Positions 1 through 64,000 of a stretch of DNA of 64,000 bases are shown here, in pieces (positions within the stretch are counted from its first letter, which is position 1; each line of letters starts with the position of its first letter). The stretch covers positions 57,376 through 121,375 of the forward strand of contig NZ_JBKBXB010000003.1 of NCBI RefSeq assembly GCF_046313975.1, given 5' to 3'. The translations under genes were made by a program, and so were the position numbers. The DNA is from Hyphomonas sp. Lineage in GTDB: Bacteria > Pseudomonadota > Alphaproteobacteria > Caulobacterales > Hyphomonadaceae. Below the pieces are notes generated by a model that worked only from the letters and a program-made list of their open reading frames with translations, made no database searches and had not been told where the DNA came from.

Positions 1-363
1 TTCGCGCAGCACCGGGCTCGGCTCCACGAACGTCAGCTGCATCGCCTCCAGGAAGCCGGCCCCGCCGGTAGTGGCGGCAATCCGCAGCGCGTCCAGCATC
101 AGCTGCCCGCGGCCGGGCCCGATTTCCACCAGCCGGAAAGCCGGCGGGCTGCCCAGCGCGCGCCATTCATGCACCAGCCACAGGCCGATCAGCTCGCCGA
201 ACACCTGGCTCGTCTCCGGGGCCGTGATGAAGTCCCGCCCGACGCCGGGCCGGGTCGTGTAATAGCCGTCCTGCGGGTCGTGCAGGACGAGTTGCATGTA
301 GGTGGAAAGAGGGATCGGGCCGCCTGTCCGGATCAGGCGCACAAGCCGTTCTTCGAGAGTCAT
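1..363 (-). CDS. SAM-dependent methyltransferase, MidA/NDUFAF7 family (3' end runs off window)
   Basis: Manual translation from ATG 363: MTLEERLVRLIRTGGPIPLSTYMQLVLHDPQDGYYTTRPGVGRDFITAPETSQVFGELIG...LVEIGPGRG; DFITAPE and EIGPGRG are family motifs; usual neighbour of lgt. Confidence 0.85.
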   Translation of the reverse strand, partial: MTLEERLVRLIRTGGPIPLSTYMQLVLHDPQDGYYTTRPGVGRDFITAPETSQVFGELIGLWLVHEWRALGSPPAFRLVEIGPGRGQLMLDALRIAATTGGAGFLEAMQLTFVEPSPVLRE

Positions 364-391
364 TCCAATAGTCAGCCCCAGCTATGGCGTC

Positions 392-742
392 TCAACGCGC
401 CTTCGCCGGTACCAGATAGGCCGCACCGAATATCCCGGCCAGTAGGATCAGCACCCAGGACGAGACAGACGTGAAGTCATACACAGGTTGGTTGCGGTAA
501 ACCCAATGCAGGCCGACATGGATGACGGCAAACACGCACATGCCGTAGCGCACCGATATCCGGCGTGAGAACTCGGCATAGAACAGCATCGCCAGCACCA
601 CCGGCACATGCGCCCACAGGAAGATCTGCTGGTCAAACCCGCCGATCAGGCTGAATGTGCGGCGGCCCTGTAGAAGGATCGAATCCAGCTCATGCGTGAC
701 AAGACACGCGGCGGTCAGCCGGTAGAGGCTCTCTGATCGCAT
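392..742 (-). CDS. Small multi-pass membrane protein (DUF6713-like)
   Basis: 116 aa, several hydrophobic segments, THELD motif. Confidence 0.55.
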   Translation of the reverse strand: MRSESLYRLTAACLVTHELDSILLQGRRTFSLIGGFDQQIFLWAHVPVVLAMLFYAEFSRRISVRYGMCVFAVIHVGLHWVYRNQPVYDFTSVSSWVLILLAGIFGAAYLVPAKAR

Positions 743-805
743 TTGCGCGTCCCTCCCCAGGATACTGCGCGCATGGCCGGTAAGGAACTTTACCTAATTG
801 TGTAT

Positions 806-1762
806 CTATACCTGTTTTTCTTTGGCTTTCAATGCGTTCCAGATCAGCCAGGCGCCGCCGATCCACATCGGGGCCGAAAGGATCATGCCCATGGTCAACC
901 CCTCGGGGAGTCCGCGCACGAAGGAATCGGGCTCGCGGAAGTTCTCGGCGACCGACCGGCCCACCCCGTACAGGATCAGGAACAGGCCCGCGACGAGGCC
1001 CGGCCGCTTCAGCGCGCCGAACTTCCAGACCAGGATCGACAGCAGGATCAGGGGAATCCAGCCCTCGAGCAGCGATTCGTAGAGCTGGCTCGGATGACGG
1101 GCCACCTCATCGCCCCGGTATACCCATTCTCTCGCCTCCCAGTTGTAGGCCGGCGGGGTCGAGCCTGGCACATAGCCCTCCGGGAACACCATCCCGACAG
1201 GGCTGTCCGTGGGGCGGCCGTAGAGTTCGGCGTTGGTGAAATTGGCGATCCGCACCAGGCCGATGCCGATCGGGGCGGTCACGCCGGCAATGTCGCCGAC
1301 AGACAGCAGCTTCACCCCCCGCTTTGCCGCAAACCACCACAGCACGATGGCCACCCCCAGGATACCGCCATGGAAGGCCATGCCGCCATCCCAGATGCGG
1401 ATCATCGACAGCGGGTCGGCTGACAGCACCTCCATCTGGTAGGGCACCATGTAGAACAGCACATAGCCCAGCCGTCCGCCCAGGATGATGCCGAGGATGA
1501 TCCAGAACATCAGGTCGTCCAGCCCGTCGCGCGTCAGGGGCGGCTCGCCGCCCCACAGCGCCGGGCGCTTCAGCATTTCGGTTCCATACCACCACGCCCC
1601 GGCAATGCCGCCGATATAGCCGAGCGCATACCAGCGCAGGTGGAACTCGCCGAGGCCGATGAAGCCGAAGTCGATGGAGACGAGCGCCGGGCTCCACTCG
1701 GGAAATGCCCAGGCAGTGATCTGATGAAGGTAAACGCCGAGCGTGGCGAGAAGGTCGGTCAT
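806..1762 (-). CDS. lgt: Prolipoprotein diacylglyceryl transferase
   Basis: Motifs LRWYALGY, GGRLGYVLFY, GGMAFHGG, RIANFTNAELYGR, HPSQLYE. Confidence 0.95.
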   Translation of the reverse strand: MTDLLATLGVYLHQITAWAFPEWSPALVSIDFGFIGLGEFHLRWYALGYIGGIAGAWWYGTEMLKRPALWGGEPPLTRDGLDDLMFWIILGIILGGRLGYVLFYMVPYQMEVLSADPLSMIRIWDGGMAFHGGILGVAIVLWWFAAKRGVKLLSVGDIAGVTAPIGIGLVRIANFTNAELYGRPTDSPVGMVFPEGYVPGSTPPAYNWEAREWVYRGDEVARHPSQLYESLLEGWIPLILLSILVWKFGALKRPGLVAGLFLILYGVGRSVAENFREPDSFVRGLPEGLTMGMILSAPMWIGGAWLIWNALKAKEKQV

Positions 1763-1837
1763 GCGGCGTCTTTTCCCTGTCTGGCCGGCGCCTTATCTGA
1801 TAGGCCACCAGCACACCCGGCGCGAAGGAGTAGCCGC

Positions 1838-2098
1838 ATGGCAGGGACAAATCCACTGCTTGATGACATTGCCGCCCTGATGACCGGCGCGCTCGGCGCG
1901 GCCCGTGCGGCCGGTGAAGAGGCGAAGACGGCCGCACAGGCGCGCGTGCGCGCGCTGATTGCCGACATGGACCTCGCTGGCCGTGACGAAGTCGAGGCGC
2001 TGAAGGCCATTGCCACCGCCGCCCTCGACCGCGTGGAACAGCTGGAGGGCCGTCTCGCCGCCCTCGAGGCGGCCCAGGGGAAATCCACTGTTTCCTGA
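1838..2098 (+). CDS. ubiK: Accessory factor UbiK/BMFP family protein
   Basis: AAGGAG RBS before ATG 1838; LDDIA...MDLAGRDEVEALK...LEGRLAALE coiled coil. Confidence 0.75.
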   Translation: MAGTNPLLDDIAALMTGALGAARAAGEEAKTAAQARVRALIADMDLAGRDEVEALKAIATAALDRVEQLEGRLAALEAAQGKSTVS

Positions 2099-2209
2099 TC
2101 CCTCGCTGCAGAACCCGGTGGACAAGTCTGCCGCGCGCCCTTTCATCGGTAATGGATTTGTTAAGCGAATCCTGTCCCACCTTGTGCAAACCGATGCGGA
2201 GGCGCCCGT

Positions 2210-2713
2210 ATGAGCCTGACTATCGACCGCAGCATGGAGTTTGAGGCCGACCCGCTCGACAGTGTCGAAGCCGTGCTCGAAGCTCTCGGTTGGCCCTGCG
2301 ACCGCGACGATGAAGGCACCCTTCAGGTGGTCGCCGAAACCCGCTGGGGCGACATGGGGGCCCTGTTCGCCTACCGCCCGGAGCCGTCCGCGATCCATTT
2401 CTCGCTCACGCTCGACGTCAAGGCGATGGCCGCCAGGCGCGCCGCGATTGCCGAACTCGTCATGCTCGCGAACGAGCGCCTGTGGATCGGGCATTTCGAT
2501 TTCTGGGCCGAGGACGGCGTCATCATCTACCGCTACACCTTCCCGATGGAGGGCCGCGAGGAAGTCACCCAGGGCGAGGTGCGCGCCGTGCTTGCCGCCG
2601 CTGTCAGCGCGGCCGACCGCTTCATGCCGGCTTTCAATTTCCTTGTCTGGGCCGGCAAGTCGCCGCGCGAGGCGATGGATGCGGTGATGTTCGAAACCCA
2701 GGGCGAAGCGTAA
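2210..2713 (+). CDS. YbjN domain protein
   Basis: NERLWIGHFDFW motif; conserved position between ubiK and proC. Confidence 0.8.
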   Translation: MSLTIDRSMEFEADPLDSVEAVLEALGWPCDRDDEGTLQVVAETRWGDMGALFAYRPEPSAIHFSLTLDVKAMAARRAAIAELVMLANERLWIGHFDFWAEDGVIIYRYTFPMEGREEVTQGEVRAVLAAAVSAADRFMPAFNFLVWAGKSPREAMDAVMFETQGEA

Positions 2714-2720
2714 GGCCACC

Positions 2721-3533
2721 ATGCCGGCTGCCGCGCCGACCCTTGCCCTCATCGGTGCCGGCCGCATGGGCAGCGCTCTCGCGCGCGGCTGGCTCAGGGC
2801 CAAAGCCAAGCGCCAGATCCTGATCGCCGAGCCGCGCCCCTCCGGGGAAGTGCAGGGCTGGGCCGCTGAAGGCCGCGTCCTGCTTAATCCGCCCGCGCAG
2901 GCGGCCACCACTCTGGTGCTCGCCGTCAAGCCGCAACAGTTCGCCGCCATCGCTGACTCTGCGAAAGCCTTTGCCGGGTCCAGAACGCTGGTGGTCTCGA
3001 TCATGGCCGGTGTGCGGATCGCGCAGATTTCCCGGCGCCTGGAAACGAATCGCATCGTGCGCGCGATGCCGAACACGCCGGGCTCAATTGGCAAGGGCAT
3101 CACGGTCTTTGCTGCCGCGCCCGGCCTTGCCGCCTCTGACCTGAAAGCCGCCGAAGCCCTCCTCACTCCGCTGGGCGAAGTGCACGGCCCTGTGGACGAG
3201 TCGCTGATGTCGGCCGTCACCGCGCTCTCCGGCAGTGGCCCGGCCTATCTCTTCCTCCTCGCCGAAGTGATGGCCGAAGCGGGCGAGGCCGAAGGCCTGC
3301 CGCGCGCGCTCGCCCGGCAGCTGGCCCGGCGCACTGTCGAAGGCGCCGCTGCTCTCCTGGCCGCCAGCGGCGAAGACCCCGAAGCCTTGCGCCGGGCAGT
3401 CACTTCCCCCGGCGGCACCACCCAGGCAGCCCTTGACATCCTCATGGACACGGGTGGGATGCCCCGACTGATGAGAGAAGCCCTGAGAGCCGCCGCCGCG
3501 CGCGACCGGCAGCTCTCCAGAGAGGCAGACTGA
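2721..3533 (+). CDS. proC: Pyrroline-5-carboxylate reductase
   Basis: GAGRMG, LAVKPQ, RAMPNTP, SGSGPAY, VTSPGGTT. Confidence 0.95.
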   Translation: MPAAAPTLALIGAGRMGSALARGWLRAKAKRQILIAEPRPSGEVQGWAAEGRVLLNPPAQAATTLVLAVKPQQFAAIADSAKAFAGSRTLVVSIMAGVRIAQISRRLETNRIVRAMPNTPGSIGKGITVFAAAPGLAASDLKAAEALLTPLGEVHGPVDESLMSAVTALSGSGPAYLFLLAEVMAEAGEAEGLPRALARQLARRTVEGAAALLAASGEDPEALRRAVTSPGGTTQAALDILMDTGGMPRLMREALRAAAARDRQLSREAD

Positions 3534-3551
3534 ACCCCGGGAGGCTCCGCC

Positions 3552-4169
3552 TTGGCGGCTGCGGACAAGATCATCGAGAAGGGGCTGAAGGCTGCCCTTG
3601 AGCTTGCCGCCACGCGCGCCTGGACGGATATTCCGCTGGCGGACATTGCCGCGAAGGCGAAGCTCTCGCTGTCCGATTTCCACGGCGTCGCCTCGCGCGA
3701 GGATCTCGTCGAAGCCCTCGATGGCTGGTTCGACAAGGCCATGTCCGCTGAAGGCGTGCCGGACGATACCTCGCCCCGCGAGCGCCTGTTTGAAGTCATC
3801 ATGCGGCGCTTCGAGGCGATGGAGCCCTGCCGCGCGGGCCTCACCGAAATCCTGAAATTCCGCGAGACCTCGCTCACCCACCTCGTGCGCCTGCCGCAGC
3901 ACCGCCACGCCACCGCCGCCTGGGCGCTCGCCTCCGCCGGGCTTGACGATGACACCGGCGCGCCCGCCAGCCTGAAACGTATCGCCATCGCCTTCGTCAT
4001 CGCGGAAACCGAGCGTGCCTGGCGCAAGGATACGAATGGCGACTTTGCCCTGACCATGGCCGCGCTCGACAAGGGCCTGCGCCGCGCCGAGGACCGCCTC
4101 GGCCAGTTCCGCCGCTTCACGGGGCGCAAGACCCCGGATACTCCGCCAACTGAGGAAACACCTGAATGA
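3552..4169 (+). CDS. TetR/AcrR-like regulator
   Basis: N-terminal HTH pattern (LADIAAKAKLSLSDF); TTG start after GGAGG. Confidence 0.7.
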   Translation: MAAADKIIEKGLKAALELAATRAWTDIPLADIAAKAKLSLSDFHGVASREDLVEALDGWFDKAMSAEGVPDDTSPRERLFEVIMRRFEAMEPCRAGLTEILKFRETSLTHLVRLPQHRHATAAWALASAGLDDDTGAPASLKRIAIAFVIAETERAWRKDTNGDFALTMAALDKGLRRAEDRLGQFRRFTGRKTPDTPPTEETPE

Positions 4170-5257
4170 GCCGGCCCGGACTGGATACAAACCCCCTCGA
4201 ACTCGGCCCGGAATGGTTCAATGAGCTCTTTGCCGAGATCGGCATCGATGCTGAAGTGAAGGGGCTCACCTCCAAATCCATCGGCACCGGCCAGATCGGC
4301 GAGAATGTCCGCTTCGTGTTCGACTATGCCCGCGCCGGGGCCAATGCGCCGAAAACCCTCGTCGGCAAGTTTCCGTCCGCCAACGAAACCAGCGTCGCCA
4401 CCGCGAAGCTGCTGAATCATTACAAGCGCGAAGTGATGTTCTACCGCACTTTCCCGAAAGTCGCGGGCCGCATCACGCCCGATGCGCTGTACACGGACTA
4501 TGACCCCGAAACCAACCGCTTCGCCCTGATCATGGAAGACATGGCTCCGGCAGAGCAGGGCGACCAGCTGAAGGGCTGCGGTGTCGAAGAGGCAAAGCTC
4601 GCCATGGAAGCCGCCGCCGTGCTGCATGCCGCGCACTGGCAGGATCCCGTTCTGGATGAGCACGACTGGCTTCAGGGCTCCGCCAAGGCGCCGCCGCCCG
4701 GCCTCGGCCCGGAAATGGTCGCAGCCCTCTGGGGCGGCTTCAAGGAACGTTACGCCGCGCATATCAATGCCGACCAGATCGAAGTCGGCGACGCCTACGC
4801 CGCCAGCCTCACTAAATGGGGCGACCAGTATCAGGGCCCGTTCGCGCTCACGCATTCTGACTACCGCCTCGACAACATGCTGTTCGGCAAGCCCGGTGCC
4901 AGGAAGCCGCTCGCCGTCGTCGACTGGCAGACGGCAGGGAAGGGCGCGCCCGCCAATGATATCGCCTATTTCATCGGCGCCGGCCTCACGCGCGAGGATC
5001 GCCCGAAGCACGAGCACGCCCTCCTGCGCCACTATCACGAAGCGCTCAAAGACGAAGGCATCACGGGCTACAGCTTCGATGATCTTTACACGCACTATCG
5101 CTGGTTTGCCTTCTACGGCATCTCGGTCGCCTTTGCTGCCGCGATGATTGTCAAGCAGACGGAACGTGGCGACGAAATGTTCCTCACCATGCTGCGCCGC
5201 CACTGCGCGCAGGTGCGCGACAATGGCAGCCTCGACCTCCTGAAGGGCCTCGCCTGA
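4166..5257 (+). CDS. Phosphotransferase (APH/EcKL family)
   Basis: HSDYRLDNMLF and VVDWQ kinase motifs. Confidence 0.85.
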   Translation: MSRPGLDTNPLELGPEWFNELFAEIGIDAEVKGLTSKSIGTGQIGENVRFVFDYARAGANAPKTLVGKFPSANETSVATAKLLNHYKREVMFYRTFPKVAGRITPDALYTDYDPETNRFALIMEDMAPAEQGDQLKGCGVEEAKLAMEAAAVLHAAHWQDPVLDEHDWLQGSAKAPPPGLGPEMVAALWGGFKERYAAHINADQIEVGDAYAASLTKWGDQYQGPFALTHSDYRLDNMLFGKPGARKPLAVVDWQTAGKGAPANDIAYFIGAGLTREDRPKHEHALLRHYHEALKDEGITGYSFDDLYTHYRWFAFYGISVAFAAAMIVKQTERGDEMFLTMLRRHCAQVRDNGSLDLLKGLA

Positions 5258-5266
5258 GCCATCGCC

Positions 5267-5689
5267 TCAGCGGCGTCCGCGCCCCATCGGGTTCCCCGCC
5301 CGACCGGCAAAATGCACCATGATGTCGCGCCGGGACTCGATCGCGCTGCAGGCCTCGGGCGAGACGTCCATCACACCCATCCGGGTCTGCAGCACGCCCG
5401 TGCTCTGATAGTCGCCGGTCTGCTGGATCGTGCCGCTCAGGTTGCGTCCGGCCTGTGCCAGGCAGGCAGTGTTCCCGGTGCCGGTCTGGAGGATCGTGCC
5501 GGTATTGTTCTGGCCGAACTGGCGCAGCGCGGCGTCATTCCCGCTTCCGGTCTGCGCGATCCCGGCGGCATTGCCGCGCCCGCCCTGGAGGATGGAGGCG
5601 CTGCCCGGCACACCCTGGGCTGAGGCGGCGGCAATCAGGTTCAGGCCGGCCAGCAGTATCCCTGCGGCCAGAATCTTGCGGTCGGTCAT
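5267..5689 (-). CDS. Curlin-repeat protein, minor subunit (CsgB-like)
   Basis: Signal peptide then Q-x-G-x-x-N repeats (QGGRGNAAGIAQTGSGNDAALRQFGQNN). Confidence 0.75.
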   Translation of the reverse strand: MTDRKILAAGILLAGLNLIAAASAQGVPGSASILQGGRGNAAGIAQTGSGNDAALRQFGQNNTGTILQTGTGNTACLAQAGRNLSGTIQQTGDYQSTGVLQTRMGVMDVSPEACSAIESRRDIMVHFAGRAGNPMGRGRR

Positions 5690-5702
5690 GGCTTTCGGTG
5701 TC

Positions 5703-6095
5703 CTAGGATTTGCGCACCACGCGGCAGACTTCGCCGCCGGCATCGCGCAGGGTCAGCACGGCGCGGTATCGCCCGCGCGGGATTTCGGCCGCGCCCAGTG
5801 TGGCGCTCCGGCCGGCCGCCAGTTCCAGCGGGCCGCCCTGGTTCACATCGGAGGATCCGCTGGAAGACTGCGCCGAAATCATGAAATCATATGATCCGTA
5901 TACGGCGCGGCCGGCCTGTGCCACCGCTTCCAGGCGCAGGCCCTGCGGCGTGCGCGTGGTGCGGATGTCGCAGGCGGCGCGGGGGCTGTAGGCGGGCGCG
6001 GCCACGGGCGGCGCCGCCGTGTAGACCACCGGCTGGGTCTGTGCGGTGCAGGCACTCACCAGGGCGAGGGCGGAAAGCGTGACGAGTTTGTACAT
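5703..6095 (-). CDS. csgH: Curli chaperone CsgH-like lipoprotein
   Basis: Lipobox LVSAC; Cys pair; SGSSDVNQGG motif; sits between two curlin genes. Confidence 0.75.
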   Translation of the reverse strand: MYKLVTLSALALVSACTAQTQPVVYTAAPPVAAPAYSPRAACDIRTTRTPQGLRLEAVAQAGRAVYGSYDFMISAQSSSGSSDVNQGGPLELAAGRSATLGAAEIPRGRYRAVLTLRDAGGEVCRVVRKS

Positions 6096-6122
6096 GGGGC
6101 TGCTCCGTGAGCCGGGCGCGAA

Positions 6123-6148
6123 GCGGGGGAGGCGGCGGCCTCCCCCGC
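6123..6148. terminator. 11-bp GC hairpin just downstream of csgA
   Basis: gcgggggaggc-ggcg-gcctcccccgc; no U tract, so stabiliser or partial terminator. Confidence 0.55.
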
Positions 6149-6158
6149 TCGCGGCGCG

Positions 6159-6671
6159 TCAGTTGTATCCGCTCTGCACCACGACCGAGATGTTGCCATC
6201 GCCGCGCTGGCGCACGGTCACATCCTGGCCATTGCCCACCTGGATGATGCCCGAGGTGTTGTTCCAGCCGTCCTGGTCGGCCACCGCCCTGTTGTTCGTG
6301 CCGATCTGCGCGATGCCCGACACGTTGCCATAGCCGGTCTGCAGCGTATCGGCGCGCAGGTTGCGCCCATCCTGCCCGGTCACGGCGAAGTTGTTCTCGC
6401 CGATCTGTGCCGTGCCCACGCTGTTGCGCGTGCCATACTGGTCCATGCGCAGGAAGTTGTTGTAGCCGGACTGCACGCCGCGCGCATACTGGCCATTGCC
6501 GCTCTGCACGACGACCGTGCCGTTGCGTGATCCCTGCTGGGCGGCTGCGGCGCCGTTATTATAGCCCGACTGGTCGATACGCACCCGGTTGCGGGGGTCT
6601 GCATGGGCCACGCCCAGGCTGAAAACGAGCAGGGCAGCGGCAGCGGTGGAAAGTAAACGGTTCATGTTCAT
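6159..6671 (-). CDS. csgA: Curlin major subunit (CsgA-like)
   Basis: AGGAG RBS, signal peptide ending AHA, regular 11-aa Q-x-G-x-x-N strands. Confidence 0.85.
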   Translation of the reverse strand: MNMNRLLSTAAAALLVFSLGVAHADPRNRVRIDQSGYNNGAAAAQQGSRNGTVVVQSGNGQYARGVQSGYNNFLRMDQYGTRNSVGTAQIGENNFAVTGQDGRNLRADTLQTGYGNVSGIAQIGTNNRAVADQDGWNNTSGIIQVGNGQDVTVRQRGDGNISVVVQSGYN

Positions 6672-6741
6672 ACTCCTGTGTTGCGTCTTGCGCCTGGGAG
6701 GAAACAGCGCTCTGACACGCACAGGAATGACGCGCTCGCTC

Positions 6742-6777
6742 TGAACGCGGTTTGAACGGGCGGTTCAGGTTTGTTCA
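6742..6777. promoter_or_regulatory. Paired TGAAC direct repeat followed by inverted GTTCA pair upstream of csgA
   Basis: tGAAC-gcggttt-GAAC (6743-6757) then GTTCA at 6763 and 6773. Confidence 0.4.
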
Positions 6778-6984
6778 GTCTTGACACCTGTCTCAAGGCA
6801 GGCGTCCGCAGCCCCAGACGCAACATTCAACCCGCCTCCCGCGCGGGAGGTGAAGGCCGCAACCATCCGTCTGCGGAGGAGTTATGCAACAGCCTGAGAA
6901 TAAGATCCTGTGCAGAATCAGGGCCATGCAAGATAATCACGCAAACTTGCGCAACACCTTCTGAACCATGCCTATACTCCGGCC

Positions 6985-7665
6985 ATGGACCAGACCGCGC
7001 CCCCGCCGCAGACCACGATGCTCGCTGAAGCCGAAAGCCTCATCGGCTGGCTGATCGTCCAGCTCGAGGAGTTGCTCGCGCCGGGTATCGTCCGTTCACG
7101 GCCTGTCCTCCTGCAGATCTGCCGCCACTTCCTGCTGCCCGCGGAAGCGGCGCTCCGCCGCATCATCCATCTCATCGCCGCAAAGCTCGAGCCGGAAGCC
7201 CCAAAGCGCACTGCAATCCTCCCCCGTTCACGGGGGAGGTGCCCCGAAGGGGCGGAGGGGGAACGGCAATCAGACCGCACCCCGCTCTTCTGCCTCACCG
7301 AGCCGCTGCCCGGTGGCCGCGGTCCGCGGCGCGCCCGTATCCCGCCCGGCAAGGAGCCGCGCATCCGCAATTTCGACGATCCCGTCATTCAGCCGCCCGT
7401 GCGCCTGCCGCCCGATACGTCGGCTTACGAAGCCCGCCTGCTGCGCCGGCTTGCCGCGCTGAAGGCGGCTTTCGCCCAGCCAGCCAGGGCGGCCCGCCGC
7501 CTGCAGCGGCTTGCGCAGCGCCTCATACCGGAAAAGCCTGTGCTCTCGCTCTGGCGCATCCCGGGCTACACGGCCCGCCCGATCACGGACAAGGGGCGTC
7601 AGGTCCTTGACGATCTCAACACTGCCGTCGCCCGCACCCGCACGGACTATCACGACTCCGGCTGA
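6985..7665 (+). CDS. Hypothetical protein carrying an in-frame palindromic repeat
   Basis: 226 aa ORF, Arg/Pro/Leu-rich; no family recognised. Confidence 0.55.
   Translation: MDQTAPPPQTTMLAEAESLIGWLIVQLEELLAPGIVRSRPVLLQICRHFLLPAEAALRRIIHLIAAKLEPEAPKRTAILPRSRGRCPEGAEGERQSDRTPLFCLTEPLPGGRGPRRARIPPGKEPRIRNFDDPVIQPPVRLPPDTSAYEARLLRRLAALKAAFAQPARAARRLQRLAQRLIPEKPVLSLWRIPGYTARPITDKGRQVLDDLNTAVARTRTDYHDSG
7218..7261 (+). repeat. REP/CIR-like palindromic element
   Basis: cctcccccgttcacgggggaggtgccccgaaggggcggaggggg; same architecture as 60542-60586. Confidence 0.65.
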
Positions 7666-7787
7666 GACCACCGGCCCTTACGACGCTCTGTCCCCGGAAG
7701 GCATCCGCCTGTCCGGGCGCCGGTGCTGCGCGCCTTCCACATCAAGGGCAGGCCCTCGGGCCGGCGCCGCAAGGTCAGGGGCCGGGC

Positions 7788-8156
7788 TCAGCCCATTACG
7801 AAGGCGTTCAGCTTGTTGCCGTCCGGGTCGCGGAAATAGCCGGCATAGAACGTCTCTCCGCGCGGGCCGGGCGGGCCTTCACAGGTGCCGCCGAGGCTCA
7901 GGGCCAGCGCATGGAGCCGGTCGACCTGCGCCTTGTCCTTCGCCTGCAGCGCCACCATCACGCCGTTTCCGGCGCTCATCGGCTTGCCATCAAAGGGATA
8001 GGTGATGCCGATTCCGGCAGGACCGTCCGGTGTGCCCCAGGCGATGAAGGTGTCCGTGGTGAACATGCGCGGCGTGCCGAGTTCGGCGGCGAGGGCATCA
8101 TAGAATGTTGCGGCACGGGCAAGGTCCGTCGTGCCGAGGGTCACATATCCGATCAT
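7788..8156 (-). CDS. VOC family (glyoxalase-like) protein
   Basis: MIGYVTLGTTDLARA...YFRDPDGNKL; AGGAGG RBS. Confidence 0.9.
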   Translation of the reverse strand: MIGYVTLGTTDLARAATFYDALAAELGTPRMFTTDTFIAWGTPDGPAGIGITYPFDGKPMSAGNGVMVALQAKDKAQVDRLHALALSLGGTCEGPPGPRGETFYAGYFRDPDGNKLNAFVMG

Positions 8157-8285
8157 TTTGGGTCCTCCTTGGGTCTGGAACAAAAACAGAACTTCTGAGT
8201 GCTGTCGAGTCGCATTTTGCCCCGCGCGTTTGACGGCGCGCCGGCGGCGCGCTTCAAACAACCGGCGACAGAGGAGCCGAGCCCC

Positions 8286-9263
8286 ATGACCCTTCCCAAT
8301 GCCTATGCGATCCGGGTGCACCAGACGGGCGGGCCGGAGGTGATGGTGGCCGAAGCCGCGCCGCCGCGGGCGCCGGGGCCGGGCGAAGCGCTGGTGCGCC
8401 AGACGGCGGTGGGGGTCAATTTCATCGACACCTATCACCGCACGGGGCTGTACAAGCTGCCCCTGCCGTTTGTTCCGGGCTCGGAAGGGGCGGGGATCGT
8501 TGAGGAGGTCGGTGAGGGCGTGACGCATCTGGGGCCCGGCGACCGGGTGGCCTATGTCGGGCGCGGCACTTACGCGACGCATTATACCGGGCGGGCGGCG
8601 GGCATGGTGGCGCTGCCGGCAGCGATCAGTGACGAGGAGGCCGCTGCCGTGATGCTGAAAGGCATGACGGCCTGGATGCTGCTGGAGGAAATCCGCCCGC
8701 TGCAGAAGGGGGAGACGGCCCTGGTCTGGGCGCCGGTGGGCGGGGTCGGCTCGCTGCTCACGCCCTGGGCGAAGCATATCGGCGCGCGGGTGATCGCGGT
8801 GACATCGAGCGCGGCGAAGGCAGAGCGGGCGAAGGCGCTGGGCGCGAGCGATGTCGTGATCGGTTACGACGATGTGGCGGAAAAGGTCCGTGAGCTGACG
8901 GGTGGCAAGGGTGTGGATGTGGCCTATGACAGTGTGGGGAAGATTTCGGCGGAGGCGTCGCTGTCGAGCCTGAAGCCGCGTGGCTGGTTCATTTCCTACG
9001 GCAATGCATCCGGGCCGGCTGATCCGATCCCGCCGGGGCGTCTGGCGGCGGGCGGCTCGCTGGTGATGACACGGCCGACGCTGTTCAATTTCACCGATAC
9101 GCCGGAAGCGCTGGCGCGGGCCTCGCGGCGGCTGTTCGGCTTGCTGGCGGAGGGCGTGCTGGAGGCGGATATCGGCCAGCGCTTCCCCCTGAAGGATGCG
9201 CCCGAAGCGCACCGGGCGCTGGAGAGCGGGACGACGCGCGGCGCAACGCTGCTGATGCCCTGA
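8286..9263 (+). CDS. qor: NADPH:quinone oxidoreductase (MDR family)
   Basis: GVNFIDTYHRTGLY, PGSEGAG, GGVGSL, YDSVGK. Confidence 0.88.
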   Translation: MTLPNAYAIRVHQTGGPEVMVAEAAPPRAPGPGEALVRQTAVGVNFIDTYHRTGLYKLPLPFVPGSEGAGIVEEVGEGVTHLGPGDRVAYVGRGTYATHYTGRAAGMVALPAAISDEEAAAVMLKGMTAWMLLEEIRPLQKGETALVWAPVGGVGSLLTPWAKHIGARVIAVTSSAAKAERAKALGASDVVIGYDDVAEKVRELTGGKGVDVAYDSVGKISAEASLSSLKPRGWFISYGNASGPADPIPPGRLAAGGSLVMTRPTLFNFTDTPEALARASRRLFGLLAEGVLEADIGQRFPLKDAPEAHRALESGTTRGATLLMP

Positions 9264-9316
9264 GGCTCCTTGATTGTGCCGCAATCCGGGCGGAAGCTGC
9301 GCGCCTCAGGGAGGGA

Positions 9317-9799
9317 TTGCAGATGAGACGTGTTCTGACGGTTTTGCTGGTGGCAGGGCTCGCCGCATGTGCCCATGATTTCCCCAGGCCGAAGACGATC
9401 GCGGAGATGCACGACTTGAACGACTGGCAGCACCAGCGCGGCGAGAAGCTGTACGTCGCGCTTGCCAATGATGTCAGCCGCATCGCCCGCAGGTCTGGCC
9501 GGGCGGCGACTCTCGCGCAGCTGGGTGAGGCCGGGTATGAGTGCCAGTATGGCGAAGCGCATCAAGACTATCCCGAGCCGATGGCGGTCTGCACCCGCAG
9601 CTTCGCCACCCGGGCCTGCCAGATGGACTGGGAAGTCACGCTGACGAGCGATCCGGAACGGGCGGACAGCGTGGAAACGACCGGTGTGGACTTCCGGCGC
9701 GACTGTGTGGGCACGGCTGCCGATTGGCCGGAGCCGGTCGAGTCCGCTATCGACAGCCAGCTCGCGCCGCCGCCTGCGCTTGAGCCTGAGCCAGGCTGA
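9317..9799 (+). CDS. Hypothetical lipoprotein
   Basis: Lipobox LAAC; four further Cys. Confidence 0.7.
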   Translation: MQMRRVLTVLLVAGLAACAHDFPRPKTIAEMHDLNDWQHQRGEKLYVALANDVSRIARRSGRAATLAQLGEAGYECQYGEAHQDYPEPMAVCTRSFATRACQMDWEVTLTSDPERADSVETTGVDFRRDCVGTAADWPEPVESAIDSQLAPPPALEPEPG

Positions 9800-9878
9800 C
9801 AGAGCTGCTGACGCCTGCTGGACGGGCGCGGGGCGATTGCTAGGTTGGCAATCGTTGAGGACGTGAAGGGGACGCCTG

Positions 9879-10604
9879 ATGATTCGAACCATGATGGCCG
9901 CTGCAGCCTTGCTGGCGGCAATGCCAGTTGCAGCGGCAGAGACGCCGGCCGCGCCGCCCGCGCTGGTGGAGGCGATGAAGTATTTCTATGTCGTCGTACC
10001 GGCTGATGTGAACACCGGAAACCTGGCTACGGAAACGCGGCGCGATGCGGACGGCACGAACCAGCGCCATGTGGTGATTGCGTACATTGATGCCGAGGAC
10101 GCGAAGACGGAAACGGTTGAAGCGGGCTTGGCCGAGCGGACGGAGGGACGCCTCGTCAACGGCGCTGATCTCTGGGCTGCGACCCGCGGCGATGTGATCT
10201 GGCGCACAAAAGCGGCGAATGCGGCGATCTCCAACACCTCGCGCGGCGAGCCGCCTGCGTTCTACATCACGCAGGGTGATGGCAGCATGGTGACGCAGGA
10301 ATTCGATGGCGAGTTCAAGGTCGTGTTCTATCTCGATGCTGAAGAGGCCGACCGGGTGAAGACGGAAATGACCGACTTTCTGGCAACGCAGGGACAGTCT
10401 GCGGCCCTCAATGTGGTTGTGGCCGATTTCTCCAAGGTGATCGGGGCGATTCTGGATGGCAGGTTGCAGGCGGTGCGTATTGCATCGTCGCCGAGCGTGG
10501 TGCGCTGGTCGATGCAACGGGAAGCGGGGGCGGTATTGATCCGCGATTACAAGGGCGAGATGGACGAGGCGTTCGATGCTCTGGCAACTTTTGTGTTTGA
10601 ATAG
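9879..10604 (+). CDS. Exported protein, Tic22-like two-repeat pattern (paralog 1)
   Basis: Signal peptide; IAYIDAEDA / PAFYITQGDGS / VFYLDAEEA. Confidence 0.65.
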   Translation: MIRTMMAAAALLAAMPVAAAETPAAPPALVEAMKYFYVVVPADVNTGNLATETRRDADGTNQRHVVIAYIDAEDAKTETVEAGLAERTEGRLVNGADLWAATRGDVIWRTKAANAAISNTSRGEPPAFYITQGDGSMVTQEFDGEFKVVFYLDAEEADRVKTEMTDFLATQGQSAALNVVVADFSKVIGAILDGRLQAVRIASSPSVVRWSMQREAGAVLIRDYKGEMDEAFDALATFVFE

Positions 10605-10612
10605 GGCGTAAA

Positions 10613-11347
10613 ATGAAATTCCTTGTACTGATGGCCGGGATCGCGGCCCTTGCTCTGACTGGCAGCATTACCCCGGCGCGGGCGGAAGACGCCCCGCCGG
10701 CACAGGCCGAGAGCGCGGGACTGGCGGAGCTGCGCCGCGCGCTGGACGGGTTTCTGGTGATCCTGGCGATTGATCCGGAGAGTGAGAAAATCCTGCAGGT
10801 GAAGTCCGAGCCGGGCGGTGTCGAGATCGTGCGGCCGCTGGTCTATATTGATGCCGAGGCGGCGTATCAGGATTGGCTCGGCGGCGGGATACCGCAGGAC
10901 TGGCCGGTGGTGGCAGCGAATGCGATCGACGTGATCTTCGAGACGCAGGGCGCCGCTGTCTGGATGGGGCAAAGCCATGACGCCGCAATGGCGCAGGCGC
11001 GCATCGACCAACCGGCGCTGTTCTATGTGACCGATGCGGAAGGCGAGCCCGTGATGCACAACTTTGAAACCGGCGCCCGCATGCCATTGTTTGTGCGCCA
11101 TTCGGATGCGAAGCGCTTCCTGGATACAGCCAAGCGCAACCTTGCAGCAGGCGCGGGTGGTGCGCCGGATCTGGTCGTGTCGCATACGGACATGATGTCC
11201 ACGCTGCAGGCCATCATCAGCGGCCAGATCATCGGTGTACGGCTGATTTCGCCGGAAGCGAACACGCGCTGGGCTGAGCAGAACCAGCAAGGCATGCGTT
11301 CGCTGATCGACTATGTGTCTGACGGCCAGGTGCTGATGCAGGAATAA
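10613..11347 (+). CDS. Exported protein, Tic22-like two-repeat pattern (paralog 2)
   Basis: Signal peptide; LVYIDAEAA / PALFYVTDAEGEP / PLFVRHSDA; collinear with paralog 1. Confidence 0.65.
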   Translation: MKFLVLMAGIAALALTGSITPARAEDAPPAQAESAGLAELRRALDGFLVILAIDPESEKILQVKSEPGGVEIVRPLVYIDAEAAYQDWLGGGIPQDWPVVAANAIDVIFETQGAAVWMGQSHDAAMAQARIDQPALFYVTDAEGEPVMHNFETGARMPLFVRHSDAKRFLDTAKRNLAAGAGGAPDLVVSHTDMMSTLQAIISGQIIGVRLISPEANTRWAEQNQQGMRSLIDYVSDGQVLMQE

Positions 11348-11362
11348 TCCGGCGAGTGACAG

Positions 11363-12175
11363 TCAGAGCCCCGCGGTGCGGATGACACGGCGCCCGGCGT
11401 CGATGTGAATCTCCGCCCCCTGGCGCCGTCCGCCGGCGAGCATGCGGCGGGTGAGGCGTTCGTAGTATTGCACGAAGTTCAGCACCCAGGCCCGGCGCTC
11501 ATCCGTCAACGCTTTGCCGCGTGAGGCCATCAGGCTCTCCTCCTGTTCGAGGCGCCAGGCGGACACGCAGCCGAAATCCGGCGCGAGGATGTGCAGAAAC
11601 CCGTCTGCCCTGTCCCAGAGCGCGGCATAGGGACCCGCCAGTTCCGCCTCCTGCGCGCGCCGCCAGGTTCGGTCTGTATCATCCGACGCCTCAACAGGGT
11701 TGATCGGCGGCGTGTCGGGCGCGTCCGGGTCCGGCAACACGCCCATCATCCAGCCTTCAATGGCAATCGCTGCCGGCCGCCCCCGGACAGTGCGCCACGC
11801 GCCGCGCGGGCTGCGGTCATCGCTCGCCTTGTCGAACTGGTGCAGGGGCGTCATCGTCTCCGGGCCGGCCGCCCGCAAGGCGGTGATCGTGGCCTCCAGC
11901 AGGGCCAGGTCGTGCGTGCCCGGCGGCCCGCGCACGGCGAACAGCGGGCCGCTTCTGGCTGCGCGGGCGCTGCGTTCGGCCCGCGTCAGGTAGACATCAT
12001 CCAGGCTGAGGCCGGCGGCAGGGGCGGCCAGCGCGCGCAGCGCTTCGGCCAGCGCGGTGGATTTGCCGCTGCCCTGGGCTCCGGAAATGAAGAGGAGCGG
12101 AACATGGCCAGGCCTCGCCGCCGCGATATGGCCTTCGATCCAGCGCCGCACCAGCGGTGCAATTTCATGGGCCAT
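11363..12175 (-). CDS. P-loop kinase, plant-type D-glycerate 3-kinase-like
   Basis: GAQGSGKST, SLDDVYL, RGPPGTHD, EGWMMG. Confidence 0.8.
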   Translation of the reverse strand: MAHEIAPLVRRWIEGHIAAARPGHVPLLFISGAQGSGKSTALAEALRALAAPAAGLSLDDVYLTRAERSARAARSGPLFAVRGPPGTHDLALLEATITALRAAGPETMTPLHQFDKASDDRSPRGAWRTVRGRPAAIAIEGWMMGVLPDPDAPDTPPINPVEASDDTDRTWRRAQEAELAGPYAALWDRADGFLHILAPDFGCVSAWRLEQEESLMASRGKALTDERRAWVLNFVQYYERLTRRMLAGGRRQGAEIHIDAGRRVIRTAGL

Positions 12176-12181
12176 GCCGGA

Positions 12182-13135
12182 TCAGTCCGCAGGCGGAAGG
12201 TCAAGCAGCAGGGCCGGGTCGATATAGACATCGCTGTCGCGGTCACTGCTGACGGGATTGCGCCATTTCACACCCCAGTGCAGGTGCGGCCCGGAGGAAC
12301 GCCCGGTATTGCCCGAACGGCCGATCAGCTCGCCCATGCTGACCGGCTGGCCGGCCATGACGCCCACTTCCGAAAGGTGCATGAACACCGAGACCAGGCC
12401 GTGGCCATGGTCGAGGAAGATCGTGCCGCCTTCATAATAGAGGTCCGGATCGGCCAGGGTGACGATGCCGGGGGCAGGGGCCAGGACCGGCGAGCCAACC
12501 GGGGCGGCAAAGTCGAGTCCGAGATGCACCGATTCCGAGCTGCAGGCCGCGCCGGTGGTTTTCGAAACGCCGGTATAGCGCCGCACCGGGCCGAAGGGCG
12601 AGGAGCGCGGCGCGGCCGAGGGCGGGGCGAAGCCGGCGGCGGCGCCGGGGCCGGCCTCGAAGGTGGCGAAGGCCGCCTGCTTCAGTTCCCAGCTGCGCGC
12701 GGCATGGGCTTTCTGTTCCGGTGTGCGGGCATCCACCTTGTCGCAGTCGACCCCGGTGACTGTCCGGCGTTCGTCCTGGCGCGGGGCGATCTCCAGCACG
12801 AGGTCGAGGTCCGGGCCGAGGATCGCAAGGCGGCCGGGGGCAAGTCGCGACAGCCCATGCTGCACATGGCCATCCGGCCCGGCTGTGAAATCGGTTCCGC
12901 CGATGCGGAACACATCGCCGGGGGCGCCGCGGCAGATGAGGATCCCGCCCTGCTTCAGGATGCCGCCGCAGCGGGCCGGCTCGCGGGGAGGGTCCGGTTC
13001 CGGTTCCGGTTCGGGCGCCTGCAGTTCCTCAGGGGCGGGTCCGGCCTCGGATGCGGCCAGCGGCGGACCTTTGGCGGTGGCCACCGAACAGGCTGCCGCC
13101 AGCAGGAGCGTCAGGAGGCCGGCCAGCGCCCTCAC
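12182..13135 (-). CDS. M23 family metallopeptidase (lipoprotein)
   Basis: HLGLDFAAP, HGHGLVSVFMHL, SSGPHLHW; LAAAC lipobox. Confidence 0.9.
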   Translation of the reverse strand: MRALAGLLTLLLAAACSVATAKGPPLAASEAGPAPEELQAPEPEPEPDPPREPARCGGILKQGGILICRGAPGDVFRIGGTDFTAGPDGHVQHGLSRLAPGRLAILGPDLDLVLEIAPRQDERRTVTGVDCDKVDARTPEQKAHAARSWELKQAAFATFEAGPGAAAGFAPPSAAPRSSPFGPVRRYTGVSKTTGAACSSESVHLGLDFAAPVGSPVLAPAPGIVTLADPDLYYEGGTIFLDHGHGLVSVFMHLSEVGVMAGQPVSMGELIGRSGNTGRSSGPHLHWGVKWRNPVSSDRDSDVYIDPALLLDLPPAD

Positions 13136-13141
13136 GCCGGC

Positions 13142-13354
13142 TCAGGCTTTCGGCGGGGTGAGGCGTTTCGAAGCGGCCTCGGCGTCCCAGTAGGCTTCCT
13201 GCAGGTCGACGCTCCAGTAGCGCAGCGCGCCGAGCGGGATCTGCCGGCCGGTCACCGCGCAGGTGACGTAAGCGCCCGGCGACAGGATCTCGAAATCCGC
13301 GTCGCCATAGCGGATGCGGGCCTCGCCGCCCTGATGTCCGGATCGTGTCAGCAT
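13142..13354 (-). CDS. DUF2093 domain protein
   Basis: PGAYVTCAVTG...LRYWSVDLQEAY. Confidence 0.85.
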   Translation of the reverse strand: MLTRSGHQGGEARIRYGDADFEILSPGAYVTCAVTGRQIPLGALRYWSVDLQEAYWDAEAASKRLTPPKA

Positions 13355-13406
13355 GTCTGCAACCATGCCAGAGGCCGGGCGGGAAGAAAAGTGAAACCGT
13401 TCATAA

Positions 13407-13440
13407 GTTTCTGCTTTGTTCTATGGAACAAATGGTGTAC
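13407..13440 (+). promoter_or_regulatory. LexA (SOS) boxes of recA
   Basis: GAAC-aaatggt-GTAC at 13426-13440, the alphaproteobacterial recA-type box; degenerate GTTT-N7-GTTC at 13407-13421. Confidence 0.8.
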
Positions 13441-13510
13441 ATGAGGCTCAGGCATGGCAATCGGGGGCCTTGCCAAACCGGCCCCCATGGTAGACCAAAG
13501 GAGACGACTC

Positions 13511-14602
13511 GTGACCAAACCCGTTCTCACTCTCGTGGACAAGGAAACCGGCGTGGACAAGCAGAAGGCCCTCGAAACGGCGCTCGGAAATATCGAGCGG
13601 TCTTTCGGCAAGGGCTCGGTGATGCGCCTCGGCGAGAAGAAGACGATGGACATCGAGGCGGTCTCCACCGGCTCGCTCGGGCTCGACATCGCGCTCGGCA
13701 TCGGCGGCCTGCCAAAGGGCCGGATCATCGAGATTTTCGGGCCGGAAAGCTCCGGCAAGACGACCCTGTCGCTGCATTGCGTGGCCGAGGCCCAGAAGAA
13801 TGGCGGCGTCTGCGCCTTCATCGACGCCGAACACGCGCTGGACCCCGTCTATGCGGCGAAGCTGGGTGTCGATCTGGATGATCTGCTGGTCTCGCAGCCT
13901 GATTCGGGCGAGCAGGCGCTGGAGATTGCGGACACGCTGGTGCGCTCCGGCGCGGTTGATCTCCTGGTCATCGACTCGGTGGCGGCGCTGACGCCGCGGG
14001 CCGAACTCGAAGGTGAGATGGGCGATCAGCTGCCGGGCCTGCAGGCCCGCCTGATGAGTCAGGCGCTGCGCAAGCTCACGGGCTCGATCTCCAAGTCGAA
14101 ATGCATGGTGATCTTCATCAACCAGATCCGCATGAAGATCGGCGTGATGTTCGGTAACCCGGAGACGACCACCGGAGGCAATGCCCTGAAATTCTACGCC
14201 TCCGTGCGCCTCGACATCCGCCGTATCGGCCAGATCAAGGAGCGCGAGGAAGTCATCGGCAACCAGACGCGCGTGAAGGTTGTGAAGAACAAGGTCGCCC
14301 CGCCCTTCCGTCAGGTGGAATTCGACATTCTTTACGGGGAGGGGATTTCCAAGACCGGCGAATTACTCGATCTTGGGGTCAAGGCCAATGTCATCGAGAA
14401 ATCGGGCTCCTGGTTCTCCTATAATGGCGAGCGCATCGGGCAGGGCCGCGAGAAGGCGCGCCAGTTCCTGAAGGACAACCCGGCTGTGGCCAACGAGATT
14501 GAAGACGCCATCCGGCGCAATGCAGGCCTGCTGGCAGAAGAGCTGCTGGCGGCGGGCATGGACGCTGGCGGCGAGGACGCCCCGGACGCCGCAGAAGGCT
14601 GA
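13511..14602 (+). CDS. recA: Recombinase A
   Basis: [34 protein letters not shown]; GTG start after AAAGGAG. Confidence 0.98.
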
Positions 14603-14858
14603 CCGGCGCGCCGGATAACACCCGACAGCGGGCCGCCGGGCGTCCGGCCGGCCTGCGCGCCGGACCGGCTGACGGGCCTCAGGCCCGCCGCCCGGCCGGC
14701 AAGCTTCCGGCCTATCGATCTCCGGGCCGGAAGAGTCCCCTTTGCGGCGCGCCTTGTCTTGGCGGGCTGCAAAGGGGCCTTTATATCGCCTCTGTAATCT
14801 GCTGCCGCCCCGGCCGGGTGCGGCGGCCCATTCATGCGGGCAAGGACCAAGGCAAACG

Positions 14859-17504
<2,646 letters not shown>

Positions 17505-17527
17505 AAGCGGCGGCGGGAGGTTGGAGC

Positions 17528-17932
17528 ATGCCCGCCGGATATTCAGCCACACCGCTCGCGAAAAAGCTTGGCTTCGCCGAAGGCGCCCCGCTCTGGGCAA
17601 AGGCGATGCCCGACAGCGTGCGCGCCGAAATCGAACAGACCGTCTGCCCGCGCTATGTCGCCCGGCCGTCGGAGGGTCTCGCCGCCGCGCACCTGTTCCA
17701 CACCTCAGCCGCCGCGCTCGCCGCCGACCTTGAAAGGCTGCGTCCGCTGCTTGAGGCCGGCGGCATGGTCTGGGTCTCCTGGCCGAAGAAAGCCGCAAAG
17801 ATGCAGACGGACATCACCGAGGACGTTATCCGGGCAGTGGCCCTGCCGATGGGCTTCGTGGATGTGAAAGTCTGCGCCGTGGACGCCGTGTGGTCCGGGC
17901 TCAAGCTGGTGATCCGCAAGGAATGCCGCTGA
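17528..17932 (+). CDS. DUF3052 family protein
   Basis: AGYSATPLAKKLG...WVSWPKKA...VDVKVCAVDAVWSGLKLV. Confidence 0.85.
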   Translation: MPAGYSATPLAKKLGFAEGAPLWAKAMPDSVRAEIEQTVCPRYVARPSEGLAAAHLFHTSAAALAADLERLRPLLEAGGMVWVSWPKKAAKMQTDITEDVIRAVALPMGFVDVKVCAVDAVWSGLKLVIRKECR

Positions 17933-17939
17933 AAAAATC

Positions 17940-17992
17940 AAAAGATGGTCGGAGTGAGAAGATTCGAACTTCCGGCCCCTAGCTCCCGAAGC
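17940..17992 (-). repeat. att site (displaced 3' half of tRNA-Pro)
   Basis: 51/53 identical to 58193-58245; homology stops 2 nt 5' of the anticodon loop. Confidence 0.93.
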
Positions 17993-18024
17993 ATGGGGGA
18001 ATGCTTTGAAAACAGGGTGTTGGG

Positions 18025-18086
18025 TGTAAACCGCAGGGCGGGTAAGGCCTTGAAAGCATTGGGGCAGGCGGGCGGGCTGTAAACCG
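18025..18086 (+). promoter_or_regulatory. Putative integrase arm-type sites
   Basis: TGTAAACCG at 18025 and 18078; the same 9-mer at 58144 and 58156 inside the other end. Confidence 0.7.
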
Positions 18087-18089
18087 GAT

Positions 18090-19250
18090 TCACGCCTTCT
18101 TGCGCGGCCGGACGCGGGCGGCAGCGGCGCGGGCGAGCTGGGCCTGGCTGCCATAGATCGCGCGCATCGCTGCGCCCTCGCCGGGCGCCCAGCCCATGCG
18201 GATTTCCATGTCGATATCGCTGGCGCCGTCCGCGTAGCCGCGCGTGATACAGGTGCCCCGGAAGTCATGCAGGTGTTTCTGCATCAGCGCCGCCTTGTCT
18301 CCGGCCGTCTTCAGCGTCTTTGCGGCGCGCACCTTCGCGGCCTCGAAGGCCTTGCGCAGCTGGCGTCCGTCCGTCCACGGATTGCCGTCATCGCGGCGGC
18401 AGACGCGCGCGTGCGGTGCGCCGCGCCGGCCGAGCGCCTTTTTCAGGGCAGGGGTCAGCGGCGGGCAGGCGGCACGCCTCCCGCCGCTCTTGTTGGTTCG
18501 GCGCACGATATGGCCGGCGCGGGCATCCACCTCCGCCCAGGTGAGCTCGACCAGGTCCTGCCGGCGCAGACCCGTGTGCCAGAGGATTTCGAGCGTGCGG
18601 GCGAGGCCGGGGCCGGCGGCGAGGCACAGGGCCTTGAATTCTGCCTCGGTGATCAGGATGTCGGCGCGGCCGGGGCCTTCGTCCAGATGCGCGATGCCGC
18701 GCGCCGCGTTGCGCGTGAGGCGTTCCTCGTCGACACCCCATTCGAGGATCCTGCCCAGCACCTGCAGGTGGATGTTCGCGGCGCGCGGCGTCGCGGCCAT
18801 GCCGGCATGCCATTGCTTGATGCGGGCCCGGATGCCGGGCGCCTGCATCGCCTTCAGGCTGACCGGGCCGAAGGTGGCGACCGCCTTGCCGATGGCGGGG
18901 CCCCACAGCGCGCGCGTCGAGGGCGCAAGGCTGAGGAAAGCGGGGCTGGCGCGGAAGGCCGCGGCAAGGCCCTCGAAGGTGGCGGCAGAGGGTTTCGGGA
19001 AGGCGGTGTCCGACCAGGCCGCGGCGAGCGCGGGGGCGCCGGCGGATTCCGCCGCGAAGGCCTCGGCATCGGTGGTGCCCGCGAAGGCGGCGACCTGCGG
19101 CCCGCCCCGCCAGGCATACCAGAAGATGCGGGTTGCGACGCGGGAGCGCTTAACGACGCGGTGCGCGCCGGGCAGGCGCAGAGGCGCCTTCGGTGTGAGG
19201 CGCGGCGAGCCGGGCGTCGAGCTCGGCGAGTTCCTGGGCGATGAGGTCAT
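18090..19250 (-). CDS. int: Tyrosine integrase (start uncertain, 19217-19268)
   Basis: Catalytic R (GLRRQD), K (TNK), HxxR (HDFRG), W (MGW), Y (IYG); N-terminal beta arm-binding segment; adjacent to att. Confidence 0.9.
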   Translation of the reverse strand: MTSSPRNSPSSTPGSPRLTPKAPLRLPGAHRVVKRSRVATRIFWYAWRGGPQVAAFAGTTDAEAFAAESAGAPALAAAWSDTAFPKPSAATFEGLAAAFRASPAFLSLAPSTRALWGPAIGKAVATFGPVSLKAMQAPGIRARIKQWHAGMAATPRAANIHLQVLGRILEWGVDEERLTRNAARGIAHLDEGPGRADILITEAEFKALCLAAGPGLARTLEILWHTGLRRQDLVELTWAEVDARAGHIVRRTNKSGGRRAACPPLTPALKKALGRRGAPHARVCRRDDGNPWTDGRQLRKAFEAAKVRAAKTLKTAGDKAALMQKHLHDFRGTCITRGYADGASDIDMEIRMGWAPGEGAAMRAIYGSQAQLARAAAARVRPRKKA

Positions 19251-19440
19251 CGGGGGCGTCCTCGTCATTGGCGGGCGAGGGCACCATCCGCGCCGGGGCG
19301 GCGCCGTCAAGGGCCGCGTCGATGCGGCGCCGGTCGAAGCGCAGCGGGCGCAGGGTGTGCGGCGCGACCTGCAGCGTGCGCGGGTCGAGCCCGGCAAGAT
19401 AGGCTTTCGCCTGCTGCAGCGTCATCAGGCGGGGCGTCAT
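19150..19440 (-). CDS. Excisionase-like small DNA-binding protein
   Basis: PRLMTLQQAKAYL...FDRRRIDAALD; overlaps the int 5' end. Confidence 0.65.
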   Translation of the reverse strand: MTPRLMTLQQAKAYLAGLDPRTLQVAPHTLRPLRFDRRRIDAALDGAAPARMVPSPANDEDAPDDLIAQELAELDARLAAPHTEGASAPARRAPRR

Positions 19441-19796
19441 GCGGCGAGGCCGGGCTCGGCGCGGGCGGGCGCCGGACCCTCTGCGAGGCGGCGCAGCTCG
19501 GCCTCGCGGCGGCGGTGCGCGCGATCATAGGCGCGGCGGGCGGCGGCGATTTCGGCGTCGAGGGCGCGGGCGGCCGACTTCACCGCCTCGAACCGTGCGA
19601 AGGCGGTGTCCAGATCGTCATCGCCGCCGAGAATGTCGGCCTCGCGGACGAACTGGCGCTTGCCGGTCATCACGCAGCGGGCATGCACGCAGCCGTGCTT
19701 TGCCCCGCGCGCGCGCGCGGCCGCGGCGGCAGAGCCGGTGACTTCCATCAGGCGCGGCGGGTCGCTGGCATGGCGGGTGATGATGTAGCGGGGCAT
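19437..19796 (-). CDS. Hypothetical early-left phage protein
   Basis: GAAGG RBS, ATGA overlap with the xis-like gene, C-terminal coiled coil. Confidence 0.6.
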   Translation of the reverse strand: MPRYIITRHASDPPRLMEVTGSAAAAARARGAKHGCVHARCVMTGKRQFVREADILGGDDDLDTAFARFEAVKSAARALDAEIAAARRAYDRAHRRREAELRRLAEGPAPARAEPGLAA

Positions 19797-19909
19797 CGTC
19801 TGGCCTTCACCGGATGGTGGCGCGCGGGACGGGGGTGCCGTCTGGGTGGGGGGAGCATCGGGCCCGCCCCGCGCGGCGCCCCGGGGACATGGGGCGCAGG
19901 TATCGTGTA

Positions 19910-19985
19910 ACCGAAACGGTATTATTCGGCAAGAGCGAAATAAACCATTTCGGTATTTGCGCCTTCTCAATTGTTCCGTTTCGGA
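19910..19985. promoter_or_regulatory. Left operator cluster (OL)
   Basis: ACC-N5-GGT palindromes at 19910-19920 and 19944-19954; variant TCC-GTTTC-GGA at 19975-19985. Confidence 0.75.
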
Positions 19986-20051
19986 TGGGCTATGTCCGGT
20001 TGTGGCCTTTGATCCGTCTGGTTAATCTCGCCACGGGTGAAGGGGAAAAGC

Positions 20052-20528
20052 ATGTCCGGAAACGTAGCGAGCGCGGTTGCGGCGGTCATTCTGCTAGGTG
20101 GCGCAGCGGGCGGTATCATCTGGGCCACAAGCGAGGATGTCGCGCGCCAACAGGCCCGGCAGGCCTCGATTGAGCACGCTGCTGAGGGCGCGGCTGAGGC
20201 AAGTGCGATCATGGACAAGTATCTGACCCCGGAGGAACGCTTCGCCGGAAAGCGGGCAGACAATCTGGCGCGCATGATGCAGGATGAAGCCATCTTCGAA
20301 GCGCCGGTTTATGAAGCGGATCAGCGCGCCTGGCTTTATCACCTCGCTGCCCGGCTGATTGTTGACGGCCACTGTTCCCTTGCGGAAGTCAAAGCCCGCC
20401 CGCCGGAACCGGTACCCAGCACCGGCCACCTTCCCATGTATCAGGCCTTTTGCCCCGGAAAGTCTGGCGGAAAGGTGATCTATCTGTATCCGGCAACGCG
20501 CGAATATGCGGTTACTGGCGCGGACTGA
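20052..20528 (+). CDS. Membrane-anchored accessory (moron) protein in the immunity region
   Basis: N-terminal TM, two Cys in the soluble part; oriented against both neighbours. Confidence 0.7.
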   Translation: MSGNVASAVAAVILLGGAAGGIIWATSEDVARQQARQASIEHAAEGAAEASAIMDKYLTPEERFAGKRADNLARMMQDEAIFEAPVYEADQRAWLYHLAARLIVDGHCSLAEVKARPPEPVPSTGHLPMYQAFCPGKSGGKVIYLYPATREYAVTGAD

Positions 20529-20541
20529 ATCCGGCGCTTTC

Positions 20542-20877
20542 TCAGCTCTCGCTGTCTTTGAGGCCCTGCAGCGTGGAATGCACGACGCGGCGGTGTTTCG
20601 GGTTTGATCTGAGGTGCCCGATGAGTTCGCGTTCCTCTGCTGACAGGCCGTCACCGTCGCGGATCAGGCGGCAGGGCGGAACGTCTAGGGCCTGAGCGAT
20701 TTCCAGCAGCTTCTCGACTGTCACGCCCCGTTCGCCCGTTTCATACCGTCCGATCGTCACTGGCGTCGTGTTCAGCGCTTCTGCAAGCTGCTCCTGGGTC
20801 AGGCCAGCCTTCACGCGCTCCTCGCGGATCAGCAGGTGCGTATCCGCCGAGGGTTTCGAGTAGGGCTTTCTGGGCAT
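20542..20877 (-). CDS. CI-like XRE repressor lacking an S24 peptidase domain
   Basis: 111 aa; GLTQEQLAEALNTTPVTIGRYETGER HTH; divergent from the cro-like gene. Confidence 0.88.
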   Translation of the reverse strand: MPRKPYSKPSADTHLLIREERVKAGLTQEQLAEALNTTPVTIGRYETGERGVTVEKLLEIAQALDVPPCRLIRDGDGLSAEERELIGHLRSNPKHRRVVHSTLQGLKDSES

Positions 20878-20896
20878 GCCCAATGATGGCGCAGCC

Positions 20897-21009
20897 CCCG
20901 AAAAGGTAACATTACCCAATCGGTAGAAAATAACCGGCTGCAATTGACAGTGGGGCCGAATCACCTGAGCGAAAAATACCGAAACGGTTGTTTTGTAAAC
21001 CGGAGAGGT
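20897..21009. promoter_or_regulatory. Right operator/promoter region (OR)
   Basis: ACC-N5-GGT at 20914, 20978, 20999; variant at 20897; TTGACA at 20944-20949. Confidence 0.75.
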
Positions 21010-21015
21010 TCACAG

Positions 21016-21543
21016 ATGGTGAAAAATCCACCCGAAACGGCAATGCGGCTGCGATGGTACCAGCGCCTGCGCGGCCTCGCCAGCGAGGAGCTCGGGGCAG
21101 AGCTTGCCGTAACGGGCGTGGCGGTCAGCCGGTATTTCAGTGGCGCGAGGTCTCCGCGCCGCAAGGTTTCGGATCGGCTCAAAGCCCTCACGCACGGCGT
21201 CATTCATGCGGGCAATTATGCCGAAGAGGTGACCGCCCAGGAAGCGGCCGAGATGATGGCCGAGATCGAGCGGCGGGCCGAGGCAGGGGCCTTTCTGGGT
21301 GTGGCAATCCCTGGCGGAATTATGTCGGGTTCGCCTAATGCGGCGTCGATGGTGGCGATGTCAGCTCCAGCAAGGTCAGCAGACGGACCGCAAGAGCAAT
21401 TGCCTCCTGCTGGGGCACAAAGAACTGCTGCACTGGGATCCGCTGATCCTGCGGGCCTAACTGTTCCAGGCGAAAGCCAATCCCTGGCTGACCTGCAACC
21501 GCGCCAACCCGCAGACTCACCGCGTCGGCGAGGTGCAGAATGA
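21016..21543 (+). CDS. Cro-like HTH protein with a C-terminal extension antisense to 21335-21601
   Basis: GGAGAGG RBS; SEELGAELAVTGVAVSRYFSGARSP HTH. Confidence 0.75.
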   Translation: MVKNPPETAMRLRWYQRLRGLASEELGAELAVTGVAVSRYFSGARSPRRKVSDRLKALTHGVIHAGNYAEEVTAQEAAEMMAEIERRAEAGAFLGVAIPGGIMSGSPNAASMVAMSAPARSADGPQEQLPPAGAQRTAALGSADPAGLTVPGESQSLADLQPRQPADSPRRRGAE

Positions 21544-21601
21544 CATCGCCGTTCTCATCGACAGCCCAGCCTTCGGCGTCGTTCTTAAATGGTTTTCGCA
21601 C
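21335..21601 (-). CDS. Antisense accessory protein A (88 aa), paralog of 22023-22286
   Basis: AAGGA RBS + GTG; shared K-x-[ND]-AEGW-x-x-D-[ED]-x-G, RL[ED]Q and EA-x-x-L-x-x-RL motifs. Confidence 0.7.
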   Translation of the reverse strand: MRKPFKNDAEGWAVDENGDVILHLADAVSLRVGAVAGQPGIGFRLEQLGPQDQRIPVQQFFVPQQEAIALAVRLLTLLELTSPPSTPH

Positions 21602-21647
21602 GGCAACGTTCCTTCTTCTTTGGACGGATAAGGGGATGTCAGCCTGT

Positions 21648-21669
21648 GGAGAGTCTGGCGCTGCTGCAA
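21648..21669 (-). promoter_or_regulatory. Putative promoter of cassette A with conserved 14-bp GANTC motif
   Basis: Minus strand TTGCAG...GCGCCAGACTCTCC...CAGGCT; motif starts 47 nt from the start codon. Confidence 0.55.
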
Positions 21670-21705
21670 TGCGCGGCAGCGCCAGTGCTCGCCGGGAGGC
21701 GGCGC

Positions 21706-21966
21706 ATGGCTGAGCCGGGTTTCCTGATCGCGATGGCCGTGTGCGCCTATGTGCTGCGCGGCCTTGTCGATGCCAACCGCGAGGCGGCGATCTGCCGGGC
21801 CGAGAATGAGATCACGGGCAATGCCGCGCCGGTCTGGCCCGTCTGGGCGGCCGTCACCTGCTTCTGGCCGGTGCTGGTGGCGCAGCGCCTGATCACCCGC
21901 GCGCTGATCCGCTGGGATGCGTGGAATGCCCTGCGGGCCTGCCGGAAGGAGCGCCGCAATGGCTAG
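21706..21966 (+). CDS. Small membrane protein
   Basis: GGAGG RBS; two hydrophobic segments. Confidence 0.6.
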   Translation: MAEPGFLIAMAVCAYVLRGLVDANREAAICRAENEITGNAAPVWPVWAAVTCFWPVLVAQRLITRALIRWDAWNALRACRKERRNG

Positions 21967-22240
21967 GGTCCGCTTCGCCATCCAGGATATCTGCCTCACC
22001 TTCTCGGTCTCGACCGATGCGGTCAGGGACGCGCAGGCGGTTTCTTTCGCGCCTCCTGTGCTGCCCGGATCAAACGCTGGCCGAGCTTCTGAGCCTCATT
22101 CGGCGTCAGCATCACCTGAACAGCGGTCTCCGGCCGCTGCATCACAACGTGCGCATCGGTCAGGTACTGATCGAGGCGAACCAGCACCGCGTCGGACCCC
22201 AGCGGCACGGCGTAGTAGGCGGCAAGGGGGCGAACCATGA
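21959..22240 (+). CDS. Hypothetical ORF, mostly antisense to 22023-22286
   Basis: AAGGAG RBS and overlap with upstream stop; C-terminal part looks like a shadow frame. Confidence 0.35.
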   Translation: MARVRFAIQDICLTFSVSTDAVRDAQAVSFAPPVLPGSNAGRASEPHSASASPEQRSPAAASQRAHRSGTDRGEPAPRRTPAARRSRRQGGEP

Positions 22241-22286
22241 TCTGCCCCTCATCGTCGAGGATCCAGCCCTCTGCGTTCGTTTTCAT
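22023..22286 (-). CDS. Antisense accessory protein B (87 aa), weakly BssS-like
   Basis: GGAG RBS + ATG; PLAAYYAVPLGSDAVLVRL...QVMLTPNEAQKL resembles the BssS pattern. Confidence 0.72.
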   Translation of the reverse strand: MKTNAEGWILDDEGQIMVRPLAAYYAVPLGSDAVLVRLDQYLTDAHVVMQRPETAVQVMLTPNEAQKLGQRLIRAAQEARKKPPARP

Positions 22287-22332
22287 CGCTGTGCTCCGTT
22301 TCGCGTTGGAAGTTCGTGCAACCCGAAAGTGC

Positions 22333-22355
22333 GGAGAGTCTGGCGCGGCGGTCAA
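22333..22355 (-). promoter_or_regulatory. Putative promoter of cassette B with the same 14-bp motif
   Basis: Minus strand TTGACC-gcc-GCGCCAGACTCTCC; motif starts 47 nt from the start codon. Confidence 0.55.
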
Positions 22356-22375
22356 CCGATACGAAGAGGTGCCCC

Positions 22376-22633
22376 GTGGCTGACTGGTGTGACGACTGTG
22401 CCTGGCCGGAGGCCTGCGCCCAGGCGCGCGAATGTGCACGGCGCGAGGCGGGCGAGATCCGCAGCGAAGCGCTTGCTGAAGATTGCTCGCGGCTGTCCGC
22501 CGCTGGTGCGGCGGCCGCTGCGCCTGCGCCGTCGCTTGTGGGGGCCCAGCCTGCAGGCGAGGCGCAGTTCCGGCGGCGTCCCTTTGCCGGCAGCTTCGGG
22601 CTGGGCGTTTTCATCGTGGAGACCCCCACATGA
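22376..22633 (+). CDS. Hypothetical Cys-rich phage protein
   Basis: GAGG RBS + GTG; WCDDCAWPEACAQARECA. Confidence 0.55.
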   Translation: MADWCDDCAWPEACAQARECARREAGEIRSEALAEDCSRLSAAGAAAAAPAPSLVGAQPAGEAQFRRRPFAGSFGLGVFIVETPT

Positions 22634-23277
22634 CCAAGCGCGCGACCTCCGCAAAAACCTCGATGGGCCGGGCCTCTGCGGCCGAGCGCGGGCCGGAGCT
22701 CTATGAAACCGACCCGAAGGCCGTGCGTGCACTGATGGCGCGCATGCCAGACTTCTTCGCGCCCAGGATGCGGCTCTGGGACCCGGCCTGCGGCCCTGGG
22801 GCGATCCTCGAAGTGCTGGACGAGGCAGGGTGCACGGTGCTCGGGTCTGACCTGCACGACTATGAGGCGCGCTGGCGGGCTGGCGCTCAAGTAGAGCGCC
22901 ATTGGGGCCGCGACTTTCTTGGGTGGACGCCCCGCAGCGCCGCTGAGTTGCGGCCGGATGCGATCATCATGAACCCGCCCTATTCGATGGCGGATGCGTT
23001 CGTGGATCATGCGCTCACGCTGGTGCCGCGCGTTTTCGCGCTGCTGGAGCTGCGCTGGTTGAACGGCGTCGGGCGCGAGCGCTCGCGGCTGATCGATGGC
23101 GGCCATATCCACGCGCAGCTCTCATTTGACAGACGCCTGAACATGCATCGCGATGGGTATGACGGCCCCAAGAACCGGCAGTCCCGGCTGCATGCGTGGT
23201 TCCTGTTCATGGCAGATGCACAGGCTCCAGGGTCGCCCTGGGTGTCCTACCGCCTCAACCTGCCGCTGGGAGGCTGA
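22630..23277 (+). CDS. Orphan amino-DNA methyltransferase
   Basis: Motif I WDPACGPG and motif IV MNPPY. Confidence 0.8.
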   Translation: MTKRATSAKTSMGRASAAERGPELYETDPKAVRALMARMPDFFAPRMRLWDPACGPGAILEVLDEAGCTVLGSDLHDYEARWRAGAQVERHWGRDFLGWTPRSAAELRPDAIIMNPPYSMADAFVDHALTLVPRVFALLELRWLNGVGRERSRLIDGGHIHAQLSFDRRLNMHRDGYDGPKNRQSRLHAWFLFMADAQAPGSPWVSYRLNLPLGG

Positions 23278-23280
23278 CAC

Positions 23281-23943
23281 ATGGCTGAGGGCAGTTCATC
23301 CGCCTACGGAAATTCCGCCGATCACACGCCGCAGGATATCCGCTGGATGCCGGGCCGCGACCCGTCGCGCAACTGGGCGATCACTCGGGCGCAGCCGGTG
23401 GCGAGCCTCTTGGTGGCGGGCACATTGTGGGGCTTTACCCGCTCCGTGCCGCCGCCGGCCGAGCTCGTCGGAAAGCGTCTGATCATCACGGCGGGTGTCG
23501 GCCATGAGGCCTTCCGGGACGCCGACGAGACAGGCTGGGCGGCGGTGGCGGCCTATTGCGGCGAGACGCTCTCGCCGTTCGATATCCCCGGCGGGCGCCA
23601 TGCCATCTTCAAGCGCTGCGTGAAGACGCTGCCGGTGGGCATGAGTGTCGGCGCGGTGCGCCTCGCCGGCGCCTTCATCATCGACCGCATGATGGACGGC
23701 AAGGTGTATGCGAACCTGCGCAGCGGCGGGAAATACGGCCTCGGCCCCGGCGAGCGGGCGATGGGCATCTGGCGCGAGTTTGACGGCCAGCCCCTGGCGC
23801 AGCTGGAACGGATCACGCCGGGGCGCTGGATGTGGTGTTTCGATGCCGCGCATGAATTCGACCTCGACTTCCGCGTGAAGGTCAAGGGGTTCGGCGGCCT
23901 CTGGGATTACGAAAAAGGCTTGAAGCTGAGAGGAGCGCTCTGA
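23281..23943 (+). CDS. ASCH-like domain protein
   Basis: ITRAQPVASLLVAG...TRSVPPP...GKRLIITAG resembles the ASCH core. Confidence 0.55.
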   Translation: MAEGSSSAYGNSADHTPQDIRWMPGRDPSRNWAITRAQPVASLLVAGTLWGFTRSVPPPAELVGKRLIITAGVGHEAFRDADETGWAAVAAYCGETLSPFDIPGGRHAIFKRCVKTLPVGMSVGAVRLAGAFIIDRMMDGKVYANLRSGGKYGLGPGERAMGIWREFDGQPLAQLERITPGRWMWCFDAAHEFDLDFRVKVKGFGGLWDYEKGLKLRGAL

Positions 23944-25058
23944 TGGCGTGGAAACCGAATTTTCCGCAGGCGCAGGCGCGCGGGGTGACGGTCAGTGCCC
24001 GGAAGGGTTTCGGGGCATCGCCCTATGTCATGGTGACACTGTGGCCGGATGTGCTCGCGGAGCTGGGCTGGGCGCGCGGCCTGCTGGTCGATGTTCTGGA
24101 AGGCTACGGCGAGGATGCGGGCCGTATCCGGATCGAACCGAACCTGCGCGCAAAGGCAGCGTCGGGAAGCGTGCGCGCGCTGAAGGCGGCCGGAACACGC
24201 GGTGACGGCAAATGCCTGCAGGTGCCGGTCAGCTGGCCTGCCTATGCATGGCCGTTCGGCGCCGTGCAGGCCCGGTTCAAGTGCAGCCCGGAAGAGGACT
24301 GGCTGATCATCACCATGCCGGAGCCGCCGCGCGCCGAGACCGAAGATGCAGCCGTTGAAAACCTGCATGAGAGGACGATCAAAGAGGTCCGCGTCGTGTG
24401 CGACCCGCCGGTTGCCCGGGACGATCAGGGCGCGAAGGAAGCAGATGATCTGCAGCCGGATGATACCGCCCCGCCCGAACTCTTGCCTGAAGCGCACCGG
24501 CTGCGCGAGATCGCGGACACGCTGACCGGCACCGCCTATCGCTACCTGACGGCTTTCCTGGCGCGCCGCGAGCTGAGCTGGGGCGATCTTCAGGCGCTCC
24601 ACGACCAGGACGTGACCAGCAACACGATGCGCGTGCAGCTCGCCGCGCTGCGCCGCAAGATCGAGTTTGCAGGCTGGTCGCTGGAAGAGCGCGGGCCGAA
24701 GGTCGAGCTTCGCTACACGCCGCCTGCAGATCCCGCGTCTGCGCCGCCGCCGCCGCGCGTTCCGGCGCCGCCCGCGTCGGGCGTCCAGGTTCCGGACGGG
24801 GCGCCGGACTGGCTGAAGCCGGCGCTGGAGGCTTGCAAGTCTGCGAAGGGGCGCCTGGTGCTGATGAAGCTCGCGAATGAAGGCAGCCTCACCCTGCAGG
24901 GCGTGATCTACGCTTTCTCCCCGCCGATCAAGGAAGGCTATGCGAGCGTGCTGGTCAGCGAAGTGCGCCGTGCGCTCGAAGAGGCGGGCTGGTCGCTGCC
25001 GCATGATCCGGTGAGCGGCTACGCCGTGCATCGCAAGGCGCAGAGGGCCGGGGCATGA
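23943..25058 (+). CDS. Multidomain DNA-binding protein (AbrB-like + two winged-helix-like repeats)
   Basis: VTLWPDVLAELGW; SNTMRVQLAALRRKIEFAGW and YASVLVSEVRRALEEAGW separated by a Pro-rich linker. Confidence 0.55.
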   Translation: MAWKPNFPQAQARGVTVSARKGFGASPYVMVTLWPDVLAELGWARGLLVDVLEGYGEDAGRIRIEPNLRAKAASGSVRALKAAGTRGDGKCLQVPVSWPAYAWPFGAVQARFKCSPEEDWLIITMPEPPRAETEDAAVENLHERTIKEVRVVCDPPVARDDQGAKEADDLQPDDTAPPELLPEAHRLREIADTLTGTAYRYLTAFLARRELSWGDLQALHDQDVTSNTMRVQLAALRRKIEFAGWSLEERGPKVELRYTPPADPASAPPPPRVPAPPASGVQVPDGAPDWLKPALEACKSAKGRLVLMKLANEGSLTLQGVIYAFSPPIKEGYASVLVSEVRRALEEAGWSLPHDPVSGYAVHRKAQRAGA

Positions 25059-25399
25059 GCGGCGCGGCAAAGCCCACGCTGCGCGAGCGGCTCGACGCGG
25101 TGAAGGCACAGCTGACTTTCGGCGAGGTTGCCGTGGCGGTCGGCCTGAAGGGGCGCAGCCGCGATGGCTGGGAATGCCCGGCCTGCGTTTCGGACGGCAC
25201 CCTGCAGGAGCGCAGCGATCACAAGGGCGGGCGCTGCACGATGGATGATTGCGGGCAGGGCTTCGACCTGCCGGGCCTCGTCATGACAGCGCGCGGGATT
25301 TCGGTGGTTCAGGCCGCCGCGTTCCTGGAGCGGCTGGTCGAGGAGAAGAAGGCGCGCGGCAATCCGAAGGCGCCGGGCCTGTTCGGAGAGGGGCCATGA
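25055..25399 (+). CDS. Stand-alone primase-type zinc-binding domain protein
   Basis: WECPAC...RCTMDDCGQGFDLPGLVMTARGISVVQAAAFL. Confidence 0.6.
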   Translation: MSGAAKPTLRERLDAVKAQLTFGEVAVAVGLKGRSRDGWECPACVSDGTLQERSDHKGGRCTMDDCGQGFDLPGLVMTARGISVVQAAAFLERLVEEKKARGNPKAPGLFGEGP

Positions 25400-25791
25400 G
25401 CGAGGGGACGGTGACGATCACGGGGCCGGGCATGGCGCCCGTCACGCTGACGGACAGCCAGCTGAAGGACGTGGCGGGCAGGCTATCAAAGAAAGGCAAG
25501 GGCATGAGCAACAAGGAACAGCGCCGCCGCACGGCAGCCGGACATGGCGATAACAGCCTCGACGAGACAACACGGGCGAAGCTGCAGTCGATCGTCGCCA
25601 GGGTCGAGCGTCTGGAAGAAGAAAAGAAGGGCATCGCCGACGACATCAAGGAAGTGATGGCTGAGGCAAAGGCGCTGGGCTTCGACACGAAAGCGATCCG
25701 TGCGGCGATCCGCCTGCGGAAGATCGACCGCGCCGAGCGCGAGGAAGCGCAGATGGTGCTCGATCTCTACATGGACGCGATCGGAGACTGA
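25396..25791 (+). CDS. gapR: GapR/DUF2312 family DNA-binding protein
   Basis: LQSIVARVERLEEEKKGIADDIKEVMAEAKALGFDTKAIRAAIRLRK. Confidence 0.9.
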   Translation: MSEGTVTITGPGMAPVTLTDSQLKDVAGRLSKKGKGMSNKEQRRRTAAGHGDNSLDETTRAKLQSIVARVERLEEEKKGIADDIKEVMAEAKALGFDTKAIRAAIRLRKIDRAEREEAQMVLDLYMDAIGD

Positions 25792-25792
25792 C

Positions 25793-26389
25793 ATGACCGC
25801 ACCTGCTGACCTGATCCCTGCGCGCCTGTCGGCGCTGAAAGCCGGGCAGAGCGTGATCTCCCGCGAGCTCGGGCCCTGCCTGCCGGACGGGGCGCACACG
25901 GTCTGCCGAGCGCCGGACGGCCTGTTCCTGCCGTGTGCGGACGGGCGGCATTATCTCGACGGCCAGACGCTCGAGGACGGCGACACGCTGGCCGGGCTGT
26001 TCCTGGCGCCGGAGCTGGAGACCGTGGCGGCAGAGGATGAGCTGACGCGCTGGCTCGATGCATCGGGAGATCCGGGCGGGGCGCCGGCCGGGACGCTGGA
26101 CGCCGCCGAGGCGATGCTGCGCGAGCGCCGCCGCCAGATCGTCGCCGAAGGCTTCGATCCGCAGGCGGATGACCGTTATACCGATGGCCAGCTCGCCCGC
26201 GCGGCGGCCCGCTATGCCGTCTGGAACATCCTGCCGGAAACCGGCCGGGCGATGATCGTCTGGCTGTGGCCGTTCGCGGCCGGCTGGTTCAAGCCGCGCA
26301 CCCACCGCGAAAACCTGGTGCGCGCCGGCGCCCTGATCCTGGCCGAGATCGAACGCCTCGACCGCAAGGCTGCACGGGAGGGCGTGTGA
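25793..26389 (+). CDS. Conserved phage protein
   Basis: C-terminal ERRRQIVAEGF...DD...WP...WFKP...RENLVRAGALILAEIERLDR domain common in phages. Confidence 0.7.
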   Translation: MTAPADLIPARLSALKAGQSVISRELGPCLPDGAHTVCRAPDGLFLPCADGRHYLDGQTLEDGDTLAGLFLAPELETVAAEDELTRWLDASGDPGGAPAGTLDAAEAMLRERRRQIVAEGFDPQADDRYTDGQLARAAARYAVWNILPETGRAMIVWLWPFAAGWFKPRTHRENLVRAGALILAEIERLDRKAAREGV

Positions 26390-26907
26390 TGGCTGACTGG
26401 CAGGGAAGTTGCGAAGGGTGCGGGCTGAAAGTGTTCGGCGGGACGTGTCCTGACGGTGTCTCGCCCGCGCTCTGGCGGCAGTGTGGTGCGCTGCGCTCGC
26501 GGGTTTACACCGCCGCTGTCATTTGGAGTGAAGAGCGTAGGGATCCGCATCCGGATACCGTCGCGCTGCTGCAGCGGCTGAACATCACCCGTCAGGATGC
26601 GGAGCTGTTGCTAGCTGACCATGCTCGCTATCGTGACGCGGTGCGCGAGATCGAGGGCTATATCGGGACTGAGGCGCAACGCTCTATCGCAGGCATACTG
26701 GTGAACGGTCAGAGCCCTGATGTTTTCTGCCGCAATGATCCGATGCGCATGGCGGCGTTTGTCGAGGCAGCCATCGGGAGCCTCAACCTCGTCGACGGGC
26801 AGCGCAACATGTCCGAGATTTGGGCGGCGGCCGCCGAGATCAGCCGCAAGGCCGAGGAAGCCCTCGGCGAACTGGGCGCGCCGGATGTGGAGATGGATTG
26901 TGGCTGA
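26389..26907 (+). CDS. Hypothetical phage protein
   Basis: Coupled TGATG start, GGAG RBS. Confidence 0.6.
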   Translation: MADWQGSCEGCGLKVFGGTCPDGVSPALWRQCGALRSRVYTAAVIWSEERRDPHPDTVALLQRLNITRQDAELLLADHARYRDAVREIEGYIGTEAQRSIAGILVNGQSPDVFCRNDPMRMAAFVEAAIGSLNLVDGQRNMSEIWAAAAEISRKAEEALGELGAPDVEMDCG

Positions 26908-27838
26908 GGAGACCCGCATCGAATGGGCTGACCACACGTTCAATCCGTGGATCGGCTGCACCAAGGTCTCGCCGGCCTGCGATCATTGCTATGCCGAGGC
27001 GCAGGCCTCTCGCTACTGGCCGGATGAGCAGCTCTGGGCAGGAAAGCGTAAGCGCACCTCGGCCAACAACTGGCGCCAGCCGCTGAAGTGGAACCGTCAG
27101 GCTGCGGAGTTCCGCGCGGCGCATGGCCGCCCGCCGATGGTGTTCTGCGCGAGCCTCGCGGACGTGTTCGACAACCAGGTTCCGGACGACTGGCGGCGCG
27201 ACCTCTGGGCGCTGATCGAGGCGACGCCGGACCTGATCTGGCTGCTGCTGACCAAGCGGCCGCAGAACATCCGGAAGATGCTGCCGATGAGCGTGCATAA
27301 GCCGGGCCTCGACGCATGGGGCGCGGGCTGGCCGAACGTCTGGCTCGGCACGACCGTCGAGAACCAGGCCGAAGCGGACCGGCGCATCCCGCACCTGCTG
27401 GCGGTGCCTGCGGCGAAGCGCTTTCTGAGTTGTGAGCCATTGCTGGGGCCGGTGGATCTGGATTGCTGGCCGGAAAGCGGATGTTCCCGCAACTGGCTCG
27501 ATGATGAAAAGGGCATCGACTGGGTCATCGCGGGCGGCGAGAGCGGCCCGCACGCGCGGCCCTCGCATCCGGACTGGTTCCGGGGCCTGCGCGACCAGTG
27601 CGCCGCGGCGGGTGTGCCCTTCTTCTTCAAGCGGTGGGGTGAATGGAGCGCCAGCGCTTTCCACCCCGGTTTTGAAGATGCGCCCGTAAGTGTCGAGAGC
27701 GGACGCCTGCGCGAGCCGATCCGTGTGCTGAGCGATGGCGACGAAGACGTGATCTGGATGTCGCGCGCCGGAAAGAAAGCCGCCGGCCGAATGCTCGACG
27801 GCGTGATTCACGACGCAAGGCCGGAGGTGAGGTCATGA
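26900..27838 (+). CDS. DUF5131 (phage Gp37/Gp68) family protein
   Basis: IEWADHTFNPWIGCTKVSPACDHCYA, LLTKRP, FLSCEPLLG, WVIAGGESG. Confidence 0.92.
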   Translation: MAEETRIEWADHTFNPWIGCTKVSPACDHCYAEAQASRYWPDEQLWAGKRKRTSANNWRQPLKWNRQAAEFRAAHGRPPMVFCASLADVFDNQVPDDWRRDLWALIEATPDLIWLLLTKRPQNIRKMLPMSVHKPGLDAWGAGWPNVWLGTTVENQAEADRRIPHLLAVPAAKRFLSCEPLLGPVDLDCWPESGCSRNWLDDEKGIDWVIAGGESGPHARPSHPDWFRGLRDQCAAAGVPFFFKRWGEWSASAFHPGFEDAPVSVESGRLREPIRVLSDGDEDVIWMSRAGKKAAGRMLDGVIHDARPEVRS

Positions 27839-28014
27839 TCTCCGCGTTCTTCTTCATCCTGGCGTCGGGATTATTTTCGTATCAGGCGGCGAGGGCGGCG
27901 CACCGGAAACAGTGGGCGCCGATGATCATTGCTTCGATTTCATCCGTCAATCTCTTCACGCTCGGGATGCTTCAGATGGTGCTCATCACAATTCTGGCAG
28001 AGGCGCGCTCGTGA
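27835..28014 (+). CDS. Small 2-TM protein (59 aa; not in ORF track)
   Basis: GGAGG RBS, ATGA and GTGA overlaps with both neighbours. Confidence 0.55.
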   Translation: MISAFFFILASGLFSYQAARAAHRKQWAPMIIASISSVNLFTLGMLQMVLITILAEARS

Positions 28015-28502
28015 CCGCGATCTCTCTCTCAGTGCGCCAGCCCTGGGCATGGGCGCTGATCCATGGCGGCAAGGTTGTCGAGAACCGCGGACGGGTGCCG
28101 GCGGGCTCTTGGCGGCTCGTCGGCCGCCGGGTGTTCATCCATGCGGCGAAGGGTATGACGCGCGCCGAGTATGAGGACGCCTGCCGGTTCATGCAGTCGA
28201 TCGGTGTGGATTGTCCGCGCCCGGATCAGTTGCCGCGCGGCGGCGTGATCGGGACGATGCGCCTGGCCGCAATCATCAGCGACGTCGAGAGCCCGGTCGG
28301 CACAGTTGTGCTCGCGGGAGAAGAAGGGGCGGACGATATCGGCCACAGCTCGTGGTTTTTTGGGCCCTACGGCCTCGTCATGGAAGCGCCGCTCGCCATC
28401 GTGCCGATGCCGGGACCGGGTCAGCTCGGCTGGTTCGATTTCCGGGAAGGCGGGGCGTTCGACGCGCCGAAACCGTGGATGCGCAACTGGGAGGCTGTCT
28501 GA
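28011..28502 (+). CDS. ASCH domain protein
   Basis: SLSVRQPWAWALIHGGKVVENR...VFIHAAK. Confidence 0.85.
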   Translation: MTAISLSVRQPWAWALIHGGKVVENRGRVPAGSWRLVGRRVFIHAAKGMTRAEYEDACRFMQSIGVDCPRPDQLPRGGVIGTMRLAAIISDVESPVGTVVLAGEEGADDIGHSSWFFGPYGLVMEAPLAIVPMPGPGQLGWFDFREGGAFDAPKPWMRNWEAV

Positions 28503-28918
28503 TGCGGCCGGTCCTGCATGTCGCCTGCAACGATCCGGACAATGGCCTGTTCGATCATTGCGCACCGCAGCTCAGCATATTCGATGCCGAGTTCTGCTGC
28601 GTGAGCATGCGGCCGCCGCGCTTCGCCGAGCTTTGGGGCAAGGGGCCGAAGGGCGGCGATGCGGTGCGCCTGGCGGGAAAGGTCTGGCCGGTGACGGGCA
28701 GCAGGGAATGGGTCGGCAACTGGTGCTGGAATTCCTACGCGATCGGCGACGCGAAGCGCACGGCCGGATGGTGGATGGTTGACTTCGTCAAGTGGCTGCG
28801 CGGCCGCAGGCTTTATTCCTGCGATGTTGCGCAGATCGATTTCTTCAACTGGTTCAACTCCGATCAGCAGCTGCCGGATGCACGCATCCACGAGCTGATC
28901 TTCGAACTGCGAGACTGA
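28502..28918 (+). CDS. Hypothetical phage protein
   Basis: Coupled start; Trp-rich. Confidence 0.6.
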   Translation: MRPVLHVACNDPDNGLFDHCAPQLSIFDAEFCCVSMRPPRFAELWGKGPKGGDAVRLAGKVWPVTGSREWVGNWCWNSYAIGDAKRTAGWWMVDFVKWLRGRRLYSCDVAQIDFFNWFNSDQQLPDARIHELIFELRD

Positions 28919-28921
28919 CAC

Positions 28922-29047
28922 ATGGAAACGCTGATGATCTTTCTGGTGGGATTGGTGACGGGCGTCGGGTGCGGGGTGGTGATCGCTGCCTTTGCGGCGG
29001 CGAACCGGCGCGCGCCGGAGATCCGCGAGGAGGACGGCGATGTCTGA
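28922..29047 (+). CDS. Small single-TM protein (41 aa)
   Basis: METLMIFLVGLVTGVGCGVVIAAFAAANRR... Confidence 0.5.
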   Translation: METLMIFLVGLVTGVGCGVVIAAFAAANRRAPEIREEDGDV

Positions 29048-29216
29048 GCGCACGCCTGCCGGCAAGGCCCTTGTGACCCTTTTCGGCTACCTGCTGAGCC
29101 CGCTGATCCCGATCGTCATCGGCCTGTTCATGCTTCTCGCCGCCACCCTGTGCATCGTCTTCAGCCCCGTACTGGGGCCGCTGATCATCGCATTGAACCG
29201 GGGAGAGAAGATCTGA
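29040..29216 (+). CDS. Small hydrophobic protein
   Basis: GAGGAGG RBS; two hydrophobic stretches. Confidence 0.55.
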   Translation: MSERTPAGKALVTLFGYLLSPLIPIVIGLFMLLAATLCIVFSPVLGPLIIALNRGEKI

Positions 29217-29488
29217 TGGCCGTCTATGTCGATGACATGCACACCTCGCCGCTCGGCCGCCTCGGGCGCATGAAGATGTGCCACATGATAGCCGACACGC
29301 GCGAAGAGCTGCTGGCGATGGCAGACCGGATCGGCCTCGACCGGCGCTGGCTGCAGAAGGCCGGGACGGCGCAGGAGCACTTCGATGTCAGCCTGGCGAA
29401 GCGGGCCGAAGCCGTGAAGGCGGGCGCAGTCGAGATCACGATGCGCGAGCTGGCGATGAAGACACGGGCGAAGCGGGAGGCGCTGTGA
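29216..29488 (+). CDS. DUF4031 domain protein
   Basis: MAVYVDD...MCHMIADT..EL...A..IG...W.Q...HFDV. Confidence 0.88.
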   Translation: MAVYVDDMHTSPLGRLGRMKMCHMIADTREELLAMADRIGLDRRWLQKAGTAQEHFDVSLAKRAEAVKAGAVEITMRELAMKTRAKREAL

Positions 29489-29766
29489 TGGGCTGGGCAA
29501 AGAAGATATCCGGCGCCAACCTGATCATGCGCGCCCCGAAAGGCGAGGAAGACCGCGTTGGCGACCTGCATGTGTTCCGCAACCGCGGCGGGTTGATCTC
29601 GGCCTGGGCGCTGAGCGACGAAGAGGTCGCCGAGATCGTCCGTACCCGCACCGTTTACCTGAACATCATGGGCGGCGGCATGCCGCCGGTATTCGTCGCC
29701 GCAGAATCCGAAATGCGGGCCTTCAGCCTCGACTATGGCGGCATCCTGCCGCCGCAGGAGGTTTGA
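29488..29766 (+). CDS. Hypothetical phage protein
   Basis: Coupled start; ISAWALSDEE...PPV pattern. Confidence 0.65.
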   Translation: MGWAKKISGANLIMRAPKGEEDRVGDLHVFRNRGGLISAWALSDEEVAEIVRTRTVYLNIMGGGMPPVFVAAESEMRAFSLDYGGILPPQEV

Positions 29767-30164
29767 TGGGTACGCGTACGGAAACGATGGTGCAGCCGTT
29801 GTTGCCGGGGCTTCGTTTGCCACTGGTGACGGGCATCGATGGCGACGGGCCTGTGGTCGCAGAGAGCGCCTGCGAGGTGATCGGCTTTCGCGACCCGAAG
29901 CGGCGGTACCTGCACGCGGAAGTCCTGATCCATCAGCAGGCGGATCATCAGTGGATATGGGCCATCTGCTATGGCGCAGAAGAAAGCGGCGGCGGCTATC
30001 TGCCGGGCCCGAAATGGGGAAAGTTTGCCGCTTGCCGCGAGGATGCGCTGGTGTTTGCGCTGGATGAGCTGACCGGGCGCGTGCGGCGCGGCGCGCGGGC
30101 CACGCCGTTCGCGCGGAAGATCATCGCCTGGGCGCAGGCGAAGCGCGATGAGGTGTCGGCATGA
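29766..30164 (+). CDS. Hypothetical phage protein
   Basis: Coupled TGATG start. Confidence 0.6.
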   Translation: MGTRTETMVQPLLPGLRLPLVTGIDGDGPVVAESACEVIGFRDPKRRYLHAEVLIHQQADHQWIWAICYGAEESGGGYLPGPKWGKFAACREDALVFALDELTGRVRRGARATPFARKIIAWAQAKRDEVSA

Positions 30165-30171
30165 GCCCCGT

Positions 30172-30426
30172 TCAGGATTTCTCCGGGTCCGCCCAGCTGG
30201 CGCGGCCGTCCGTAGGGCCGGGGATTGTGATGCCGGGCGCGCGCGTAGCGCTGGGCGTGATGTCGAACGGGCCGGCGAGGCTGGCGGCGAGCTCGCGGGC
30301 GAGCGCCTTGCGGGCGGCGTCAGCGCCGTGTGGCTGGGCGAGCTCGCGCAGGCGGCTCTTGCGCGTGACGGCCAGGCGCACCGCAAGATGCGTCTCGAGG
30401 GCGGCGAGGGTTTCGGCATCGATCAT
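30172..30426 (-). CDS. Small antisense protein with LexA box; candidate antirepressor
   Basis: GGAG RBS 8 nt before ATG; opposite to the surrounding operon; LexA box abuts the RBS. Confidence 0.65.
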   Translation of the reverse strand: MIDAETLAALETHLAVRLAVTRKSRLRELAQPHGADAARKALARELAASLAGPFDITPSATRAPGITIPGPTDGRASWADPEKS

Positions 30427-30438
30427 GACTTGCGCTCC

Positions 30439-30453
30439 GTTCCGGGGATGTTC
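30439..30453. promoter_or_regulatory. LexA box GTTC-N7-GTTC
   Basis: GTTC-cggggat-GTTC, exact alphaproteobacterial consensus, in the 60-bp gap between divergent genes. Confidence 0.7.
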
Positions 30454-30486
30454 TCTTAGGCCCGAATTCCACCGGAGGGAAGGAAC

Positions 30487-30936
30487 ATGACGGAATCAGC
30501 TGTGAACGCCTATCGAACCCGGCCTGCCTGCCGCCGGGCGGGCCTGTGGGCAGGCCTGTGGATGCTTGGCGCCTGCGCCTCGCCGGGCGCCGCGGCTCAG
30601 GGCCTCCCGATGGTGCGCGACTGCGCGCCCGGCGGGTTTGTCGGCTTTCCGGAGACCGTCTGGACGGCTGAGGCGACCGCCGTGATCGATGGCGACAGTT
30701 TCTGCCTGGGTGAGGCCGAGATCCGGCTCAGGCGCTTCAATGCGCCGGAATGGGACGAGCCGGGCGGCCCGGAGGCGCGGGCCGTCCTGGCGCAGATCCT
30801 CGCCGCGCGCGGCCCGGTCACCTGCGAGGCAAAAGCCCGCCACGGCGACCGCGTGATCGCCGCCTGCACGCTGGCCGATGGGGAGAGCCTCGACGACGCG
30901 CTCCGGAATGCCGAAACGCCCCGCGACGGACCCTGA
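30487..30936 (+). CDS. Thermonuclease (SNase) family protein, probably exported
   Basis: VIDGDSF, IRLRRFNAPE; N-terminal hydrophobic stretch with LGAC lipobox. Confidence 0.8.
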   Translation: MTESAVNAYRTRPACRRAGLWAGLWMLGACASPGAAAQGLPMVRDCAPGGFVGFPETVWTAEATAVIDGDSFCLGEAEIRLRRFNAPEWDEPGGPEARAVLAQILAARGPVTCEAKARHGDRVIAACTLADGESLDDALRNAETPRDGP

Positions 30937-31029
30937 CGCCCGCCTGACCTGATTTCCTGACCTTTCCACACGCCCGGCCGGGGCCTTCGCGGCGCCGGAC
31001 GCCTTTTTCATGCCCGGAGGGCCCTGCCC

Positions 31030-32175
31030 ATGTCATTCGAGCTCGGTGAATCCGTCCGCCGGTGCGGCCTCGAAACCGGGGGCCGGCGTGACCTCTTGGA
31101 AGCGCTTGCGACCTATGCGGATGACGAGACGGGCCTTGCCACGGTCTCGCAGCTGTCGCTGGCGCTGCACGCGGGCCTCACCGAGCGCCATGCGCGGCGC
31201 ATCCTGGCCCAGCTCGTCACCGATGACCGCCTCGAGGGCCTTGTGCGGCTGATCTCGGCACCCAGGGGGCGCGGGCGGACGGCGGTCTACCGTCTGCACC
31301 TGGAGCGCGTCGAGCCGCTGGCGGCAGCGGTCAAGATCGCGCAGCGGGCCTGCCATGCGGGCGCCGCCAAGGCGCTGATGGCCTCCGGGCTCGTCGGCGC
31401 GGCGCTCTCTCCGCACAACATGCGGCGCGTGTTCGGTTGCCTGCGCAGCCTGTGCCTTGCCGAAGGGCAGGCGCCTGCCGCTGCCGCCATCGCCGCCCAG
31501 GCGGCCCTCTTCGAAGCGGCGCTCGCCGCCGAAGCGCCCGGCATGCTCGCGGACGGCTCGCCGCTGCCCTTCGGGCGGCTGGCGAAAAGCCCTCTGCCCG
31601 CTTGTGGAAAGCCTGTGGAAAAGCGGCCCGGAAACCCGGACATTTTGTCCGAAAACCCGGACATTTTGTCCGGACCCCATAATAAGGATTCTTCCCCCTC
31701 AAGGATTACCCCCCTTTCGCGCGACCCCGCGCGCGAGGGCGCTGTGGATTGCCCGGTGACGGACGCAAAACCGGCGGCAGCGCCCGGGGAGCGCGCGCAG
31801 GGCTTGCAGGGGGTCTGTGAGGCTGCCGGAGCGCCCCCCACACGCGAAGTGCCTGCGGAGGGACCTGACGCGGCCCCAAAACCGGCAAAAGCGCTGCTCT
31901 CGGCCGCAACGGCGACCGGCGGGTTCCTGATCGATCCAGAAGCCGTTCTCGGCCACCTGACCGGCGGGCGCGAAGCCGTCCGCGCCTTTCTCGAGGCTTT
32001 CCGCCACCGCCCGGCCCGCGTCACGCCGCAGGGCGTCCTGGCCATCGCCGCCAGCGGCGCCGGGGAGGCTTTCACGCTGGCGCGCGACTGGATCGATCCG
32101 CTCCTCGCCTGGGCTGCTGAAAGCGGGCTTTCAGGGGTGGTTTTCGAAGAGGGCCAGCCGCGCGGGCCGCCTTGA
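31030..32175 (+). CDS. Phage replication initiator (HTH, lambda O-like layout)
   Basis: N-terminal winged HTH (SQLSLALHAGLTERHARRILAQL), central DNA repeats, low-complexity linker. Confidence 0.7.
   Translation: MSFELGESVRRCGLETGGRRDLLEALATYADDETGLATVSQLSLALHAGLTERHARRILAQLVTDDRLEGLVRLISAPRGRGRTAVYRLHLERVEPLAAAVKIAQRACHAGAAKALMASGLVGAALSPHNMRRVFGCLRSLCLAEGQAPAAAAIAAQAALFEAALAAEAPGMLADGSPLPFGRLAKSPLPACGKPVEKRPGNPDILSENPDILSGPHNKDSSPSRITPLSRDPAREGAVDCPVTDAKPAAAPGERAQGLQGVCEAAGAPPTREVPAEGPDAAPKPAKALLSAATATGGFLIDPEAVLGHLTGGREAVRAFLEAFRHRPARVTPQGVLAIAASGAGEAFTLARDWIDPLLAWAAESGLSGVVFEEGQPRGPP
31632..31672 (+). repeat. Iteron pair (putative phage origin)
   Basis: aaacccggacattttgtccg x2 at 21-bp period, each containing CGGACA-ttt-TGTCCG. 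Confidence 0.7.
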
Positions 32176-32296
32176 CCGGTGTGCTCGGCGCGGATGGCCG
32201 CTGCGCGGCCGCGCCTGTGCCTTCGCCTTGCTCGTGGGGTGCCTGCCGCGAGCGTTCCGCCGAATAATCCGCCCTCTGACGATTGGACCTGCCCAG

Positions 32297-33253
32297 ATGC
32301 CCCGCGCCCGCCCCCGTCCCGCCCTTTCGCTCACCCTGTCGCCTCAGCGCCGATCTGAGCTGGCGGCCTATGCTGCCGAAGTCAAACGCGCCGGAGAAGC
32401 TGCGCGCAAGCGGCGTGAAGGCGCCGTGAAGCCCCCGGGCGAAGCAGCGGAAGGCCGGGCGGCGGCAGGGCGGCGCCTGCGCAGCGCGAAGCGGCGCGCG
32501 AGCCTCACTGAAACCCTGACGCTGCGGATGGCGCGCCTGCGGGGAAAACTGGCCGAGGCGCAGCGTGAGGGCGCCTGGGAGCTGGCCGTCACCCTCAACC
32601 GGCAGATCGTCGAAACGCGGCGCAAGCTCACCTTGGCCGAAAGCCGCGCCGCGGCACGGGCCGACAAGCTCGCCCGGCGCGGACGCGGCCAGACGCGCGA
32701 CCGTTTCGCCCAGCTGGTCAAAAACTCGGACCGGCTCAGCGACGTGCATCTCGAGATCGCCGATGCGCTGCGCGACCAGGTGCTGATGGCAGGTATGGCA
32801 GGCGGAACGCCCGGCGCACGCTCAGGACAGGCCGGCGACGGCAAGGGCGAAATGCGCACGGTGCTCAGCATCGTGGGACTGGTCGAGCTGGGCGAGGATT
32901 ACTGGGGCGGGCTCGGCACGCCGGGCGTCGGTGGCGACTGGGCCGGCGGGCGTAAACGCTCGATCCGGCGGGTCTGCCGGGCGAGTGACGGTGGGGCGGC
33001 GGCCGCTGCGGACGCGGTGCGCAAGGCGCGGATGCTGGCGCGCACCTTCGCGGAGGCGTGCCGTGATTCTGCCGGCGATCATCCGTGGGCGGCCGAGGTC
33101 GCGGTGCGCGTGATTCTGCTCAATCAGGATCTCTGGGGTGCTGTGCAGGCGTGCGCTGCCATCCGGAAAACAGACGGGCTGAAGATCGCGGAAATCGTAA
33201 TGGCTGCAGGGCTTGAGGCGGTGGCGCCGAAGGTCGGCGTGGCTGTGGAATAA
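32297..33253 (+). CDS. Putative late-gene regulator (Q/GafA-like position)
   Basis: Last gene before the late promoter region; N-terminal coiled coil, C-terminal helical domain; function inferred from position. Confidence 0.5.
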   Translation: MPRARPRPALSLTLSPQRRSELAAYAAEVKRAGEAARKRREGAVKPPGEAAEGRAAAGRRLRSAKRRASLTETLTLRMARLRGKLAEAQREGAWELAVTLNRQIVETRRKLTLAESRAAARADKLARRGRGQTRDRFAQLVKNSDRLSDVHLEIADALRDQVLMAGMAGGTPGARSGQAGDGKGEMRTVLSIVGLVELGEDYWGGLGTPGVGGDWAGGRKRSIRRVCRASDGGAAAAADAVRKARMLARTFAEACRDSAGDHPWAAEVAVRVILLNQDLWGAVQACAAIRKTDGLKIAEIVMAAGLEAVAPKVGVAVE

Positions 33254-33263
33254 TGAGGGGGTG

Positions 33264-33444
33264 TTGACATGGGAACCGGAAAACCCTTCCTTTCGCCACG
33301 TTGCAGAGCTGTGGCCGAAGCGCTCCGGCGCGCACACCACCGGCCCTCCGGCCCTGGCCCTGCAGCGTCCTTCTTGCACACAGAGAGCCTGGCAGCGCCG
33401 CTGGTGCGCTCCGCAACTGCCGTCCCGGCAGCGCTGCCTTTTTT
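33264..33444 (+). promoter_or_regulatory. Putative late promoter and terminator
   Basis: TTGACA at 33264; ggcagcgc (33391) / gcgctgcc (33431) followed by T6. Confidence 0.4.
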
Positions 33445-33456
33445 GTCAGGGTGCGG

Positions 33457-33942
33457 ATGATGGCGATGCGGCCTCCGGTCATCGGGCCAAAGCGGGCAAC
33501 GGGCGCAGCCCGGGTCAGCCCGGCGGACTATGGCGACCGCTCGGCGGCAGATCACGATCAGCGCGGCTCGGCGGCCAGCCGGGGTTATGGCGTCCGGTGG
33601 CGGGCGGCGCGGGCAACCGTGCTGCAGCGCGAGCCGCTGTGCCGTCCGTCGCTGAAGCTGGACGGGCGAACGGCTTCGGCTGACACGCTCGATCACTGGT
33701 ATCCGCATTGCGGGCTGAGCTGGTTGTTCTGGCGCAAGGAGCTCTGGGTGCCGATGGCGAAGGCCTGGCATGACGGGCCGAAGCAGGAGCTAGAGGATCG
33801 CGGTGAGCTGGCGCTCGATGCGGCGGCGCTTGAGCTCGGGCTTCCCGTGCTGAGCGCGCTCGAGCCGCTGCGCGTCTGGGAGTGGCGGACGGCCTACGCC
33901 GAGGCCCGCAAGACCGGCCTGCGCCGCCCCTGGGGGGGGTAG
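33457..33942 (+). CDS. Phage HNH protein (gp74-like), degenerate
   Basis: RGY..RW..AR...L.REPLC...DHWYPH..LFW...HDGPKQ; Zn-Cys and central Asn largely replaced. Confidence 0.75.
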   Translation: MMAMRPPVIGPKRATGAARVSPADYGDRSAADHDQRGSAASRGYGVRWRAARATVLQREPLCRPSLKLDGRTASADTLDHWYPHCGLSWLFWRKELWVPMAKAWHDGPKQELEDRGELALDAAALELGLPVLSALEPLRVWEWRTAYAEARKTGLRRPWGG

Positions 33943-34023
33943 AAAACCGTGGGGCCCCCCGTTCCGGGACCCGCGGCCCAATCAATCTTTGCGCCCGGGG
34001 TGTTTTTGGGCGGATTTTTTTTT
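33932..34023. other. Putative cos packaging region
   Basis: G8-tagaaaa...gacccgcggccc...T9 between HNH and terS, the usual location in HK97-like phages. Confidence 0.5.
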
Positions 34024-34032
34024 GAGGTCGTC

Positions 34033-34521
34033 ATGGCTGATGCTGACGAGCTGCCGGAAGAGGCGGCGCCGGAAGGCCTCGACGGGTCGATTCCGGGTGA
34101 ACTTTCGAGCCGTGGAAGGGCAGTTTGGGCACAGGTTGTGCCCGATTTGATCAAGGCCGGGCGGGTTAAGCGCACGGATCAGCAGGCTTTGACCCGGTAT
34201 TGCGACATGGTCGGCGATTACTGGGCCATGTGCGAGCAGATCCGCAACGAAGGCTCGACGATCCTGGTGCCGACGATCGCCAAGGACGGCGATGGCAAGG
34301 CCGGCGCGATGTGGCGCCGCCATCCGTTGCTGAATGAGCGCCGGGCGACCGCCCAGGCGCTGAAAGAGCTGGAAGACCGGTTCGGCATGACGCCGCTGGC
34401 GCGCGCCAACCTCACGCTCAAGCTGCTCGGACGGTCGGGCGGTGACGGCGATCTCTTCACACGTCCGGGGGCGGATGGAACCGAGGCCGGCGATGATGCC
34501 GACCCCGCCCGGTTCAACTAG
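34033..34521 (+). CDS. terS: Terminase small subunit, P27 family
   Basis: W..VVPDL...D..AL..YC...HP...FGMTPLAR. Confidence 0.9.
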   Translation: MADADELPEEAAPEGLDGSIPGELSSRGRAVWAQVVPDLIKAGRVKRTDQQALTRYCDMVGDYWAMCEQIRNEGSTILVPTIAKDGDGKAGAMWRRHPLLNERRATAQALKELEDRFGMTPLARANLTLKLLGRSGGDGDLFTRPGADGTEAGDDADPARFN

Positions 34522-36202
34522 GTTCAGGCTGGCGGGGCCGGATGATGCGGATGTCGCGGCCTTCGCCGAGCGGGTGCGTGAGCGCCGGCGGCTGAATGCG
34601 CAGCCGCGCCTCTGGGGCTATCGCGACCAGACAGGCGCGCTGTGGATCTTCGACCCTTACGAGGGCGACCGCGCGGTGCGCTGGATCGAAACCTTCTGCC
34701 GCCATCGCAAGGGCGAGTGGGCCGGTAAGCCGCTGAAGCTCGCGCCCTGGCAGCGCCGGATCATCCGGCAGCTGTTCGGATGGTTCGGCGCAGACGGATT
34801 CCGCAAGCACCGCACGGCCTGGATCGAGGTGCCGCGCAAGAATGGCAAGTCAACGCTCGCCTCTGCGATCGCGCTGTTCCTGCTTGTCGGCGACAAGGAA
34901 CCGGCGGCCGAGATCTACTCGATCGCCGGCAGCGAGAAGCAGGCGAAGCTCGTCTATGACGACGCTGTCGCGATGGTCGGCGGGCACCCGAGGCTCGCCG
35001 CGGTCATCGAGGCGACGAAGCGCGGCATGGTGCACGGTGAGAGCGATTCCAGCTTCAAGCCGCTCGGCAAGGCCAACCAGCACGGCCTCAACCCGCACGG
35101 GGTCATCGGCGACGAGGTGCATGAGTGGAAGGGCCGCGACCAGTATGAGGCGATGACGACCGCCCAGGGGACACGGCGCCAGCCGCTGTCGGTGTTCATC
35201 ACGACAGCAGGCCATGACCTCGCGAGCCTGTGCGGCGAGCTTCACCTGACGGCCCTTCAGGTTCGCCAGGGATTGCTCTACCGGCCGGACCTGTATGTCC
35301 GGATCTTTGCGGCGGCCGCCAATGACAACTGGGAAGACGAGGCGACCTGGGCCAAGGCGAATCCCGGCCTGAAGCATGGGGCGCCGAAGCTCTCAGCGCT
35401 GCGCGATGCCTACCGCAAGGCGAAACAGTCGAAGGCCGAAGAGAACAGCTTCAAGCGACTGCACCTCAACATCTGGACGGACAGTGTCACGGCCTGGATC
35501 AGCCGCGAAAACTGGGATGACCGCGCCCGCCCGATCGACTGGCAGAAGCTGGTGGGGGCGCGCTGCTATGCCGGGCTTGACCTGGCGAAGGTGAAAGACC
35601 TTTCCGCGCTGGCGCTGCTTTTCCCGCCGGACAATCCGGCGGCGCCGGGCAAATGGGTGCTCGCGCTCAAGTACTGGTGCCCGGCAGACAACATCCGGGA
35701 ACGGACGAAAACGGACGGCGTGAACTACCAGGCCTGGGCCGACATGGGCCTGATCACGGCGACCGATGGTGAGGTGACAGACTTCGACCGGATCGAGGCG
35801 GACATCCAGGCGCTGCGCAAGTTGTTCCAGATTGAGGGCCTCGGCTTCGACCCGTTCATGGCGCAGCAGCTGGTGCAGCACCTGATCGATACGGGCCTTC
35901 CGTGTGCGGAGGTCCGGCAAGGGTTCCTGACGCTTGGCCCGCCTACGGCGGAACTCGAGCGGATGGTGATCGGCGACGAGCTCGTGCATGGCGGCCACGC
36001 CATCATGAACTGGAATGTCGCCAACACGGTGCTCGTCATCGACGATGCCGGCAACATGAAGCCGTCGAAAGTGAAGTCGGTGCGCCGCATCGACGGTGTG
36101 GCCGCAACGTTGAACGCGCTCGCGCTGTCGATGACCGTTGAAGTGAGCAAGCCTGCCGATCTGTCGGGCTTCCTGTCCAATCCTATCATCCGGGCGGCGT
36201 GA
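34493..36202 (+). CDS. terL: Terminase large subunit
   Basis: LAPWQ, VPRKNGKST, DEVH, ITTAG, GLDLA, RIDGVAA. Confidence 0.95.
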   Translation: MMPTPPGSTRFRLAGPDDADVAAFAERVRERRRLNAQPRLWGYRDQTGALWIFDPYEGDRAVRWIETFCRHRKGEWAGKPLKLAPWQRRIIRQLFGWFGADGFRKHRTAWIEVPRKNGKSTLASAIALFLLVGDKEPAAEIYSIAGSEKQAKLVYDDAVAMVGGHPRLAAVIEATKRGMVHGESDSSFKPLGKANQHGLNPHGVIGDEVHEWKGRDQYEAMTTAQGTRRQPLSVFITTAGHDLASLCGELHLTALQVRQGLLYRPDLYVRIFAAAANDNWEDEATWAKANPGLKHGAPKLSALRDAYRKAKQSKAEENSFKRLHLNIWTDSVTAWISRENWDDRARPIDWQKLVGARCYAGLDLAKVKDLSALALLFPPDNPAAPGKWVLALKYWCPADNIRERTKTDGVNYQAWADMGLITATDGEVTDFDRIEADIQALRKLFQIEGLGFDPFMAQQLVQHLIDTGLPCAEVRQGFLTLGPPTAELERMVIGDELVHGGHAIMNWNVANTVLVIDDAGNMKPSKVKSVRRIDGVAATLNALALSMTVEVSKPADLSGFLSNPIIRAA

Positions 36203-37443
36203 GCATGGGGCTGTTTGATTTCTGGCGCCGCAAGGTGATCCGGCTGACCGATGGCGGGTTCTGGTCGCAGTTCGCCGGCGGCGGAAGCCATGCCGGCGAG
36301 ACGGTCTCGCAGGAGAGTGTTCTGCAGATTGGCGCGGCCTATGCCTGCGCCCGCAAACTGGCGGAAGGTGTGAGCTGCCTGCCGTTCTCGATGAACAAGG
36401 TGGACCGCCGCACGGGCGCCCTGGAACGGGCCGCCGATCACCGCCTGGTGCGGATCCTCGGCGACCAGCCGAACGCCGACCAGCCGGCGCAGCAATTCTG
36501 GGAGCTGGTGATGCTGCAGCTGGTGCTGCGCGGCAATCACTATTCGCTGAAACTCTCGACCGGCGGTACGCTCGATGCCCTCGAGCCGCTGCCGCCGCAC
36601 CCGCAGACCTATTGCCGGCGCGATGCGCGCGGATACCGCGAGTTCGTCGTCACCTGCGGCCCGCGCAAGGGTGTATATCCGGAGGCGGAGGTTTTCTTCA
36701 TCCCCGGCTTTGGTGAAGAGCTCGATTGCGGCCTGCCGGTGATCACCCTGGCGCGGCACACGTTCGGGCGCCTGCTGGCCCTGGAGCGCCACCAGTCGAA
36801 CCTCATCCGCAACGGCGTGCGGCCGTCGATGATCCTGACCACCAAGGAAGGGGCCATCCTGACGCCGGAGCAGCGCCAGCAGGTGAAGGACAATATCGTC
36901 GCGCCGTTCACGGGCGCAGGGTCGGCCGGCGGCATGATGGTGCTCGAAGGCGGCTTCGACGTGAAGACGGTGACGATGACGCCGGCCGACGCGCAGATGC
37001 TTGAACAGTTCAAGTTCGGCGTCGAGGAGATCTGCCGCTGGTTCGGCATGCCGCCCTGGCTGGTCGGCTATACGGGGGCGGCGAGCAACTGGGGCACCGG
37101 CCTCGAGCAGCAATTCCGCGCCTATGCGACCCTGACGCTGCAGCCCTATGTCAAGCGCATCCTGGGCGAGGTGCGCCGCCAGCTGATGAGCCCGCAGGAG
37201 CGCGCGCGCGGCTATGAGCCCGCGATGCCGCTCGATGCCCTCTATGAGGGCGACAGCAAGACGATTGCCGAGGTGGCCGAGCGCTATGTGCGCGGCGGCA
37301 TCAAGGCGCCCAACGAGATCCGCGCACAGCTCGGACTGCCGCCGAAAGACGGCGGCGATGAGCTGCGGATGCAGCAACAGATGGTGCCGGTTGCCGGCAC
37401 GCAGCCCACGGAGCCTGATGATGAGCCGGATCCTGCCGCCTGA
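36199..37443 (+). CDS. Portal protein, HK97 family
   Basis: AYACARKLAE...LP, PN..Q, LRGNHY, EEICRWFGMPP, NEIRA..GLPP..GGD. Confidence 0.95.
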   Translation: MSMGLFDFWRRKVIRLTDGGFWSQFAGGGSHAGETVSQESVLQIGAAYACARKLAEGVSCLPFSMNKVDRRTGALERAADHRLVRILGDQPNADQPAQQFWELVMLQLVLRGNHYSLKLSTGGTLDALEPLPPHPQTYCRRDARGYREFVVTCGPRKGVYPEAEVFFIPGFGEELDCGLPVITLARHTFGRLLALERHQSNLIRNGVRPSMILTTKEGAILTPEQRQQVKDNIVAPFTGAGSAGGMMVLEGGFDVKTVTMTPADAQMLEQFKFGVEEICRWFGMPPWLVGYTGAASNWGTGLEQQFRAYATLTLQPYVKRILGEVRRQLMSPQERARGYEPAMPLDALYEGDSKTIAEVAERYVRGGIKAPNEIRAQLGLPPKDGGDELRMQQQMVPVAGTQPTEPDDEPDPAA

Positions 37444-38137
37444 ACCGAATCGTCCGTATGCGAAGCGTCTTGATGGCGCCTGCTACAAGGACTTCGCGTT
37501 CGAGATCAAAGCGACCAAGGACGGCGCCGAGTTCGAAGGCTATGGCTCGGTGTTCGGCAATGTCGATTCCTATAACGAAGTTGTCGCCCAGGGCGCGTTC
37601 GCGGATTCGATCAAGGATATCCGCAGCTCCGGCCGGCCTCTGCCGGTACTCTGGAACCACAATTCCGATGAACCGATCGGCAAGTATCTCGACCTGGTGG
37701 AGGACGAGAAGGGCCTGAAGGTGCGCGGCCAGCTTCTCACCAGCTCGGTCAACCGGGCCAAGGAAGTTGCCGCCATGATCGAGGCCGGCATCATCTCCGG
37801 CCTGTCGATCGGCTACTATGTCAACGGCTACACAATCGACGAAGAGACCCGCATCTGGACGCTGACCAAGCTCAAGCTGCGCGAGATCTCGGTCGTCACC
37901 TTCCCGGCGAATGACGAGGCCCGCATCGAGACGGTGAAGGCCAAGCTCGCCGCCGGCGGGCAGCTCACCAAACGCGAATTCGAGAAACTCCTGCGGGATG
38001 CAGGCTTTTCGAAAACCGAGTCCCTCCGGATCACGCGCGACGGATACTCGGCCTATACCGGCGAGCGGGATGCCGCCGATCAGACAGCGCTCAAAGCCGC
38101 GCTCGCGGAACTCCGCGACGCACTCTCAACTCACTGA
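37418..38137 (+). CDS. HK97-family prohead protease
   Basis: FEGYGSVFGNVD, LWNH, GLSIGY, EISVVTFPAN. Confidence 0.93.
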   Translation: MMSRILPPEPNRPYAKRLDGACYKDFAFEIKATKDGAEFEGYGSVFGNVDSYNEVVAQGAFADSIKDIRSSGRPLPVLWNHNSDEPIGKYLDLVEDEKGLKVRGQLLTSSVNRAKEVAAMIEAGIISGLSIGYYVNGYTIDEETRIWTLTKLKLREISVVTFPANDEARIETVKAKLAAGGQLTKREFEKLLRDAGFSKTESLRITRDGYSAYTGERDAADQTALKAALAELRDALSTH

Positions 38138-38149
38138 CGGAGACATCCC

Positions 38150-39490
38150 ATGTCGAAGACCAATGCCGCGCTGTCGATGACAGCGCTCGCGGCCGCTGTG
38201 GCCGCGAACCCTGGCCTGTATGGCGAAAAGAAGGAAGGCGAGAGCGGGGCGAACGAAAACGCCGAGCTCGTCAAATCGATCAGCGACCTCGCCAAGGACT
38301 ACAAGAAGAACCACGGCGAAATGACCGAGCAGCTCAGCAAGCTGACTTCCGGCCTCTCGGATACCGAGAAGGGCCAGAAGAAGCTGAAGGAGGATGTCGA
38401 TGCGGCCCTCCTGAAGAACAGCGAGACGCTGACCACGCTCGAAGCGAAGCTGGCCGACCTCGCCCAGAAGGCCGGGCGGGCCGGCGGCGGCAATGATCCG
38501 TCCCCGGTCAAATCGATCGGCCAGCAGGTGGTCGAGAGCGAGGCCTTCAAGGGCTTCGAGGGCAAAAAAGGCCAGTCGGCCCGGATCAAGATCGAGGGCT
38601 CGATTGGCCTTAAGGCGATCACCTCCGTGCCGGAATCCGCAGGCCCGATGATCGCCAAGGACCGGCTTGATGGTGTCGTGCCGCTGGCCCGCCGCCGGAT
38701 GACGGTGCGCGGCCTGCTCGCCCAGGGCCGCACCACGTCCAATGCCGTCGAGTTCGTGCGCGAGCTCGTCGTCACCAACAACGCCGCCGTGCAGGCGACG
38801 GAAGGCACCTCCAAGGCGGAATCCGATATCACCTATGAGCTCCAGGACGCCAAGGTTGCGACCATCGCTCACTGGATCAAGGTCTCGAAGCAGGCAATGG
38901 ACGATGCGGCGGGGCTCGCCTCGCAGATCGATTCCCGCCTGCGCTATGGCCTTGCCTTCCGTGAAGAGCTGCAGCTGCTGCTGGGCTCCGGTAGCGGCGG
39001 CAACATCCGCGGGCTCGTCACCGCTGCGACGGCGTTCTCGACACCGATCGCGGCCGGCGGCGTGACCGCTCCGAACGCGATGGACGTGCTGCGCGTCGCC
39101 GCCCTGCAAGCCTCGGTCGCCGAATATGTGGCCTCCGGCTTTGTGCTCAACCCGATCGACTGGACGAAGATCGAGCTGACCAAGGACGGCCAGAACCGCT
39201 ATATCATCGGCTACCCGGCCGGTGAGCTCGGCCCGACGCTGTGGGGCCTTCCGGTCGTGGCGACCAATTCCATGACCGCCAACAGCTACCTCACCGGCGC
39301 GTTCGACCAGGCGGCCCAGATCTTCGACCGCGAAGATCCGGAAGTCCTGCTCTCGACCGAAGACGGCAGCAACTTCATCCAGAATATGGTGACGGTGCTG
39401 GCCGAGGAGCGCCTGGCGCTGGCGATCTATCGCGGCTCCGCGCTGATCACCGGCACCCTGTCGGGTGGCATCACCGCCCTGACGACGTAA
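38150..39490 (+). CDS. Major capsid protein, HK97 fold with delta domain
   Basis: N-terminal coiled coil; EGTSKAES, TIAHWIKVSKQ, LWGLPVV, NMVTVLAEERLA. Confidence 0.95.
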   Translation: MSKTNAALSMTALAAAVAANPGLYGEKKEGESGANENAELVKSISDLAKDYKKNHGEMTEQLSKLTSGLSDTEKGQKKLKEDVDAALLKNSETLTTLEAKLADLAQKAGRAGGGNDPSPVKSIGQQVVESEAFKGFEGKKGQSARIKIEGSIGLKAITSVPESAGPMIAKDRLDGVVPLARRRMTVRGLLAQGRTTSNAVEFVRELVVTNNAAVQATEGTSKAESDITYELQDAKVATIAHWIKVSKQAMDDAAGLASQIDSRLRYGLAFREELQLLLGSGSGGNIRGLVTAATAFSTPIAAGGVTAPNAMDVLRVAALQASVAEYVASGFVLNPIDWTKIELTKDGQNRYIIGYPAGELGPTLWGLPVVATNSMTANSYLTGAFDQAAQIFDREDPEVLLSTEDGSNFIQNMVTVLAEERLALAIYRGSALITGTLSGGITALTT

Positions 39491-39508
39491 ACGCGGCATG
39501 TCCGACTG

Positions 39509-39533
39509 CAGGGGGCGGCCCGGCCGCCCCCTG
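39509..39533 (+). terminator. 11-bp hairpin after the capsid gene
   Basis: cagggggcggc-ccg-gccgccccctg. Confidence 0.55.
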
Positions 39534-39566
39534 ACCTGCGATCCCAAAACGTGAAGGAATGGCCCA

Positions 39567-40010
39567 ATGAGCCAGAAAAAGCTGCCGGTGCTGGTTGCCA
39601 CGCGACCCGTCCTCTACCGCGAAACCGTGTTCACTGAGGGCGAGCCCTATGTCGCGCGGTCAGTCGAGGAAGCCGCCGAACTTGAAGGCGAGCCGAGCTG
39701 GCGCCGCGCCACGAAGAAAGACCTCGACGCCTGGTCGACCCGGCTGTCGCGCGATCCTGCGATTGCCTATCTGCGCGAGCGCCCGCCGGTCACCGAGACG
39801 GAATATGATCAGCACCCGGAAGAGGCTGCCCGCGCCGCCGAAGAGGCGAAGGCGAAGGCTGAGCGCGAGGCTGAGGCGAAGGCCCAGGCCGAAGCAACAC
39901 AAAAGGCCGCCGACGAGGCCCGCGCTGCGGCGGCTGCCAAGGGCAAGGCCGAGCCGGGCAGCCAGCCTGGCCCCAGCGGCGGCGCACCCGGGCCCGGCGG
40001 TATCGGCTGA
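39567..40010 (+). CDS. Hypothetical head-associated protein
   Basis: GAAGGA RBS; Ala/Glu/Lys-rich tail. Confidence 0.6.
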   Translation: MSQKKLPVLVATRPVLYRETVFTEGEPYVARSVEEAAELEGEPSWRRATKKDLDAWSTRLSRDPAIAYLRERPPVTETEYDQHPEEAARAAEEAKAKAEREAEAKAQAEATQKAADEARAAAAAKGKAEPGSQPGPSGGAPGPGGIG

Positions 40011-40015
40011 GGCCC

Positions 40016-40696
40016 ATGACCGCGCTGCAATCGCTCCGGCTGACCCGGCCGACCGAAGCGCTCGTCCCGCTTGCCAGCCTCAAGTCGCATCTTGTGGTCG
40101 AGCATGACGAGGACGATGCGCTGATCACCGCGCTGGGTGAGGCGGCCTATGAGCACCTGACCGGCCTCGACACGCCCTGGCAGCGTGTCTGGCTGCAGGA
40201 GCGCTGGCGCGATTACTGGCCAGACTTCTCCCGCCGGCCGCTCCTGCGGATGGCGCCCGTCATCGGCCTTCACCGCGTGACCTATATCAATACGGCGGGC
40301 ATCGAAATGCTGATCAAGCCGGCGGCCTGCCGGATCCAGCGCGAGGCGGGCGGGGGGGTGCGCGTCGTGTTCGCCGAGGGCTATGAGCTGCCTTCGGATG
40401 TGGCCCCGCGGGAGGATGCGGTGCGCATCGACTATGAGGCGGGGTATGGCCCCGAGCCGGGCGACGTGCCCGCGCCTGTGGCGCATGCCGTCCGCCTGCT
40501 GGTGGGCCACTGGTACCGCAACCGCGAGGAAGTCGTGGTCAGCCAGGCAAGCCCGAAGGAATTGCCGATGGGCGTGAAGGCGCTGATGGCGCCGTTCCGG
40601 CGCATCGGAGTGGAGGCCTGGGACAATCCGCCGGCGGCGCAGGCCTCCGGCAGCGGCGAAACCGCCGTCGCGGGCGAAGCCCAGACGCCGGACTGA
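40016..40696 (+). CDS. Head-tail connector (gp6-like)
   Basis: LKSHLVVEHDEDDALI...AVRLLVGHWYRNRE. Confidence 0.9.
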   Translation: MTALQSLRLTRPTEALVPLASLKSHLVVEHDEDDALITALGEAAYEHLTGLDTPWQRVWLQERWRDYWPDFSRRPLLRMAPVIGLHRVTYINTAGIEMLIKPAACRIQREAGGGVRVVFAEGYELPSDVAPREDAVRIDYEAGYGPEPGDVPAPVAHAVRLLVGHWYRNREEVVVSQASPKELPMGVKALMAPFRRIGVEAWDNPPAAQASGSGETAVAGEAQTPD

Positions 40697-40704
40697 GAGG
40701 CAGC

Positions 40705-40881
40705 ATGCAGGCGCGCATCATCCGGGCCCGGATCATCCGGGCGGCGACCTATCGCGCGCCGGAGGGCACCTGGCACCGCGACTATCCGGCGGGCTGGGAA
40801 GGGCCGATGAAGCGCGAACAGTTCGAGCAGCTGGCCGCGAAAGGTGCGGCCGTGGCGCTGCCGGAAGAGACAGACACATGA
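40705..40881 (+). CDS. Small virion-module protein (58 aa; not in ORF track)
   Basis: GAGG RBS, ATGA overlap with the next gene. Confidence 0.55.
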   Translation: MQARIIRARIIRAATYRAPEGTWHRDYPAGWEGPMKREQFEQLAAKGAAVALPEETDT

Positions 40882-41231
40882 GCTGGGCGGGCAGGCTGCG
40901 CCACCGGGTGCAGGTGCTGAAGCGGGCCGCGCCGGTGGGGCGTGGGCGCGGCGCCTGGACGGCGGGCGCTTCGCGGCGCTGCGAGATCCGCTACCTGCGC
41001 GGCGAGGAAGCCGTGCGCGAGCGCGCCGAGGGCCGCGCCGTGGCGACGATCACCGTGCGGGCTGATGCCGAAACGCGCAGCTGGGGCAGTGATGCGCGGC
41101 TGCGCCAGCTGAGCCTGACCGCGCCCGCCTGGGCGGAATTCGATATCACCGGGGAGCCGGTGCCCGACGAGCTCGGCCAGTGGCTGACCTTCACCGTGAT
41201 GCAGGGGGCCACGCGTGCTGAAGATGAGTAA
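40878..41231 (+). CDS. Head-closure/head-tail adaptor
   Basis: AGRLRHRVQV...GEEAVR...ITVR; position. Confidence 0.8.
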   Translation: MSWAGRLRHRVQVLKRAAPVGRGRGAWTAGASRRCEIRYLRGEEAVRERAEGRAVATITVRADAETRSWGSDARLRQLSLTAPAWAEFDITGEPVPDELGQWLTFTVMQGATRAEDE

Positions 41232-41658
41232 CAAGGACCTTGCCCGCCATGCGCGCAAGATGCGGCGGATGCCACAGCTGCTGAAGGATGAGGTGGCCAA
41301 GGCCGCGCGCCGCAATTCGGAACATTTCGCCGAGCAGCTGCGCAAGAACTATGCCGATGATCCGAACCTGCTGGCGACCGTCGATGCCTACGAAGTCAAG
41401 GGCACGTTCGGCATCGTCTGGGGTGTCAGCGTCGGCGATGACAAGGTGTTCTATGTGCGCTGGCGCGAGTTCGGCACAGCGGCGGGCGAGCGGGTCTATG
41501 GCCGCCGGACGCGGACTCCGGGCAAGGTCATGAACCATCCCGGCGCCGATGCGCGCCCAACCTTCTTCCCGACCTACCGGCTCAACCGCAAGACCTACCG
41601 CTCGCGGCTGCGGTCGGCCTCGACGCGCGCCGCGAAGAGACTGGCGGCGACGAAATGA
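41215..41658 (+). CDS. HK97 gp10-like tail component
   Basis: EFGT...HPG..ARPTFFP. Confidence 0.8.
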   Translation: MLKMSNKDLARHARKMRRMPQLLKDEVAKAARRNSEHFAEQLRKNYADDPNLLATVDAYEVKGTFGIVWGVSVGDDKVFYVRWREFGTAAGERVYGRRTRTPGKVMNHPGADARPTFFPTYRLNRKTYRSRLRSASTRAAKRLAATK

Positions 41659-42083
41659 CCAATACCGATGCGGTGATCGGCGCCATCGTCGCGGCCCTGC
41701 TGGCAGATGCCGCCGTGACGGCTGCCTTCGCCGGCCGGCCGGTGCAGATCCTCGATGCACCGCCCTCGCGCTCGGCGGCGGGCCGTTCGGTCAAGGGCTA
41801 TCCGGCTGTGATCGTCGCGGGCCTCGAGACAGAATTCGGCGAGGATTGCTCGCCTGACCGCCTCCGGGTGGAGATCGACGTGTGGGACCAGGGCGAAAGC
41901 GCCGGGCGGTGCCGCAACATCGCGCGGGCGGTGTTTGCAGCGCTGAACGGCGGGCTCAGCCTCGACGGCCATACGGTGAACTTCATCCGTCCCCAGCGCC
42001 TGCGCTCGATCGGTGACCCGGATCCGGGGATCGACCGCATCCGCATCGACGTGCTGCTGCACGTCACCGCCCACGCCCCGTAA
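41655..42083 (+). CDS. Tail terminator (DUF3168-like)
   Basis: L.AD..V...ILD.PP...YPAVIV...IDVW; position. Confidence 0.78.
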   Translation: MTNTDAVIGAIVAALLADAAVTAAFAGRPVQILDAPPSRSAAGRSVKGYPAVIVAGLETEFGEDCSPDRLRVEIDVWDQGESAGRCRNIARAVFAALNGGLSLDGHTVNFIRPQRLRSIGDPDPGIDRIRIDVLLHVTAHAP

Positions 42084-42107
42084 CCTGAACCTCGAAAGGA
42101 AACTCGG

Positions 42108-42596
42108 ATGCCCGAGAGCGCCTATACCCACGCCAACACGGAGCGTGGCCGCCACTTCGTGCTGTATTTCGGAGAAGTCTCCGGCGAAACCACGACCTGG
42201 ACGAAAACCTGCATCATCTCCGAGAGCAAGCAGCTCTCCTTCACCAAGAACATCAACACGACCACGATCTCGCGCGGCTGTGACACGCCGGGCGCCACGC
42301 CGGTCGAGATCAAGGATGTCACCTCGACGGGCATGAGCCTGTCGGGCTCCGGCTTCTATCGCGGCTGGGCGGCGTATGAAGAGATGCGCGCGATGCACGA
42401 ATCCGTCGATCCGGTGCTGGTGAAGCTCGAGCATTATGACGCCATCAATGGCGGCGCCACCGGCGACCTGATCGGTGAGGAGACGGGCTCGGCCCATTTC
42501 ATCCTGAACTCGATCGACATGCCGACCGATGGCCCGGCGGCCGTGCAGATCACGCTCGAGTTCGTCGGCATGACGGTGCTGGCTGACGCCGCCTGA
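42108..42596 (+). CDS. Major tail tube protein
   Basis: GAAAGGA RBS; CIISESKQLSF...MSLSGSG...VQITLE. Confidence 0.8.
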   Translation: MPESAYTHANTERGRHFVLYFGEVSGETTTWTKTCIISESKQLSFTKNINTTTISRGCDTPGATPVEIKDVTSTGMSLSGSGFYRGWAAYEEMRAMHESVDPVLVKLEHYDAINGGATGDLIGEETGSAHFILNSIDMPTDGPAAVQITLEFVGMTVLADAA

Positions 42597-43087
42597 TGAC
42601 GCCGCATAACCCGGTGCTGCCCGCCCTTGTCGGCGGGCAGCGCTTCGCCCTGGCGCTCCGCTTTGGCGAGTTGCAGCGGCTGGAAGCCGAAACCAGCACC
42701 GCCCTGGAAAAGCTCTTCTGGGCGATCAGCGGCGGTGAGGGAAAGCTTGCCGAGCTGAAAGCCGTGCTGCGTCTCGGCCTGACCGGCGGCGGGCTCACGG
42801 AAGCGGAAAGCGAAGTGACGGCGCAGCTGTGGATGGAGCAGCAGAGCCTGGTCGAGATGCGGGTGCTGGCGGCCGGCCTGCTGATGCACGCGCTGCGGCG
42901 GGCGAGCCCCGATGAAGTGGACTTCGAAGCCCTGGGAAAGGCTCTGGGGGAGGACGCCCTGTCTGGCGCACGCTCCCCGGAGGCTTCCTCAACTGGGCCG
43001 AATATTACGGCAACGCCGCCGCCGCCTTCGGGTGGACGCCGCAAACGGTCCGGGCGCTCACCTTCTGGGAATACGACTGCGCCCTGA
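42596..43087 (+). CDS. Tail assembly chaperone (gpG-like)
   Basis: LRFGELQRLE...VLRLGLTGGG; between tube and tape measure. Confidence 0.82.
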   Translation: MTPHNPVLPALVGGQRFALALRFGELQRLEAETSTALEKLFWAISGGEGKLAELKAVLRLGLTGGGLTEAESEVTAQLWMEQQSLVEMRVLAAGLLMHALRRASPDEVDFEALGKALGEDALSGARSPEASSTGPNITATPPPPSGGRRKRSGRSPSGNTTAP

Positions 43088-43197
43088 TCGGCCACGCTGC
43101 CGCAAACCGCCTGCCGGAAACCTCCGGCGGCGGATCCTCGCTCGGCGGCCTGTCGAAAGACGAGGCCGCTGCCCTTCTCGACAGCCACGGACTCTGA
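42934..43197 (+). other. -1 frameshift site G_GGA_AAG and gpT-like extension
   Basis: Heptamer at 42934-42940 in frame; -1 frame reads ...FGWTPQTVRALTFWEYDCALIGH... to TGA 43197. Confidence 0.85.
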
Positions 43198-43200
43198 CGC

Positions 43201-46197
43201 ATGGACCAGGACCTAGATCGCCTGCGCACGATCTTCGAGGCGGATATCTCCCGCTTCGAGCGGGCGATGAATACCTATGCCAACCGCACGGAGGCAGCGG
43301 CGCGCCGGGCCGAGAAGTCGTTCGGCGATGCGAACAAGCGCATCGCCCAGTCTACCGATGCGATGGCGCGCGATGTGCGCCGTGCGGTTGTGGGTCTGGC
43401 GCTGGCCATCGGCGGGCGGGAAGTCCTGCAGTATGAAGAGCAGTGGCGCAACACGATCAACACGCTCAATCAGTACAAGGATGTTCTTGGAGAGGCGACC
43501 GCGTCTGCCTCCGATCTCAACCAGATCGCCTATCAGGCGGCGGTTCCGCTGGCCTCGCTGGGCAACCTGACGGGCGCCGCGGCGCGCGCTGCGCGCGATC
43601 TCGGCATGAGCCGCAAGGATGTGCTCGACTTTGCCGACAGTGTGTCGAAGGGCGCGCAGATCGCGAACAACGGCGCCGCGGCGGTGCAGGGCGCCATCGT
43701 GCAGCTCAGCCAGGCGATTGCCTCGCCGCGGGTGCAGCTGGAAGAGTTCAACTCGATCGTGACCGGCACACCGCGCCTCGCCCAGGCGTTTGCGGACGGG
43801 GTGGCGGTGGCCGAGGGCTCTATCTTCAAGCTCAGGCAGGCGATTGCGGCTGGTGAGGTATCCGGCGGTGACCTGTTTGCCGGCCTGCTGTCGCAAGCGG
43901 ACAAGCTGCGCGGCGAATTCGACACGATGACCACGGGCGTCACCGAAGCGTTCATCCGTCTGCAGAACAAGCTTATCGAGTTTGTCGGCTCGAATGAAGG
44001 CGTGAAGGACAGTGTTCAGGCTGTCGCCGGGGCCATAGAATTCCTGGCCAATGACCTCGACGGGTTTGCAAATGCAGCCGTATTGGCGGCTGCGGTGCTG
44101 GGCGGTGTGTTTGCAGGCCAGGCGTTGATGGCTGTCATCACTGGATACGGGGAAGTCACGAAGGGCGCCAAAGGCGCAACGGCTGCAGTTCTCCTGTTCA
44201 ACAAGGCGGCTGCTGTGTTCGGGGGTCCAATCCCTCTCGTGATCGGCGCGATCGTTGGCGCTTTCGTGTTGCTGGCGCAAAACGGCACGCGGCTGACGCG
44301 AGCAATGGAGGATGTCGAGGCCGCCACTGCCGGGGCCAACAAGGCACTGGCAGCGACCGAGAAATATGTCGATGCCGATCTGCTCACACAGCTCGGCGAT
44401 TCCGCAGAAGGTGCGGCGCCGAAAGTGAGCCTTCTCGGCGGCAAGCTGCGCGAGGTTGCCGATGCGCTGCGCGATGCGACGATCCAGCAGTTCCTGCAGG
44501 AGCTGCTCGACCTGCAGACGCAGATCTCGAACGCCAATGAGGCCATCACCGAAGCGCAGGCGGCTCGCGAGAAAGAGCGACGCCGCTCCGTCTCGAATGC
44601 AGGTCTCGGCACACAGGTGCGAGCGGCGTCCGGCCAGGACGTGGGCGATATCGACGCGCCCGACTTTGACCAGGCGGTTTCGGATGCGAAGGCGGCCCTG
44701 TTCAACCTGCAGAAGCGCCAGAACCAGATCGGTATTTCGGTGTTCGGCGAAGGGCGCGGAAAGGAATTCACCGACGCTCTGCTGTCGGGCGATATCGGCG
44801 CAGCCTCGGAGCTGCTGCGCAAGCGGCTCGACCAGCTGACGGGCGCGGCCAGCGAAGGCGGCGGCGCGCCCGTCACGGCCGACGACAGCGCCATCAAGGC
44901 GGCGCAGCAGGTGCTCGACCAGCTCGCCAAGGCCTACCGCGACACGTTCGAGACGGAGCGCGAGGCGCTGGCCCGCATCCGCGATGAACGCCTGGCGGCC
45001 ATCGATCTCGTCGCCAAGTCTGAGGCCGACCGGGAGGCGCGCCGCAAGGAGGCGCTCGACCTCTACGCCCTCGCGCTCGAAGAGCTCGACATCCAGGAGA
45101 TCAAGGCCGACCAGGAAGAGTTCGACCGGGAGAAGGAGCGCGAGCGCCTGCGCGCCGAGCGCCTTGCCGGGGAGAAGGCCTATCTGGCCGAAGTCATCGA
45201 TTCCCGCGACCGCATGTTCGGCCGGGTGCAGCAGATCGCGGCGCGCGAGTATGAGCTGCGCAAGGCGGAGATCCAGCGCGAGATCACCGACAAGGCGTTG
45301 CAGCAGGAAGCCCTGCTGGCGCTGGAAGAGGAATATGGCGAGCAGCGCCGGCAGGTGCGCGCGGAGCTCCTGACGCTCGGCGATCCGGAGAACGCGCTCG
45401 AAACCGAGATCAGCCGCATCCGGCGGGCTGAGGAGGCGAAGCTCGCGGCGCTGAAAGACGGGCTGGCGGCAAAGATCATTGCCGAGGAAGAGTACGAGGC
45501 CCAGCGCCAGCGCCTGTCGGATGAAACCGACCGGCAGATCCTCGAGGCGCGCCGCGCGACGGCCAGCGCCCAGCTCTCGGCCTATGAGGGCCTGTTCGCG
45601 AATGTCGGCGAGCTGTTCAAGCAGCTCGGCGGCGAGCAGTCGAAAGCCGCCCGCGTGGCGCTCGCCATCAGCCGGGCCTTCGCGATTGCCGATTCGACGA
45701 TCAAGATCGCGCAGGCAACCTCGCAGGTGCTGGCCGATCCGACGCAGGTGACCCTGCCGCAGAAGATCGCGGCGGCGGCCGTCATCGCGGCGCAGGGCGC
45801 TTCGATCATCGCGGCGATCGCCGGCGGCGGCAAGGGCTTCGCCCAGGGCGGCTATGTGACCGGCCCGGGAGGGCCGCGCACCGACAGTATCCCGGCGCGC
45901 CTGTCGAATGGCGAGTTCGTCGTCAATGCCGAGGCGACCCGCGCCAACCGGCAGCTGCTGGAAGCGATCAATGCCGGCCGGTCGATCCCGATGGCGATGG
46001 CGGCGCCGGTGCTGCGTGCGCCGGACATTAGGGTCATCAACAATGCGCCGGGTGTCATTCCGCGTGCCCAGCGCTCGGCGAGCGGCGAGATCGAGGTGAT
46101 CATCGATGCCGTCGCCCAGGATATCGCGCGCGGCGGCGGGCGTGTCGGCATGGCGCTTGAGGGCCGGTATGGTGTCAATCCGGCCTGGGGGTCCTGA
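43201..46197 (+). CDS. Tape measure protein
   Basis: 998 aa, Ala-rich helical; QLSQAIAS...EEFNSI; C-terminal GFAQGGYVTGPGGPRTDSIPARLSNGEFV. Confidence 0.93.
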   Translation: MDQDLDRLRTIFEADISRFERAMNTYANRTEAAARRAEKSFGDANKRIAQSTDAMARDVRRAVVGLALAIGGREVLQYEEQWRNTINTLNQYKDVLGEATASASDLNQIAYQAAVPLASLGNLTGAAARAARDLGMSRKDVLDFADSVSKGAQIANNGAAAVQGAIVQLSQAIASPRVQLEEFNSIVTGTPRLAQAFADGVAVAEGSIFKLRQAIAAGEVSGGDLFAGLLSQADKLRGEFDTMTTGVTEAFIRLQNKLIEFVGSNEGVKDSVQAVAGAIEFLANDLDGFANAAVLAAAVLGGVFAGQALMAVITGYGEVTKGAKGATAAVLLFNKAAAVFGGPIPLVIGAIVGAFVLLAQNGTRLTRAMEDVEAATAGANKALAATEKYVDADLLTQLGDSAEGAAPKVSLLGGKLREVADALRDATIQQFLQELLDLQTQISNANEAITEAQAAREKERRRSVSNAGLGTQVRAASGQDVGDIDAPDFDQAVSDAKAALFNLQKRQNQIGISVFGEGRGKEFTDALLSGDIGAASELLRKRLDQLTGAASEGGGAPVTADDSAIKAAQQVLDQLAKAYRDTFETEREALARIRDERLAAIDLVAKSEADREARRKEALDLYALALEELDIQEIKADQEEFDREKERERLRAERLAGEKAYLAEVIDSRDRMFGRVQQIAAREYELRKAEIQREITDKALQQEALLALEEEYGEQRRQVRAELLTLGDPENALETEISRIRRAEEAKLAALKDGLAAKIIAEEEYEAQRQRLSDETDRQILEARRATASAQLSAYEGLFANVGELFKQLGGEQSKAARVALAISRAFAIADSTIKIAQATSQVLADPTQVTLPQKIAAAAVIAAQGASIIAAIAGGGKGFAQGGYVTGPGGPRTDSIPARLSNGEFVVNAEATRANRQLLEAINAGRSIPMAMAAPVLRAPDIRVINNAPGVIPRAQRSASGEIEVIIDAVAQDIARGGGRVGMALEGRYGVNPAWGS

Positions 46198-46691
46198 TGA
46201 GTGAACCCAGCGCCCGGCAGAAACGCATCTGGACAACCGCGCCGGTAGACGACATCCCGCGCGAAGTGCTGAGCCTGGTGCATCCTCACTTCCAGCGGAC
46301 GCATCACCTGACGACGCACCGGGAGGCCTTCTGGTGCGAAGTGCGCGGCGAGCGGGTTCAGGCGGTGCCGCATGGTTTCGAGGTGAAACTGCCAGCGCTG
46401 GATGATTCCGGGCGGTATGAGCTGCAGATCGCCCTGTTCAATTCCGGGCCGGGTTTCGCCCGCGAGCTTGCCGCGGCAGGCGCCAGCGCTCAGCCGGTGT
46501 TCGCCGATTACAACGTCTACGGATCAACCGGCGAGGCGCCGATCCGCCCCGCGCTGCGTTTCGAGCTGACCGCCATCGGCGCGCAGGGCCTGTCGGTGAC
46601 GGCATCGGCAACGCTTGGCGATCTCGTCAACGTGCCGTTCCCGGTCGACTATTACCGGCGCGGCCTCTTTCCGGGTCTCGACCGGATATGA
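46197..46691 (+). CDS. Minor tail protein (DUF1833/gpL-like)
   Basis: EVLSLVHP...FEVKLP...PFP..YY...FPGL. Confidence 0.75.
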   Translation: MSEPSARQKRIWTTAPVDDIPREVLSLVHPHFQRTHHLTTHREAFWCEVRGERVQAVPHGFEVKLPALDDSGRYELQIALFNSGPGFARELAAAGASAQPVFADYNVYGSTGEAPIRPALRFELTAIGAQGLSVTASATLGDLVNVPFPVDYYRRGLFPGLDRI

Positions 46692-47077
46692 CGCCGCCGG
46701 ATGTGATTCACGCGCTGCAGGGCGTGCGCTATGTGCCGGCCGGGCGCAGCGCCGAGGGGCTCGATTGCTGGGGTCTGGTGCTCGATGTCTGCCAGCGGCT
46801 CGGCTGGCCGTTGCCGCCAGATCCGCTCGAGGCGGCGGCGAGCCCCAGCGCCCGTGCGGCGATCTTCGCGCGGCACATGGTGCCGGATGACTGGAAACGA
46901 ACAAAGCCGCGCGACGGGGCCATAGGCTTCTCGCCCTCAATGGACCGAGCCCTGCATGCCGGCATCATCGTGGCGGGCGGGCTGCTCGACACGGCCGAAG
47001 GCCGGGGTGTGCGCTGGACGCCGATCGCTGAACTCAACCTTGCGGACTGGGAGTTTGCCTGTTGGGCCGGATCCTGA
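46688..47077 (+). CDS. NlpC/P60-like tail assembly protein (gpK-like)
   Basis: GRSAEGLDCWGLV...HAGI. Confidence 0.82.
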   Translation: MTPPDVIHALQGVRYVPAGRSAEGLDCWGLVLDVCQRLGWPLPPDPLEAAASPSARAAIFARHMVPDDWKRTKPRDGAIGFSPSMDRALHAGIIVAGGLLDTAEGRGVRWTPIAELNLADWEFACWAGS

Positions 47078-49407
47078 TTGTCGATGATCTGACGGCGGGC
47101 CTTCCGCCGCGGGTGATCCTGCATACGGGCCCGGTCGAGGCGTTCCTGGCGCAGCACTGGCCACAGGGCTTCCCGCGGCCGCCGGCGGCCTTCTGGAACG
47201 GGGAGCGCGCGGGCGACGAAGTGTTTGACCGCGACATGGAAGCCGCCGACGAGCTGGTGCTGGCTTTCATGCCGCGCGGGCTTGACCCTGTGACCTGGGC
47301 GATCATTGCCGTTTTCGTGGTGGTGACGGTCGCCGCGACTTTCCTGCTGATGCCGAAAGTTCCGTCCCCGGACGGAAACGGCCGCGCAGGCAGCGTCTAT
47401 TCGATCGGGCTTTCGGCCAACGAAGCGAAGCTCAGCGCGCCGGTGCCCCTCTGTTATGGCCGCGTGACGCGCACGCCGGATTATGCAGCGCAGTCTTACC
47501 GCTGGTATGACGGCAACCAGGAGGTGCGCGCCTTCCTGCTCTGCCTCGGCGCCGGTGAGCTGGAAGTCGATGCGGTACGTCTCGGCGAGACGCCGGTGAC
47601 GGACCTGCCGCCCGGCCTTGCCGAGTGGCGCGTCTTCCGCCCCACCGATCACGGCCAGCGCCTCGGCGCGGTCTCGGCCGCTGCCGGCGTCTGGGAGAAC
47701 GTCTTCACCTCCGGCGATGTCTCCAGCCAGGAGCTGCTGCCGCCGAAGAAATTCCAGGCTCGCGCCCGGGCCAGCTATGCCGGCAGCGTCTTCACCTTCG
47801 AGGATCTGTCGGTGGCGCAGACGGCCTCGCCCGGCGACACGCTGGTCGTGCGCAAGAGCAGCGCGAATGGCGACTATACGGTCGTCTCCGTCAGCGGCCC
47901 GCGCGTCACCGTGCAGGGGCCGCTGTCCGGCTCCGGCGCCGGCGAGTTCGATCTTGCCATCGTGTCGAACGGCTCGGTGATCCTCGGGCCGTTCGTGACC
48001 AATCCGCCGCGCACGCGCACACGCCGCATCGAGATCGATGTCGAATGGCCGGGCGGGCTGAATGACCGCGACGATCAGGGCAAGATCAGGTCCTGGCAGG
48101 TGATCCTGACGGCCTGGCTGACGCCGATCGGCGATGATGGCGAGATCCTTGGGCCTGACCGCGTCGTGACCTTTACCGAGCGCGCGGCGACGATGACGCC
48201 GCAGCGCCGCACCTGGCGGATCGATGTGCCGGAGGGGCGCTACCGCATCCGCCTCGGCCGGACGGATTTCGAGAACCGGGGCCGGGAAACCGACCGCACG
48301 GTGTGGACCGGGCTCAAGGCCTGGCTCGAGATCGATACGGCGGCGCGCGCCTATGGCGATGTGACGCTGATGAGCCTTGTGGTGCGCGGCGCGCAGGAAT
48401 TGTCGGAGACGGCGCAGAGCCGGATCTTCGTGACGACGCGGATGTATGTGCCCCGCCTCGGTACCGACCAGAAAATCCTCAGCGCCAACCCCGCAGACAT
48501 CCTCGCCGATATCATGCTGAACCGCTCCGGCACGGCGGCGCTCTCGATCGAAGGCGTGCACACCGAAGCGCTGGAAGCCTGGCGCACGAGCCTCGAGGGC
48601 AGCTCCGGCTTCAACGGCGTGTTTGATACCCGCCAGACGCTATGGGCCGCCCTGCAGGGCGTGGCGCGGCGTGGCCGGGCGGACCCGGTAATGCGCGGCG
48701 GCCGCCTCAGCGTCGCGGTGGACGGGCCGAAGCCGGTGCGCCGCGGGCTTGTCACGGCGGACACGGTGATCGCCAATTCGCTCAAAGTGCAGTGGGCGTT
48801 CCGCCGCCAGGGCGACCCGGATGGCATCGAGCTCGAATGGCGCGACCCGGACACCTTTGCCGAGCGCCAGGTGCGCTGGCCTGCGGACTGCCTGTTCCCG
48901 AAACAGGTGAAGCCGCTCGGCTTCACCGATGAGGCCGAGGCGCTCGCAGAGGCCAGGTACCTCTGGGAAGACCTCACCCGCCGCAACATGGAGGTGAGCT
49001 TCCAGACGACCGATGCGGCCAACCTGTTCGGCCGGTTTGACCGGATCGCGCTTGCCCATCCGATGTTCGACTGGGGCGCTTCGCTGCGCCTGGTGCGCGC
49101 GCAGGGCCGGATGCTGCAGGTCAGTGGACGCCTGCCGGAAGGTCCGCTGATGGCCGTGATCCGCAGCCCGGAAGGCGAGCCGTCTGCGGTACTCGCCGCG
49201 ACCGGGCTTGCCGGCGGGATGCTGGAACTGGCCGAGGTGCCGCCGGTCGAACTGACCGGGGATTCCGGCGGCGTGCCGACGCTGATTGCGGTCTCGGCGC
49301 CGGATGCCGCGCTGATCGATCTGACGGTGCGCAAGGTCGCCCCGTCCGGCCGCGCCTTCCAGGTGACGGCCGCCAATTATGTCGAGGATCTCGGGGAGAG
49401 TGCATGA
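47062..49407 (+). CDS. Host-specificity/central tail protein (TipJ-like)
   Basis: PVPLCYGRV..TPD, LCLGAGE, NPADILAD, FNGVFD. Confidence 0.88.
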   Translation: MGRILIVDDLTAGLPPRVILHTGPVEAFLAQHWPQGFPRPPAAFWNGERAGDEVFDRDMEAADELVLAFMPRGLDPVTWAIIAVFVVVTVAATFLLMPKVPSPDGNGRAGSVYSIGLSANEAKLSAPVPLCYGRVTRTPDYAAQSYRWYDGNQEVRAFLLCLGAGELEVDAVRLGETPVTDLPPGLAEWRVFRPTDHGQRLGAVSAAAGVWENVFTSGDVSSQELLPPKKFQARARASYAGSVFTFEDLSVAQTASPGDTLVVRKSSANGDYTVVSVSGPRVTVQGPLSGSGAGEFDLAIVSNGSVILGPFVTNPPRTRTRRIEIDVEWPGGLNDRDDQGKIRSWQVILTAWLTPIGDDGEILGPDRVVTFTERAATMTPQRRTWRIDVPEGRYRIRLGRTDFENRGRETDRTVWTGLKAWLEIDTAARAYGDVTLMSLVVRGAQELSETAQSRIFVTTRMYVPRLGTDQKILSANPADILADIMLNRSGTAALSIEGVHTEALEAWRTSLEGSSGFNGVFDTRQTLWAALQGVARRGRADPVMRGGRLSVAVDGPKPVRRGLVTADTVIANSLKVQWAFRRQGDPDGIELEWRDPDTFAERQVRWPADCLFPKQVKPLGFTDEAEALAEARYLWEDLTRRNMEVSFQTTDAANLFGRFDRIALAHPMFDWGASLRLVRAQGRMLQVSGRLPEGPLMAVIRSPEGEPSAVLAATGLAGGMLELAEVPPVELTGDSGGVPTLIAVSAPDAALIDLTVRKVAPSGRAFQVTAANYVEDLGESA

Positions 49408-49889
49408 CCAGGCTTCGCTGGCCGCGCGCCCTGCCGCGCCCGATCTTCCAGACGCAGACGCTGGCGCCGGATTTCGGTGTCGAGGCTTTCGACATGGATT
49501 CCGGCTGGCAGGAAGAGCGCCGCCGGTTCAGCCACCTGCCGGGCGTCCACAGCTTCGCCCTGCGCCTGTCCGCCCTCGAGCAGGACATCCTGCTGGCCTT
49601 CGCCCAGAAGGTCGCGGGCGGCGTGTTCGAGGCCGATCTCTGGATGCCGGGCATGAGCCGGGACGGCTGCGAGACCTTTGCCTGCCGCTTTGTCTCGCTG
49701 GCCCAGTCCGGGGAGATCACGACCGGGCGCTGGCGCTGGAATGTCAGCCTGCGGATCGAAGCGCTCAACCCGGCCAACTTCGACGATCTCGCCTTCCTGG
49801 CCGAGTATGGCGAAGAGGCGCTCAGCGCCGCCAATCTTTTCGACACGCTGGTCAATGAAACCATGCCCGACCATATGGGAGCCGCCTGA
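49404..49889 (+). CDS. Distal tail protein-like (gpM/Dit-like), displaced downstream of TipJ
   Basis: WP..LP.P...MDSG....RRRF pattern. Confidence 0.6.
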   Translation: MTRLRWPRALPRPIFQTQTLAPDFGVEAFDMDSGWQEERRRFSHLPGVHSFALRLSALEQDILLAFAQKVAGGVFEADLWMPGMSRDGCETFACRFVSLAQSGEITTGRWRWNVSLRIEALNPANFDDLAFLAEYGEEALSAANLFDTLVNETMPDHMGAA

Positions 49890-51331
49890 TGCCCGCACCG
49901 ACCGCCCAGCAACTGATCGATGCCGGCACGGATGTCACGACCCTCGGCACCGTGATCAATGCGCCCGCAGATCATGGCGGCGACGGCACGGTGACGACGC
50001 GGCGCGGCGGCCCGGTCAAGACGCTCGCCTGGTATCTCGCCCAGCTCGATACGCACCGCCTCGCCGCCGCTGCCCTGGTCGAAGACCTTGACGGGCAGGA
50101 GGCCGCCATCGCCGCGATCGCGGCGGCGCTCGCCAGCGGCCAGCCCCTCGACCTCATCATCGATCACCTGGATGACCTGATCGCGGCCTCGGGCATCTAC
50201 CCGGTCGCGCTCGGTGAGCATGACGCGCTCGAGGATGAGGTGATCACGGATCCGCGCGTGACGGTGATGCACGAGGACGAGCGATACCGGCCGCGCGTGC
50301 TGCCGCATACGATCACGCTGCCCTTCGATCCGGAGGATTTCTACCTGATGGTCTCGCAGGGTGCCGCGTCGGCCTTCGTACTGGCGGAGCTCCGCCGCCT
50401 GGCCACCTATCACCCGCCGGTCGCGCCGGATTTCGGGGTCAACCGGTCCTATGCCTTCGAGGCCGGATCCTCGGGCACGATCGTCGATCTCAACACGCTG
50501 GTCACCGATCCGGATTCACCGGCCGAAAACCGCAGCTTCGAAGCGCTCGGCGCGCTGCCCACGGGCGTGACGCTGACCGGCGCGATCCTCGCGCGCAGCG
50601 CCCCGCCGATCCAGGCGCCGGCGGCCGTCACCTTCCGCGTCACCGACGAAAGCGGGCTGACCGATACGGTGACGATCACGCTGCACAGCTATGACCCGCT
50701 GAGCCCGCCGACAACGCCGCCGGTCTGGGTGGCGCTGCCGGTCTGGAACGTCACGGCCGGGACCGGTGTCGGCTTCCTGCATGCCCGCAGTTTCATCATC
50801 GCGGGCACGACGCCTGTGCATGCCCTGACGATCACGGCGACCGGTGTGCCGCCGGGCCTGTCGGTGAGCGACGGCGTGCTCTCCGGCGTGCCTTCGGCGG
50901 CCGGAACCTACACGATCACCTGGACGGCCATCGACGCCTTCGGGGCCGAAGTCGAGGCGCTGCAGACGGTCAATGTCTCCGCCGGCGCGGCGCCGGTCTG
51001 GGCCTCGATCCCTGCCATAACGCTTAACCTCGGCCAGACGCTGCCGCCGGTGCGGTATGGCACGTATCTCAGCGGCGCGCCGTTCGCGGTGAGCGCCCTG
51101 ACGCTCGGCGTCTCCGGCCAGCCGGCGGGCACGGCGCTCTCCTCCCGCGAGCTGCGCGGTGTGCCGACCGCCACCGGCACCTTCACGGTGACGGTGACGG
51201 CGACAAATCCCTCCGGCGTCTCGTCGCAGATCAATCACACGATCACCGTGCTGCCGGCGCCGTCCGGCGGCGGGGGCGGCGGCGGGGGCGGCCCGGGCGG
51301 CGGCGAGTTCGAGCGGTTCGAGCCTTATTAG
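49889..51331 (+). CDS. Tail fibre/adhesin with putative-Ig (He_PIG/cadherin-like) repeats
   Basis: N-terminal VTTRRGGPVKTLA anchor; three LP.G(L/V)...SG.P...GT.T(I/V)T repeats; poly-Gly C-terminus. Confidence 0.75.
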   Translation: MPAPTAQQLIDAGTDVTTLGTVINAPADHGGDGTVTTRRGGPVKTLAWYLAQLDTHRLAAAALVEDLDGQEAAIAAIAAALASGQPLDLIIDHLDDLIAASGIYPVALGEHDALEDEVITDPRVTVMHEDERYRPRVLPHTITLPFDPEDFYLMVSQGAASAFVLAELRRLATYHPPVAPDFGVNRSYAFEAGSSGTIVDLNTLVTDPDSPAENRSFEALGALPTGVTLTGAILARSAPPIQAPAAVTFRVTDESGLTDTVTITLHSYDPLSPPTTPPVWVALPVWNVTAGTGVGFLHARSFIIAGTTPVHALTITATGVPPGLSVSDGVLSGVPSAAGTYTITWTAIDAFGAEVEALQTVNVSAGAAPVWASIPAITLNLGQTLPPVRYGTYLSGAPFAVSALTLGVSGQPAGTALSSRELRGVPTATGTFTVTVTATNPSGVSSQINHTITVLPAPSGGGGGGGGGPGGGEFERFEPY

Positions 51332-51490
51332 AACTGCTCGCGGTGATCGCCGGGCGTGCGCCCGGCGCCGCTGCGCCTGCGCGTTGCTTGTGTGCTCGCG
51401 CCCTTCGCGTCGCGTCTGAGGCTCCGGGCCTCTCCTTTCATCCGTGAGCGGACGGCTGCGGATTTCATCTGACAACTGAGGAGTGCTTCC

Positions 51491-54400
51491 ATGGCGTATG
51501 ACCTGCGCACGTCTGCGATTCCGGCAATCTCCAATGCCGACACGATCAACAAGCCGAACGTGCTGCCGGAATTCGGGGCGCCGGACACGGTCGAAGCGCT
51601 GCGCGACCGGCTGCAGGATCTCTGGGACCAGACGGCGGTCCTGATCGCCCAGGCGCGTTCCACCGAGGTCCGGTATCCCGAGCGCTTCCTCTGGGAGACG
51701 CTGGAGGCGCTGAACATCTTCGACATGAGCCACGGCATCTCGCTGCCGTCGAACCCGGCGGTCGGCAAGCTGCACGGCGACTATTCACAGCCCGACATCC
51801 CGCTGCGCCCGCTGGTCTGGGACGGCGAGGACTGGGTCAGCTATCTCGAGGACATCCAGCCGGGCGGGTCGATGCTCGATGTCATCCTCGCGCCCTTCCT
51901 GGTCAACCAGCAGGTCGTCAATGCCGGCAACCAGGAACTGGTGAACAATCTGCGCACCGAGCTGCGCGGCGGGGTGGCCGAAGCCCGCGACACGCTGCAG
52001 AAGCTCTCCGACGCCATCGATGCGATCGCGATCGATACCGAAGACCTCGCGCTGACCGGCGTGCCCACCGCGCCCACCGCCGCCTTGGGCACGAATACAA
52101 CCCAGATCGCGACGATGGCGGCCGTGAAGGCGGCGGCAGACGCCGCGGCCGCCGCATCGATCCCGCTGGCGCAGAAAGGCGCCAACAGCGGCGTTGCCTC
52201 GCTGGACAGCGGCGGCAAGGTGCCCGCGGGCCAACTGCCCTCGTATGTCGATGATGTGGTCGAGGCGGTCAACTTCGCCGCGCTGCCCGGCCCTGGCGAG
52301 ACTGGCAAAATCTATGTCACGCTGAACGACAACAAAATCTATCGTTGGTCGGGCTCCGCCTACATCGAGATTGTCGGATCGCCCGGCTCGACGGACGCGG
52401 TGCCGGAAGGCGCGGTCAACAAGTACTTCACCGATGCGCGGGCGCAGTCCGCGCTCTCCGCCGCGCTTTCGGGCAAGCAGAACCTGCTTTCGGGCACCTC
52501 CGGGCAGGTGCTGGCCTTTGACGGAGCCGGTGCGCCGGTCGCGCGCAACGCGCCGCAGCGGCTCTCGACCTGGCACTTCACCAGCGATGGTGTCACGGAC
52601 TGCACCGCCGCGCTGCAGACCTATCTGAACCTTGGCGGCCGCGTTCACCTTGCTGACGGCACCTATGTCGCGACCGCGCTCACGGTTCCGGCCAATACCG
52701 AGCTGACCGGCTCGCGAAACGCCATCCTGAAGAAAGCTAATACGGCCGGCACGTTCATCACCGTCGATGGGGACAATGTGACGCTGCGCGGTTTCACCGT
52801 CGATGGCACGCACACGGACGAAACCCGCGCCTCCGGCTATATTGCCAACCATATCGGCATCTCGTGCGTGGGCACGTCGAGCTTGGACCGGAAGGGCATC
52901 CGCTTCGAAGACCTGCTGGTCAAGAATTTCGGCGACAAGGGCATCTATACCCGCTGGACGGATGGGCTGCGCTCGATCCGCAACCGCGTCGAGCGGTGCG
53001 GGTATTCCGGTGAGGAACACCTCTCACCGATCAATGGCGAGTGTCTCGACTGCCATTGGGAAAACATCTTCCCCGGCCAGACCGGAAACGACAATGCCTA
53101 TGGCGGCGTGATGACGGCCAGCGGCACGGACCGCGTGCCGCAGAATTCGGGCTTCACGGGCTGCACGGCCAAGGATGTCACAAGCTGGGTCGGGATCGAC
53201 ATCCATTACGGCCGCAACTGCTGGATCGAGCAGGGCGAAGCGATCGAGTGCGCCGAAGGCGTCACGTACCAGAACAGCATTTCCGGCGCGCCGGGCGCGA
53301 ACATCGATGTCAACTTCAACCGGGTGCGCGCCTGGGCCGGCGAGACCAAGACCCGCGACGGCCGGGCCTATACCAAGACCGGCGGTATCGTTATCGTCGG
53401 CGCCGCGACCGGCGAGCGGGCCACCAATGTAAACGTCCGCGGCAACACCCTGATCAATTGCGGCGACACGCGCCCGGGCACCGGCGGCGCGATCCTTGTC
53501 CGCAACGTCGATGGCCTGCTGGTGACGACGAACGCGCTGACCGGCTCGCACCGGGCCGCGATTTCCCTCCAGCAGTCGGACGCAAACGGCTCCTGCATCA
53601 ACGCGACGGTCATGGGCAACACGATCAACGGCGTTGCCCAGCACAATTCGGTCTGCCGGGGCATCGACATGTCGGCCGGTACGCGCGGGGTCTGCGCGCT
53701 CAACGAAGTCACCGCACTCGCCACCGGCACGCAGGAGGTCTACCAAGAGCCGGGCGCAACGCAGCCCGTGCGCGTCCTGCACGAGCTGCCGGACCGCCTG
53801 CAGGCCGCGCGGACCTATTATGTCCGGACCGGCGGCAGCGACTCGGCGAGCGGCCTGCTCGACACCGATGCCGGCGCCTTCGCCACCTTGCAGAAGGCCA
53901 TCGATGTGGCGGCGGGTCTCGACACCAACGGCTTCGATGTCACGATCGTGGTGCGGTCCGGCACGCACGCCTCAGCTGCGCTCAAGTCTATGCGGGGCGG
54001 CGGCTGGCTGGTGATCCTCGGCGATACGGCCACGCCGTCGAATGTCGTGATTGCGGGCAGCAGCCTCTCGGCGATCCGGGCCTCGGCCGTGTTCGGCAAT
54101 TACCGGGTGCTCGGGGTCAAACTGCAGACCACAACGGCCGGGTCCGGGATCGACCTCTCCGGCGCGGGCATCAATCTTGAATATGGCAACTGCGACTTCG
54201 GGGCCTGCGCGGACCATCACATCAGTGTCAGCCGGTCGAAGATCAAGGCGATCAACACCAACGCGATCACCGGGCAGGCGGCGACGCATATCAATGCGCT
54301 CCAGACGGCGGATGTGGACATCACGTCCTTTGCCTACACGCTGAGCGGCACGCTCAACTTCGGGACGGCGTTTGTCCGCGCGCTGCGCAACAGTTATGTC

Positions 54401-54553
54401 GGCGCAAACGGCGCGAGCTTCACAGGCGGCACGATCACCGGCACCCGCTACATTACGCAGGAAGGCTCCGTGATCTTCACGGGCGGCGGCGGGGCCAGCT
54501 TCTTCCCGGGATCCGTCAATGGCACCGAGGCGAGCGGGGGCGTCTACGCATGA
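51491..54553 (+). CDS. Tailspike/receptor-binding protein with parallel beta-helix
   Basis: LTGVPTAPT fibre motif; DGVTDCTAALQ opening a pectin-lyase-like helix; second module YYVRTGGSD...AFATLQKAID. Confidence 0.8.
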   Translation: MAYDLRTSAIPAISNADTINKPNVLPEFGAPDTVEALRDRLQDLWDQTAVLIAQARSTEVRYPERFLWETLEALNIFDMSHGISLPSNPAVGKLHGDYSQPDIPLRPLVWDGEDWVSYLEDIQPGGSMLDVILAPFLVNQQVVNAGNQELVNNLRTELRGGVAEARDTLQKLSDAIDAIAIDTEDLALTGVPTAPTAALGTNTTQIATMAAVKAAADAAAAASIPLAQKGANSGVASLDSGGKVPAGQLPSYVDDVVEAVNFAALPGPGETGKIYVTLNDNKIYRWSGSAYIEIVGSPGSTDAVPEGAVNKYFTDARAQSALSAALSGKQNLLSGTSGQVLAFDGAGAPVARNAPQRLSTWHFTSDGVTDCTAALQTYLNLGGRVHLADGTYVATALTVPANTELTGSRNAILKKANTAGTFITVDGDNVTLRGFTVDGTHTDETRASGYIANHIGISCVGTSSLDRKGIRFEDLLVKNFGDKGIYTRWTDGLRSIRNRVERCGYSGEEHLSPINGECLDCHWENIFPGQTGNDNAYGGVMTASGTDRVPQNSGFTGCTAKDVTSWVGIDIHYGRNCWIEQGEAIECAEGVTYQNSISGAPGANIDVNFNRVRAWAGETKTRDGRAYTKTGGIVIVGAATGERATNVNVRGNTLINCGDTRPGTGGAILVRNVDGLLVTTNALTGSHRAAISLQQSDANGSCINATVMGNTINGVAQHNSVCRGIDMSAGTRGVCALNEVTALATGTQEVYQEPGATQPVRVLHELPDRLQAARTYYVRTGGSDSASGLLDTDAGAFATLQKAIDVAAGLDTNGFDVTIVVRSGTHASAALKSMRGGGWLVILGDTATPSNVVIAGSSLSAIRASAVFGNYRVLGVKLQTTTAGSGIDLSGAGINLEYGNCDFGACADHHISVSRSKIKAINTNAITGQAATHINALQTADVDITSFAYTLSGTLNFGTAFVRALRNSYVGANGASFTGGTITGTRYITQEGSVIFTGGGGASFFPGSVNGTEASGGVYA

Positions 54554-55098
54554 CGGCGGCGCTTCTCCCCCGCGAATACCACTGGCTCGCCGCCGAGCCC
54601 GCGCCGCGCATGCTGCTGGAAGGCCTCAAGACCTTCGGCACGCTGGAAGGTCCGGGGGCGGAGGATCATCCCGTCATCATGGGCTGGGCCAAAGAGGTCG
54701 GCGTCCCGAAGATCGAGCAGGTCTTCACCGCCGACTCGGTGCCGTGGTGCGGCCTGTGGATGGCCGTCATCGCAAAGCGCGCGGGCAAGCCGGTCAATCC
54801 GAACGCGCTCTGGGCGCGCAGCTGGCTGAACTGGGGCAGCGCCGTCGCCGAACCGAAGCTCGGCGATGTGCTGGTGTTCCGGCGCGGCAACACGTCCGGC
54901 CATGTCGGGCTCTACGTTGGCGAAGATGACGGCGCGTTCCACGTCCTCGGGGGCAACCAGGGCGACAAGGTCTCCATCGTCCGCATCGCCCGCTCGCGCC
55001 TTCTCGGCGCCCGCAATCACTACGCTATCGGCCAGCCGCCCAACTGCCGCCGCGTGTTTCTCAAGACCACGGGCACTCTGTCTACCAACGAATCCTGA
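54550..55098 (+). CDS. Endolysin, TIGR02594 family (NlpC/P60-like)
   Basis: D.VPWCG, ARSW..WG, GHVGLY, VLGGNQ. Confidence 0.88.
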   Translation: MTAALLPREYHWLAAEPAPRMLLEGLKTFGTLEGPGAEDHPVIMGWAKEVGVPKIEQVFTADSVPWCGLWMAVIAKRAGKPVNPNALWARSWLNWGSAVAEPKLGDVLVFRRGNTSGHVGLYVGEDDGAFHVLGGNQGDKVSIVRIARSRLLGARNHYAIGQPPNCRRVFLKTTGTLSTNES

Positions 55099-55109
55099 AA
55101 GGACTCCCC

Positions 55110-55598
55110 ATGTTCGACACGCTTAGAAAGCGGGCCCTTGTGGCCCTCGCCGCCGTCTTCAGCCTCGGCAATATCTCCGGCTGCGCCCTGATCCCGATGG
55201 ACAGCCTCTGGAAAACGGCGGGCGGTATTCCGTATGCGGAAGTCTGCAAGGGCGCCGACGGCATCGAGGGCGGCGCGGCCTGCACGCTGACCTGGTACCA
55301 GTCGGCGCTGTCCGCCGGCAAGGAGCTCTGCGAGCTCTCAGCCACGGAGCGCGACCCGGAATATGTCGCCGCGCTCGAATCCGCCTGCCTGAAGGTTGCC
55401 GCCATCGATGCGCGCGTGACGCCCACGGCGGTGGTCGCCTGGGGCCTGCTCGGCGATGTCGCCGAAGCGCGCACGCTGGCCGCCGGTGATGAGGGCCAGG
55501 TGGCCAAGGCGATCGCGGCGGCCCGCCAGCTCGAAACCTTCTGGCGCGAGCGCGGGCCGGAGATCTCCGAGGCCGTCAACGCGATGCGCGGCGACTAG
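55110..55598 (+). CDS. Lipoprotein in lysis module (spanin candidate)
   Basis: Signal peptide ending ISGC. Confidence 0.55.
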   Translation: MFDTLRKRALVALAAVFSLGNISGCALIPMDSLWKTAGGIPYAEVCKGADGIEGGAACTLTWYQSALSAGKELCELSATERDPEYVAALESACLKVAAIDARVTPTAVVAWGLLGDVAEARTLAAGDEGQVAKAIAAARQLETFWRERGPEISEAVNAMRGD

Positions 55599-55653
55599 CG
55601 CCCGCGCCCCGCTCCTTTCCCGAAACCCTAAAGCACAGGAGGCCTGATCCCTC

Positions 55654-55977
55654 ATGGACATGGTCAAGACCCTCAAGAAGTTCGGCGATGTGAAAGACCT
55701 CGCCTTCGCGATCATCGGCGCGAAGTCCGATGCCAACGCGATCTCGGTCGCCGAGAGCTATATCGACCGCGGCCTCGGCTGGCTGACCGCCGCCGCCCAG
55801 GGCAAGGCGTCGATGGACAGGAACCTCGACGCCGACGCGGCGCAGCTGCGCCGGATCATCGATGGCGGTTACCGCCGCGAGGACATCGACGCCGCGCGCG
55901 CGCGCCTGCGCGAGACCAGCGCCTCGATCCAGGCCGAAGCCGCCCGCATCGAGGCGAAGAAGTCCGGCAAGGGCTGA
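55654..55977 (+). CDS. Hypothetical helical protein
   Basis: AGGAGG RBS; C-terminal coiled coil. Confidence 0.6.
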   Translation: MDMVKTLKKFGDVKDLAFAIIGAKSDANAISVAESYIDRGLGWLTAAAQGKASMDRNLDADAAQLRRIIDGGYRREDIDAARARLRETSASIQAEAARIEAKKSGKG

Positions 55978-56086
55978 TCCCTTCGGGGCGCCGGGGGCGG
56001 CGTCCCGGACCCGCGCCCGGCCAGCCGCCTGATGATGTCAGGATCCGGCCGGGCGCACCTTCCTCCCGCATGCAAAGGAGCCTGAC

Positions 56087-56368
56087 ATGGCCAAAGCCAC
56101 CTATCCCGCCGAATGGGGCCTGACGCCCCTGGAGGCGGCCTATCTCACCCGCCTGCGCTCGGGGAAGATCCTCGGCCCCGGCAATTTCTCCGAGCTGCAT
56201 CCGCGCGTCGTCACAGACGTGCGCGGCCGGGTGCGCAAGACGATGGCGCAGCTGCGCCGTAAGCTCGACCCGCTGGATGTCGAGATCACGACGAAATGGC
56301 ATGAGGGCTGGGTCCTCGGCCGCGCCGCCCGCGCCCGCCTGACGGGCCTGCTCAACCTGAAAGGCTGA
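56087..56368 (+). CDS. Small winged-helix-like protein
   Basis: AAGGAG RBS; WGLTPLEA...TMAQLRRKL...ITTKWHEGW (OmpR C-terminal-like). Confidence 0.65.
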   Translation: MAKATYPAEWGLTPLEAAYLTRLRSGKILGPGNFSELHPRVVTDVRGRVRKTMAQLRRKLDPLDVEITTKWHEGWVLGRAARARLTGLLNLKG

Positions 56369-56372
56369 GCGC

Positions 56373-56849
56373 GTGAGGGACACCGCGCCGGAGGCGGCGC
56401 CGGAAACCGCTCAGGAGCGCGACGACCGGGCCGCCATGCCGCCCGCCCAGTCGCCGCCCTGGGGCCGCTATACCGCCGTGATGGCGGGGCTGGGGGCCGT
56501 CTCGGTATACCTCATCCAGAACTGGGGGAGCATCGAGCCGGTTCTCGAAAGCCCCTCGGTGATCGTCCTGTCGATGCTGACGGTCTTTGGCCTCGGCGGG
56601 CTGTCGGCCTACTGGCTGCTTGCCCGGCCGTATGAGCAGCGCCTCTATGCAGCAGAGAGCGTGATCAAGCGGCTGCGCGTCGATGAGCGCCAGCTGCTGG
56701 TGCGCGAAGGTGAGCTGAAGGCGCAGGTAAAAGCGCTGGAAGTCACCGTCCAGTTCCTGCGCGAAGAAATGCAGCTGCTGAAACAGCAGTTCGAAGCGGC
56801 GGTGCCGCCCCGCCAGTCGCGCCGTACTCCAAAAGTGCCGAAAGGCTGA
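56373..56849 (+). CDS. 2-TM protein with coiled coil (holin or inner-spanin candidate)
   Basis: Two hydrophobic segments then heptad repeats. Confidence 0.55.
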   Translation: MRDTAPEAAPETAQERDDRAAMPPAQSPPWGRYTAVMAGLGAVSVYLIQNWGSIEPVLESPSVIVLSMLTVFGLGGLSAYWLLARPYEQRLYAAESVIKRLRVDERQLLVREGELKAQVKALEVTVQFLREEMQLLKQQFEAAVPPRQSRRTPKVPKG

Positions 56850-56918
56850 CCTGTTCCGCGACGCCGGTGATGCGGTTCCTGTCCGGCATTCTCCACCCTC
56901 CGTACAAGGATGACTCCC

Positions 56919-57284
56919 ATGCAAGACCCCAATACCATGACCTTTGTGGCGCGCGCCGCCGCGAAGGATGAGCAGCTGAGCAAGATCCGCCAGCACGAAA
57001 ACACTGAGGCGCGCCTGAAGGCCGAGCTCGCCGCCACCGAAACGCAGCGCGCCAAGGATGAGGCCTACCTGGTGCAGGTCGCCCTCGCGGACGCCGCGGC
57101 CAACCAGCTCATCCTCGAGCGCTATGCGCATCACCTGCCGCCGCCCCCGCCGCCTCCGGCGCCGGAGCCTGCGGCTCAGGAAACACCGCCTGCCGCCGAT
57201 CCTGCGCCCGCCGCTGACCCGGCGCCTGCGCCCGCCGCCGATCCTGCGCCTGCCGCTGACCCGGCCGCGCAACCTGCCTCCTGA
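56919..57284 (+). CDS. Coiled-coil protein with PAADPA repeat tail
   Basis: AAGGA RBS; 32-bp near-perfect DNA repeats at 57192 and 57234. Confidence 0.6.
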   Translation: MQDPNTMTFVARAAAKDEQLSKIRQHENTEARLKAELAATETQRAKDEAYLVQVALADAAANQLILERYAHHLPPPPPPPAPEPAAQETPPAADPAPAADPAPAPAADPAPAADPAAQPAS

Positions 57285-57333
57285 CAGGGAGCCGGCCGGG
57301 CCGAATCCTCCCCTGCGCCCTGCCGGACCTCAA

Positions 57334-57368
57334 GCCCGCCGCCCACTCCCGGGCGGCGGGCGCTTTTT
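57334..57368 (+). terminator. Intrinsic terminator ending the late operon
   Basis: gcccgccgccc-actccc-gggcggcgggc then gc-T5. Confidence 0.75.
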
Positions 57369-57419
57369 CCATTTCCGGGGTCAGATTATGCACGATCCTA
57401 TGCATGACCAGCGCGCTCG

Positions 57420-58052
57420 CTATTCGGGCTTTGTTTCAGGAACATCCGTACCATGAAGATTTTCCGCATCACTTTCCGCGATTTGGCCTTCTTCAAGGGT
57501 GGCTTTTTTACCGGGTTCTACACGGGCGTGCTGGGTTTCGGGTGGCTGATGGTCGTCATCGGTTTGATATCCTTCACCTGACGCCGCTTCGATCAGGGCG
57601 GCCTGCACTTTCGCCTGCTCCATGAACACGTTGATCTCGTTCTTCGTGTAGTTCACGAGGCTGCCGCTGGTCACATATTCGAAGACAAGCAAGATGAAGA
57701 TCATCACGGCGGTCTGGCTAAACTCGCCGGCTTTGGCGCGGCGCAGAATCGCCCCGACTTCAGGTGCAACTTCGGAGACCGCATCGATCAGGCCGCCATC
57801 GCGAAAGTTATCTTTCCTGGCGTCCTCAAGTATTGATTTCAGCGTTCGTCGTGCGTCCCGATTGAGCGGCCGGATAGCGACGACGATCTCGTCAACCATG
57901 TCATAAACGCCATCGATCGAGCGCGCTCGCCCTCCGCAGTAGGGGCAGGTTTCCCAGTTGTTCGCGAAATGGATGTTCTTCGCGCCGACGATGCGAAATG
58001 CTCTCGACGTAAAAACGGTCCCGCACTTCACGCACTTCATGGGCAAGGTCAT
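57420..58052 (-). CDS. Accessory (moron) protein: zinc ribbon + TM helix
   Basis: GGAG RBS; CVKC...CPYC; hydrophobic AVMIFILLVF; visibly lower GC than flanks. Confidence 0.72.
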   Translation of the reverse strand: MTLPMKCVKCGTVFTSRAFRIVGAKNIHFANNWETCPYCGGRARSIDGVYDMVDEIVVAIRPLNRDARRTLKSILEDARKDNFRDGGLIDAVSEVAPEVGAILRRAKAGEFSQTAVMIFILLVFEYVTSGSLVNYTKNEINVFMEQAKVQAALIEAASGEGYQTDDDHQPPETQHARVEPGKKATLEEGQIAESDAENLHGTDVPETKPE

Positions 58053-58143
58053 GTGGCACTCCAAGGTGGTACCGTATCCGCCCCTGAGTCGTGCGATTTG
58101 TAAAACAATGGGGGGCTGGATGCGTGCCCGGACAGCAGGTAGC

Positions 58144-58164
58144 TGTAAACCGTCCTGTAAACCG
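58144..58164 (+). promoter_or_regulatory. Tandem putative integrase arm sites
   Basis: TGTAAACCG at 58144 and 58156 (12-bp period). Confidence 0.7.
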
Positions 58165-58192
58165 CTTGCCGTTGATGCTGCCTAAAGCCTTG

Positions 58193-58245
58193 AAAAGATG
58201 GTCGGAGTGAGAGGATTCGAACCTCCGGCCCCTAGCTCCCGAAGC
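58193..58245 (-). repeat. att site within the intact tRNA-Pro
   Basis: Direct repeat of 17940-17992. Confidence 0.93.
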
Positions 58246-58275
58246 TAGTGCTCTACCAGGCTGAGCTACACTCCG
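58199..58275 (-). tRNA. tRNA-Pro(CGG)
   Basis: 77 nt cggagtgtagctcagcctggtagagcactagc-ttCGGga-gctag...ggttcgaatcc...cacTCCGACCA; full cloverleaf, encoded CCA. Confidence 0.97.
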
Positions 58276-58419
58276 CCGTCCATCGGCCCGGACGGGCGCC
58301 CATGGCCCGCGCGGGAAGCCGCGTGTTTACGCGCGGCGCCGGATTTTGCAAGGGGCAAATGCGGCGCTGTCCGGCCTCTGCTGGTTGACCCCGGCCCGGC
58401 TTCGCGCTCCCCTCTGGCC

Positions 58420-59097
58420 ATGCGCTGCCCGCTTGTCCGTCTTGCCGCCTGTCTGGCCCTTCTGGCCGCCTGTACGGCCGTGCCGCAACCGGGTGCAGTG
58501 CCTCCATCGGCTGCCAGACCGCCGGAGGCAGAAGCCGGCCTCGTGATCGACCGTCTGCCGGAGGATTTTCCGCATGGCGGCGAGCCGCGCCTGGCTGAAG
58601 AGATCGACCTGATCGTCATCCACACGATCGGCGGGCCCATGTGCCGGAACGGGGAAGTGTTCTTCACCCCGGCCAGCGGCAGCGCCGTGTTCTGGCGCGA
58701 CTGGTTTCTGGATCAGCCGGACAGGAGCATCCATTATGTCATCGGGCGGGCGGGCGACATCGCCCAGCAGCGCCCGGAGCTGCGCACCGCCGGCCATGTC
58801 AGCTTCGGGGGGGTGATGCAGCGCGTGAACCAGCGTTCTGTCGGCATCGAGCTGGTCAACCGCGGCGACGGGATCGAGCCGTTCCCGCCCGCGCAGATCG
58901 CCGCCACGAAGGCGCTCGCCGCTGTCCTCGCCGGCCGCTATGGCCTCGGGCCGGAGGCCGTGGTCACACATGCGGCGCTTGACACCCGGATGCAGGCCGA
59001 TTGCGGCGGCCAGCCGCTGCGGCGCAATCTGGATCCGGGCCCGCTGTTTCCGCTGGATGAGGTCCGCGCGGCGATGGCGCGCGAAGAGGCGCGCTAG
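58420..59097 (+). CDS. N-acetylmuramoyl-L-alanine amidase (Amidase_2) lipoprotein
   Basis: LIVIHT, SIHY, AGHV, SVGIEL, VTH; LAAC lipobox. Confidence 0.85.
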   Translation: MRCPLVRLAACLALLAACTAVPQPGAVPPSAARPPEAEAGLVIDRLPEDFPHGGEPRLAEEIDLIVIHTIGGPMCRNGEVFFTPASGSAVFWRDWFLDQPDRSIHYVIGRAGDIAQQRPELRTAGHVSFGGVMQRVNQRSVGIELVNRGDGIEPFPPAQIAATKALAAVLAGRYGLGPEAVVTHAALDTRMQADCGGQPLRRNLDPGPLFPLDEVRAAMAREEAR

Positions 59098-59996
59098 GAG
59101 GCGCGTGTGCGGGCCAGCGCCATCTGCCGCTGGCGCTCGGCAAAGCGGGCCCGCTGCCCATCCGTCATTTCGCTGATGCAGGCCGGGCAGGAGATGCCCT
59201 CCACATAATCCTTGTGCTGACGGCCTTCGGCTGAAACCGGCCGGCCGCAGGCATGGCACAGGCTATGCGTGCCCGGCGACAGGTCATGGCGCACGCTGAC
59301 GCGCTCGTCGAATACGAAGCATTCTCCGCGCCAGAGGCTTTCCTGCTCCGGCACGGTTTCCAGGTATTTCAGGATACCGCCTTCAAGGTGGAACACGTCC
59401 TCGATGCCTTCGGCCTTGACGAAGCTGGTCGCCTTCTCGCAGCGGATGCCCCCTGTGCAGAACATCGCGATCTTCGGCTTGCGGCCTTCGCTTTCGAGCC
59501 GGGCGCGGAACTCCCGGAACCAGGCCGGAAAGTCGCGGAAACGATCCGTCTGCGGATCGATAGCGCCTTCAAAGGTGCCGATGGCGACCTCGTAGTCGTT
59601 GCGCGTGTCGATCAGCACGGTGTCCGGATCGGTAATCAGCGCGTTCCAGTCTTCCGGCTTCACATAGCTGCCGACGAGCGTGTTCGGGTCAGTGCCGGGC
59701 ACACCCATGGTGACGATCTCGCGCTTCAGGCGCACCTTCAGCCGGCGGAAGGGCATTTTTTCGGCCTCGGCAAACTTCGCCTCCAGCGTCTCGGCGCCGG
59801 GCAGGGCGCGCAAGCGGGCAAGCGCTGCGTCAATCGCCTCGGGCGTGCCCGCGAGGGTGCCGTTGACGCCTTCCTCCGCCAGCAGCACGGAGCCTTTCAC
59901 GCCCAGCCCGCAGAACGCCGCTGCCAGCTCGGGCTGGCGCTCGCGATAGTCCGGAAAGCGGAAGAACTTGTAGAAGGCGGCGACGCGGAAACTCAT
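59094..59996 (-). CDS. trhO: Rhodanese-domain tRNA uridine(34) hydroxylase
   Basis: FYKF, EEGVNGT, IDTRNDYE, MFCTGGIRCEK, HLEGGILKY, CFVFDERV. Confidence 0.92.
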   Translation of the reverse strand: MSFRVAAFYKFFRFPDYRERQPELAAAFCGLGVKGSVLLAEEGVNGTLAGTPEAIDAALARLRALPGAETLEAKFAEAEKMPFRRLKVRLKREIVTMGVPGTDPNTLVGSYVKPEDWNALITDPDTVLIDTRNDYEVAIGTFEGAIDPQTDRFRDFPAWFREFRARLESEGRKPKIAMFCTGGIRCEKATSFVKAEGIEDVFHLEGGILKYLETVPEQESLWRGECFVFDERVSVRHDLSPGTHSLCHACGRPVSAEGRQHKDYVEGISCPACISEMTDGQRARFAERQRQMALARTRAS

Positions 59997-60036
59997 GCGG
60001 CGCCTTATGGCAGAGGCAGGGCTGGCGGAAAATGCC

Positions 60037-60417
60037 CTATGGCATCTCGGTCAGGCTGAGGTTGTTGCCATCGGGATCGTTGAACCAGCAGACTTTCACC
60101 GCCCCGCCGGGGGCAGACCAGACCCCGTCCGCATCCTGTCCGAAGCCCGGATAGACGAGGAACTCGACCCCCTTCGCCTTCAGGGCCGCCATCGCGGCGC
60201 GGATATCCGGCACGGCCCAGCCGAGCACGGTGTGCGCCCCGGCCTGCCAGCCCTGCACGGTGGTGAGGCGCAGCGTGGTGCCGGCAAGGTCGAACACGGC
60301 AGCGAAGTCGTCGGTCGAGACAGGGGTGAGGCCCAGCACATCGCGGTACCAGGCGCTCGCGCGCTTGTGGTCCGGCGTCAGGACGAAGGTGATGGCCTTG
60401 GCGGTGGTGAGGGACAT
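60037..60417 (-). CDS. VOC family protein
   Basis: WYRDVLGL...WFNDPDGNNLSL. Confidence 0.88.
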   Translation of the reverse strand: MSLTTAKAITFVLTPDHKRASAWYRDVLGLTPVSTDDFAAVFDLAGTTLRLTTVQGWQAGAHTVLGWAVPDIRAAMAALKAKGVEFLVYPGFGQDADGVWSAPGGAVKVCWFNDPDGNNLSLTEMP

Positions 60418-60457
60418 GGGCGGGCTCCGGGGTTTGGGTGAGGGTAGCACGGGGTTT

Positions 60458-60586
60458 CCCCCTCCGTCTCGCACCTTTGGTGCGATCCACCTCCCCCGCT
60501 TCGCGGTGGAGGAAAGCCGTTGCATTGGGGCGCGCCCTCATCCTCCCCTGCAAAGCGGGGGAGGTGGCCCGCATGGCCGGAGGGGG
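60458..60586. repeat. Inverted pair of REP/CIR-like elements
   Basis: 60458-60513 (minus) and 60542-60586 (plus) share CCTCC...GGGGGAGGTG...CGGAGGGGG. Confidence 0.7.
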
Positions 60587-60625
60587 CTCTCGCTATCCGC
60601 CCCCGGCCCGGTTTAGGATGGGCCC

Positions 60626-61111
60626 ATGAAACAGCTCCTCATCCTTTGGCATTCGCGCACCGGGGCGGCGGAGGCTATGGCACGTGCGGCGTTTGAGGGC
60701 GCACGGGGCGAGGGCGCCGCGCGGCTCGTGCGCGCGGCCGAAGCGGGGCCGGAGGAGATGCTGGCCGCGGCGGGCTACCTGTTCGCGGCGCCGGAAAACC
60801 TCGCCGGCCTCTCCGGCGAGATGAAGGAATTCTTCGACCGCTGCTACTACCCCCTGCTCGGGCGGATAGAGGGGCGGCCCTATGCGCAGATGATCGCGGC
60901 GGGATCGGACGGGCAGGGCGCGGCGCGGCAACTCGCCCGCATCTGCACCGGCTGGCGCCTCCGGGAAGTGCAGCCGGCGATGATCGTCAACACGAATGCT
61001 CAGACACCGGAACAAATCCTCGCGCCCAAGACGCTGGACGCTGCCACGCTGGCGGACTGCCGCGACCTCGGCGCCGGAATGATGGCGGGGGTGGCGAGCG
61101 GGATCTGGTGA
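60626..61111 (+). CDS. Flavodoxin-like protein
   Basis: HSRTG, PENLAGLSG.MKEFFD, AAGSDG. Confidence 0.88.
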   Translation: MKQLLILWHSRTGAAEAMARAAFEGARGEGAARLVRAAEAGPEEMLAAAGYLFAAPENLAGLSGEMKEFFDRCYYPLLGRIEGRPYAQMIAAGSDGQGAARQLARICTGWRLREVQPAMIVNTNAQTPEQILAPKTLDAATLADCRDLGAGMMAGVASGIW

Positions 61112-61113
61112 GC

Positions 61114-61320
61114 GGCAGCGCCACCCCCAACGCTAACCCGCAGCCGTGAGATTTTGCCCGTCTTTCAGGTCATCAGGCGGCACTGATGTGCGTGCGATTT
61201 CCGCTGTCCTGGGTTGACCGTTTTGGCATCCGTTTGACCAGGAACATCCGCAGGCAGAGATCAGAGTCCATGCGCCGGATGAATCAATGGCGTTGGCATC
61301 TTGATGGGGTGTTCGCGAAG
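61114..61320 (+). pseudogene. IS6-family transposase remnant
   Basis: MCVRFPLS|WVDRFG...IRRQR...WRWHLDGVFAK with internal deletion and upstream frameshift; DDE core missing. Confidence 0.7.
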
Positions 61321-61446
61321 AGTCGCGGCGGCACGCCGCGCTTCGCGGATGGCAGGAACTTCTTGATGCCTGACGCCTGGTCGCGCGCGAGTTCCGGGTG
61401 CGGGTTGGCATTCGCCTGACCGCACACGGGACCATGTCATTCCGCG

Positions 61447-61752
61447 TCAGAACCGGTCAGGGCGCAGCACCCTGACCTCCGAGACATTCAGCACACCGAT
61501 ATGCGAGCCGAGCAGGGACTCAAGATGCCCGAGGGCTGCGTTGATGCGGGCTTCTGTGCCGATCGAGATGACCAGTAGCATGTTGCCGGAGGCGGAAAGG
61601 TCTGAATCCCGGTTCCAGTGATTGCCGCCGCCATAGCCGGCGATGGCGGGCAGAACTGTATACCCGGTGAGCCCGGCCGCTTCCAGGACGCTGCAGGCAC
61701 GTTGAAGCGCCATGCGCTCAATGATCAGTTCGAGACGGTAGCGGACATGCAT
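61447..61752 (-). CDS. sbtB: PII-like regulator, SbtB type
   Basis: LELIIE...L...GLTGYTV..A.AGYG; directly downstream of sbtA. Confidence 0.8.
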   Translation of the reverse strand: MHVRYRLELIIERMALQRACSVLEAAGLTGYTVLPAIAGYGGGNHWNRDSDLSASGNMLLVISIGTEARINAALGHLESLLGSHIGVLNVSEVRVLRPDRF

Positions 61753-61763
61753 GGATCACCTCC

Positions 61764-62750
61764 TCATCCCGCGACGAGACGGCCAAGCCAGATATAAAGG
61801 GGCAGGCCGATGATCAGGTTGAACGGGAACGTTATGCCGAGCGACAGTGTGAGATAAATAGATGGCCGTGCCTTGGGCAAGGCCAGGCGGATCGCGGCCG
61901 GAACGGCGATGTAGGAGGCCGAGGCGGCAAGCGTGATGAGCAGCGCCGCGTCCGCGGCAGGCATGCCGTTGGCCCAGGCCACCAGGGCAGCGAGCAAGGC
62001 CGACAGAAGCGGCATGTAGAGGCCAAACAGGATGGTGCCGGGTTCGAGCTGCCGCCAGCCATTGCTGAGGCCGCGGCCGGCCGCCAGGCCCATGTCGAGG
62101 AGAAACAGGCAGAGGATGCCCTGGAACGGGGTGACGAAGAAGGGGGCGATCCGCTCCATGCCGGCCTCGCCGGTGATCCAGCCGATGAGCAGGGAGCCGA
62201 TCAGGACAACGACGGAGGCATTCAGCAGCACTTCGCGCGCAAGCTCGCCGCGCTCAGCGGCGATCTGCGCAGCCGGTTGCGGGTGTCGGGCATTGCCGCC
62301 CCTCGCGAGGATAAGGGCGGTGATGATCGCCGGCACTTCCATCAGCGCTGCGACGGCGACGAGATACCCAGACGCGACAAGGCCCGAGGCGGTGACGGCC
62401 TGGGTCGCCGCCACGAAGGTGACGATCGAGATGGAGCCATAGTGCGCGGCCGCTGCCGCCGCATCGGTGCGGTCGAGCCGGGTGGTCAGGCGCAGAAGCG
62501 TGAAGGCGAGGACGGGCAGAAGGAAGGATAAACCCATTCCGGAGGCCATGATCAGGGCAATGTCCCAGCTGAGCTGGCTTTTCGACATCTCGACCCCGCC
62601 TTTCAGGCCGATCGACATCATCAGGTAGATCGCCAGGCCTTTGGCGAAGGCCTCCGGGATCGACATCTGCGATTTGAGCAGCGCTGCGCCGAGTCCCAAT
62701 ACGAAGAACAGGACCATCGGTGAGAACAGGGTGGAGAGGGCGATGTCCAT
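61764..62750 (-). CDS. sbtA: Sodium-dependent bicarbonate transporter
   Basis: IYLMMSIGLKGG, AAHYGSISIVTF, LFLLDMG, ASASYIAVPAA, LGITFPFN. Confidence 0.92.
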   Translation of the reverse strand: MDIALSTLFSPMVLFFVLGLGAALLKSQMSIPEAFAKGLAIYLMMSIGLKGGVEMSKSQLSWDIALIMASGMGLSFLLPVLAFTLLRLTTRLDRTDAAAAAAHYGSISIVTFVAATQAVTASGLVASGYLVAVAALMEVPAIITALILARGGNARHPQPAAQIAAERGELAREVLLNASVVVLIGSLLIGWITGEAGMERIAPFFVTPFQGILCLFLLDMGLAAGRGLSNGWRQLEPGTILFGLYMPLLSALLAALVAWANGMPAADAALLITLAASASYIAVPAAIRLALPKARPSIYLTLSLGITFPFNLIIGLPLYIWLGRLVAG

Positions 62751-62813
62751 GGCAGACCCCAAAGCCGGTGAGGCCCCGGACTGAGCCCCGGGGGCGCGAC
62801 ATGCGCCGCTTCA

Positions 62814-62836
62814 AAAAATAGGTCCAGACTATTTTT
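62814..62836. promoter_or_regulatory. LysR (CbbR/CcmR-type) palindrome
   Basis: AAAAATAG-gtccaga-CTATTTTT perfect 8-bp inverted repeat containing T-N11-A. Confidence 0.7.
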
Positions 62837-63072
62837 CCGATGAAATTCATAGAGAGAAACAATGATATTTGCTTCGAAACCCTCCGGGTCATGTGGCGGC
62901 CCGGCGCCTGGCAGTGGCCAAGCCTGCCGGACCCCTCACGATCCGCACGCCCCATTACTGACCCTGCCAAAGCTGGCCATAGCTGAATGCTATCAACCAG
63001 GAACAAAAAATGGATTGGAGCTATTCTTCTTCCAGCCCATCTGCAGCGGCATCAATCCTCAGGAGACTGATC

Positions 63073-63678
63073 ATGATGCGTACTCATTCGGCCCTTGCCG
63101 CCCTGTTTGCTGCCGCCCTTGCGGCCACTCCGGTGGCCTGTGCATCGACTTCCGCCCAGACCGCAGCCACGGCCGTTGCCGCCGCGCCCGCCGAAGTGCG
63201 CGCGCCCATAACCGAAGCTGACGTGATTGCCGCCCAGAATGCCTGGGGCAACGCACTGGTCAGCATTTCCCGCACCTATGACCAGCAGGGCATCGAGGCG
63301 GCCACCAAGCTCGCCGGCGAAGTGATCGACAGTGCCTACGGCTACCAGATGGGCCCGGTGCTGTTCAAACCCACGCTGACCGTTGCCCCGCAAACCTTCC
63401 GCACCACGCGGGAAGGCGCGCTGGCCTATTTCGTAGGCGGCAACCCCGATTATCCGAAAGACACAGGCTTCGCCCTGAATGGCTGGGAATCCTTCGAGAT
63501 CAAGAATGCCGGCATTTTCATTGAGGGTGACACGGCAATCTCGATGGGCAATGTGATGCTCACCAACAAGCAAGGAAACGTCACGACCGTCGACAAGACC
63601 TGGGGCTATCTGCGCGACAAGGACGGGGCACTTCGCATCGTGCTGCACCATTCCTCCTTGCCCTACACGCCTCAGTAA
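63073..63678 (+). CDS. Exported iota-class carbonic anhydrase (COG4337-like)
   Basis: AGGAG RBS, signal peptide; AQNAWG, PVLFKPT, GALAYFVGG, VDKTWGY, IVLHHSSLPY. Confidence 0.85.
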   Translation: MMRTHSALAALFAAALAATPVACASTSAQTAATAVAAAPAEVRAPITEADVIAAQNAWGNALVSISRTYDQQGIEAATKLAGEVIDSAYGYQMGPVLFKPTLTVAPQTFRTTREGALAYFVGGNPDYPKDTGFALNGWESFEIKNAGIFIEGDTAISMGNVMLTNKQGNVTTVDKTWGYLRDKDGALRIVLHHSSLPYTPQ

Positions 63679-63697
63679 ATCTCACCTCCCCCGGCAG

Positions 63698-63742
63698 CTG
63701 GCCGGAGTGCGGGTCGCCTGAAGCGACCTGCGCTCTGGCCAG
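63698..63742 (+). other. 20-bp RNA hairpin with three G-U pairs
   Basis: ctggccggagtgcgggtcgc-ctgaa-gcgacctgcgctctggccag. Confidence 0.7.
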
Positions 63743-63777
63743 CCGTTTGGTTTTGAAGATCCGTATACGTTCCGATC

Positions 63778-64000
63778 ATGTCATCTGCCATCCGTACATC
63801 ATCGCTCGCGCTGGCCTCCGCCGTCCTCATCACCTCTCACGCTGCAGCTCAGGGGACAGATGAGGGCTTCGAGTTCTGGCTCAACCCATCCCTGAGCCAC
63901 GACCTGACCGACAGGACAGGGGTGGAGCTGGAAACCGCCCAGCGCTGGCGCAGCGCGGAAGACGGCCGGGCAGACACATACTTCTATCGCCTCTGGCTAA
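63778..64000 (+). CDS. DUF2490-like outer-membrane protein (partial, runs off window)
   Basis: Manual translation: signal peptide then DEGFEFWLNPSLSHDL...VELETAQRWR...DTYFYRLWL. Confidence 0.7.
   Translation, partial: MSSAIRTSSLALASAVLITSHAAAQGTDEGFEFWLNPSLSHDLTDRTGVELETAQRWRSAEDGRADTYFYRLWL

Follow-up and report, generated by a model that had tools for sequence, protein, structure and literature searches.

Backward accessory cassettes in the early operon of a Hyphomonas prophage and an antisense frame free of stops across them

Two small genes in the early region of a Hyphomonas prophage run against the operon in which they lie, and each is overlapped by a plus-strand open reading frame (ORF) in the same relative frame. 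What are these genes, how did they come to lie there, and what does the constant frame mean? The locus is part of a window of 64,000 nucleotides, the whole stretch of DNA analysed (contig NZ_JBKBXB010000003.1 of assembly GCF_046313975.1). The first-pass annotation had read the pair, here called genes A and B, as a duplicated cassette expressed in the lysogen, making a host- or phage-modulating protein and interfering with early transcription by convergence.

The prophage was delimited by the tRNA gene that it occupies and by its att repeat, and the host genome (3.17 Mb, approximately 66% GC) encodes Rho. The prophage genes are ordered integrase, xis, cI and cro, followed by terminase, portal, capsid and tape measure. 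The features of the prophage and its early operon are as follows (GC123, GC at codon positions 1/2/3).

17971..58245, no strand: prophage, 40.3 kb, integrated in tRNA-Pro(CGG)
17971-17992 and 58224-58245: att repeat, 22 bp, TCCGGCCCCTAGCTCCCGAAGC
20545..20877, minus strand: cI-like HTH repressor, 111 aa, without S24 domain, divergent from cro
21016..21543, plus strand: Cro-like gene, 175 aa, weak HTH_31 match
21706..21966, plus strand: TM, small membrane-type early gene, 86 aa, GC123 0.67/0.55/0.88
22376..22633, plus strand: orf85, Cys-rich early gene, GTG start, coupled to the TM stop in relatives
22630..23277, plus strand: phage DNA N6-adenine methyltransferase, NPPY motif, phrog_799 (1.4e-37)

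The repressor matched Pfam HTH_3 (6.7e-17) and PHROG transcriptional repressor families, and it was 67% identical to the repressor of a related prophage, G126. Homologues of TM are present in G126, G125, and L012, those of orf85 in L045 and L048, and those of the methyltransferase in L012, after its cassette, and in L008.

A and B are real, homologous genes.

21335..21601, minus strand: gene A, 88 aa, GTG start, member of a rare family of ~85-aa proteins, GC123 0.76/0.41/0.65
22023..22286, minus strand: gene B, 87 aa, ATG start, second member of the same rare family, GC123 0.74/0.41/0.77

Both minus-strand ORFs are present where the first-pass annotation had placed them (21335-21601 and 22023-22286), and the good ribosome-binding sites described for them were found as Shine-Dalgarno sequences 7–8 nt upstream, GAAGGAA for A and ACGGAG for B. 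Codon-position GC was gene-like on the minus strand over A and B and not on the plus strand. Between A and its relative in another phage, P0003, substitutions at codon positions 1, 2, and 3 numbered 31, 23, and 51, respectively, and 29 of the 66 differing codons were synonymous, an excess of third-position and synonymous change. Both proteins had already been predicted in a public protein set. The common motifs noted earlier (K-x-x-AEGW-x-x-D-x-x-G, RL[DE]Q, EA..L..RL, and the PP..P end) were aligned by MAFFT, and BLASTP matched the N-terminal motif alone (E = 3e-5). Against shuffled sequences, the proposed similarity held: the full-length collinear alignment gave z = 7.1 (local) and 8.3 (global), and none of 2000 shuffles equalled it. 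The alignment minus the N-terminus was not significant by itself (z = 0.45). A common profile, together with the z values of 7–8 from the 2000 shuffles, places A and B in one family.

The family is very rare. The profile of A and B retrieved six further full-length homologues of ~81–90 aa from among 1.84 billion representatives, all of the same length as A and B and aligning end to end, and in total eight members and one near-duplicate were found. Searches with A or B singly by word-indexed methods returned self matches only, a tblastn search of 50,697 phage records gave no match, six-frame searches of 262 family genomes gave noise-level matches only, and no relatives of P0004 and P0008 were found in viral and metagenome contigs. 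A is closer to P0003 (57% identity) than to B (32%), and B is nearest to P0008/the Afipia copy (42–43%), so the pair is not the local duplication proposed at first. DNA similarity between A and B is confined to a 20-nt upstream element and the N-terminal motif. By these comparisons, A and B look like two separate insertions or an old split.

No family match was found in Pfam, PHROG, NCBIfam, PADLOC, or PDB, or by fold. With seven family members as queries, PADLOC gave no match at E <= 0.1, and NCBIfam gave two matches far under the cut-off (15.6 vs 140 bits and 13.8 vs 50 bits). A sequence profile search of PDB had no match, and Foldseek against PDB and BFVD returned nothing below E = 0.08. 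We therefore define the family as new with respect to Pfam, PHROGs, NCBIfam, PADLOC, and PDB. An AlphaFold2 model of gene B from eight sequences (pLDDT 78) contained a beta-sheet and a C-terminal helix; the model from two sequences was poor (pLDDT 59). The predicted fold of the family is thus a small beta-sheet with one long C-terminal helix and a Pro-rich tail. An AbrB/MazE-like reading of the N-terminal D-x-x-G-x-I-I-x-P motif was dropped, as no Pfam match was found and the predicted order of strands and helix is different. A and B most likely are small soluble binding proteins that would act, like superinfection-exclusion proteins, on the host or on a phage entering it, a function proposed independently of homology.

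How the genes reached the operon is suggested by related prophages.

21290..21700, minus strand: cassette A, ~400 bp, borders approximate, at the cro/TM junction; absent from the syntenic G126 and G125 prophages
21965..22381, minus strand: cassette B, 417 bp, at the TM/orf85 junction; a clean 417-bp gap against the G126 prophage
21645-21664, minus-strand sequence GCGCCAGACTCTCC: copy of the 20-nt element at A, with a GANTC site inside, ending 44 nt upstream of the gene A start
21655-21685, no strand: 13-bp hairpin at cassette A (element and hairpin together 21645..21685)
22330..22349, no strand: second copy of the 20-nt element, ending 44 nt upstream of the gene B start, without a hairpin partner

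Synteny in related prophages had been put forward as a check on the first reading, and the G126 and G125 prophages proved collinear with the present one and without either cassette. In G126, the junctions are uninterrupted, with overlapping stops and starts (ATGA at cro/TM and GTGGCTGA at TM/orf85). Cassette B is flanked by ATGGCT (21959-21964) and GTGGCT (22376-22381). In L012, an A-like cassette occupies a third junction, TM/methyltransferase, and the entire 105-nt upstream region of cassette A is homologous to that of the L012 cassette. On this comparative evidence, cassettes A and B are insertions at junctions that are translationally coupled in the related prophage, and the idea that the two genes belong to cassettes stands, each being self-contained and carrying a conserved upstream element. 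Terminal inverted repeats and similarity of the cassette ends were tested, neither was significant, and MITE- or transposon-like cassettes were rejected. The early operons of more distant relatives (L045–L051) are tightly coupled and without backward inserts, and therefore they do not extend the analysis of bridging frames given below.

A and B point in the same direction as the repressor and integrase genes and opposite to the early operon. In L008/L009, L010, and L012, the family gene likewise lies backward within an operon of small phage genes, and in L011 it follows an S24 repressor gene of the same orientation after a gap of 12 nt. Because A and B are oriented as the repressor and the L011 gene occupies a repressor-operon position, A and B are probably expressed from their own promoters in the lysogen. 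A consensus scan detected no sigma-70-type promoter, and the single terminator-like site found lies outside the cassettes. Genes antisense to prophage lytic genes are regarded in published work as typical accessory loci, expressed during lysogeny (PMC7067206). Compact cassettes carry the family in the immunity and early regions of temperate phages of Alphaproteobacteria, and its proteins are candidates for a lysogenic-phase role in exclusion, defence, or modulation of the switch.

The 20-nt element, TG[T/C]GGAGAGTCTGGCGC[T/G]GC, lies exactly 44 nt from the start codon of both A and B, its copies being 685 nt apart, the same spacing as that of the start codons. A TTG hexamer followed by a strictly conserved 14-mer is found upstream of A, B, and P0003. 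Hairpins lie upstream rather than downstream of the genes. The hairpin of cassette A is kept in L012 with one compensatory pair change, and the 105-nt region of this cassette is predicted to be more stable in the operon sense (−56.9 vs −40.3 kcal/mol); Rfam gave one sub-threshold match only. As a guess, the element may be a promoter. The exact 14-mer has no other copy in the 3.17-Mb genome, and for this reason it was rejected as a site of a host regulon.

We now turn to the plus-strand ORFs.

21959..22240, plus strand: bridging frame over gene B, 93 codons, GC123 not gene-like, peptide of low complexity

The overlaps, put at about 210–220 nt in the first-pass annotation, are 209 nt between the cro ORF (21016-21543) and A and 218 nt between a plus-strand ORF (21917/21959-22240) and B, and at both of them antisense codon position 1 lies opposite sense position 1, in agreement with the earlier remark on a common frame. 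The overlap of A with the cro ORF does not go back to an ancestral embedding in cro: the overlapping part is a read-through tail over the inserted cassette. About 97 residues encoded by 21016..21543 are homologous to the 99-aa Cro of G126 (56% identity over residues 1–81). The stop codon of G126 cro overlaps the ATG of TM; therefore, Cro of the window simply reads into the cassette. The resulting tail of ~75 aa (about 21307-21540), antisense through gene A, has a GC123 of 0.78/0.67/0.42, which is not gene-like. At gene B, the bridging frame begins with an ATG (21959-21961) inside the 3′ end of TM, immediately ahead of the TAG that stops TM (21964-21966), and it terminates within the G-x-I-M motif conserved in B. 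Neither the plus-strand ORF over A nor that over B is an independent gene.

In the position-1-opposite-position-1 antisense frame, no stop codon occurs over the last 67–77 codons in any of the six phage-borne family genes for which DNA sequence was available, and one stop lies at the conserved G-x-[IV]-[IM] motif. The stop rate in this frame is 0.031 per codon genome-wide, where 13.6% of 70-codon windows are open, and 0.022 per codon in neighbouring phage genes. Under synonymous-codon nulls, 8.5–9.5 stops were expected in total in the six genes, zero were observed, and none of 5000 simulations reached zero, with a product of per-gene P(0) values of about 3e-6 to 2e-5; this statistic comes from six genes only, and A and P0003 do not count as independent among them. 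Six stops interrupt this frame in the Afipia copy, which is chromosomal and has no surrounding operon. In each of the five operon-embedded copies, the start of the frame is tied to the upstream gene, being continuous with it (A), at or next to its stop codon (B, L012, and L008), or provided with its own Shine-Dalgarno sequence and ATG ~30 nt after it (L010). In L011, no opposing operon is visible around the family gene on a short contig, yet the frame is open. The prophage has a third backward gene, an unrelated one (30172-30426), which is crossed by a plus-strand ORF of 109 codons with an ATGA overlap at either end. Over A and B, the operon-sense RNA contains more C than G (C/G 1.13–1.15 vs 0.76–0.92 in sense genes). 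The bridge ends 136–165 nt short of the next early gene, and full coupling is therefore not restored. The antisense frame is depleted of stops, and the frames are coupled to upstream genes. The constant relative frame is best read as a frame kept stop-free across the family, a translational bridge rather than a design for interference. No published description of bridging frames was found in a literature search.

The plus-strand ORFs might instead be ordinary shadow ORFs of a GC-rich genome, with A and B real and the overlaps and shared frame due to chance. At ~66% GC, long antisense ORFs are found everywhere, the antisense peptides of the family are unconserved, and 30.6% of 67-codon windows are open in the same frame in neighbouring phage genes. 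We nevertheless regard chance as quite improbable, because this frame is the one least often open genome-wide, the frame that is usually open (81%) is closed in five of the six family genes, codon-shuffle nulls conditioned on the protein give a joint P of about 1e-5, the non-embedded Afipia copy is interrupted by its six stops, and each of the five embedded copies has the frame continuous with its upstream gene, coupled to it, or starting soon after it. About equally improbable is true dual coding, in which the antisense frame would specify a functional polypeptide, either a C-terminal extension of Cro or a separate protein of ~75–93 aa. The frame is conserved as open, the L010 copy has its own initiation signals, and phage Fc02 offers a precedent at the same genomic position (PMC9936078), but the six antisense peptides are unconserved beyond what the sense gene forces, all are low-complexity and rich in P, A, R, and S, and the N-terminal partner differs from locus to locus (Cro, nothing, an orf85 remnant, or a new ATG). 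The arrangement could also serve mainly as regulatory interference: transcription of the cassettes would collide or pair with the early pR-type transcript and damp the cro-distal early genes, the act of transcription mattering more than the protein. The geometry is convergent, the RNAs would be fully complementary over 209–218 nt or more, and there are parallels in lambda P_RE transcription through cro, oop RNA, and pR/pL of phage 186. A prophage antisense RNA with exclusion activity, STnc6030, has also been published (PMC7067206). We consider interference as the main role doubtful, as purifying selection acts on the protein and it is conserved in phages and on a chromosome, features that a role of the RNA alone would not call for, and related prophages do without the cassettes; judging from the layout, some transcriptional interference by convergence at A and B is possible.

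Two further proposals concern the protein and its upstream element. The A/B protein might be a small DNA-binding autoregulator or switch component with the 14–20-bp element as its operator; in A and L012, this element belongs to a palindrome, CTGGCGC...GCGCCAG. Three cassettes have the same 14-mer, although their proteins share only 32–57% identity. The 14-mer directly follows the TTG-type hexamer, which is the usual place of an operator, and is unique in the genome; moreover, the L010 family gene occupies a repressor-like divergent position. We judge this unlikely, since no DNA-binding fold or motif was detected in the family, B has half of the palindrome only, and the element is absent from L008, L010, and L011. 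Very unlikely, in our view, is that the family is a remote branch of BssS (PF13991), an enterobacterial biofilm regulator, with the same action on host physiology. A weak resemblance of B to BssS had been reported at first, and homology is unproven: the Pfam HMM (gathering score, 27 bits) matched none of the eight members at E <= 1, and a genome-wide six-frame search at E <= 10 gave no match at these loci, its sole match lying at an unrelated place on contig C28. A profile-profile alignment with 11 BssS sequences was collinear over 59 columns (P = 0.004) with a score of 20, which none of 120 column shuffles reached (9.8 +/- 1.8), both groups are ~85 aa long with aligned 'PL', 'RL', and 'LT..A', and a phage 'BssS family' model ranked 49th in BFVD. 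Against this, 5 of 136 real small-protein decoys scored as high as BssS against the family profile, the hhalign probability was 1.7–8%, the Foldseek E-value of the BFVD model was 1.2, and in a phylum sample the BssS matches over the family cut-off all belonged to one family, f42. The 'BssS' of PMC8545432 is the enzyme Nb.BssSI and is irrelevant here.

The explanation that we favour as a whole, and hold on balance to be probable, combines backward moron cassettes with bridging frames selected against polarity. Accessory cassettes of ~400 bp were inserted backwards exactly at the junctions of the coupled cro-TM-orf85-methyltransferase operon, each bringing its own ribosome-binding site and the conserved 14–20-bp upstream element, and A and B would be made in the lysogen from their own promoters. 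Ribosomes on the early operon would cross most of cassette A by continuing from cro and most of cassette B by re-starting at the ATG overlapping the TM stop. Such a bridge would most likely guard the C-rich untranslated operon RNA against decay or Rho-dependent polarity and thereby preserve expression of the downstream early genes. The wider proposal that stop-free bridging frames are a general, selected adaptation of phages to backward inserts in coupled operons, by which silencing by Rho is avoided, appears to us evenly balanced. If it is true, the ~85-aa family carried this constraint through its diversification and was released from it in the chromosomal copy, translation of the opposite strand shapes the synonymous sites of morons inserted backwards, and some 'extended' proteins such as the 175-aa Cro are by-products of the arrangement. 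If bridging is right, long antisense ORFs over morons are not all GC-rich noise, annotation and dN/dS analyses need to take the opposite-strand constraint into account, and unusually long regulators such as this Cro would be accounted for. The locus provides a natural experiment on the tolerance of backward insertion, with a relative in which the sites are empty, one phage with two occupied junctions, another phage with a third one occupied, and the chromosomal copy as a relaxed-constraint control.

Among known systems, BssS (PF13991) resembles the family in length (84 aa vs 81–90 aa) and in the weak collinear profile-profile match; it differs in the lack of an HMM match and of a significant fold match, in a decoy-calibrated significance of ~4%, and in taxon and genomic context. 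In lambda, P_RE reads antisense through cro and oop RNA is made, and coliphage 186 has face-to-face pR and pL promoters. As in these switches, transcription in the direction of the repressor, here predicted, would run against early lytic transcription across the 3′ region of cro. Theirs are fixed promoter or RNA devices, whereas the cassettes are optional, protein-coding, and absent from sister prophages.

In Pseudomonas phage Fc02, olg1 (sie1) and olg2 lie opposite gene 10 and ner, the proteins of both strands have been shown to act in exclusion, and olg1 shares a transcript with the repressor (PMC9936078). The present locus is similar in that a small, putatively soluble lysogen-side gene lies in the lysis-lysogeny region, where it overlaps, on the other strand, the Cro/Ner analogue at its 3′ end and the gene that follows this analogue, and in that the overlap is conserved among relatives. 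Unlike in Fc02, the predicted antisense product is unconserved and of low complexity, and the sense genes came in as separate insertions and bear no sequence relation to olg1.

A phage moron, in the concept of Hendrix and Juhala, is an accessory transcription unit between genes that are adjacent in related phages. Like morons, the cassettes separate genes that in related prophages are direct neighbours and even overlap; they carry their own ribosome-binding site and upstream element, have a lower GC3 than their neighbours, and are antisense to lytic genes. Unlike morons, they showed no recognisable promoter or terminator in the scan, are inserted exactly at the stop/start overlaps of a coupled operon, and would have their opposite strand held open for translation. 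Translational coupling and Rho-dependent polarity are classical properties of operons such as trp, gal, and lac. As in classical Rho polarity, the proposed bridge would keep ribosomes on the operon RNA so that Rho does not load on a C-rich stretch; in contrast to it, the translated stretch would be the reverse complement of a different gene, and all that it seems to need is freedom from stops.

Genes A and B lie in the first kilobase of the rightward operon of a 40.3-kb prophage, in a window with a GC content of approximately 66%. The early genes are followed by those for replication, terminase, portal, capsid, and tail. The relevant features are as follows.

17971–17992 and 58224–58245: 22-bp direct repeat TCCGGCCCCTAGCTCCCGAAGC forming the prophage ends, the latter copy within tRNA-Pro(CGG)
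minus strand: integrase and xis, first in the prophage gene order
20545–20877, minus strand: HTH repressor, 111 aa
from 21016, plus strand: rightward operon, first gene cro-like
21335–21601, minus strand: gene A, 88 aa
21706–21966, plus strand: TM, a small membrane-type early gene
22023–22286, minus strand: gene B, 87 aa
22376–22633, plus strand: orf85, a Cys-rich early gene

Both minus-strand ORFs proposed in the first-pass annotation were found, each with a good Shine-Dalgarno sequence. Their GC contents at codon positions 1, 2, and 3 were 0.76/0.41/0.65 for A and 0.74/0.41/0.77 for B, fitting the low GC2 and high GC3 typical of real genes in this DNA, whereas GC3 of the plus-strand frames over them was just 0.42 and 0.55. 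Because codon-position GC is gene-like on the minus strand, this is the coding strand over A and B. The 57% identity between A and another family member, P0003, was accompanied by 31, 23, and 51 nucleotide differences at codon positions 1, 2, and 3, respectively. The crowding of differences at third positions, with 29 of the 66 differing codons synonymous, indicates that the minus frame is under purifying selection. The shared motifs of A and B were present as claimed; BLASTP matched the N-terminal motif alone (E = 3e-5), and a collinear full-length alignment scored 7–8 SD over 2000 shuffles. The two genes are thus homologous but did not arise by recent duplication: A and B are just 32% identical, compared with 57% for A and P0003 and 42–43% for B and its closest relatives, P0008 and a chromosomal copy from Afipia.

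Comparison with related prophages identified both genes as cargo of inserted cassettes. The syntenic prophage of a genome from the same genus (G126) encodes integrase, xis, repressor (67% identical), Cro, TM, orf85, methyltransferase, and subsequent genes, and lacks both A and B; a second syntenic prophage (G125) also lacks both cassettes. In G126, the 99-aa Cro ends in a TGA that overlaps the TM ATG (ATGA), as does the TM stop with the orf85 GTG (GTGGCTGA). No inverted repeats were found at the cassette ends. Family genes and cassettes occupy the following positions.

about 21290–21700: cassette A, an insert relative to G126
21965–22381: cassette B, 417 bp, a clean insert in the G126 alignment, with flanks ATGGCT and GTGGCT
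L012 (1-kb contig, other source): A-like cassette at a third junction, between TM and methyltransferase homologues, with the same 105-nt upstream region as cassette A
L008 and L009: family gene backward within an operon of small phage genes, directly after a Cro-like gene
L010: family gene backward relative to an operon of small phage genes
L011: family gene 12 nt after an S24 repressor gene, same strand

L012 (~597–760, on the minus strand of its locus) has kept the orf85-type start GTGGCTGA in coupling with the TM stop. After this start comes an unrelated sequence of ~45 codons with gene-like GC3 (VADDHRPNMNMATPEEIAAWLKPCIG...), which continues into the family gene antisense and might be either remnant sequence or a small new gene.

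A and B matched no models in Pfam, PHROG, NCBIfam, or PADLOC, and no convincing homologue emerged from word-indexed searches, from tblastn on phages, or from 262 related genomes. HMMER, run exhaustively on 1.84 billion representatives with an A+B profile, retrieved six additional proteins of 81–90 aa, aligning end to end, and one more copy was located in an Afipia sp. MAG (DASWQB010000400.1; 4992–5246 of locus L032; 94% identity to P0008). The latter copy is chromosomal and lies in a pdhC-lpdA region, between genes for a solute-binding protein and a membrane protein; no phage genes are visible around it, so the family is not limited to phages. An AlphaFold2 model from eight sequences (pLDDT 78, moderate confidence) showed a beta-sheet, a single long helix, and a Pro-rich tail, and had no significant neighbours in PDB or BFVD. 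The family is new and very rare, and is borne on backward moron cassettes. The suggested weak resemblance to BssS does exist: hhalign against a profile of E. coli K-12 BssS and ten enterobacterial homologues gave 59 collinear columns (P = 0.004; score 20, exceeding all 120 column shuffles). Homology was nevertheless not demonstrable, since 5 of 136 real small proteins of this genome scored equally against the family profile, and the Pfam BssS model matched none of the family members and, in a six-frame genome search, none of the loci.

The reported overlaps with plus-strand ORFs are real, but these ORFs are not independent genes. Their products are P/A/R/S-rich and unconserved. The "cro" of the window is the 99-aa Cro without its ATGA junction, extended by ~75 codons through the reverse complement of gene A. 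For the second ORF, a possible start is ATG 21959, which overlaps the TM end just 5' of its stop and belongs to the left of the two junction copies. The frame concerned pairs antisense position 1 with sense position 1 and is open less often than any other antisense frame of this genome (0.031 stops/codon; 13.6% of 70-codon windows open), and neighbouring phage genes at the same loci have 0.022 stops/codon. Yet it was stop-free over the last 67–77 codons in all six family genes with available DNA (A, B, P0003, P0007, P0011, and P0009), and its single stop fell in the conserved G-x-[IV]-[IM] motif. When synonymous codons were resampled with each protein kept (within-gene permutation, genome usage, or family usage), 8.5–9.5 stops were expected in total and none was observed; none of 5000 simulations reached zero, and the product of per-gene probabilities was ~3e-6 to 2e-5. 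The Afipia copy, outside any opposing operon, has six stops in this frame, indicating that openness is not forced by the protein sequence. Ordinary shadow ORFs are unlikely on these grounds. At the five embedded loci, where the family gene lies backward inside an opposing operon, the start arrangement of the open frame is tied to the upstream gene.

A: frame continuous with cro
B: ATG in ATGGCTAG, across the TM end and stop
L012: GTGGCTGA
L008: TGA-A-ATG
L010: own SD and ATG ~30 nt past the upstream stop

We infer that the simplest reading covering all observations is a translational bridge, for which the overlaps appear to have been selected. The early operon would depend on tight translational coupling, and an insert in backward orientation would leave ~400 nt of its RNA untranslated and exposed. 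The host encodes Rho, and the operon-sense RNA is C-rich over the inserts, with a C/G of 1.13–1.15 versus 0.76–0.92 in sense genes. Only cassettes whose reverse strand is translatable and continuous with the upstream gene would be tolerated and maintained. Against this, the bridging frame ends 136–165 nt before the next gene. Overall, the original observation stands, and its interpretation is supported in part. With the frame kept stop-free and the cassettes absent from G126 and G125, the overlaps are better read as such a bridge than as the twin embedded genes or interference device first proposed.

Elsewhere in the same prophage, a third, unrelated backward gene (30172–30426, minus strand) is wholly spanned by a 109-codon plus-strand ORF (30161–30490), whose ATG overlaps the upstream stop (ATGA, 30161–30164) and whose stop overlaps the next ATG (ATGA, 30487–30490).

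The start codons of both A and B are preceded, at a distance of exactly 44 nt, by a 20-nt element whose 14-nt core has no other copy in the genome. The conserved 14-mer is directly preceded by a TTG-type hexamer. In A and L012, it supplies the right arm of a 13-bp hairpin, which has been retained with one compensatory change and folds more stably in the operon sense. The 14-mer may serve as an operator or promoter element or act as an RNA structure. A GANTC-containing octamer, GGAGAGTC, makes up the ribosome-binding region of family genes in L008 (~5030–5046) and L011 (~2752–2768) and occurs on the opposite strand within the upstream element of A, B, and P0003 (window 21648–21655 and 22333–22340). 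The prophage's own N6-adenine methyltransferase gene is nearby; the placement may be coincidence or a methylation-linked signal. Direct reading of the cI-cro intergenic region (20878–21015) revealed three GGTA(A/G)...T(A/T)ACC-type palindromes, the first two also visible in G126, which are candidate operators different from the cassette element. A 14-mer, GGGCCAGACTCTCG, recurs close to several contig ends (C7:74, C10:23, C34:75, C39:29464, C69:7378, and C70:7244), suggesting that a repeat or insertion sequence was left unassembled at these breaks.

The A and B proteins are probably made in the lysogen, because of their orientation, the repressor-operon context of L011, and a general rule from the literature that counts genes antisense to lytic genes among the accessory loci (PMC7067206). 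The cassettes fit the positional definition of phage morons. Our literature search found no paper describing stop-free bridging frames across backward cassettes, and the nearest system in the literature is that of Pseudomonas phage Fc02. By analogy with it, our best guess is a small soluble exclusion or modulating protein. In Fc02, however, active proteins are encoded on both strands (PMC9936078), whereas the antisense product at A and B looks like filler.

Follow-up and report, generated by a model that had tools for sequence, protein, structure and literature searches.

The locus raises the question of how a prophage whose repressor carries no peptidase domain is connected to the SOS response of its host, and whether a small antisense gene with a putative LexA operator directly in front of it provides that connection. 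The window, which is the whole stretch of 64,000 nucleotides that was analysed, corresponds to positions 57376-121375 of contig C3 in a host genome of 3.17 Mb with 67% G+C. A prophage of about 40.3 kb, which appears complete, occupies positions 17971-58245 of the window. Its ends are marked by a 22-bp direct repeat, TCCGGCCCCTAGCTCCCGAAGC, found at 17971-17992 and 58224-58245, and one copy of the repeat is located inside the tRNA-Pro(CGG) gene at 58199-58275. The host genes recA (13454-14602) and alaS are found just left of the prophage. The integrase gene is located at 18090-19397 on the minus strand, and a rightward early operon on the plus strand extends up to position 30164. To the right of the early operon follow a conserved pair of unknown genes (31030-32175 and 32228-33253) and a gene for an HNH endonuclease (33301-33942) directly upstream of the genes for TerS and TerL; the portal gene is also found in the rightward region. 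An HNH gene immediately before TerS and TerL is the usual layout of HNH-assisted cos packaging. No close isolated phage was found: among 50,697 phage records, none had a TerL match reaching 41% identity. In the related prophages L002, L003 and L007, the early operon contains its own homologue of DNA polymerase III beta, the sliding clamp (e.g. L017:7810-8970).

The CI-like repressor of the prophage is encoded at 20542-20877 on the minus strand, and a divergent cro-like gene starts near position 21017, with the divergent promoter region at 20878-21016. The repressor is a protein of 111 residues in which HTH_3 was the only domain detected, followed by two C-terminal helices within residues 80-108, and the earlier statement that it has no peptidase domain was borne out. 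In an AlphaFold2 model, the repressor was made up of seven helices, and a beta domain was absent. It has full-length homologues in L001, L017 and L019, identities among the four proteins being 41-50%. Counted from a conserved start, all four have 111-118 residues; a conserved RDGDGLS linker connects the HTH_3 domain to the two C-terminal helices, and an S24 peptidase domain is missing from all of them. The contig of L005 probably holds a repressor with at least 90% identity to that of the window. Without an S24 domain, inactivation of these repressors in the manner of lambda is impossible. Furthermore, no perfect LexA box was found in the immunity regions of the window, L001, L017 and L019. 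Direct control of PR by LexA, as in CTX-phi or GIL01, was considered unlikely because of the absence of a box on the immunity promoters.

A gene for a WYL-domain protein was observed beside the repressor gene in L017 (2409-3458, 349 aa) and in L019 (2294-3262, 322 aa), two prophages that also carry the small, putatively LexA-gated gene described below. Unrelated ORFs are found in this place in the prophage of the window. The WYL protein may be a second, LexA-independent sensor of damage or of a ligand. A repressor candidate for L007 in G001 turned out to be a HipBA module and was a false lead.

The small gene, an orphan of 84 codons named P0001, is located at 30172-30426 on the minus strand, with the ATG at 30426-30424 and the stop codon at 30174-30172. 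A GGAG ribosome binding site is found on the same strand at 30435-30438, 8 nt before the ATG, and a perfect alphaproteobacterial LexA box of the form GAAC-N7-GAAC, GAACATCCCCGGAAC, at 30439-30453. The box covers positions -27 to -13 relative to the ATG and ends 12 nt before it. The earlier note had claimed this arrangement, and its coordinates were found to be exact. It had also described the gene as antisense to the early operon, which agrees with a minus-strand gene that is convergent with the last gene of the rightward operon (29763-30164, plus strand), with 7 nt between the two stop codons.

Long spurious ORFs are found everywhere in a genome of 67% G+C. The G+C contents at the three codon positions of the minus-strand ORF were 0.73, 0.61 and 0.87, which is the coding signature of the host genome. 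Differences between the small gene and each of its homologues were two to three times more common at the third positions of the minus-strand frame, and many of them were synonymous codon changes. The divergence of the coding DNA between loci was roughly 25-35% and was highest at third positions. An ORF on the plus strand, 30161-30490, which has ATGA overlaps with both neighbours, was considered as the real gene and rejected. Its G+C contents by codon position (0.59, 0.72 and 0.80) are atypical, its translation is rich in arginine, serine and alanine like out-of-frame readings of GC-rich genes, and the substitutions track the frame of the minus strand. An opposite-strand ORF over the small gene was not called in L002, L003, L005 and L007, and a single overlapping call of 68 aa was obtained in L001. 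The high G+C content at third positions, the third-position substitutions, the presence of homologues and the atypical signature of the plus frame establish that the small gene is real and under purifying selection.

GTTCN7GTTC is given as the SOS box of Caulobacter crescentus (da Rocha et al. 2008, as listed in PMC9578287), and the phage box is identical to the operator as listed there in its core direct repeat and its spacing. Perfect copies of the same motif were found before the host genes lexA (GAACACACGTAGAAC), uvrA (GAACAAAGTGTGAAC) and recN (GAACAAAACCGGAAC) and before an mmcB-like gene (GAACACAAGCAGAAC). The lexA box is followed by a third GAAC, and the boxes of uvrA, recN and the mmcB-like gene are located 11-90 nt from the gene starts. 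A box of the same class had been claimed for recA, and this was only partly correct: two copies are present, at 13407-13421 and 13426-13440, but each has one mismatch and none is perfect. The phage box shares with the alphaproteobacterial SOS box the direct repeat with a spacing of 7 nt, the position in a promoter region and the occurrence of the motif in front of core SOS genes. Its spacer is C-rich (ATCCCCG), whereas the spacers of the host SOS boxes are A-rich after GAACA.

The number of perfect boxes was compared with that expected by chance. Four were observed in the window against 1.29 expected from shuffled sequences, a value in line with the earlier estimate of about one per window, and 77 were observed in the genome (6.3 Mb, both strands) against about 69 expected from composition. 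Thirty of the 77 genomic boxes were found in the approximately 21% of the genome left uncalled by a crude gene call based on GC3. A single box is therefore weak evidence, and support for its function has to come from conservation.

Perfect boxes were also observed elsewhere in the host DNA. One of these, GAACAAAAACAGAAC (8178-8192), is located 7 nt before a gene for a Zn-dependent dehydrogenase/quinone oxidoreductase (8199-9263). A second quinone-oxidoreductase-like gene (G000 C2:149013-150097) has GAACAAAAGCAGAAC 87 nt upstream, and both oxidoreductases may belong to the host SOS regulon. Another perfect box, GAACGCGGTTTGAAC (6743-6757), is found between a curlin-repeat gene on the minus strand (6159-6722) and an unknown gene of 226 aa (6985-7665), and contig C44 of the host genome has another copy of this 15-mer. 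In another genome, G181, which has a related prophage, a triple GAAC repeat, GAACGCCCGTCGAACGCCCCTCGAAC (L052:5565-5590, G181:C67), was considered as a prophage operator and rejected, since the only boxes of G181 sit among host genes. The repeat is located in a non-coding stretch adjoining pcm and TolC-like genes of that host. An SRAP-like ORF that starts with MCNLY follows about 650 bp downstream, and the repeat is probably a host SOS operator.

The conservation of the box upstream of homologues, proposed earlier as a check, was studied in ten independent loci: the window, L001 (annotated as 'Hyphomonas sp.'), L002, L003, L005, L007, L009, L010, L011 and L012. Nine of them, all but L007, carry a perfect box, placed at -27 or -28 relative to the start codon. 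GGAG is present in eight of the nine box-bearing loci, and L003 has GGAT. Four different spacers occur in the box-bearing loci, ATCCCCG, ACCCCGT, ATCCCGC and AATACCA. Changes were observed at 0 of 64 core positions and at 9 of 56 spacer positions (Fisher p = 7e-4), although the loci are related and the p-values given here and below overstate their independence. Changes confined to the spacer are the pattern that selection on the half-sites would predict. In L001, L005 and L012, one to three additional bases are found between the box and GGAG, and the spacing of the half-sites and the distance to the ATG are unchanged. The second GAAC is thus more than a piece of the ribosome binding site. In 12-19 kb of L001, L017 and L019, no perfect box other than that of the small gene was found. 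The site of L007 (G126, a genome of the same genus whose lexA has the same box) has decayed to GACCAAGCGCAAGGA, and its homologue of the small protein also lacks the C-terminal motif.

The box could be a chance or relic match that was conserved through recent common ancestry. Chance alone predicts about 1.3 such matches in a window and about 69 in the genome, an identical 15-mer is found in six of the nine box-bearing loci, and the L007 homologue does without a box. When the comparison was restricted to the three diverged lineages, 9 of 21 spacer positions had changed against 0 of 24 core positions (p = 3e-4). The surroundings have not been preserved to the same degree: mean pairwise identity was 0.61 in the 20 nt upstream of the box and 0.40 in the 12 nt downstream, and the coding DNA differs to the extent given above. 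A chance or relic match is highly improbable against this background.

The box is positioned where bound LexA would probably block transcription of the small gene. A -10-like hexamer, TAAGAG, was read from the aligned upstream regions at 30453-30458 on the minus strand, its last base being common to the box. TAAGAG or TATGAG is found directly before the box in nine of the ten loci, and TATGAG is the form in most of the homologues. A putative -35-like hexamer, TTCCCT, is located at 30476-30481 on the same strand, 17 nt upstream of the -10-like hexamer, and overlaps the ribosome binding site of the divergent gene. In the alignment of the loci, a TTGCCC or TTCCnT hexamer is found 17-18 nt above the -10-like hexamer; TTGCCC is present in L001 and L005, and the hexamer of L012 is TTGCGC. 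A scan of 29400-31200 for strict sigma-70 consensus promoters and for terminators gave nothing useful and did not pick up the -10-like hexamer. The promoter is a reading of the alignment, and LexA bound to the box would cover its -10/+1 region.

On either side, the small gene has different neighbours from locus to locus. The convergent gene differs in nearly every locus, encoding an unknown protein of 133 aa in the window and an OmpR-type Trans_reg_C protein, a C5 methylase or other proteins elsewhere. The divergent gene of the window (30487-30936, plus strand) encodes a predicted lipoprotein of 149 aa with a staphylococcal-nuclease-like motif, IDGDS...RL..xxAPE. This nuclease-like lipoprotein is the neighbour in five loci and an unrelated protein is the neighbour in three (L001, L005 and L009). 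The family of the small gene was found only at one syntenic spot, in loci with phage genes, four contigs of at most 2.2 kb being too short to tell. Since the flanking genes vary on both sides, the operator is assigned to the small gene.

A second perfect box, GAACGCCTATCGAAC, is found at 30504-30518 on the plus strand, inside the first codons of the nuclease-like gene. It is overlapped by a box with one mismatch at 30493-30507, so that three half-sites 11 bp apart extend over codons 3-11 of this gene. The array resembles the triple repeat upstream of host lexA and is absent from all other homologous loci. From the presence of this array, LexA may also gate the rightward nuclease-like gene in the phage of the window. 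The operator could even serve mainly the divergent rightward unit, the nuclease-like gene and beyond, or both promoters, with the small gene being incidental. Only 60 bp separate the two divergent genes, the box of the small gene is 34 nt from the ATG of the nuclease-like gene, and two perfect boxes within 65 bp are unlikely to occur by chance, as estimated from the genome count. The distance of the box to the ATG of the small gene is nevertheless fixed in the homologous loci, and the second box is confined to the window. The divergent neighbour is unrelated in three loci, as described above, and in L002 and L003 a distance of about 260-270 bp separates it, going by the gene calls. An operator that serves mainly the divergent unit, or both promoters, is therefore considered unlikely. 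Control of the small gene by LexA is considered very likely, based on the match to the host SOS motif, the conservation of the box together with the gene and the association of the box with the small gene rather than with its neighbours.

The small protein belongs to a very small family. About ten sequences of the family were found in a collection of 15 billion proteins, seven close and two distant homologues in addition to the protein of the window. A profile search of 1.84 billion representatives contributed only two of these relatives, P0012 and P0013, and none beyond these were found in the genome, viral and metagenome collections searched. No family match was obtained in Pfam (even at E-values up to 10), PHROGs or NCBIfam, no match in a profile search of PDB sequences, and no structural match with Foldseek against PDB and BFVD. 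A tblastn search of the 50,697 phage records found nothing. The protein was rightly called unrecognised in the earlier note, as no known sequence family or fold was matched. It has no similarity to the twin antisense genes at 21335-21601. Three helices (residues 4-20, 23-29 and 35-51) and a disordered tail were predicted by AlphaFold2 with modest confidence (pLDDT 67.6, pTM 0.38). The parts conserved in the family are the N-terminal 55 residues and a tail motif, IPGPTDGRxSWA(E/D). No hydrophobic segment was seen by eye, and the charge, by residue count, is near neutral.

A model of three short helices, with a glycine-containing turn between helices 2 and 3, could belong to a DNA-binding regulator. 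The product would then act, for example, in excision, as an excisionase, or on the genes to the right, as their activator or antiterminator, and SOS would license excision or late expression and not the lifting of immunity. No excisionase was recognised beside the integrase, and the small gene is located at the junction of the early operon and the conserved genes for proteins of 381 aa and 341 aa, HNH endonuclease and terminase. The family and structure searches, however, gave no match to HTH, Xis or any other DNA-binding family even at the relaxed E-value, and no structural match. The candidate recognition helix consists mostly of alanine and leucine, and the gene is 11 kb from int. In the case of an excisionase, it also counts against this function that related prophages are found without the gene, and any prophage needs an excision factor. 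A role as DNA-binding regulator is improbable on these grounds.

The small gene was found in only two of 262 genomes of the same family, and the full-length repressor family in several more. The prophage of G127 (L044, G127:C1:272100-292099) has a TerL that is 87% identical and a repressor that is 67% identical to those of the window, and lacks the small gene. The prophages of G181 (L045) and G087 (L048) have repressors of the same family with 47% and 39% identity, and the small gene is absent from these as well. No perfect LexA box was found inside the three prophages, in the 48 kb around each repressor. With three related prophages that have the same repressor family and neither gene nor box, the cassette is facultative, and the repressor does not need the small protein as a partner. 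A facultative cassette fits an add-on SOS sensor and an accessory SOS-induced cargo equally well. Where both proteins were seen, the small proteins were more conserved (67-75% identity) than the repressors (41-50%), which does not suggest a tight one-to-one co-specificity.

If the small gene is controlled by LexA, its product could be another kind of SOS-induced accessory cargo (a moron). Possible roles are modulation of RecA or SOS as by DinI or PsiB, a block of division as by SulA or SidA, and a toxic or exclusion function. A cassette that is facultative in its prophage family and located in a region of swapped neighbours is typical of morons, and the sequence of the protein gives no pointer to repressor binding. 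In Gifsy, a dinI homologue is under the same LexA box as the antirepressor, and not every small SOS-gated phage gene is therefore an antirepressor (PMC3121763). The protein did not, however, match DinI or any other family in Pfam, PHROGs or NCBIfam, and the absence of a hydrophobic stretch (by eye) does not suit an inhibitor or toxin acting on membranes. The restriction of the family to a single syntenic spot in loci with phage genes also speaks against accessory cargo, and the SOS input would be otherwise unaccounted for in these prophages, where all visible repressors are non-cleavable. A cargo function is the main alternative, possible but somewhat less likely than an antirepressor. Should the product not be an antirepressor, the locus would still be a well-supported new phage-borne member of the alphaproteobacterial SOS regulon.

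An antirepressor that acts as the trigger of SOS induction is, tentatively, the single most likely function of the small gene product. With a non-cleavable repressor and no LexA box on the immunity promoters, a small protein gated by SOS presents itself as the obvious candidate to transmit the damage signal. Host LexA bound to GAAC-N7-GAAC in the lysogen would cover the likely start of transcription and keep the small gene silent. Upon DNA damage, RecA would be activated, LexA would cleave itself, and the small gene would be transcribed and translated from GGAG. The small protein would then bind its proposed target, the 111-residue HTH repressor, possibly through the conserved two-helix C-terminal extension of the latter. 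Release of the repressor from its operators would open the rightward early operon, and transcripts of the early operon, passing through the small gene in the opposite direction, would silence it once more. In this scheme we infer the binding of LexA, the promoter, the protein target and the interference loop alike. A still more speculative proposal is that the small gene and its box form a portable SOS-sensor cassette. Such a cassette would make otherwise non-SOS-inducible prophages of the Hyphomonas type inducible by damage, with an orphan three-helix protein with a PGPTDGRxSWAE tail neutralising a repressor without peptidase via its two-helix extension and with the head-on placement making the response self-limiting.

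What is known of prophage induction through LexA-controlled antirepressors comes almost entirely from enterobacterial phages, and no example of a LexA-to-antirepressor induction circuit shown in Alphaproteobacteria was found in the literature searched. The circuit proposed here, if true, would be the first of its kind shown in Alphaproteobacteria as far as the literature was searched, and the protein would represent a new antirepressor fold family. A function would thereby be given to an unannotated protein family. The locus is a test case for damage sensing in marine alphaproteobacterial prophages with non-cleavable repressors, and for whether such cassettes move between phages. Natural controls are available in one relative with the gene and no box and in three relatives without the cassette.

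In phage 186, the antirepressor Tum, a protein of 146 aa, is repressed by LexA through a gammaproteobacterial CTG-N10-CAG operator, and P2, which has no tum, is not SOS-inducible. The present locus is similar in having a single predicted LexA operator on the promoter of one gene away from the immunity region, a CI without autocleavage and a module that is present in some and absent from other close relatives. In contrast to Tum, the putative antirepressor described here has 84 aa and an unrelated sequence, its operator takes the form of a GAAC-N7-GAAC direct repeat, and its gene points towards the early operon in a convergent arrangement.

More generally, the features of an antirepressor module are found here in a predicted host-type LexA operator on the promoter of the gene and in a master repressor without S24. 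The module would work like those of Tum, AntC and Gifsy, although the small protein is not a member, by sequence, of any known antirepressor family. GfoA, GftA, GfhA and FsoA are small LexA-controlled antirepressors of the Salmonella prophages Gifsy and Fels-1 (PMC3121763). They are likewise small orphans, their LexA box is found beyond the replication genes on the downstream side, at a large distance from the immunity region, and they have no sequence similarity to the small protein of the window. The Gifsy antirepressor is co-transcribed with the dinI homologue in one LexA unit, whereas the gene described here stands alone and is antisense to the early operon. AntC of the linear plasmid-prophage N15 is an antirepressor of the SOS regulon directed against a non-proteolytic CI-type repressor (Mardanov and Ravin 2007, as cited in PMC10432266). 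The circuit logic of AntC is alike, and the protein family, the phage type and the host class are unrelated. Small orphan antirepressors and LexA-gated logic in known systems are also described in PMC9437464.

The TF-smORF modules of vibriophages provide a further comparison. In these modules, cI is inactivated by a small protein that lacks homologues and any predictable domain (Silpe et al. 2023, PMC10432266). They share with the locus of the window a small orphan protein and a gene in a divergent pair, and they are portable, as the module described here may be. The TF-smORF modules are switched on by a phage-encoded activator independently of SOS, whereas the input in the present case would be the relief of repression by host LexA.

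Follow-up and report, generated by a model that had tools for sequence, protein, structure and literature searches.

The pairing of a periplasmic carbonic anhydrase (CA) with a bicarbonate transporter in Gram-negative bacteria, the light-stimulated anaplerotic uptake of bicarbonate by marine photoheterotrophs, and SbtA and BicA genes annotated in rhodopsin-bearing flavobacteria have all been described previously (PMC8425729; PMC10880623; PMC3595038); the relevant part of PMC3595038 cites Gonzalez et al. 2008 in the context of uptake by marine photoheterotrophs. In the published model, CO2 is hydrated outside the inner membrane, the bicarbonate is imported and carboxylases are fed with it. The concept of a periplasmic CA and a bicarbonate importer feeding anaplerosis is already in print.

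Among the closest described components is all2909 of Anabaena sp. PCC 7120 (PDB 7c5v/7c5w), a CA with a single COG4337 domain, an HHSS motif and an N-terminal signal peptide, in which the importance of T106, Y124, H197 and S199 has been shown by mutation; signal peptides are likewise predicted for bacterial COG4337 proteins (Hirakawa et al. 2021, PMC8132391). SbtA and SbtB of Synechocystis (slr1512/slr1513; 7cye, 7egk) comprise a 374-aa permease of Pfam family PF05982 and a small P-II-fold protein encoded directly downstream, the motif CGPxGC being present in some SbtB proteins only. The permease family extends to the cyanobacterial SbtA2, which has ~24% identity to SbtA1 and transports bicarbonate in E. 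coli, and to members from autotrophic Proteobacteria that are also reported to be bicarbonate-active. PDB entry 5d4n and related entries represent a further P-II protein, which we take to be the carboxysome-associated CPII of Thiomonas intermedia. For the outer membrane, DUF2490 (PF10677) is listed as a putative porin family (TC 1.B.81), and a preprint on 238 DUF2490 models describes a conserved, buried Arg/Glu/Tyr network that fits a closed lumen.

The locus analysed here, from a marine Hyphomonas, differs from the published model in that its components are physically clustered, have a LysR box in common and are joined by an outer-membrane barrel. New features are the slot for a barrel, the regulon under LysR and the association with puf genes; to the known idea of inorganic-carbon scavenging itself, nothing is added except by the barrel and the regulator. 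A literature search found no paper pairing DUF2490 with a CA or SbtA.

Methods

All coordinates are positions in the window, by which the whole analysed stretch of 64 kb is meant. Of the 301 genomes of a class-level sample, no more than 13 had a CA homologue. This number was too small for counting linkage, and samples of the order and the genus of the host were therefore used. The contact residues of Synechocystis SbtA compared with the permease were those for Na+ (F110-A112, A320, S322) and for docked HCO3- (S114, Y140, S324, S327), the HCO3- site itself being a docking model.

Results and discussion

Organisation of the locus

The features of the locus are as follows:

61447..61752, minus strand: P-II-fold regulator, SbtB/CPII-like, 101 aa (Pfam P-II, 34.5 bits)
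61764..62762, minus strand: SbtA-family permease (PF05982), 332 aa from a TTG start (E 1.2e-108)
62763..63072, no strand assigned: divergent control region with two LysR-type boxes ATAG-N7-CTAT (62818-62832 and 62979-62993)
63073..63678, plus strand: exported, predicted iota-class CA (COG4337, metal-independent type), 201 aa (NF047901, PDB 7c5v)
63697..63743, plus strand: terminator- or attenuator-like hairpin between the CA and DUF2490 genes, 20-bp GC-rich stem followed by a U-rich tract
63778..64446 (the window ends at 64000), plus strand: DUF2490 outer-membrane barrel, 222 aa (PF10677, 103 bits)
64456-65400, beyond the window, minus strand: LysR gene, convergent to the DUF2490 gene

A preliminary description of this DNA had proposed that an outer-membrane channel, periplasmic CO2 hydration and regulated bicarbonate import form one pathway, and the four genes on which it relied are all found at the positions that it described. 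The cluster extends past the end of the window, where the remainder of the DUF2490 gene is followed by the convergent LysR gene that the earlier description had missed.

The exported carbonic anhydrase

The CA gene has two candidate starts, 63010 and 63073, of which the ATG at 63073 is favoured on account of an AGGAG ribosome site and the alignment of homologues. Like all2909, the product has a single COG4337 domain; it ends ...LHHSSLPYTPQ, which includes the HHSS motif, and aligns with PDB 7c5v without gaps across residues 44-199 (E 2.8e-66), T101, Y119, H192 and S194 corresponding to all2909 T106, Y124, H197 and S199 with identical spacing. Against the NCBIfam model 'metal-independent carbonic anhydrase' (NF047901) it scores 286.6 bits (E 8.2e-86), below the equivalog cut-off of 350 bits; as no genome of the genus, order or class samples attains that cut-off, it is the cut-off that looks narrow rather than the CA divergent. 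Judged by its sequence, the window protein is an iota-class CA of the COG4337, metal-independent type, with predicted activity.

An N-terminal signal peptide is common to the protein and its homologues. In the window protein it ends PVAC/ACA, so that the CA would either carry a lipid anchor or be processed by signal peptidase I; the possible lipid anchor through this Cys is a difference from all2909. The lipobox-like Cys is kept in alphaproteobacterial CA homologues, and many DUF2490-linked homologues, e.g. that of Sphingomonas sp. BE123, are without it. The neighbourhood also differs, since neither SbtA nor DUF2490, OmpW or a two-component system was found beside the CA gene at the 21 cyanobacterial loci examined. 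Close homologues of the CA are inconsistently annotated in the public records, several being called 'phosphoribosyl-AMP cyclohydrolase'.

The permease and the P-II protein

The permease is a full-length member of PF05982 (363.5 bits, profile positions 1-306 of 308), for which an ATG at 62750 is a probable alternative start. It is distant from Synechocystis SbtA (only 70 bits, E 1.8e-18, against 7cye) and shorter, with 332 as against 374 residues. In this weak alignment, the permease retains the segments of the Na+ site together with residues equivalent to S114, A320, S322 and S324, whereas the counterparts of Y140 and S327 are Ala, a change in two of the four residues contacting the docked HCO3-.

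The P-II gene lies 11 bp downstream of the end of sbtA on the same strand, as in the Synechocystis pair, and its product has the P-II fold (Pfam P-II 34.5 bits, cut-off 25; DUF190 30.6 bits). The best solved relative of this protein is 5d4n, matched over the full length (E 4.2e-6), whereas the match to cyanobacterial SbtB is weak (E 0.014-0.9) and the CGPxGC C-terminal redox loop is absent, the protein ending ...VRVLRPDRF and having its only Cys in another part of the chain. Although CPII is thus the closest solved relative, the sequence similarity is low, the host is a photoheterotroph with no carboxysome and ligand binding by the window protein is putative. The setting differs from that in Synechocystis as well, both in the absence of a RuBisCO/carboxysome context and in control, an OxyR-like LysR being encoded at the locus in place of CcmR/CmpR.

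Regulator, promoter boxes and hairpin

The motif ATAG-N7-CTAT has only two matches within the 64-kb window, against 0.06 expected, and both lie between sbtA and the CA gene. The CA-proximal box is conserved in the Hyphomonas locus L007, and in over 15 related loci (L007, L011, L033, L038, L053, L068, L075, L115, L119 and L121-L129) the same box adjoins the orthologous LysR, sbtA or CA gene. The sbtA and CA promoters, here and in the relatives, are marked by what is on sequence grounds a candidate LysR box.

Identification of the LysR protein as OxyR was considered and rejected, as it scores 198.8 bits against an equivalog cut-off of 329 and lacks the redox cysteines, which we take to be C199 and C208 in E. 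coli OxyR; its single Cys lies in the segment LYICAAPED, and 'GHKL' replaces the 'GHCL' of OxyR.

The hairpin that separates the CA gene from the DUF2490 gene has a free energy of -52.8 kcal/mol (z -5.9) and looks like a terminator or an attenuator. A hairpin of different sequence occurs at the equivalent position in L007 (z -4.0).

Host and carbon metabolism

The RuBisCO large subunit (PF00016) has no match in the whole genome of the host, which is 92% complete, and DabA was not found there either; the absence of both speaks against an autotrophic CO2-concentrating mechanism, the circumstance that the preliminary description had named as fatal to its proposal. A PRK-family match was rejected as a phosphoribulokinase, the 246-aa frame looking like a protein of the uridine-kinase type and having no accompanying RuBisCO. 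As pufLM are present and RuBisCO is absent, the host is a photoheterotroph rather than a plain heterotroph, and the earlier designation 'probable heterotroph' needs this qualification. The genome also encodes crotonyl-CoA carboxylase (Ccr, 641 bits), a PEP carboxylase-like frame and a cytoplasmic beta-CA, and owing to the last of these the cluster is not the sole route to bicarbonate.

Linkage and co-occurrence across genomes

Within the genus sample (41 genomes), the CA is found in 16 genomes and SbtA in 20, and all 16 CA-positive genomes are also SbtA-positive. The two genes are at most 5.5 kb apart in 12 of these 16 and occur in at least three gene orders. Support was obtained for one conserved, co-regulated unit made up of the CA and the SbtA/P-II pair. 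The CA is present in 10 of the 13 puf-bearing genomes of the genus as against 6 of the 28 others.

The position of DUF2490 is more variable. The gene lies within 6 kb of the CA gene at 19 of the 59 non-cyanobacterial loci and at none of the 21 cyanobacterial ones; the CA-linked copies fall in at least three separate DUF2490 clades, with two CA subfamilies, and in Sphingomonas, Erythrobacter and Pelagerythrobacter the DUF2490 gene is followed directly by sbtA-sbtB, at a distance of 4-74 bp. Linkage to the CA in so many other genomes disposes of the objection that DUF2490 might be unlinked outside this host. Nevertheless, only 4 of the 29 DUF2490-bearing genomes in the sample of the host's order have it beside the CA, its other neighbours there being SLT, ParE/GyrB, a histidine kinase, UPF0126, a deacetylase and a cell-wall hydrolase, and the notion of DUF2490 as a generally CA-linked family was rejected on the basis of this count and these miscellaneous neighbours.

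Elsewhere the barrel position beside the CA is taken by OmpW or by an unnamed 12-stranded 'barrel X'. The latter, seen in other Hyphomonas loci, was considered as a divergent DUF2490 and rejected (hhalign probability 1.2%); it has a weak Phenol_MetA_deg Pfam match only and is nevertheless a 12-stranded barrel. As a unit, the CA with SbtA and the P-II protein is supported, but in the barrel slot OmpW or a 12-stranded barrel of no relation can stand in for DUF2490.

Proposed pathway

The locus is probably a LysR-controlled cluster for the acquisition of inorganic carbon in a puf-bearing Hyphomonas without RuBisCO, with DUF2490 as a small-anion passage or docking partner. The exported iota-class CA would hydrate periplasmic CO2 that has diffused in or leaked from respiration, and the SbtA-family permease would bring the resulting bicarbonate into the cell, probably by coupling to an ion gradient, bicarbonate being the predicted substrate and inward the predicted direction of transport. 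The probably co-transcribed P-II-fold protein, which is closer to CPII, a sensor of bicarbonate and adenine nucleotides, than to cyanobacterial SbtB, may gate the permease. The OxyR-like LysR protein without redox cysteines is expected to bind the ATAG-N7-CTAT boxes of the divergent promoter region and, presumably in response to an effector, to switch both arms. Carboxylases that would be supplied with this bicarbonate include PEP carboxylase, crotonyl-CoA carboxylase/reductase and biotin carboxylases, and the DUF2490 barrel would serve the pathway as a small-anion passage or as a docking partner.

The cluster offers a genetic handle (a regulator, a box and two promoters) on the supply of bicarbonate in photoheterotrophs without RuBisCO. 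The bicarbonate use in view comprises anaplerotic and ethylmalonyl-CoA carboxylations and has a share in oceanic CO2 fixation, both in the dark and in the light.

The DUF2490 barrel and alternative explanations

The DUF2490 protein matches PF10677 well above the cut-off (103 bits against 29.8, E 2e-29) and shows the further marks of the family, namely a signal peptide, a beta-barrel and a C-terminal aromatic residue, the sequence ending ...IDYSF with Phe in the last position. In the AlphaFold2 model (mean pLDDT 92.8), about 12 strands are formed, and the nearest folds are those of NanC (TM 0.67), PcoB (TM 0.63) and KdgM (TM 0.58/0.66), with the barrel enzyme LpxR also among the matches. Inward-facing residues, assigned from strand alternation only, include 16 basic and 11 acidic ones, and R92, R94, E96, R98, R109 and R111 are invariant. 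The protein can be modelled with confidence as a 12-stranded, arginine-lined barrel of NanC/KdgM size. NanC/KdgM and PcoB are similar to it in barrel size and fold and in having basic lumen residues on adjacent strands; however, the identity to them is only 7-13%, which gives no sign of homology beyond the barrel superfamily, salt bridges may close the DUF2490 lumen, and the pore is putative.

General porins should let bicarbonate through and CO2 can do without a channel, which counts against the proposal. The role most likely to be played by DUF2490, as a small-anion passage or as a docking partner in the CA/SbtA pathway, is at the same time the weakest link; a channel role is something that we only infer, and any conductance would be a property predicted from the fold. 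Linkage to an exported CA and to SbtA has arisen repeatedly and independently, and this provides a concrete hypothesis on the role of a widespread outer-membrane family.

It is quite possible, though on the whole unlikely, that the CA-SbtA-P-II-LysR core handles inorganic carbon while DUF2490, as a closed, salt-bridged barrel, is no conduit and has another role, for example as an anchor or partner of a (lipo)protein CA, as an outer-membrane enzyme or as an envelope protein travelling with islands. The buried charge network reported across the 238 models and the presence of LpxR among the fold matches are in keeping with this, but the closest folds are those of substrate-specific 12-stranded porins. 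Similarly, the lipobox-like Cys kept in alphaproteobacterial CA homologues would suit an anchored CA, but many DUF2490-linked homologues have no such Cys. In terms of gene context, most DUF2490 genes of the order sample are unlinked to a CA and have unrelated neighbours, the terminator-like hairpin sets the CA gene apart from DUF2490, and with non-homologous OmpW or barrel X in the slot, generic docking fits as well as a channel does. On the other hand, hitch-hiking is made less likely by a linkage that is seen in several gene orders and in no fewer than three clades of DUF2490, DUF2490 abuts sbtA in Sphingomonadales, and a second DUF2490 gene of the host genome follows a gene for a DASS Na+:anion symporter, an arrangement found in 7 genomes of the genus. 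If the barrel is irrelevant, the locus becomes a tidy and unsurprising case of the already proposed arrangement of a periplasmic CA and a bicarbonate importer.

In a bolder and rather doubtful extension of the small-anion passage proposed above, DUF2490 and the functionally analogous 12-stranded barrels would be dedicated outer-membrane channels for small anions, each working with its own Na+:anion symporter of the inner membrane; the CA-linked clade would then pass bicarbonate for SbtA and the paralogue a DASS-type substrate. If this holds, the first bicarbonate channel of the outer membrane would have been found, together with an envelope-spanning system of carbon uptake in non-autotrophs that in Hyphomonas would be used preferentially by bacteriochlorophyll-based photoheterotrophs.

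A role of the cluster in pH and ion homeostasis rather than in carbon supply is improbable. CO2/bicarbonate buffering and Na+-coupled movement of bicarbonate would then stabilise both periplasmic and cytoplasmic pH in alkaline seawater, and periplasmic alpha-CAs and bacterial COG4337 proteins have indeed been proposed to act in pH homeostasis (PMC8132391). Across the 59 non-cyanobacterial loci, the CA stands mostly beside a two-component system (HK/RR neighbour at 42-43) rather than a transporter (SbtA neighbour at 13), and TerC and Na+/Ca2+ exchanger genes lie near it at some loci. However, none of the 41 Hyphomonas-genus genomes has the CA without SbtA, the closest solved relative of its P-II partner is a protein with bicarbonate-tuned nucleotide binding, and the greater frequency of the CA among puf-bearing members fits carbon demand better.

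It is highly improbable that the permease carries some other small anion, that the NTF2-fold protein has a non-CA role and that the resemblance to carbon uptake is nominal, for although the low similarity to characterised SbtA, the lost Y140 and S327 equivalents, the CA score below the equivalog cut-off and the inconsistent public annotation of close CA homologues might be read in this way, the CA aligns without gaps to an assayed enzyme with all catalytic residues retained, and both the distant relative SbtA2 and the members of the family from autotrophic Proteobacteria are bicarbonate-active according to the reports mentioned at the outset.

Organisation of the gene cluster

The four genes named in the preliminary description (sbtB, sbtA, a carbonic anhydrase and DUF2490) are all real, with family matches for each, and a convergent LysR regulator gene is added to them here. 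The window covers bases 57376-121375 of host contig C3. Window positions were obtained by adding 59624 to positions in L003, the host locus extended 15 kb past the window end.

Features of the cluster (window position, strand, description)
61447-61752, minus: P-II-fold protein, 101 aa (Pfam P-II, DUF190)
61764-62762, minus: SbtA-family permease (PF05982, E 1.2e-108)
62763-63072: divergent spacer, 310 bp
63073-63678, plus: exported iota-class carbonic anhydrase, CA (NF047901, E 8e-86; PDB 7c5v, E 2.8e-66)
63697-63743, plus: strong hairpin
63778-64446, plus: DUF2490 (PF10677, E 2e-29)
64456-65400, minus: convergent LysR regulator

The cluster is preceded by genes for an exported Amidase_2/AmpD-like protein (58420-59097, plus) and the rhodanese-type tRNA U34 hydroxylase TrhO (59094-59996, minus); short ORFs occupy 54.5-58 kb, where the GC content falls to 0.60.

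The start of the CA was placed at 63073 because of an AGGAG site and the alignment with homologues. Residues 44-199 align without gaps with the structure of all2909, the Anabaena sp. PCC 7120 enzyme, and T101, Y119, H192 and S194 correspond in this alignment to T106, Y124, H197 and S199, mutants of which have lost or lowered activity (Hirakawa et al., PMC8132391). The protein begins with a Sec-type signal peptide whose final residues are PVAC-AS; since its Cys is kept in alphaproteobacterial homologues and missing from others, lipid anchoring is possible, though not as a general property. Close homologues often carry the NCBI name 'phosphoribosyl-AMP cyclohydrolase' (public records P0007, P0010, P0011 and P0079), which is very likely a propagated misannotation.

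The permease belongs to PF05982 over its full length, with Synechocystis SbtA as distant kin only (70 bits). A weak alignment with the latter (reference Liu et al.) shows conservation of the segments that form the Na+ site and of the residues matching S114, S322 and S324, whereas Ala takes the place of Y140 and S327. Cyanobacterial SbtA2, a distant SbtA relative (~24% identity), is a bicarbonate carrier, and family members from autotrophic Proteobacteria are likewise reported to carry bicarbonate. Among solved structures the P-II protein is most closely related to 5d4n (E 4e-6, full length), with cyanobacterial SbtB ranking behind, and the protein lacks the CGPxGC tail that some SbtB proteins have. 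We take 5d4n to be the carboxysome-associated CPII of Thiomonas. Nucleotide binding by CPII is modulated by bicarbonate.

Linkage across genomes

Neighbours within 6 kb were surveyed for 80 CA loci from one-per-species genomes, 59 of them non-cyanobacterial and 21 cyanobacterial.

Genes within 6 kb of CA (non-cyanobacterial loci; cyanobacterial loci)
DUF2490: 19/59; 0/21
OmpW: 17/59; 0/21
Barrel X (third barrel): 6/59; 0/21
Any barrel: 29/59; 0/21
SbtA: 13/59; 0/21
Two-component histidine kinase and response regulator: 42 and 43 of 59; 0 and 2 of 21

Sphingomonas, Erythrobacter and Pelagerythrobacter carry the order CA-OmpW-DUF2490-SbtA-SbtB on a single strand, with 4-74 bp between DUF2490 and sbtA. 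Among 41 genomes of the host genus, Hyphomonas, SbtA is present in 20, including all 16 that carry CA. The two genes are at most 5.5 kb apart in 12 of these 16, the remaining four being fragmented assemblies. Three layouts occur in the genus (arrowheads give direction): sbtB< sbtA< CA> DUF2490> LysR<, as in the window; HK> RR> CA< barrelX> (TerC<) LysR> sbtA> sbtB>; and LysR> CA-paralogue> sbtA>. LysR, CA and SbtA form the constant core and the barrel is variable.

The preliminary description had joined an outer membrane channel, periplasmic CO2 hydration and SbtA/SbtB import into one pathway, and its CA-SbtA-P-II core is supported, with a regulator now added. Conversion of CO2 to bicarbonate by a periplasmic CA, followed by transporter import, has been reviewed by Nocentini et al., and inorganic-carbon toolkits are also present in heterotrophs (Scott and colleagues). 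The kind of system is already known, and the present form is a new variation on it.

Proteobacterial iota-CA genes are most often accompanied by a two-component system (loci L012-L086, e.g. L026:4000-8000 and L056:6124-7818), consisting of a HAMP histidine kinase and a response regulator, often with a second NarL-type pair; the window's own locus is without one and has the LysR regulator in its stead. The gene for OmpW, an 8-stranded barrel family, lies directly 3' of CA in its 17 loci, often with DUF2490 next (L012, L018, L026, L027, L029, L035, L046-L048, L060, L061, L070-L072 and L079 among the CA-OmpW loci).

Host metabolism

Neither the RuBisCO large subunit nor DabA was found in the 92%-complete host genome. 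pufL and pufM are present outside the window (contig C8:47509-49173, locus L120; 347 and 320 bits), and by this gene content the host, earlier labelled a probable heterotroph, is a bacteriochlorophyll-based photoheterotroph of the aerobic anoxygenic phototroph type. It also has one beta-CA, a frame resembling PEP carboxylase and a crotonyl-CoA carboxylase/reductase (641 bits). In published genomes of marine photoheterotrophs, SbtA, BicA and CA have been annotated as suppliers of anaplerosis. Across the 41 genus genomes, puf occurs in 13, and CA in 10 of these 13 as against 6 of the 28 others (puf by CA table 10 / 3 / 6 / 22; odds ratio 12, kinship ignored); because related genomes are not independent, the association is a lead only.

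The outer membrane barrels

The AlphaFold2 model of DUF2490 is a confident barrel (pLDDT 92.8) of ~12 strands, and among solved folds it comes closest to NanC, PcoB, KdgM and the intimin beta-domain. By strand alternation, 16 of the 22 basic residues face inward, compared with 11 acidic ones; neighbouring strands carry R90/R92/R94/R98 and R109/R111/R113, several of which are invariant. A 2026 preprint on 238 DUF2490 models independently reports a buried network of two Arg, two Glu and a Tyr, a possible sign that the lumen is closed. In TCDB the family is entered as a putative porin without an established function, and a literature search found no paper tying DUF2490 to CA or SbtA. The channel role is hypothetical and has a serious rival.

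The placement of DUF2490 in the pathway held in part. Its linkage to CA is real and recurrent, with CA-linked genes in at least three well-separated clades of the DUF2490 tree and in all 12 rows of the window's own clade, although the comparison is biased since CA-linked rows were sampled via CA; the pattern is consistent with DUF2490 having been recruited repeatedly, or with an ancient pairing that was later lost in places. However, among 201 genomes of the order, with a CA homologue in 40 and DUF2490 in 29, the two are adjacent in only 4, and other DUF2490 neighbours are miscellaneous. A second paralogue in the host (contig C22:49806-50354, minus; loci L087 and L114) lies immediately behind the gene for a DASS Na+:anion symporter (PF00939), a pair kept in seven genus genomes.

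Where DUF2490 is missing, CA in Hyphomonas adjoins barrel X (L033, L023, L038, L053, L075, L115, L116, L123-L127), an exported protein of ~245 aa ending in GREF (L033:2727-3467). It is predicted with 12 strands at a confidence below that of DUF2490 (pLDDT 75), and neither Pfam nor NCBIfam has a family that it matches above threshold. Barrel X was rejected as a DUF2490 homologue, homology being undetectable.

Regulation

The hairpin between CA and DUF2490 is terminator-like, with a GC-rich stem and a U-tract, and on its account the barrel may be expressed separately or at a lower level. A hairpin of conserved position and structure, with a different stem sequence, lies between the two genes in a Hyphomonas MAG (L007:8497-8548).

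The T-N11-A LysR box ATAG-N7-CTAT has two copies in the sbtA-CA spacer and none elsewhere in the 64 kb (0.06 expected), the CA-proximal copy being kept in L007. Among 22 matches in 1.3 Mb of loci, 21 are in loci with the orthologous LysR gene, where they adjoin it or lie 5' of sbtA or CA, and additional Hyphomonas loci follow the same placement. OxyR is the best-scoring model for the regulator and CynR comes next, with both scores under the cut-offs; an OxyR identity was rejected for this score and for the lack of OxyR's redox cysteines. At its 5' end the LysR gene itself has one-mismatch LysR boxes and a sigma-70-like promoter (L003:5769-5820, window about 65393-65444), and related loci have exact boxes at the corresponding position, an arrangement that would fit autoregulation.
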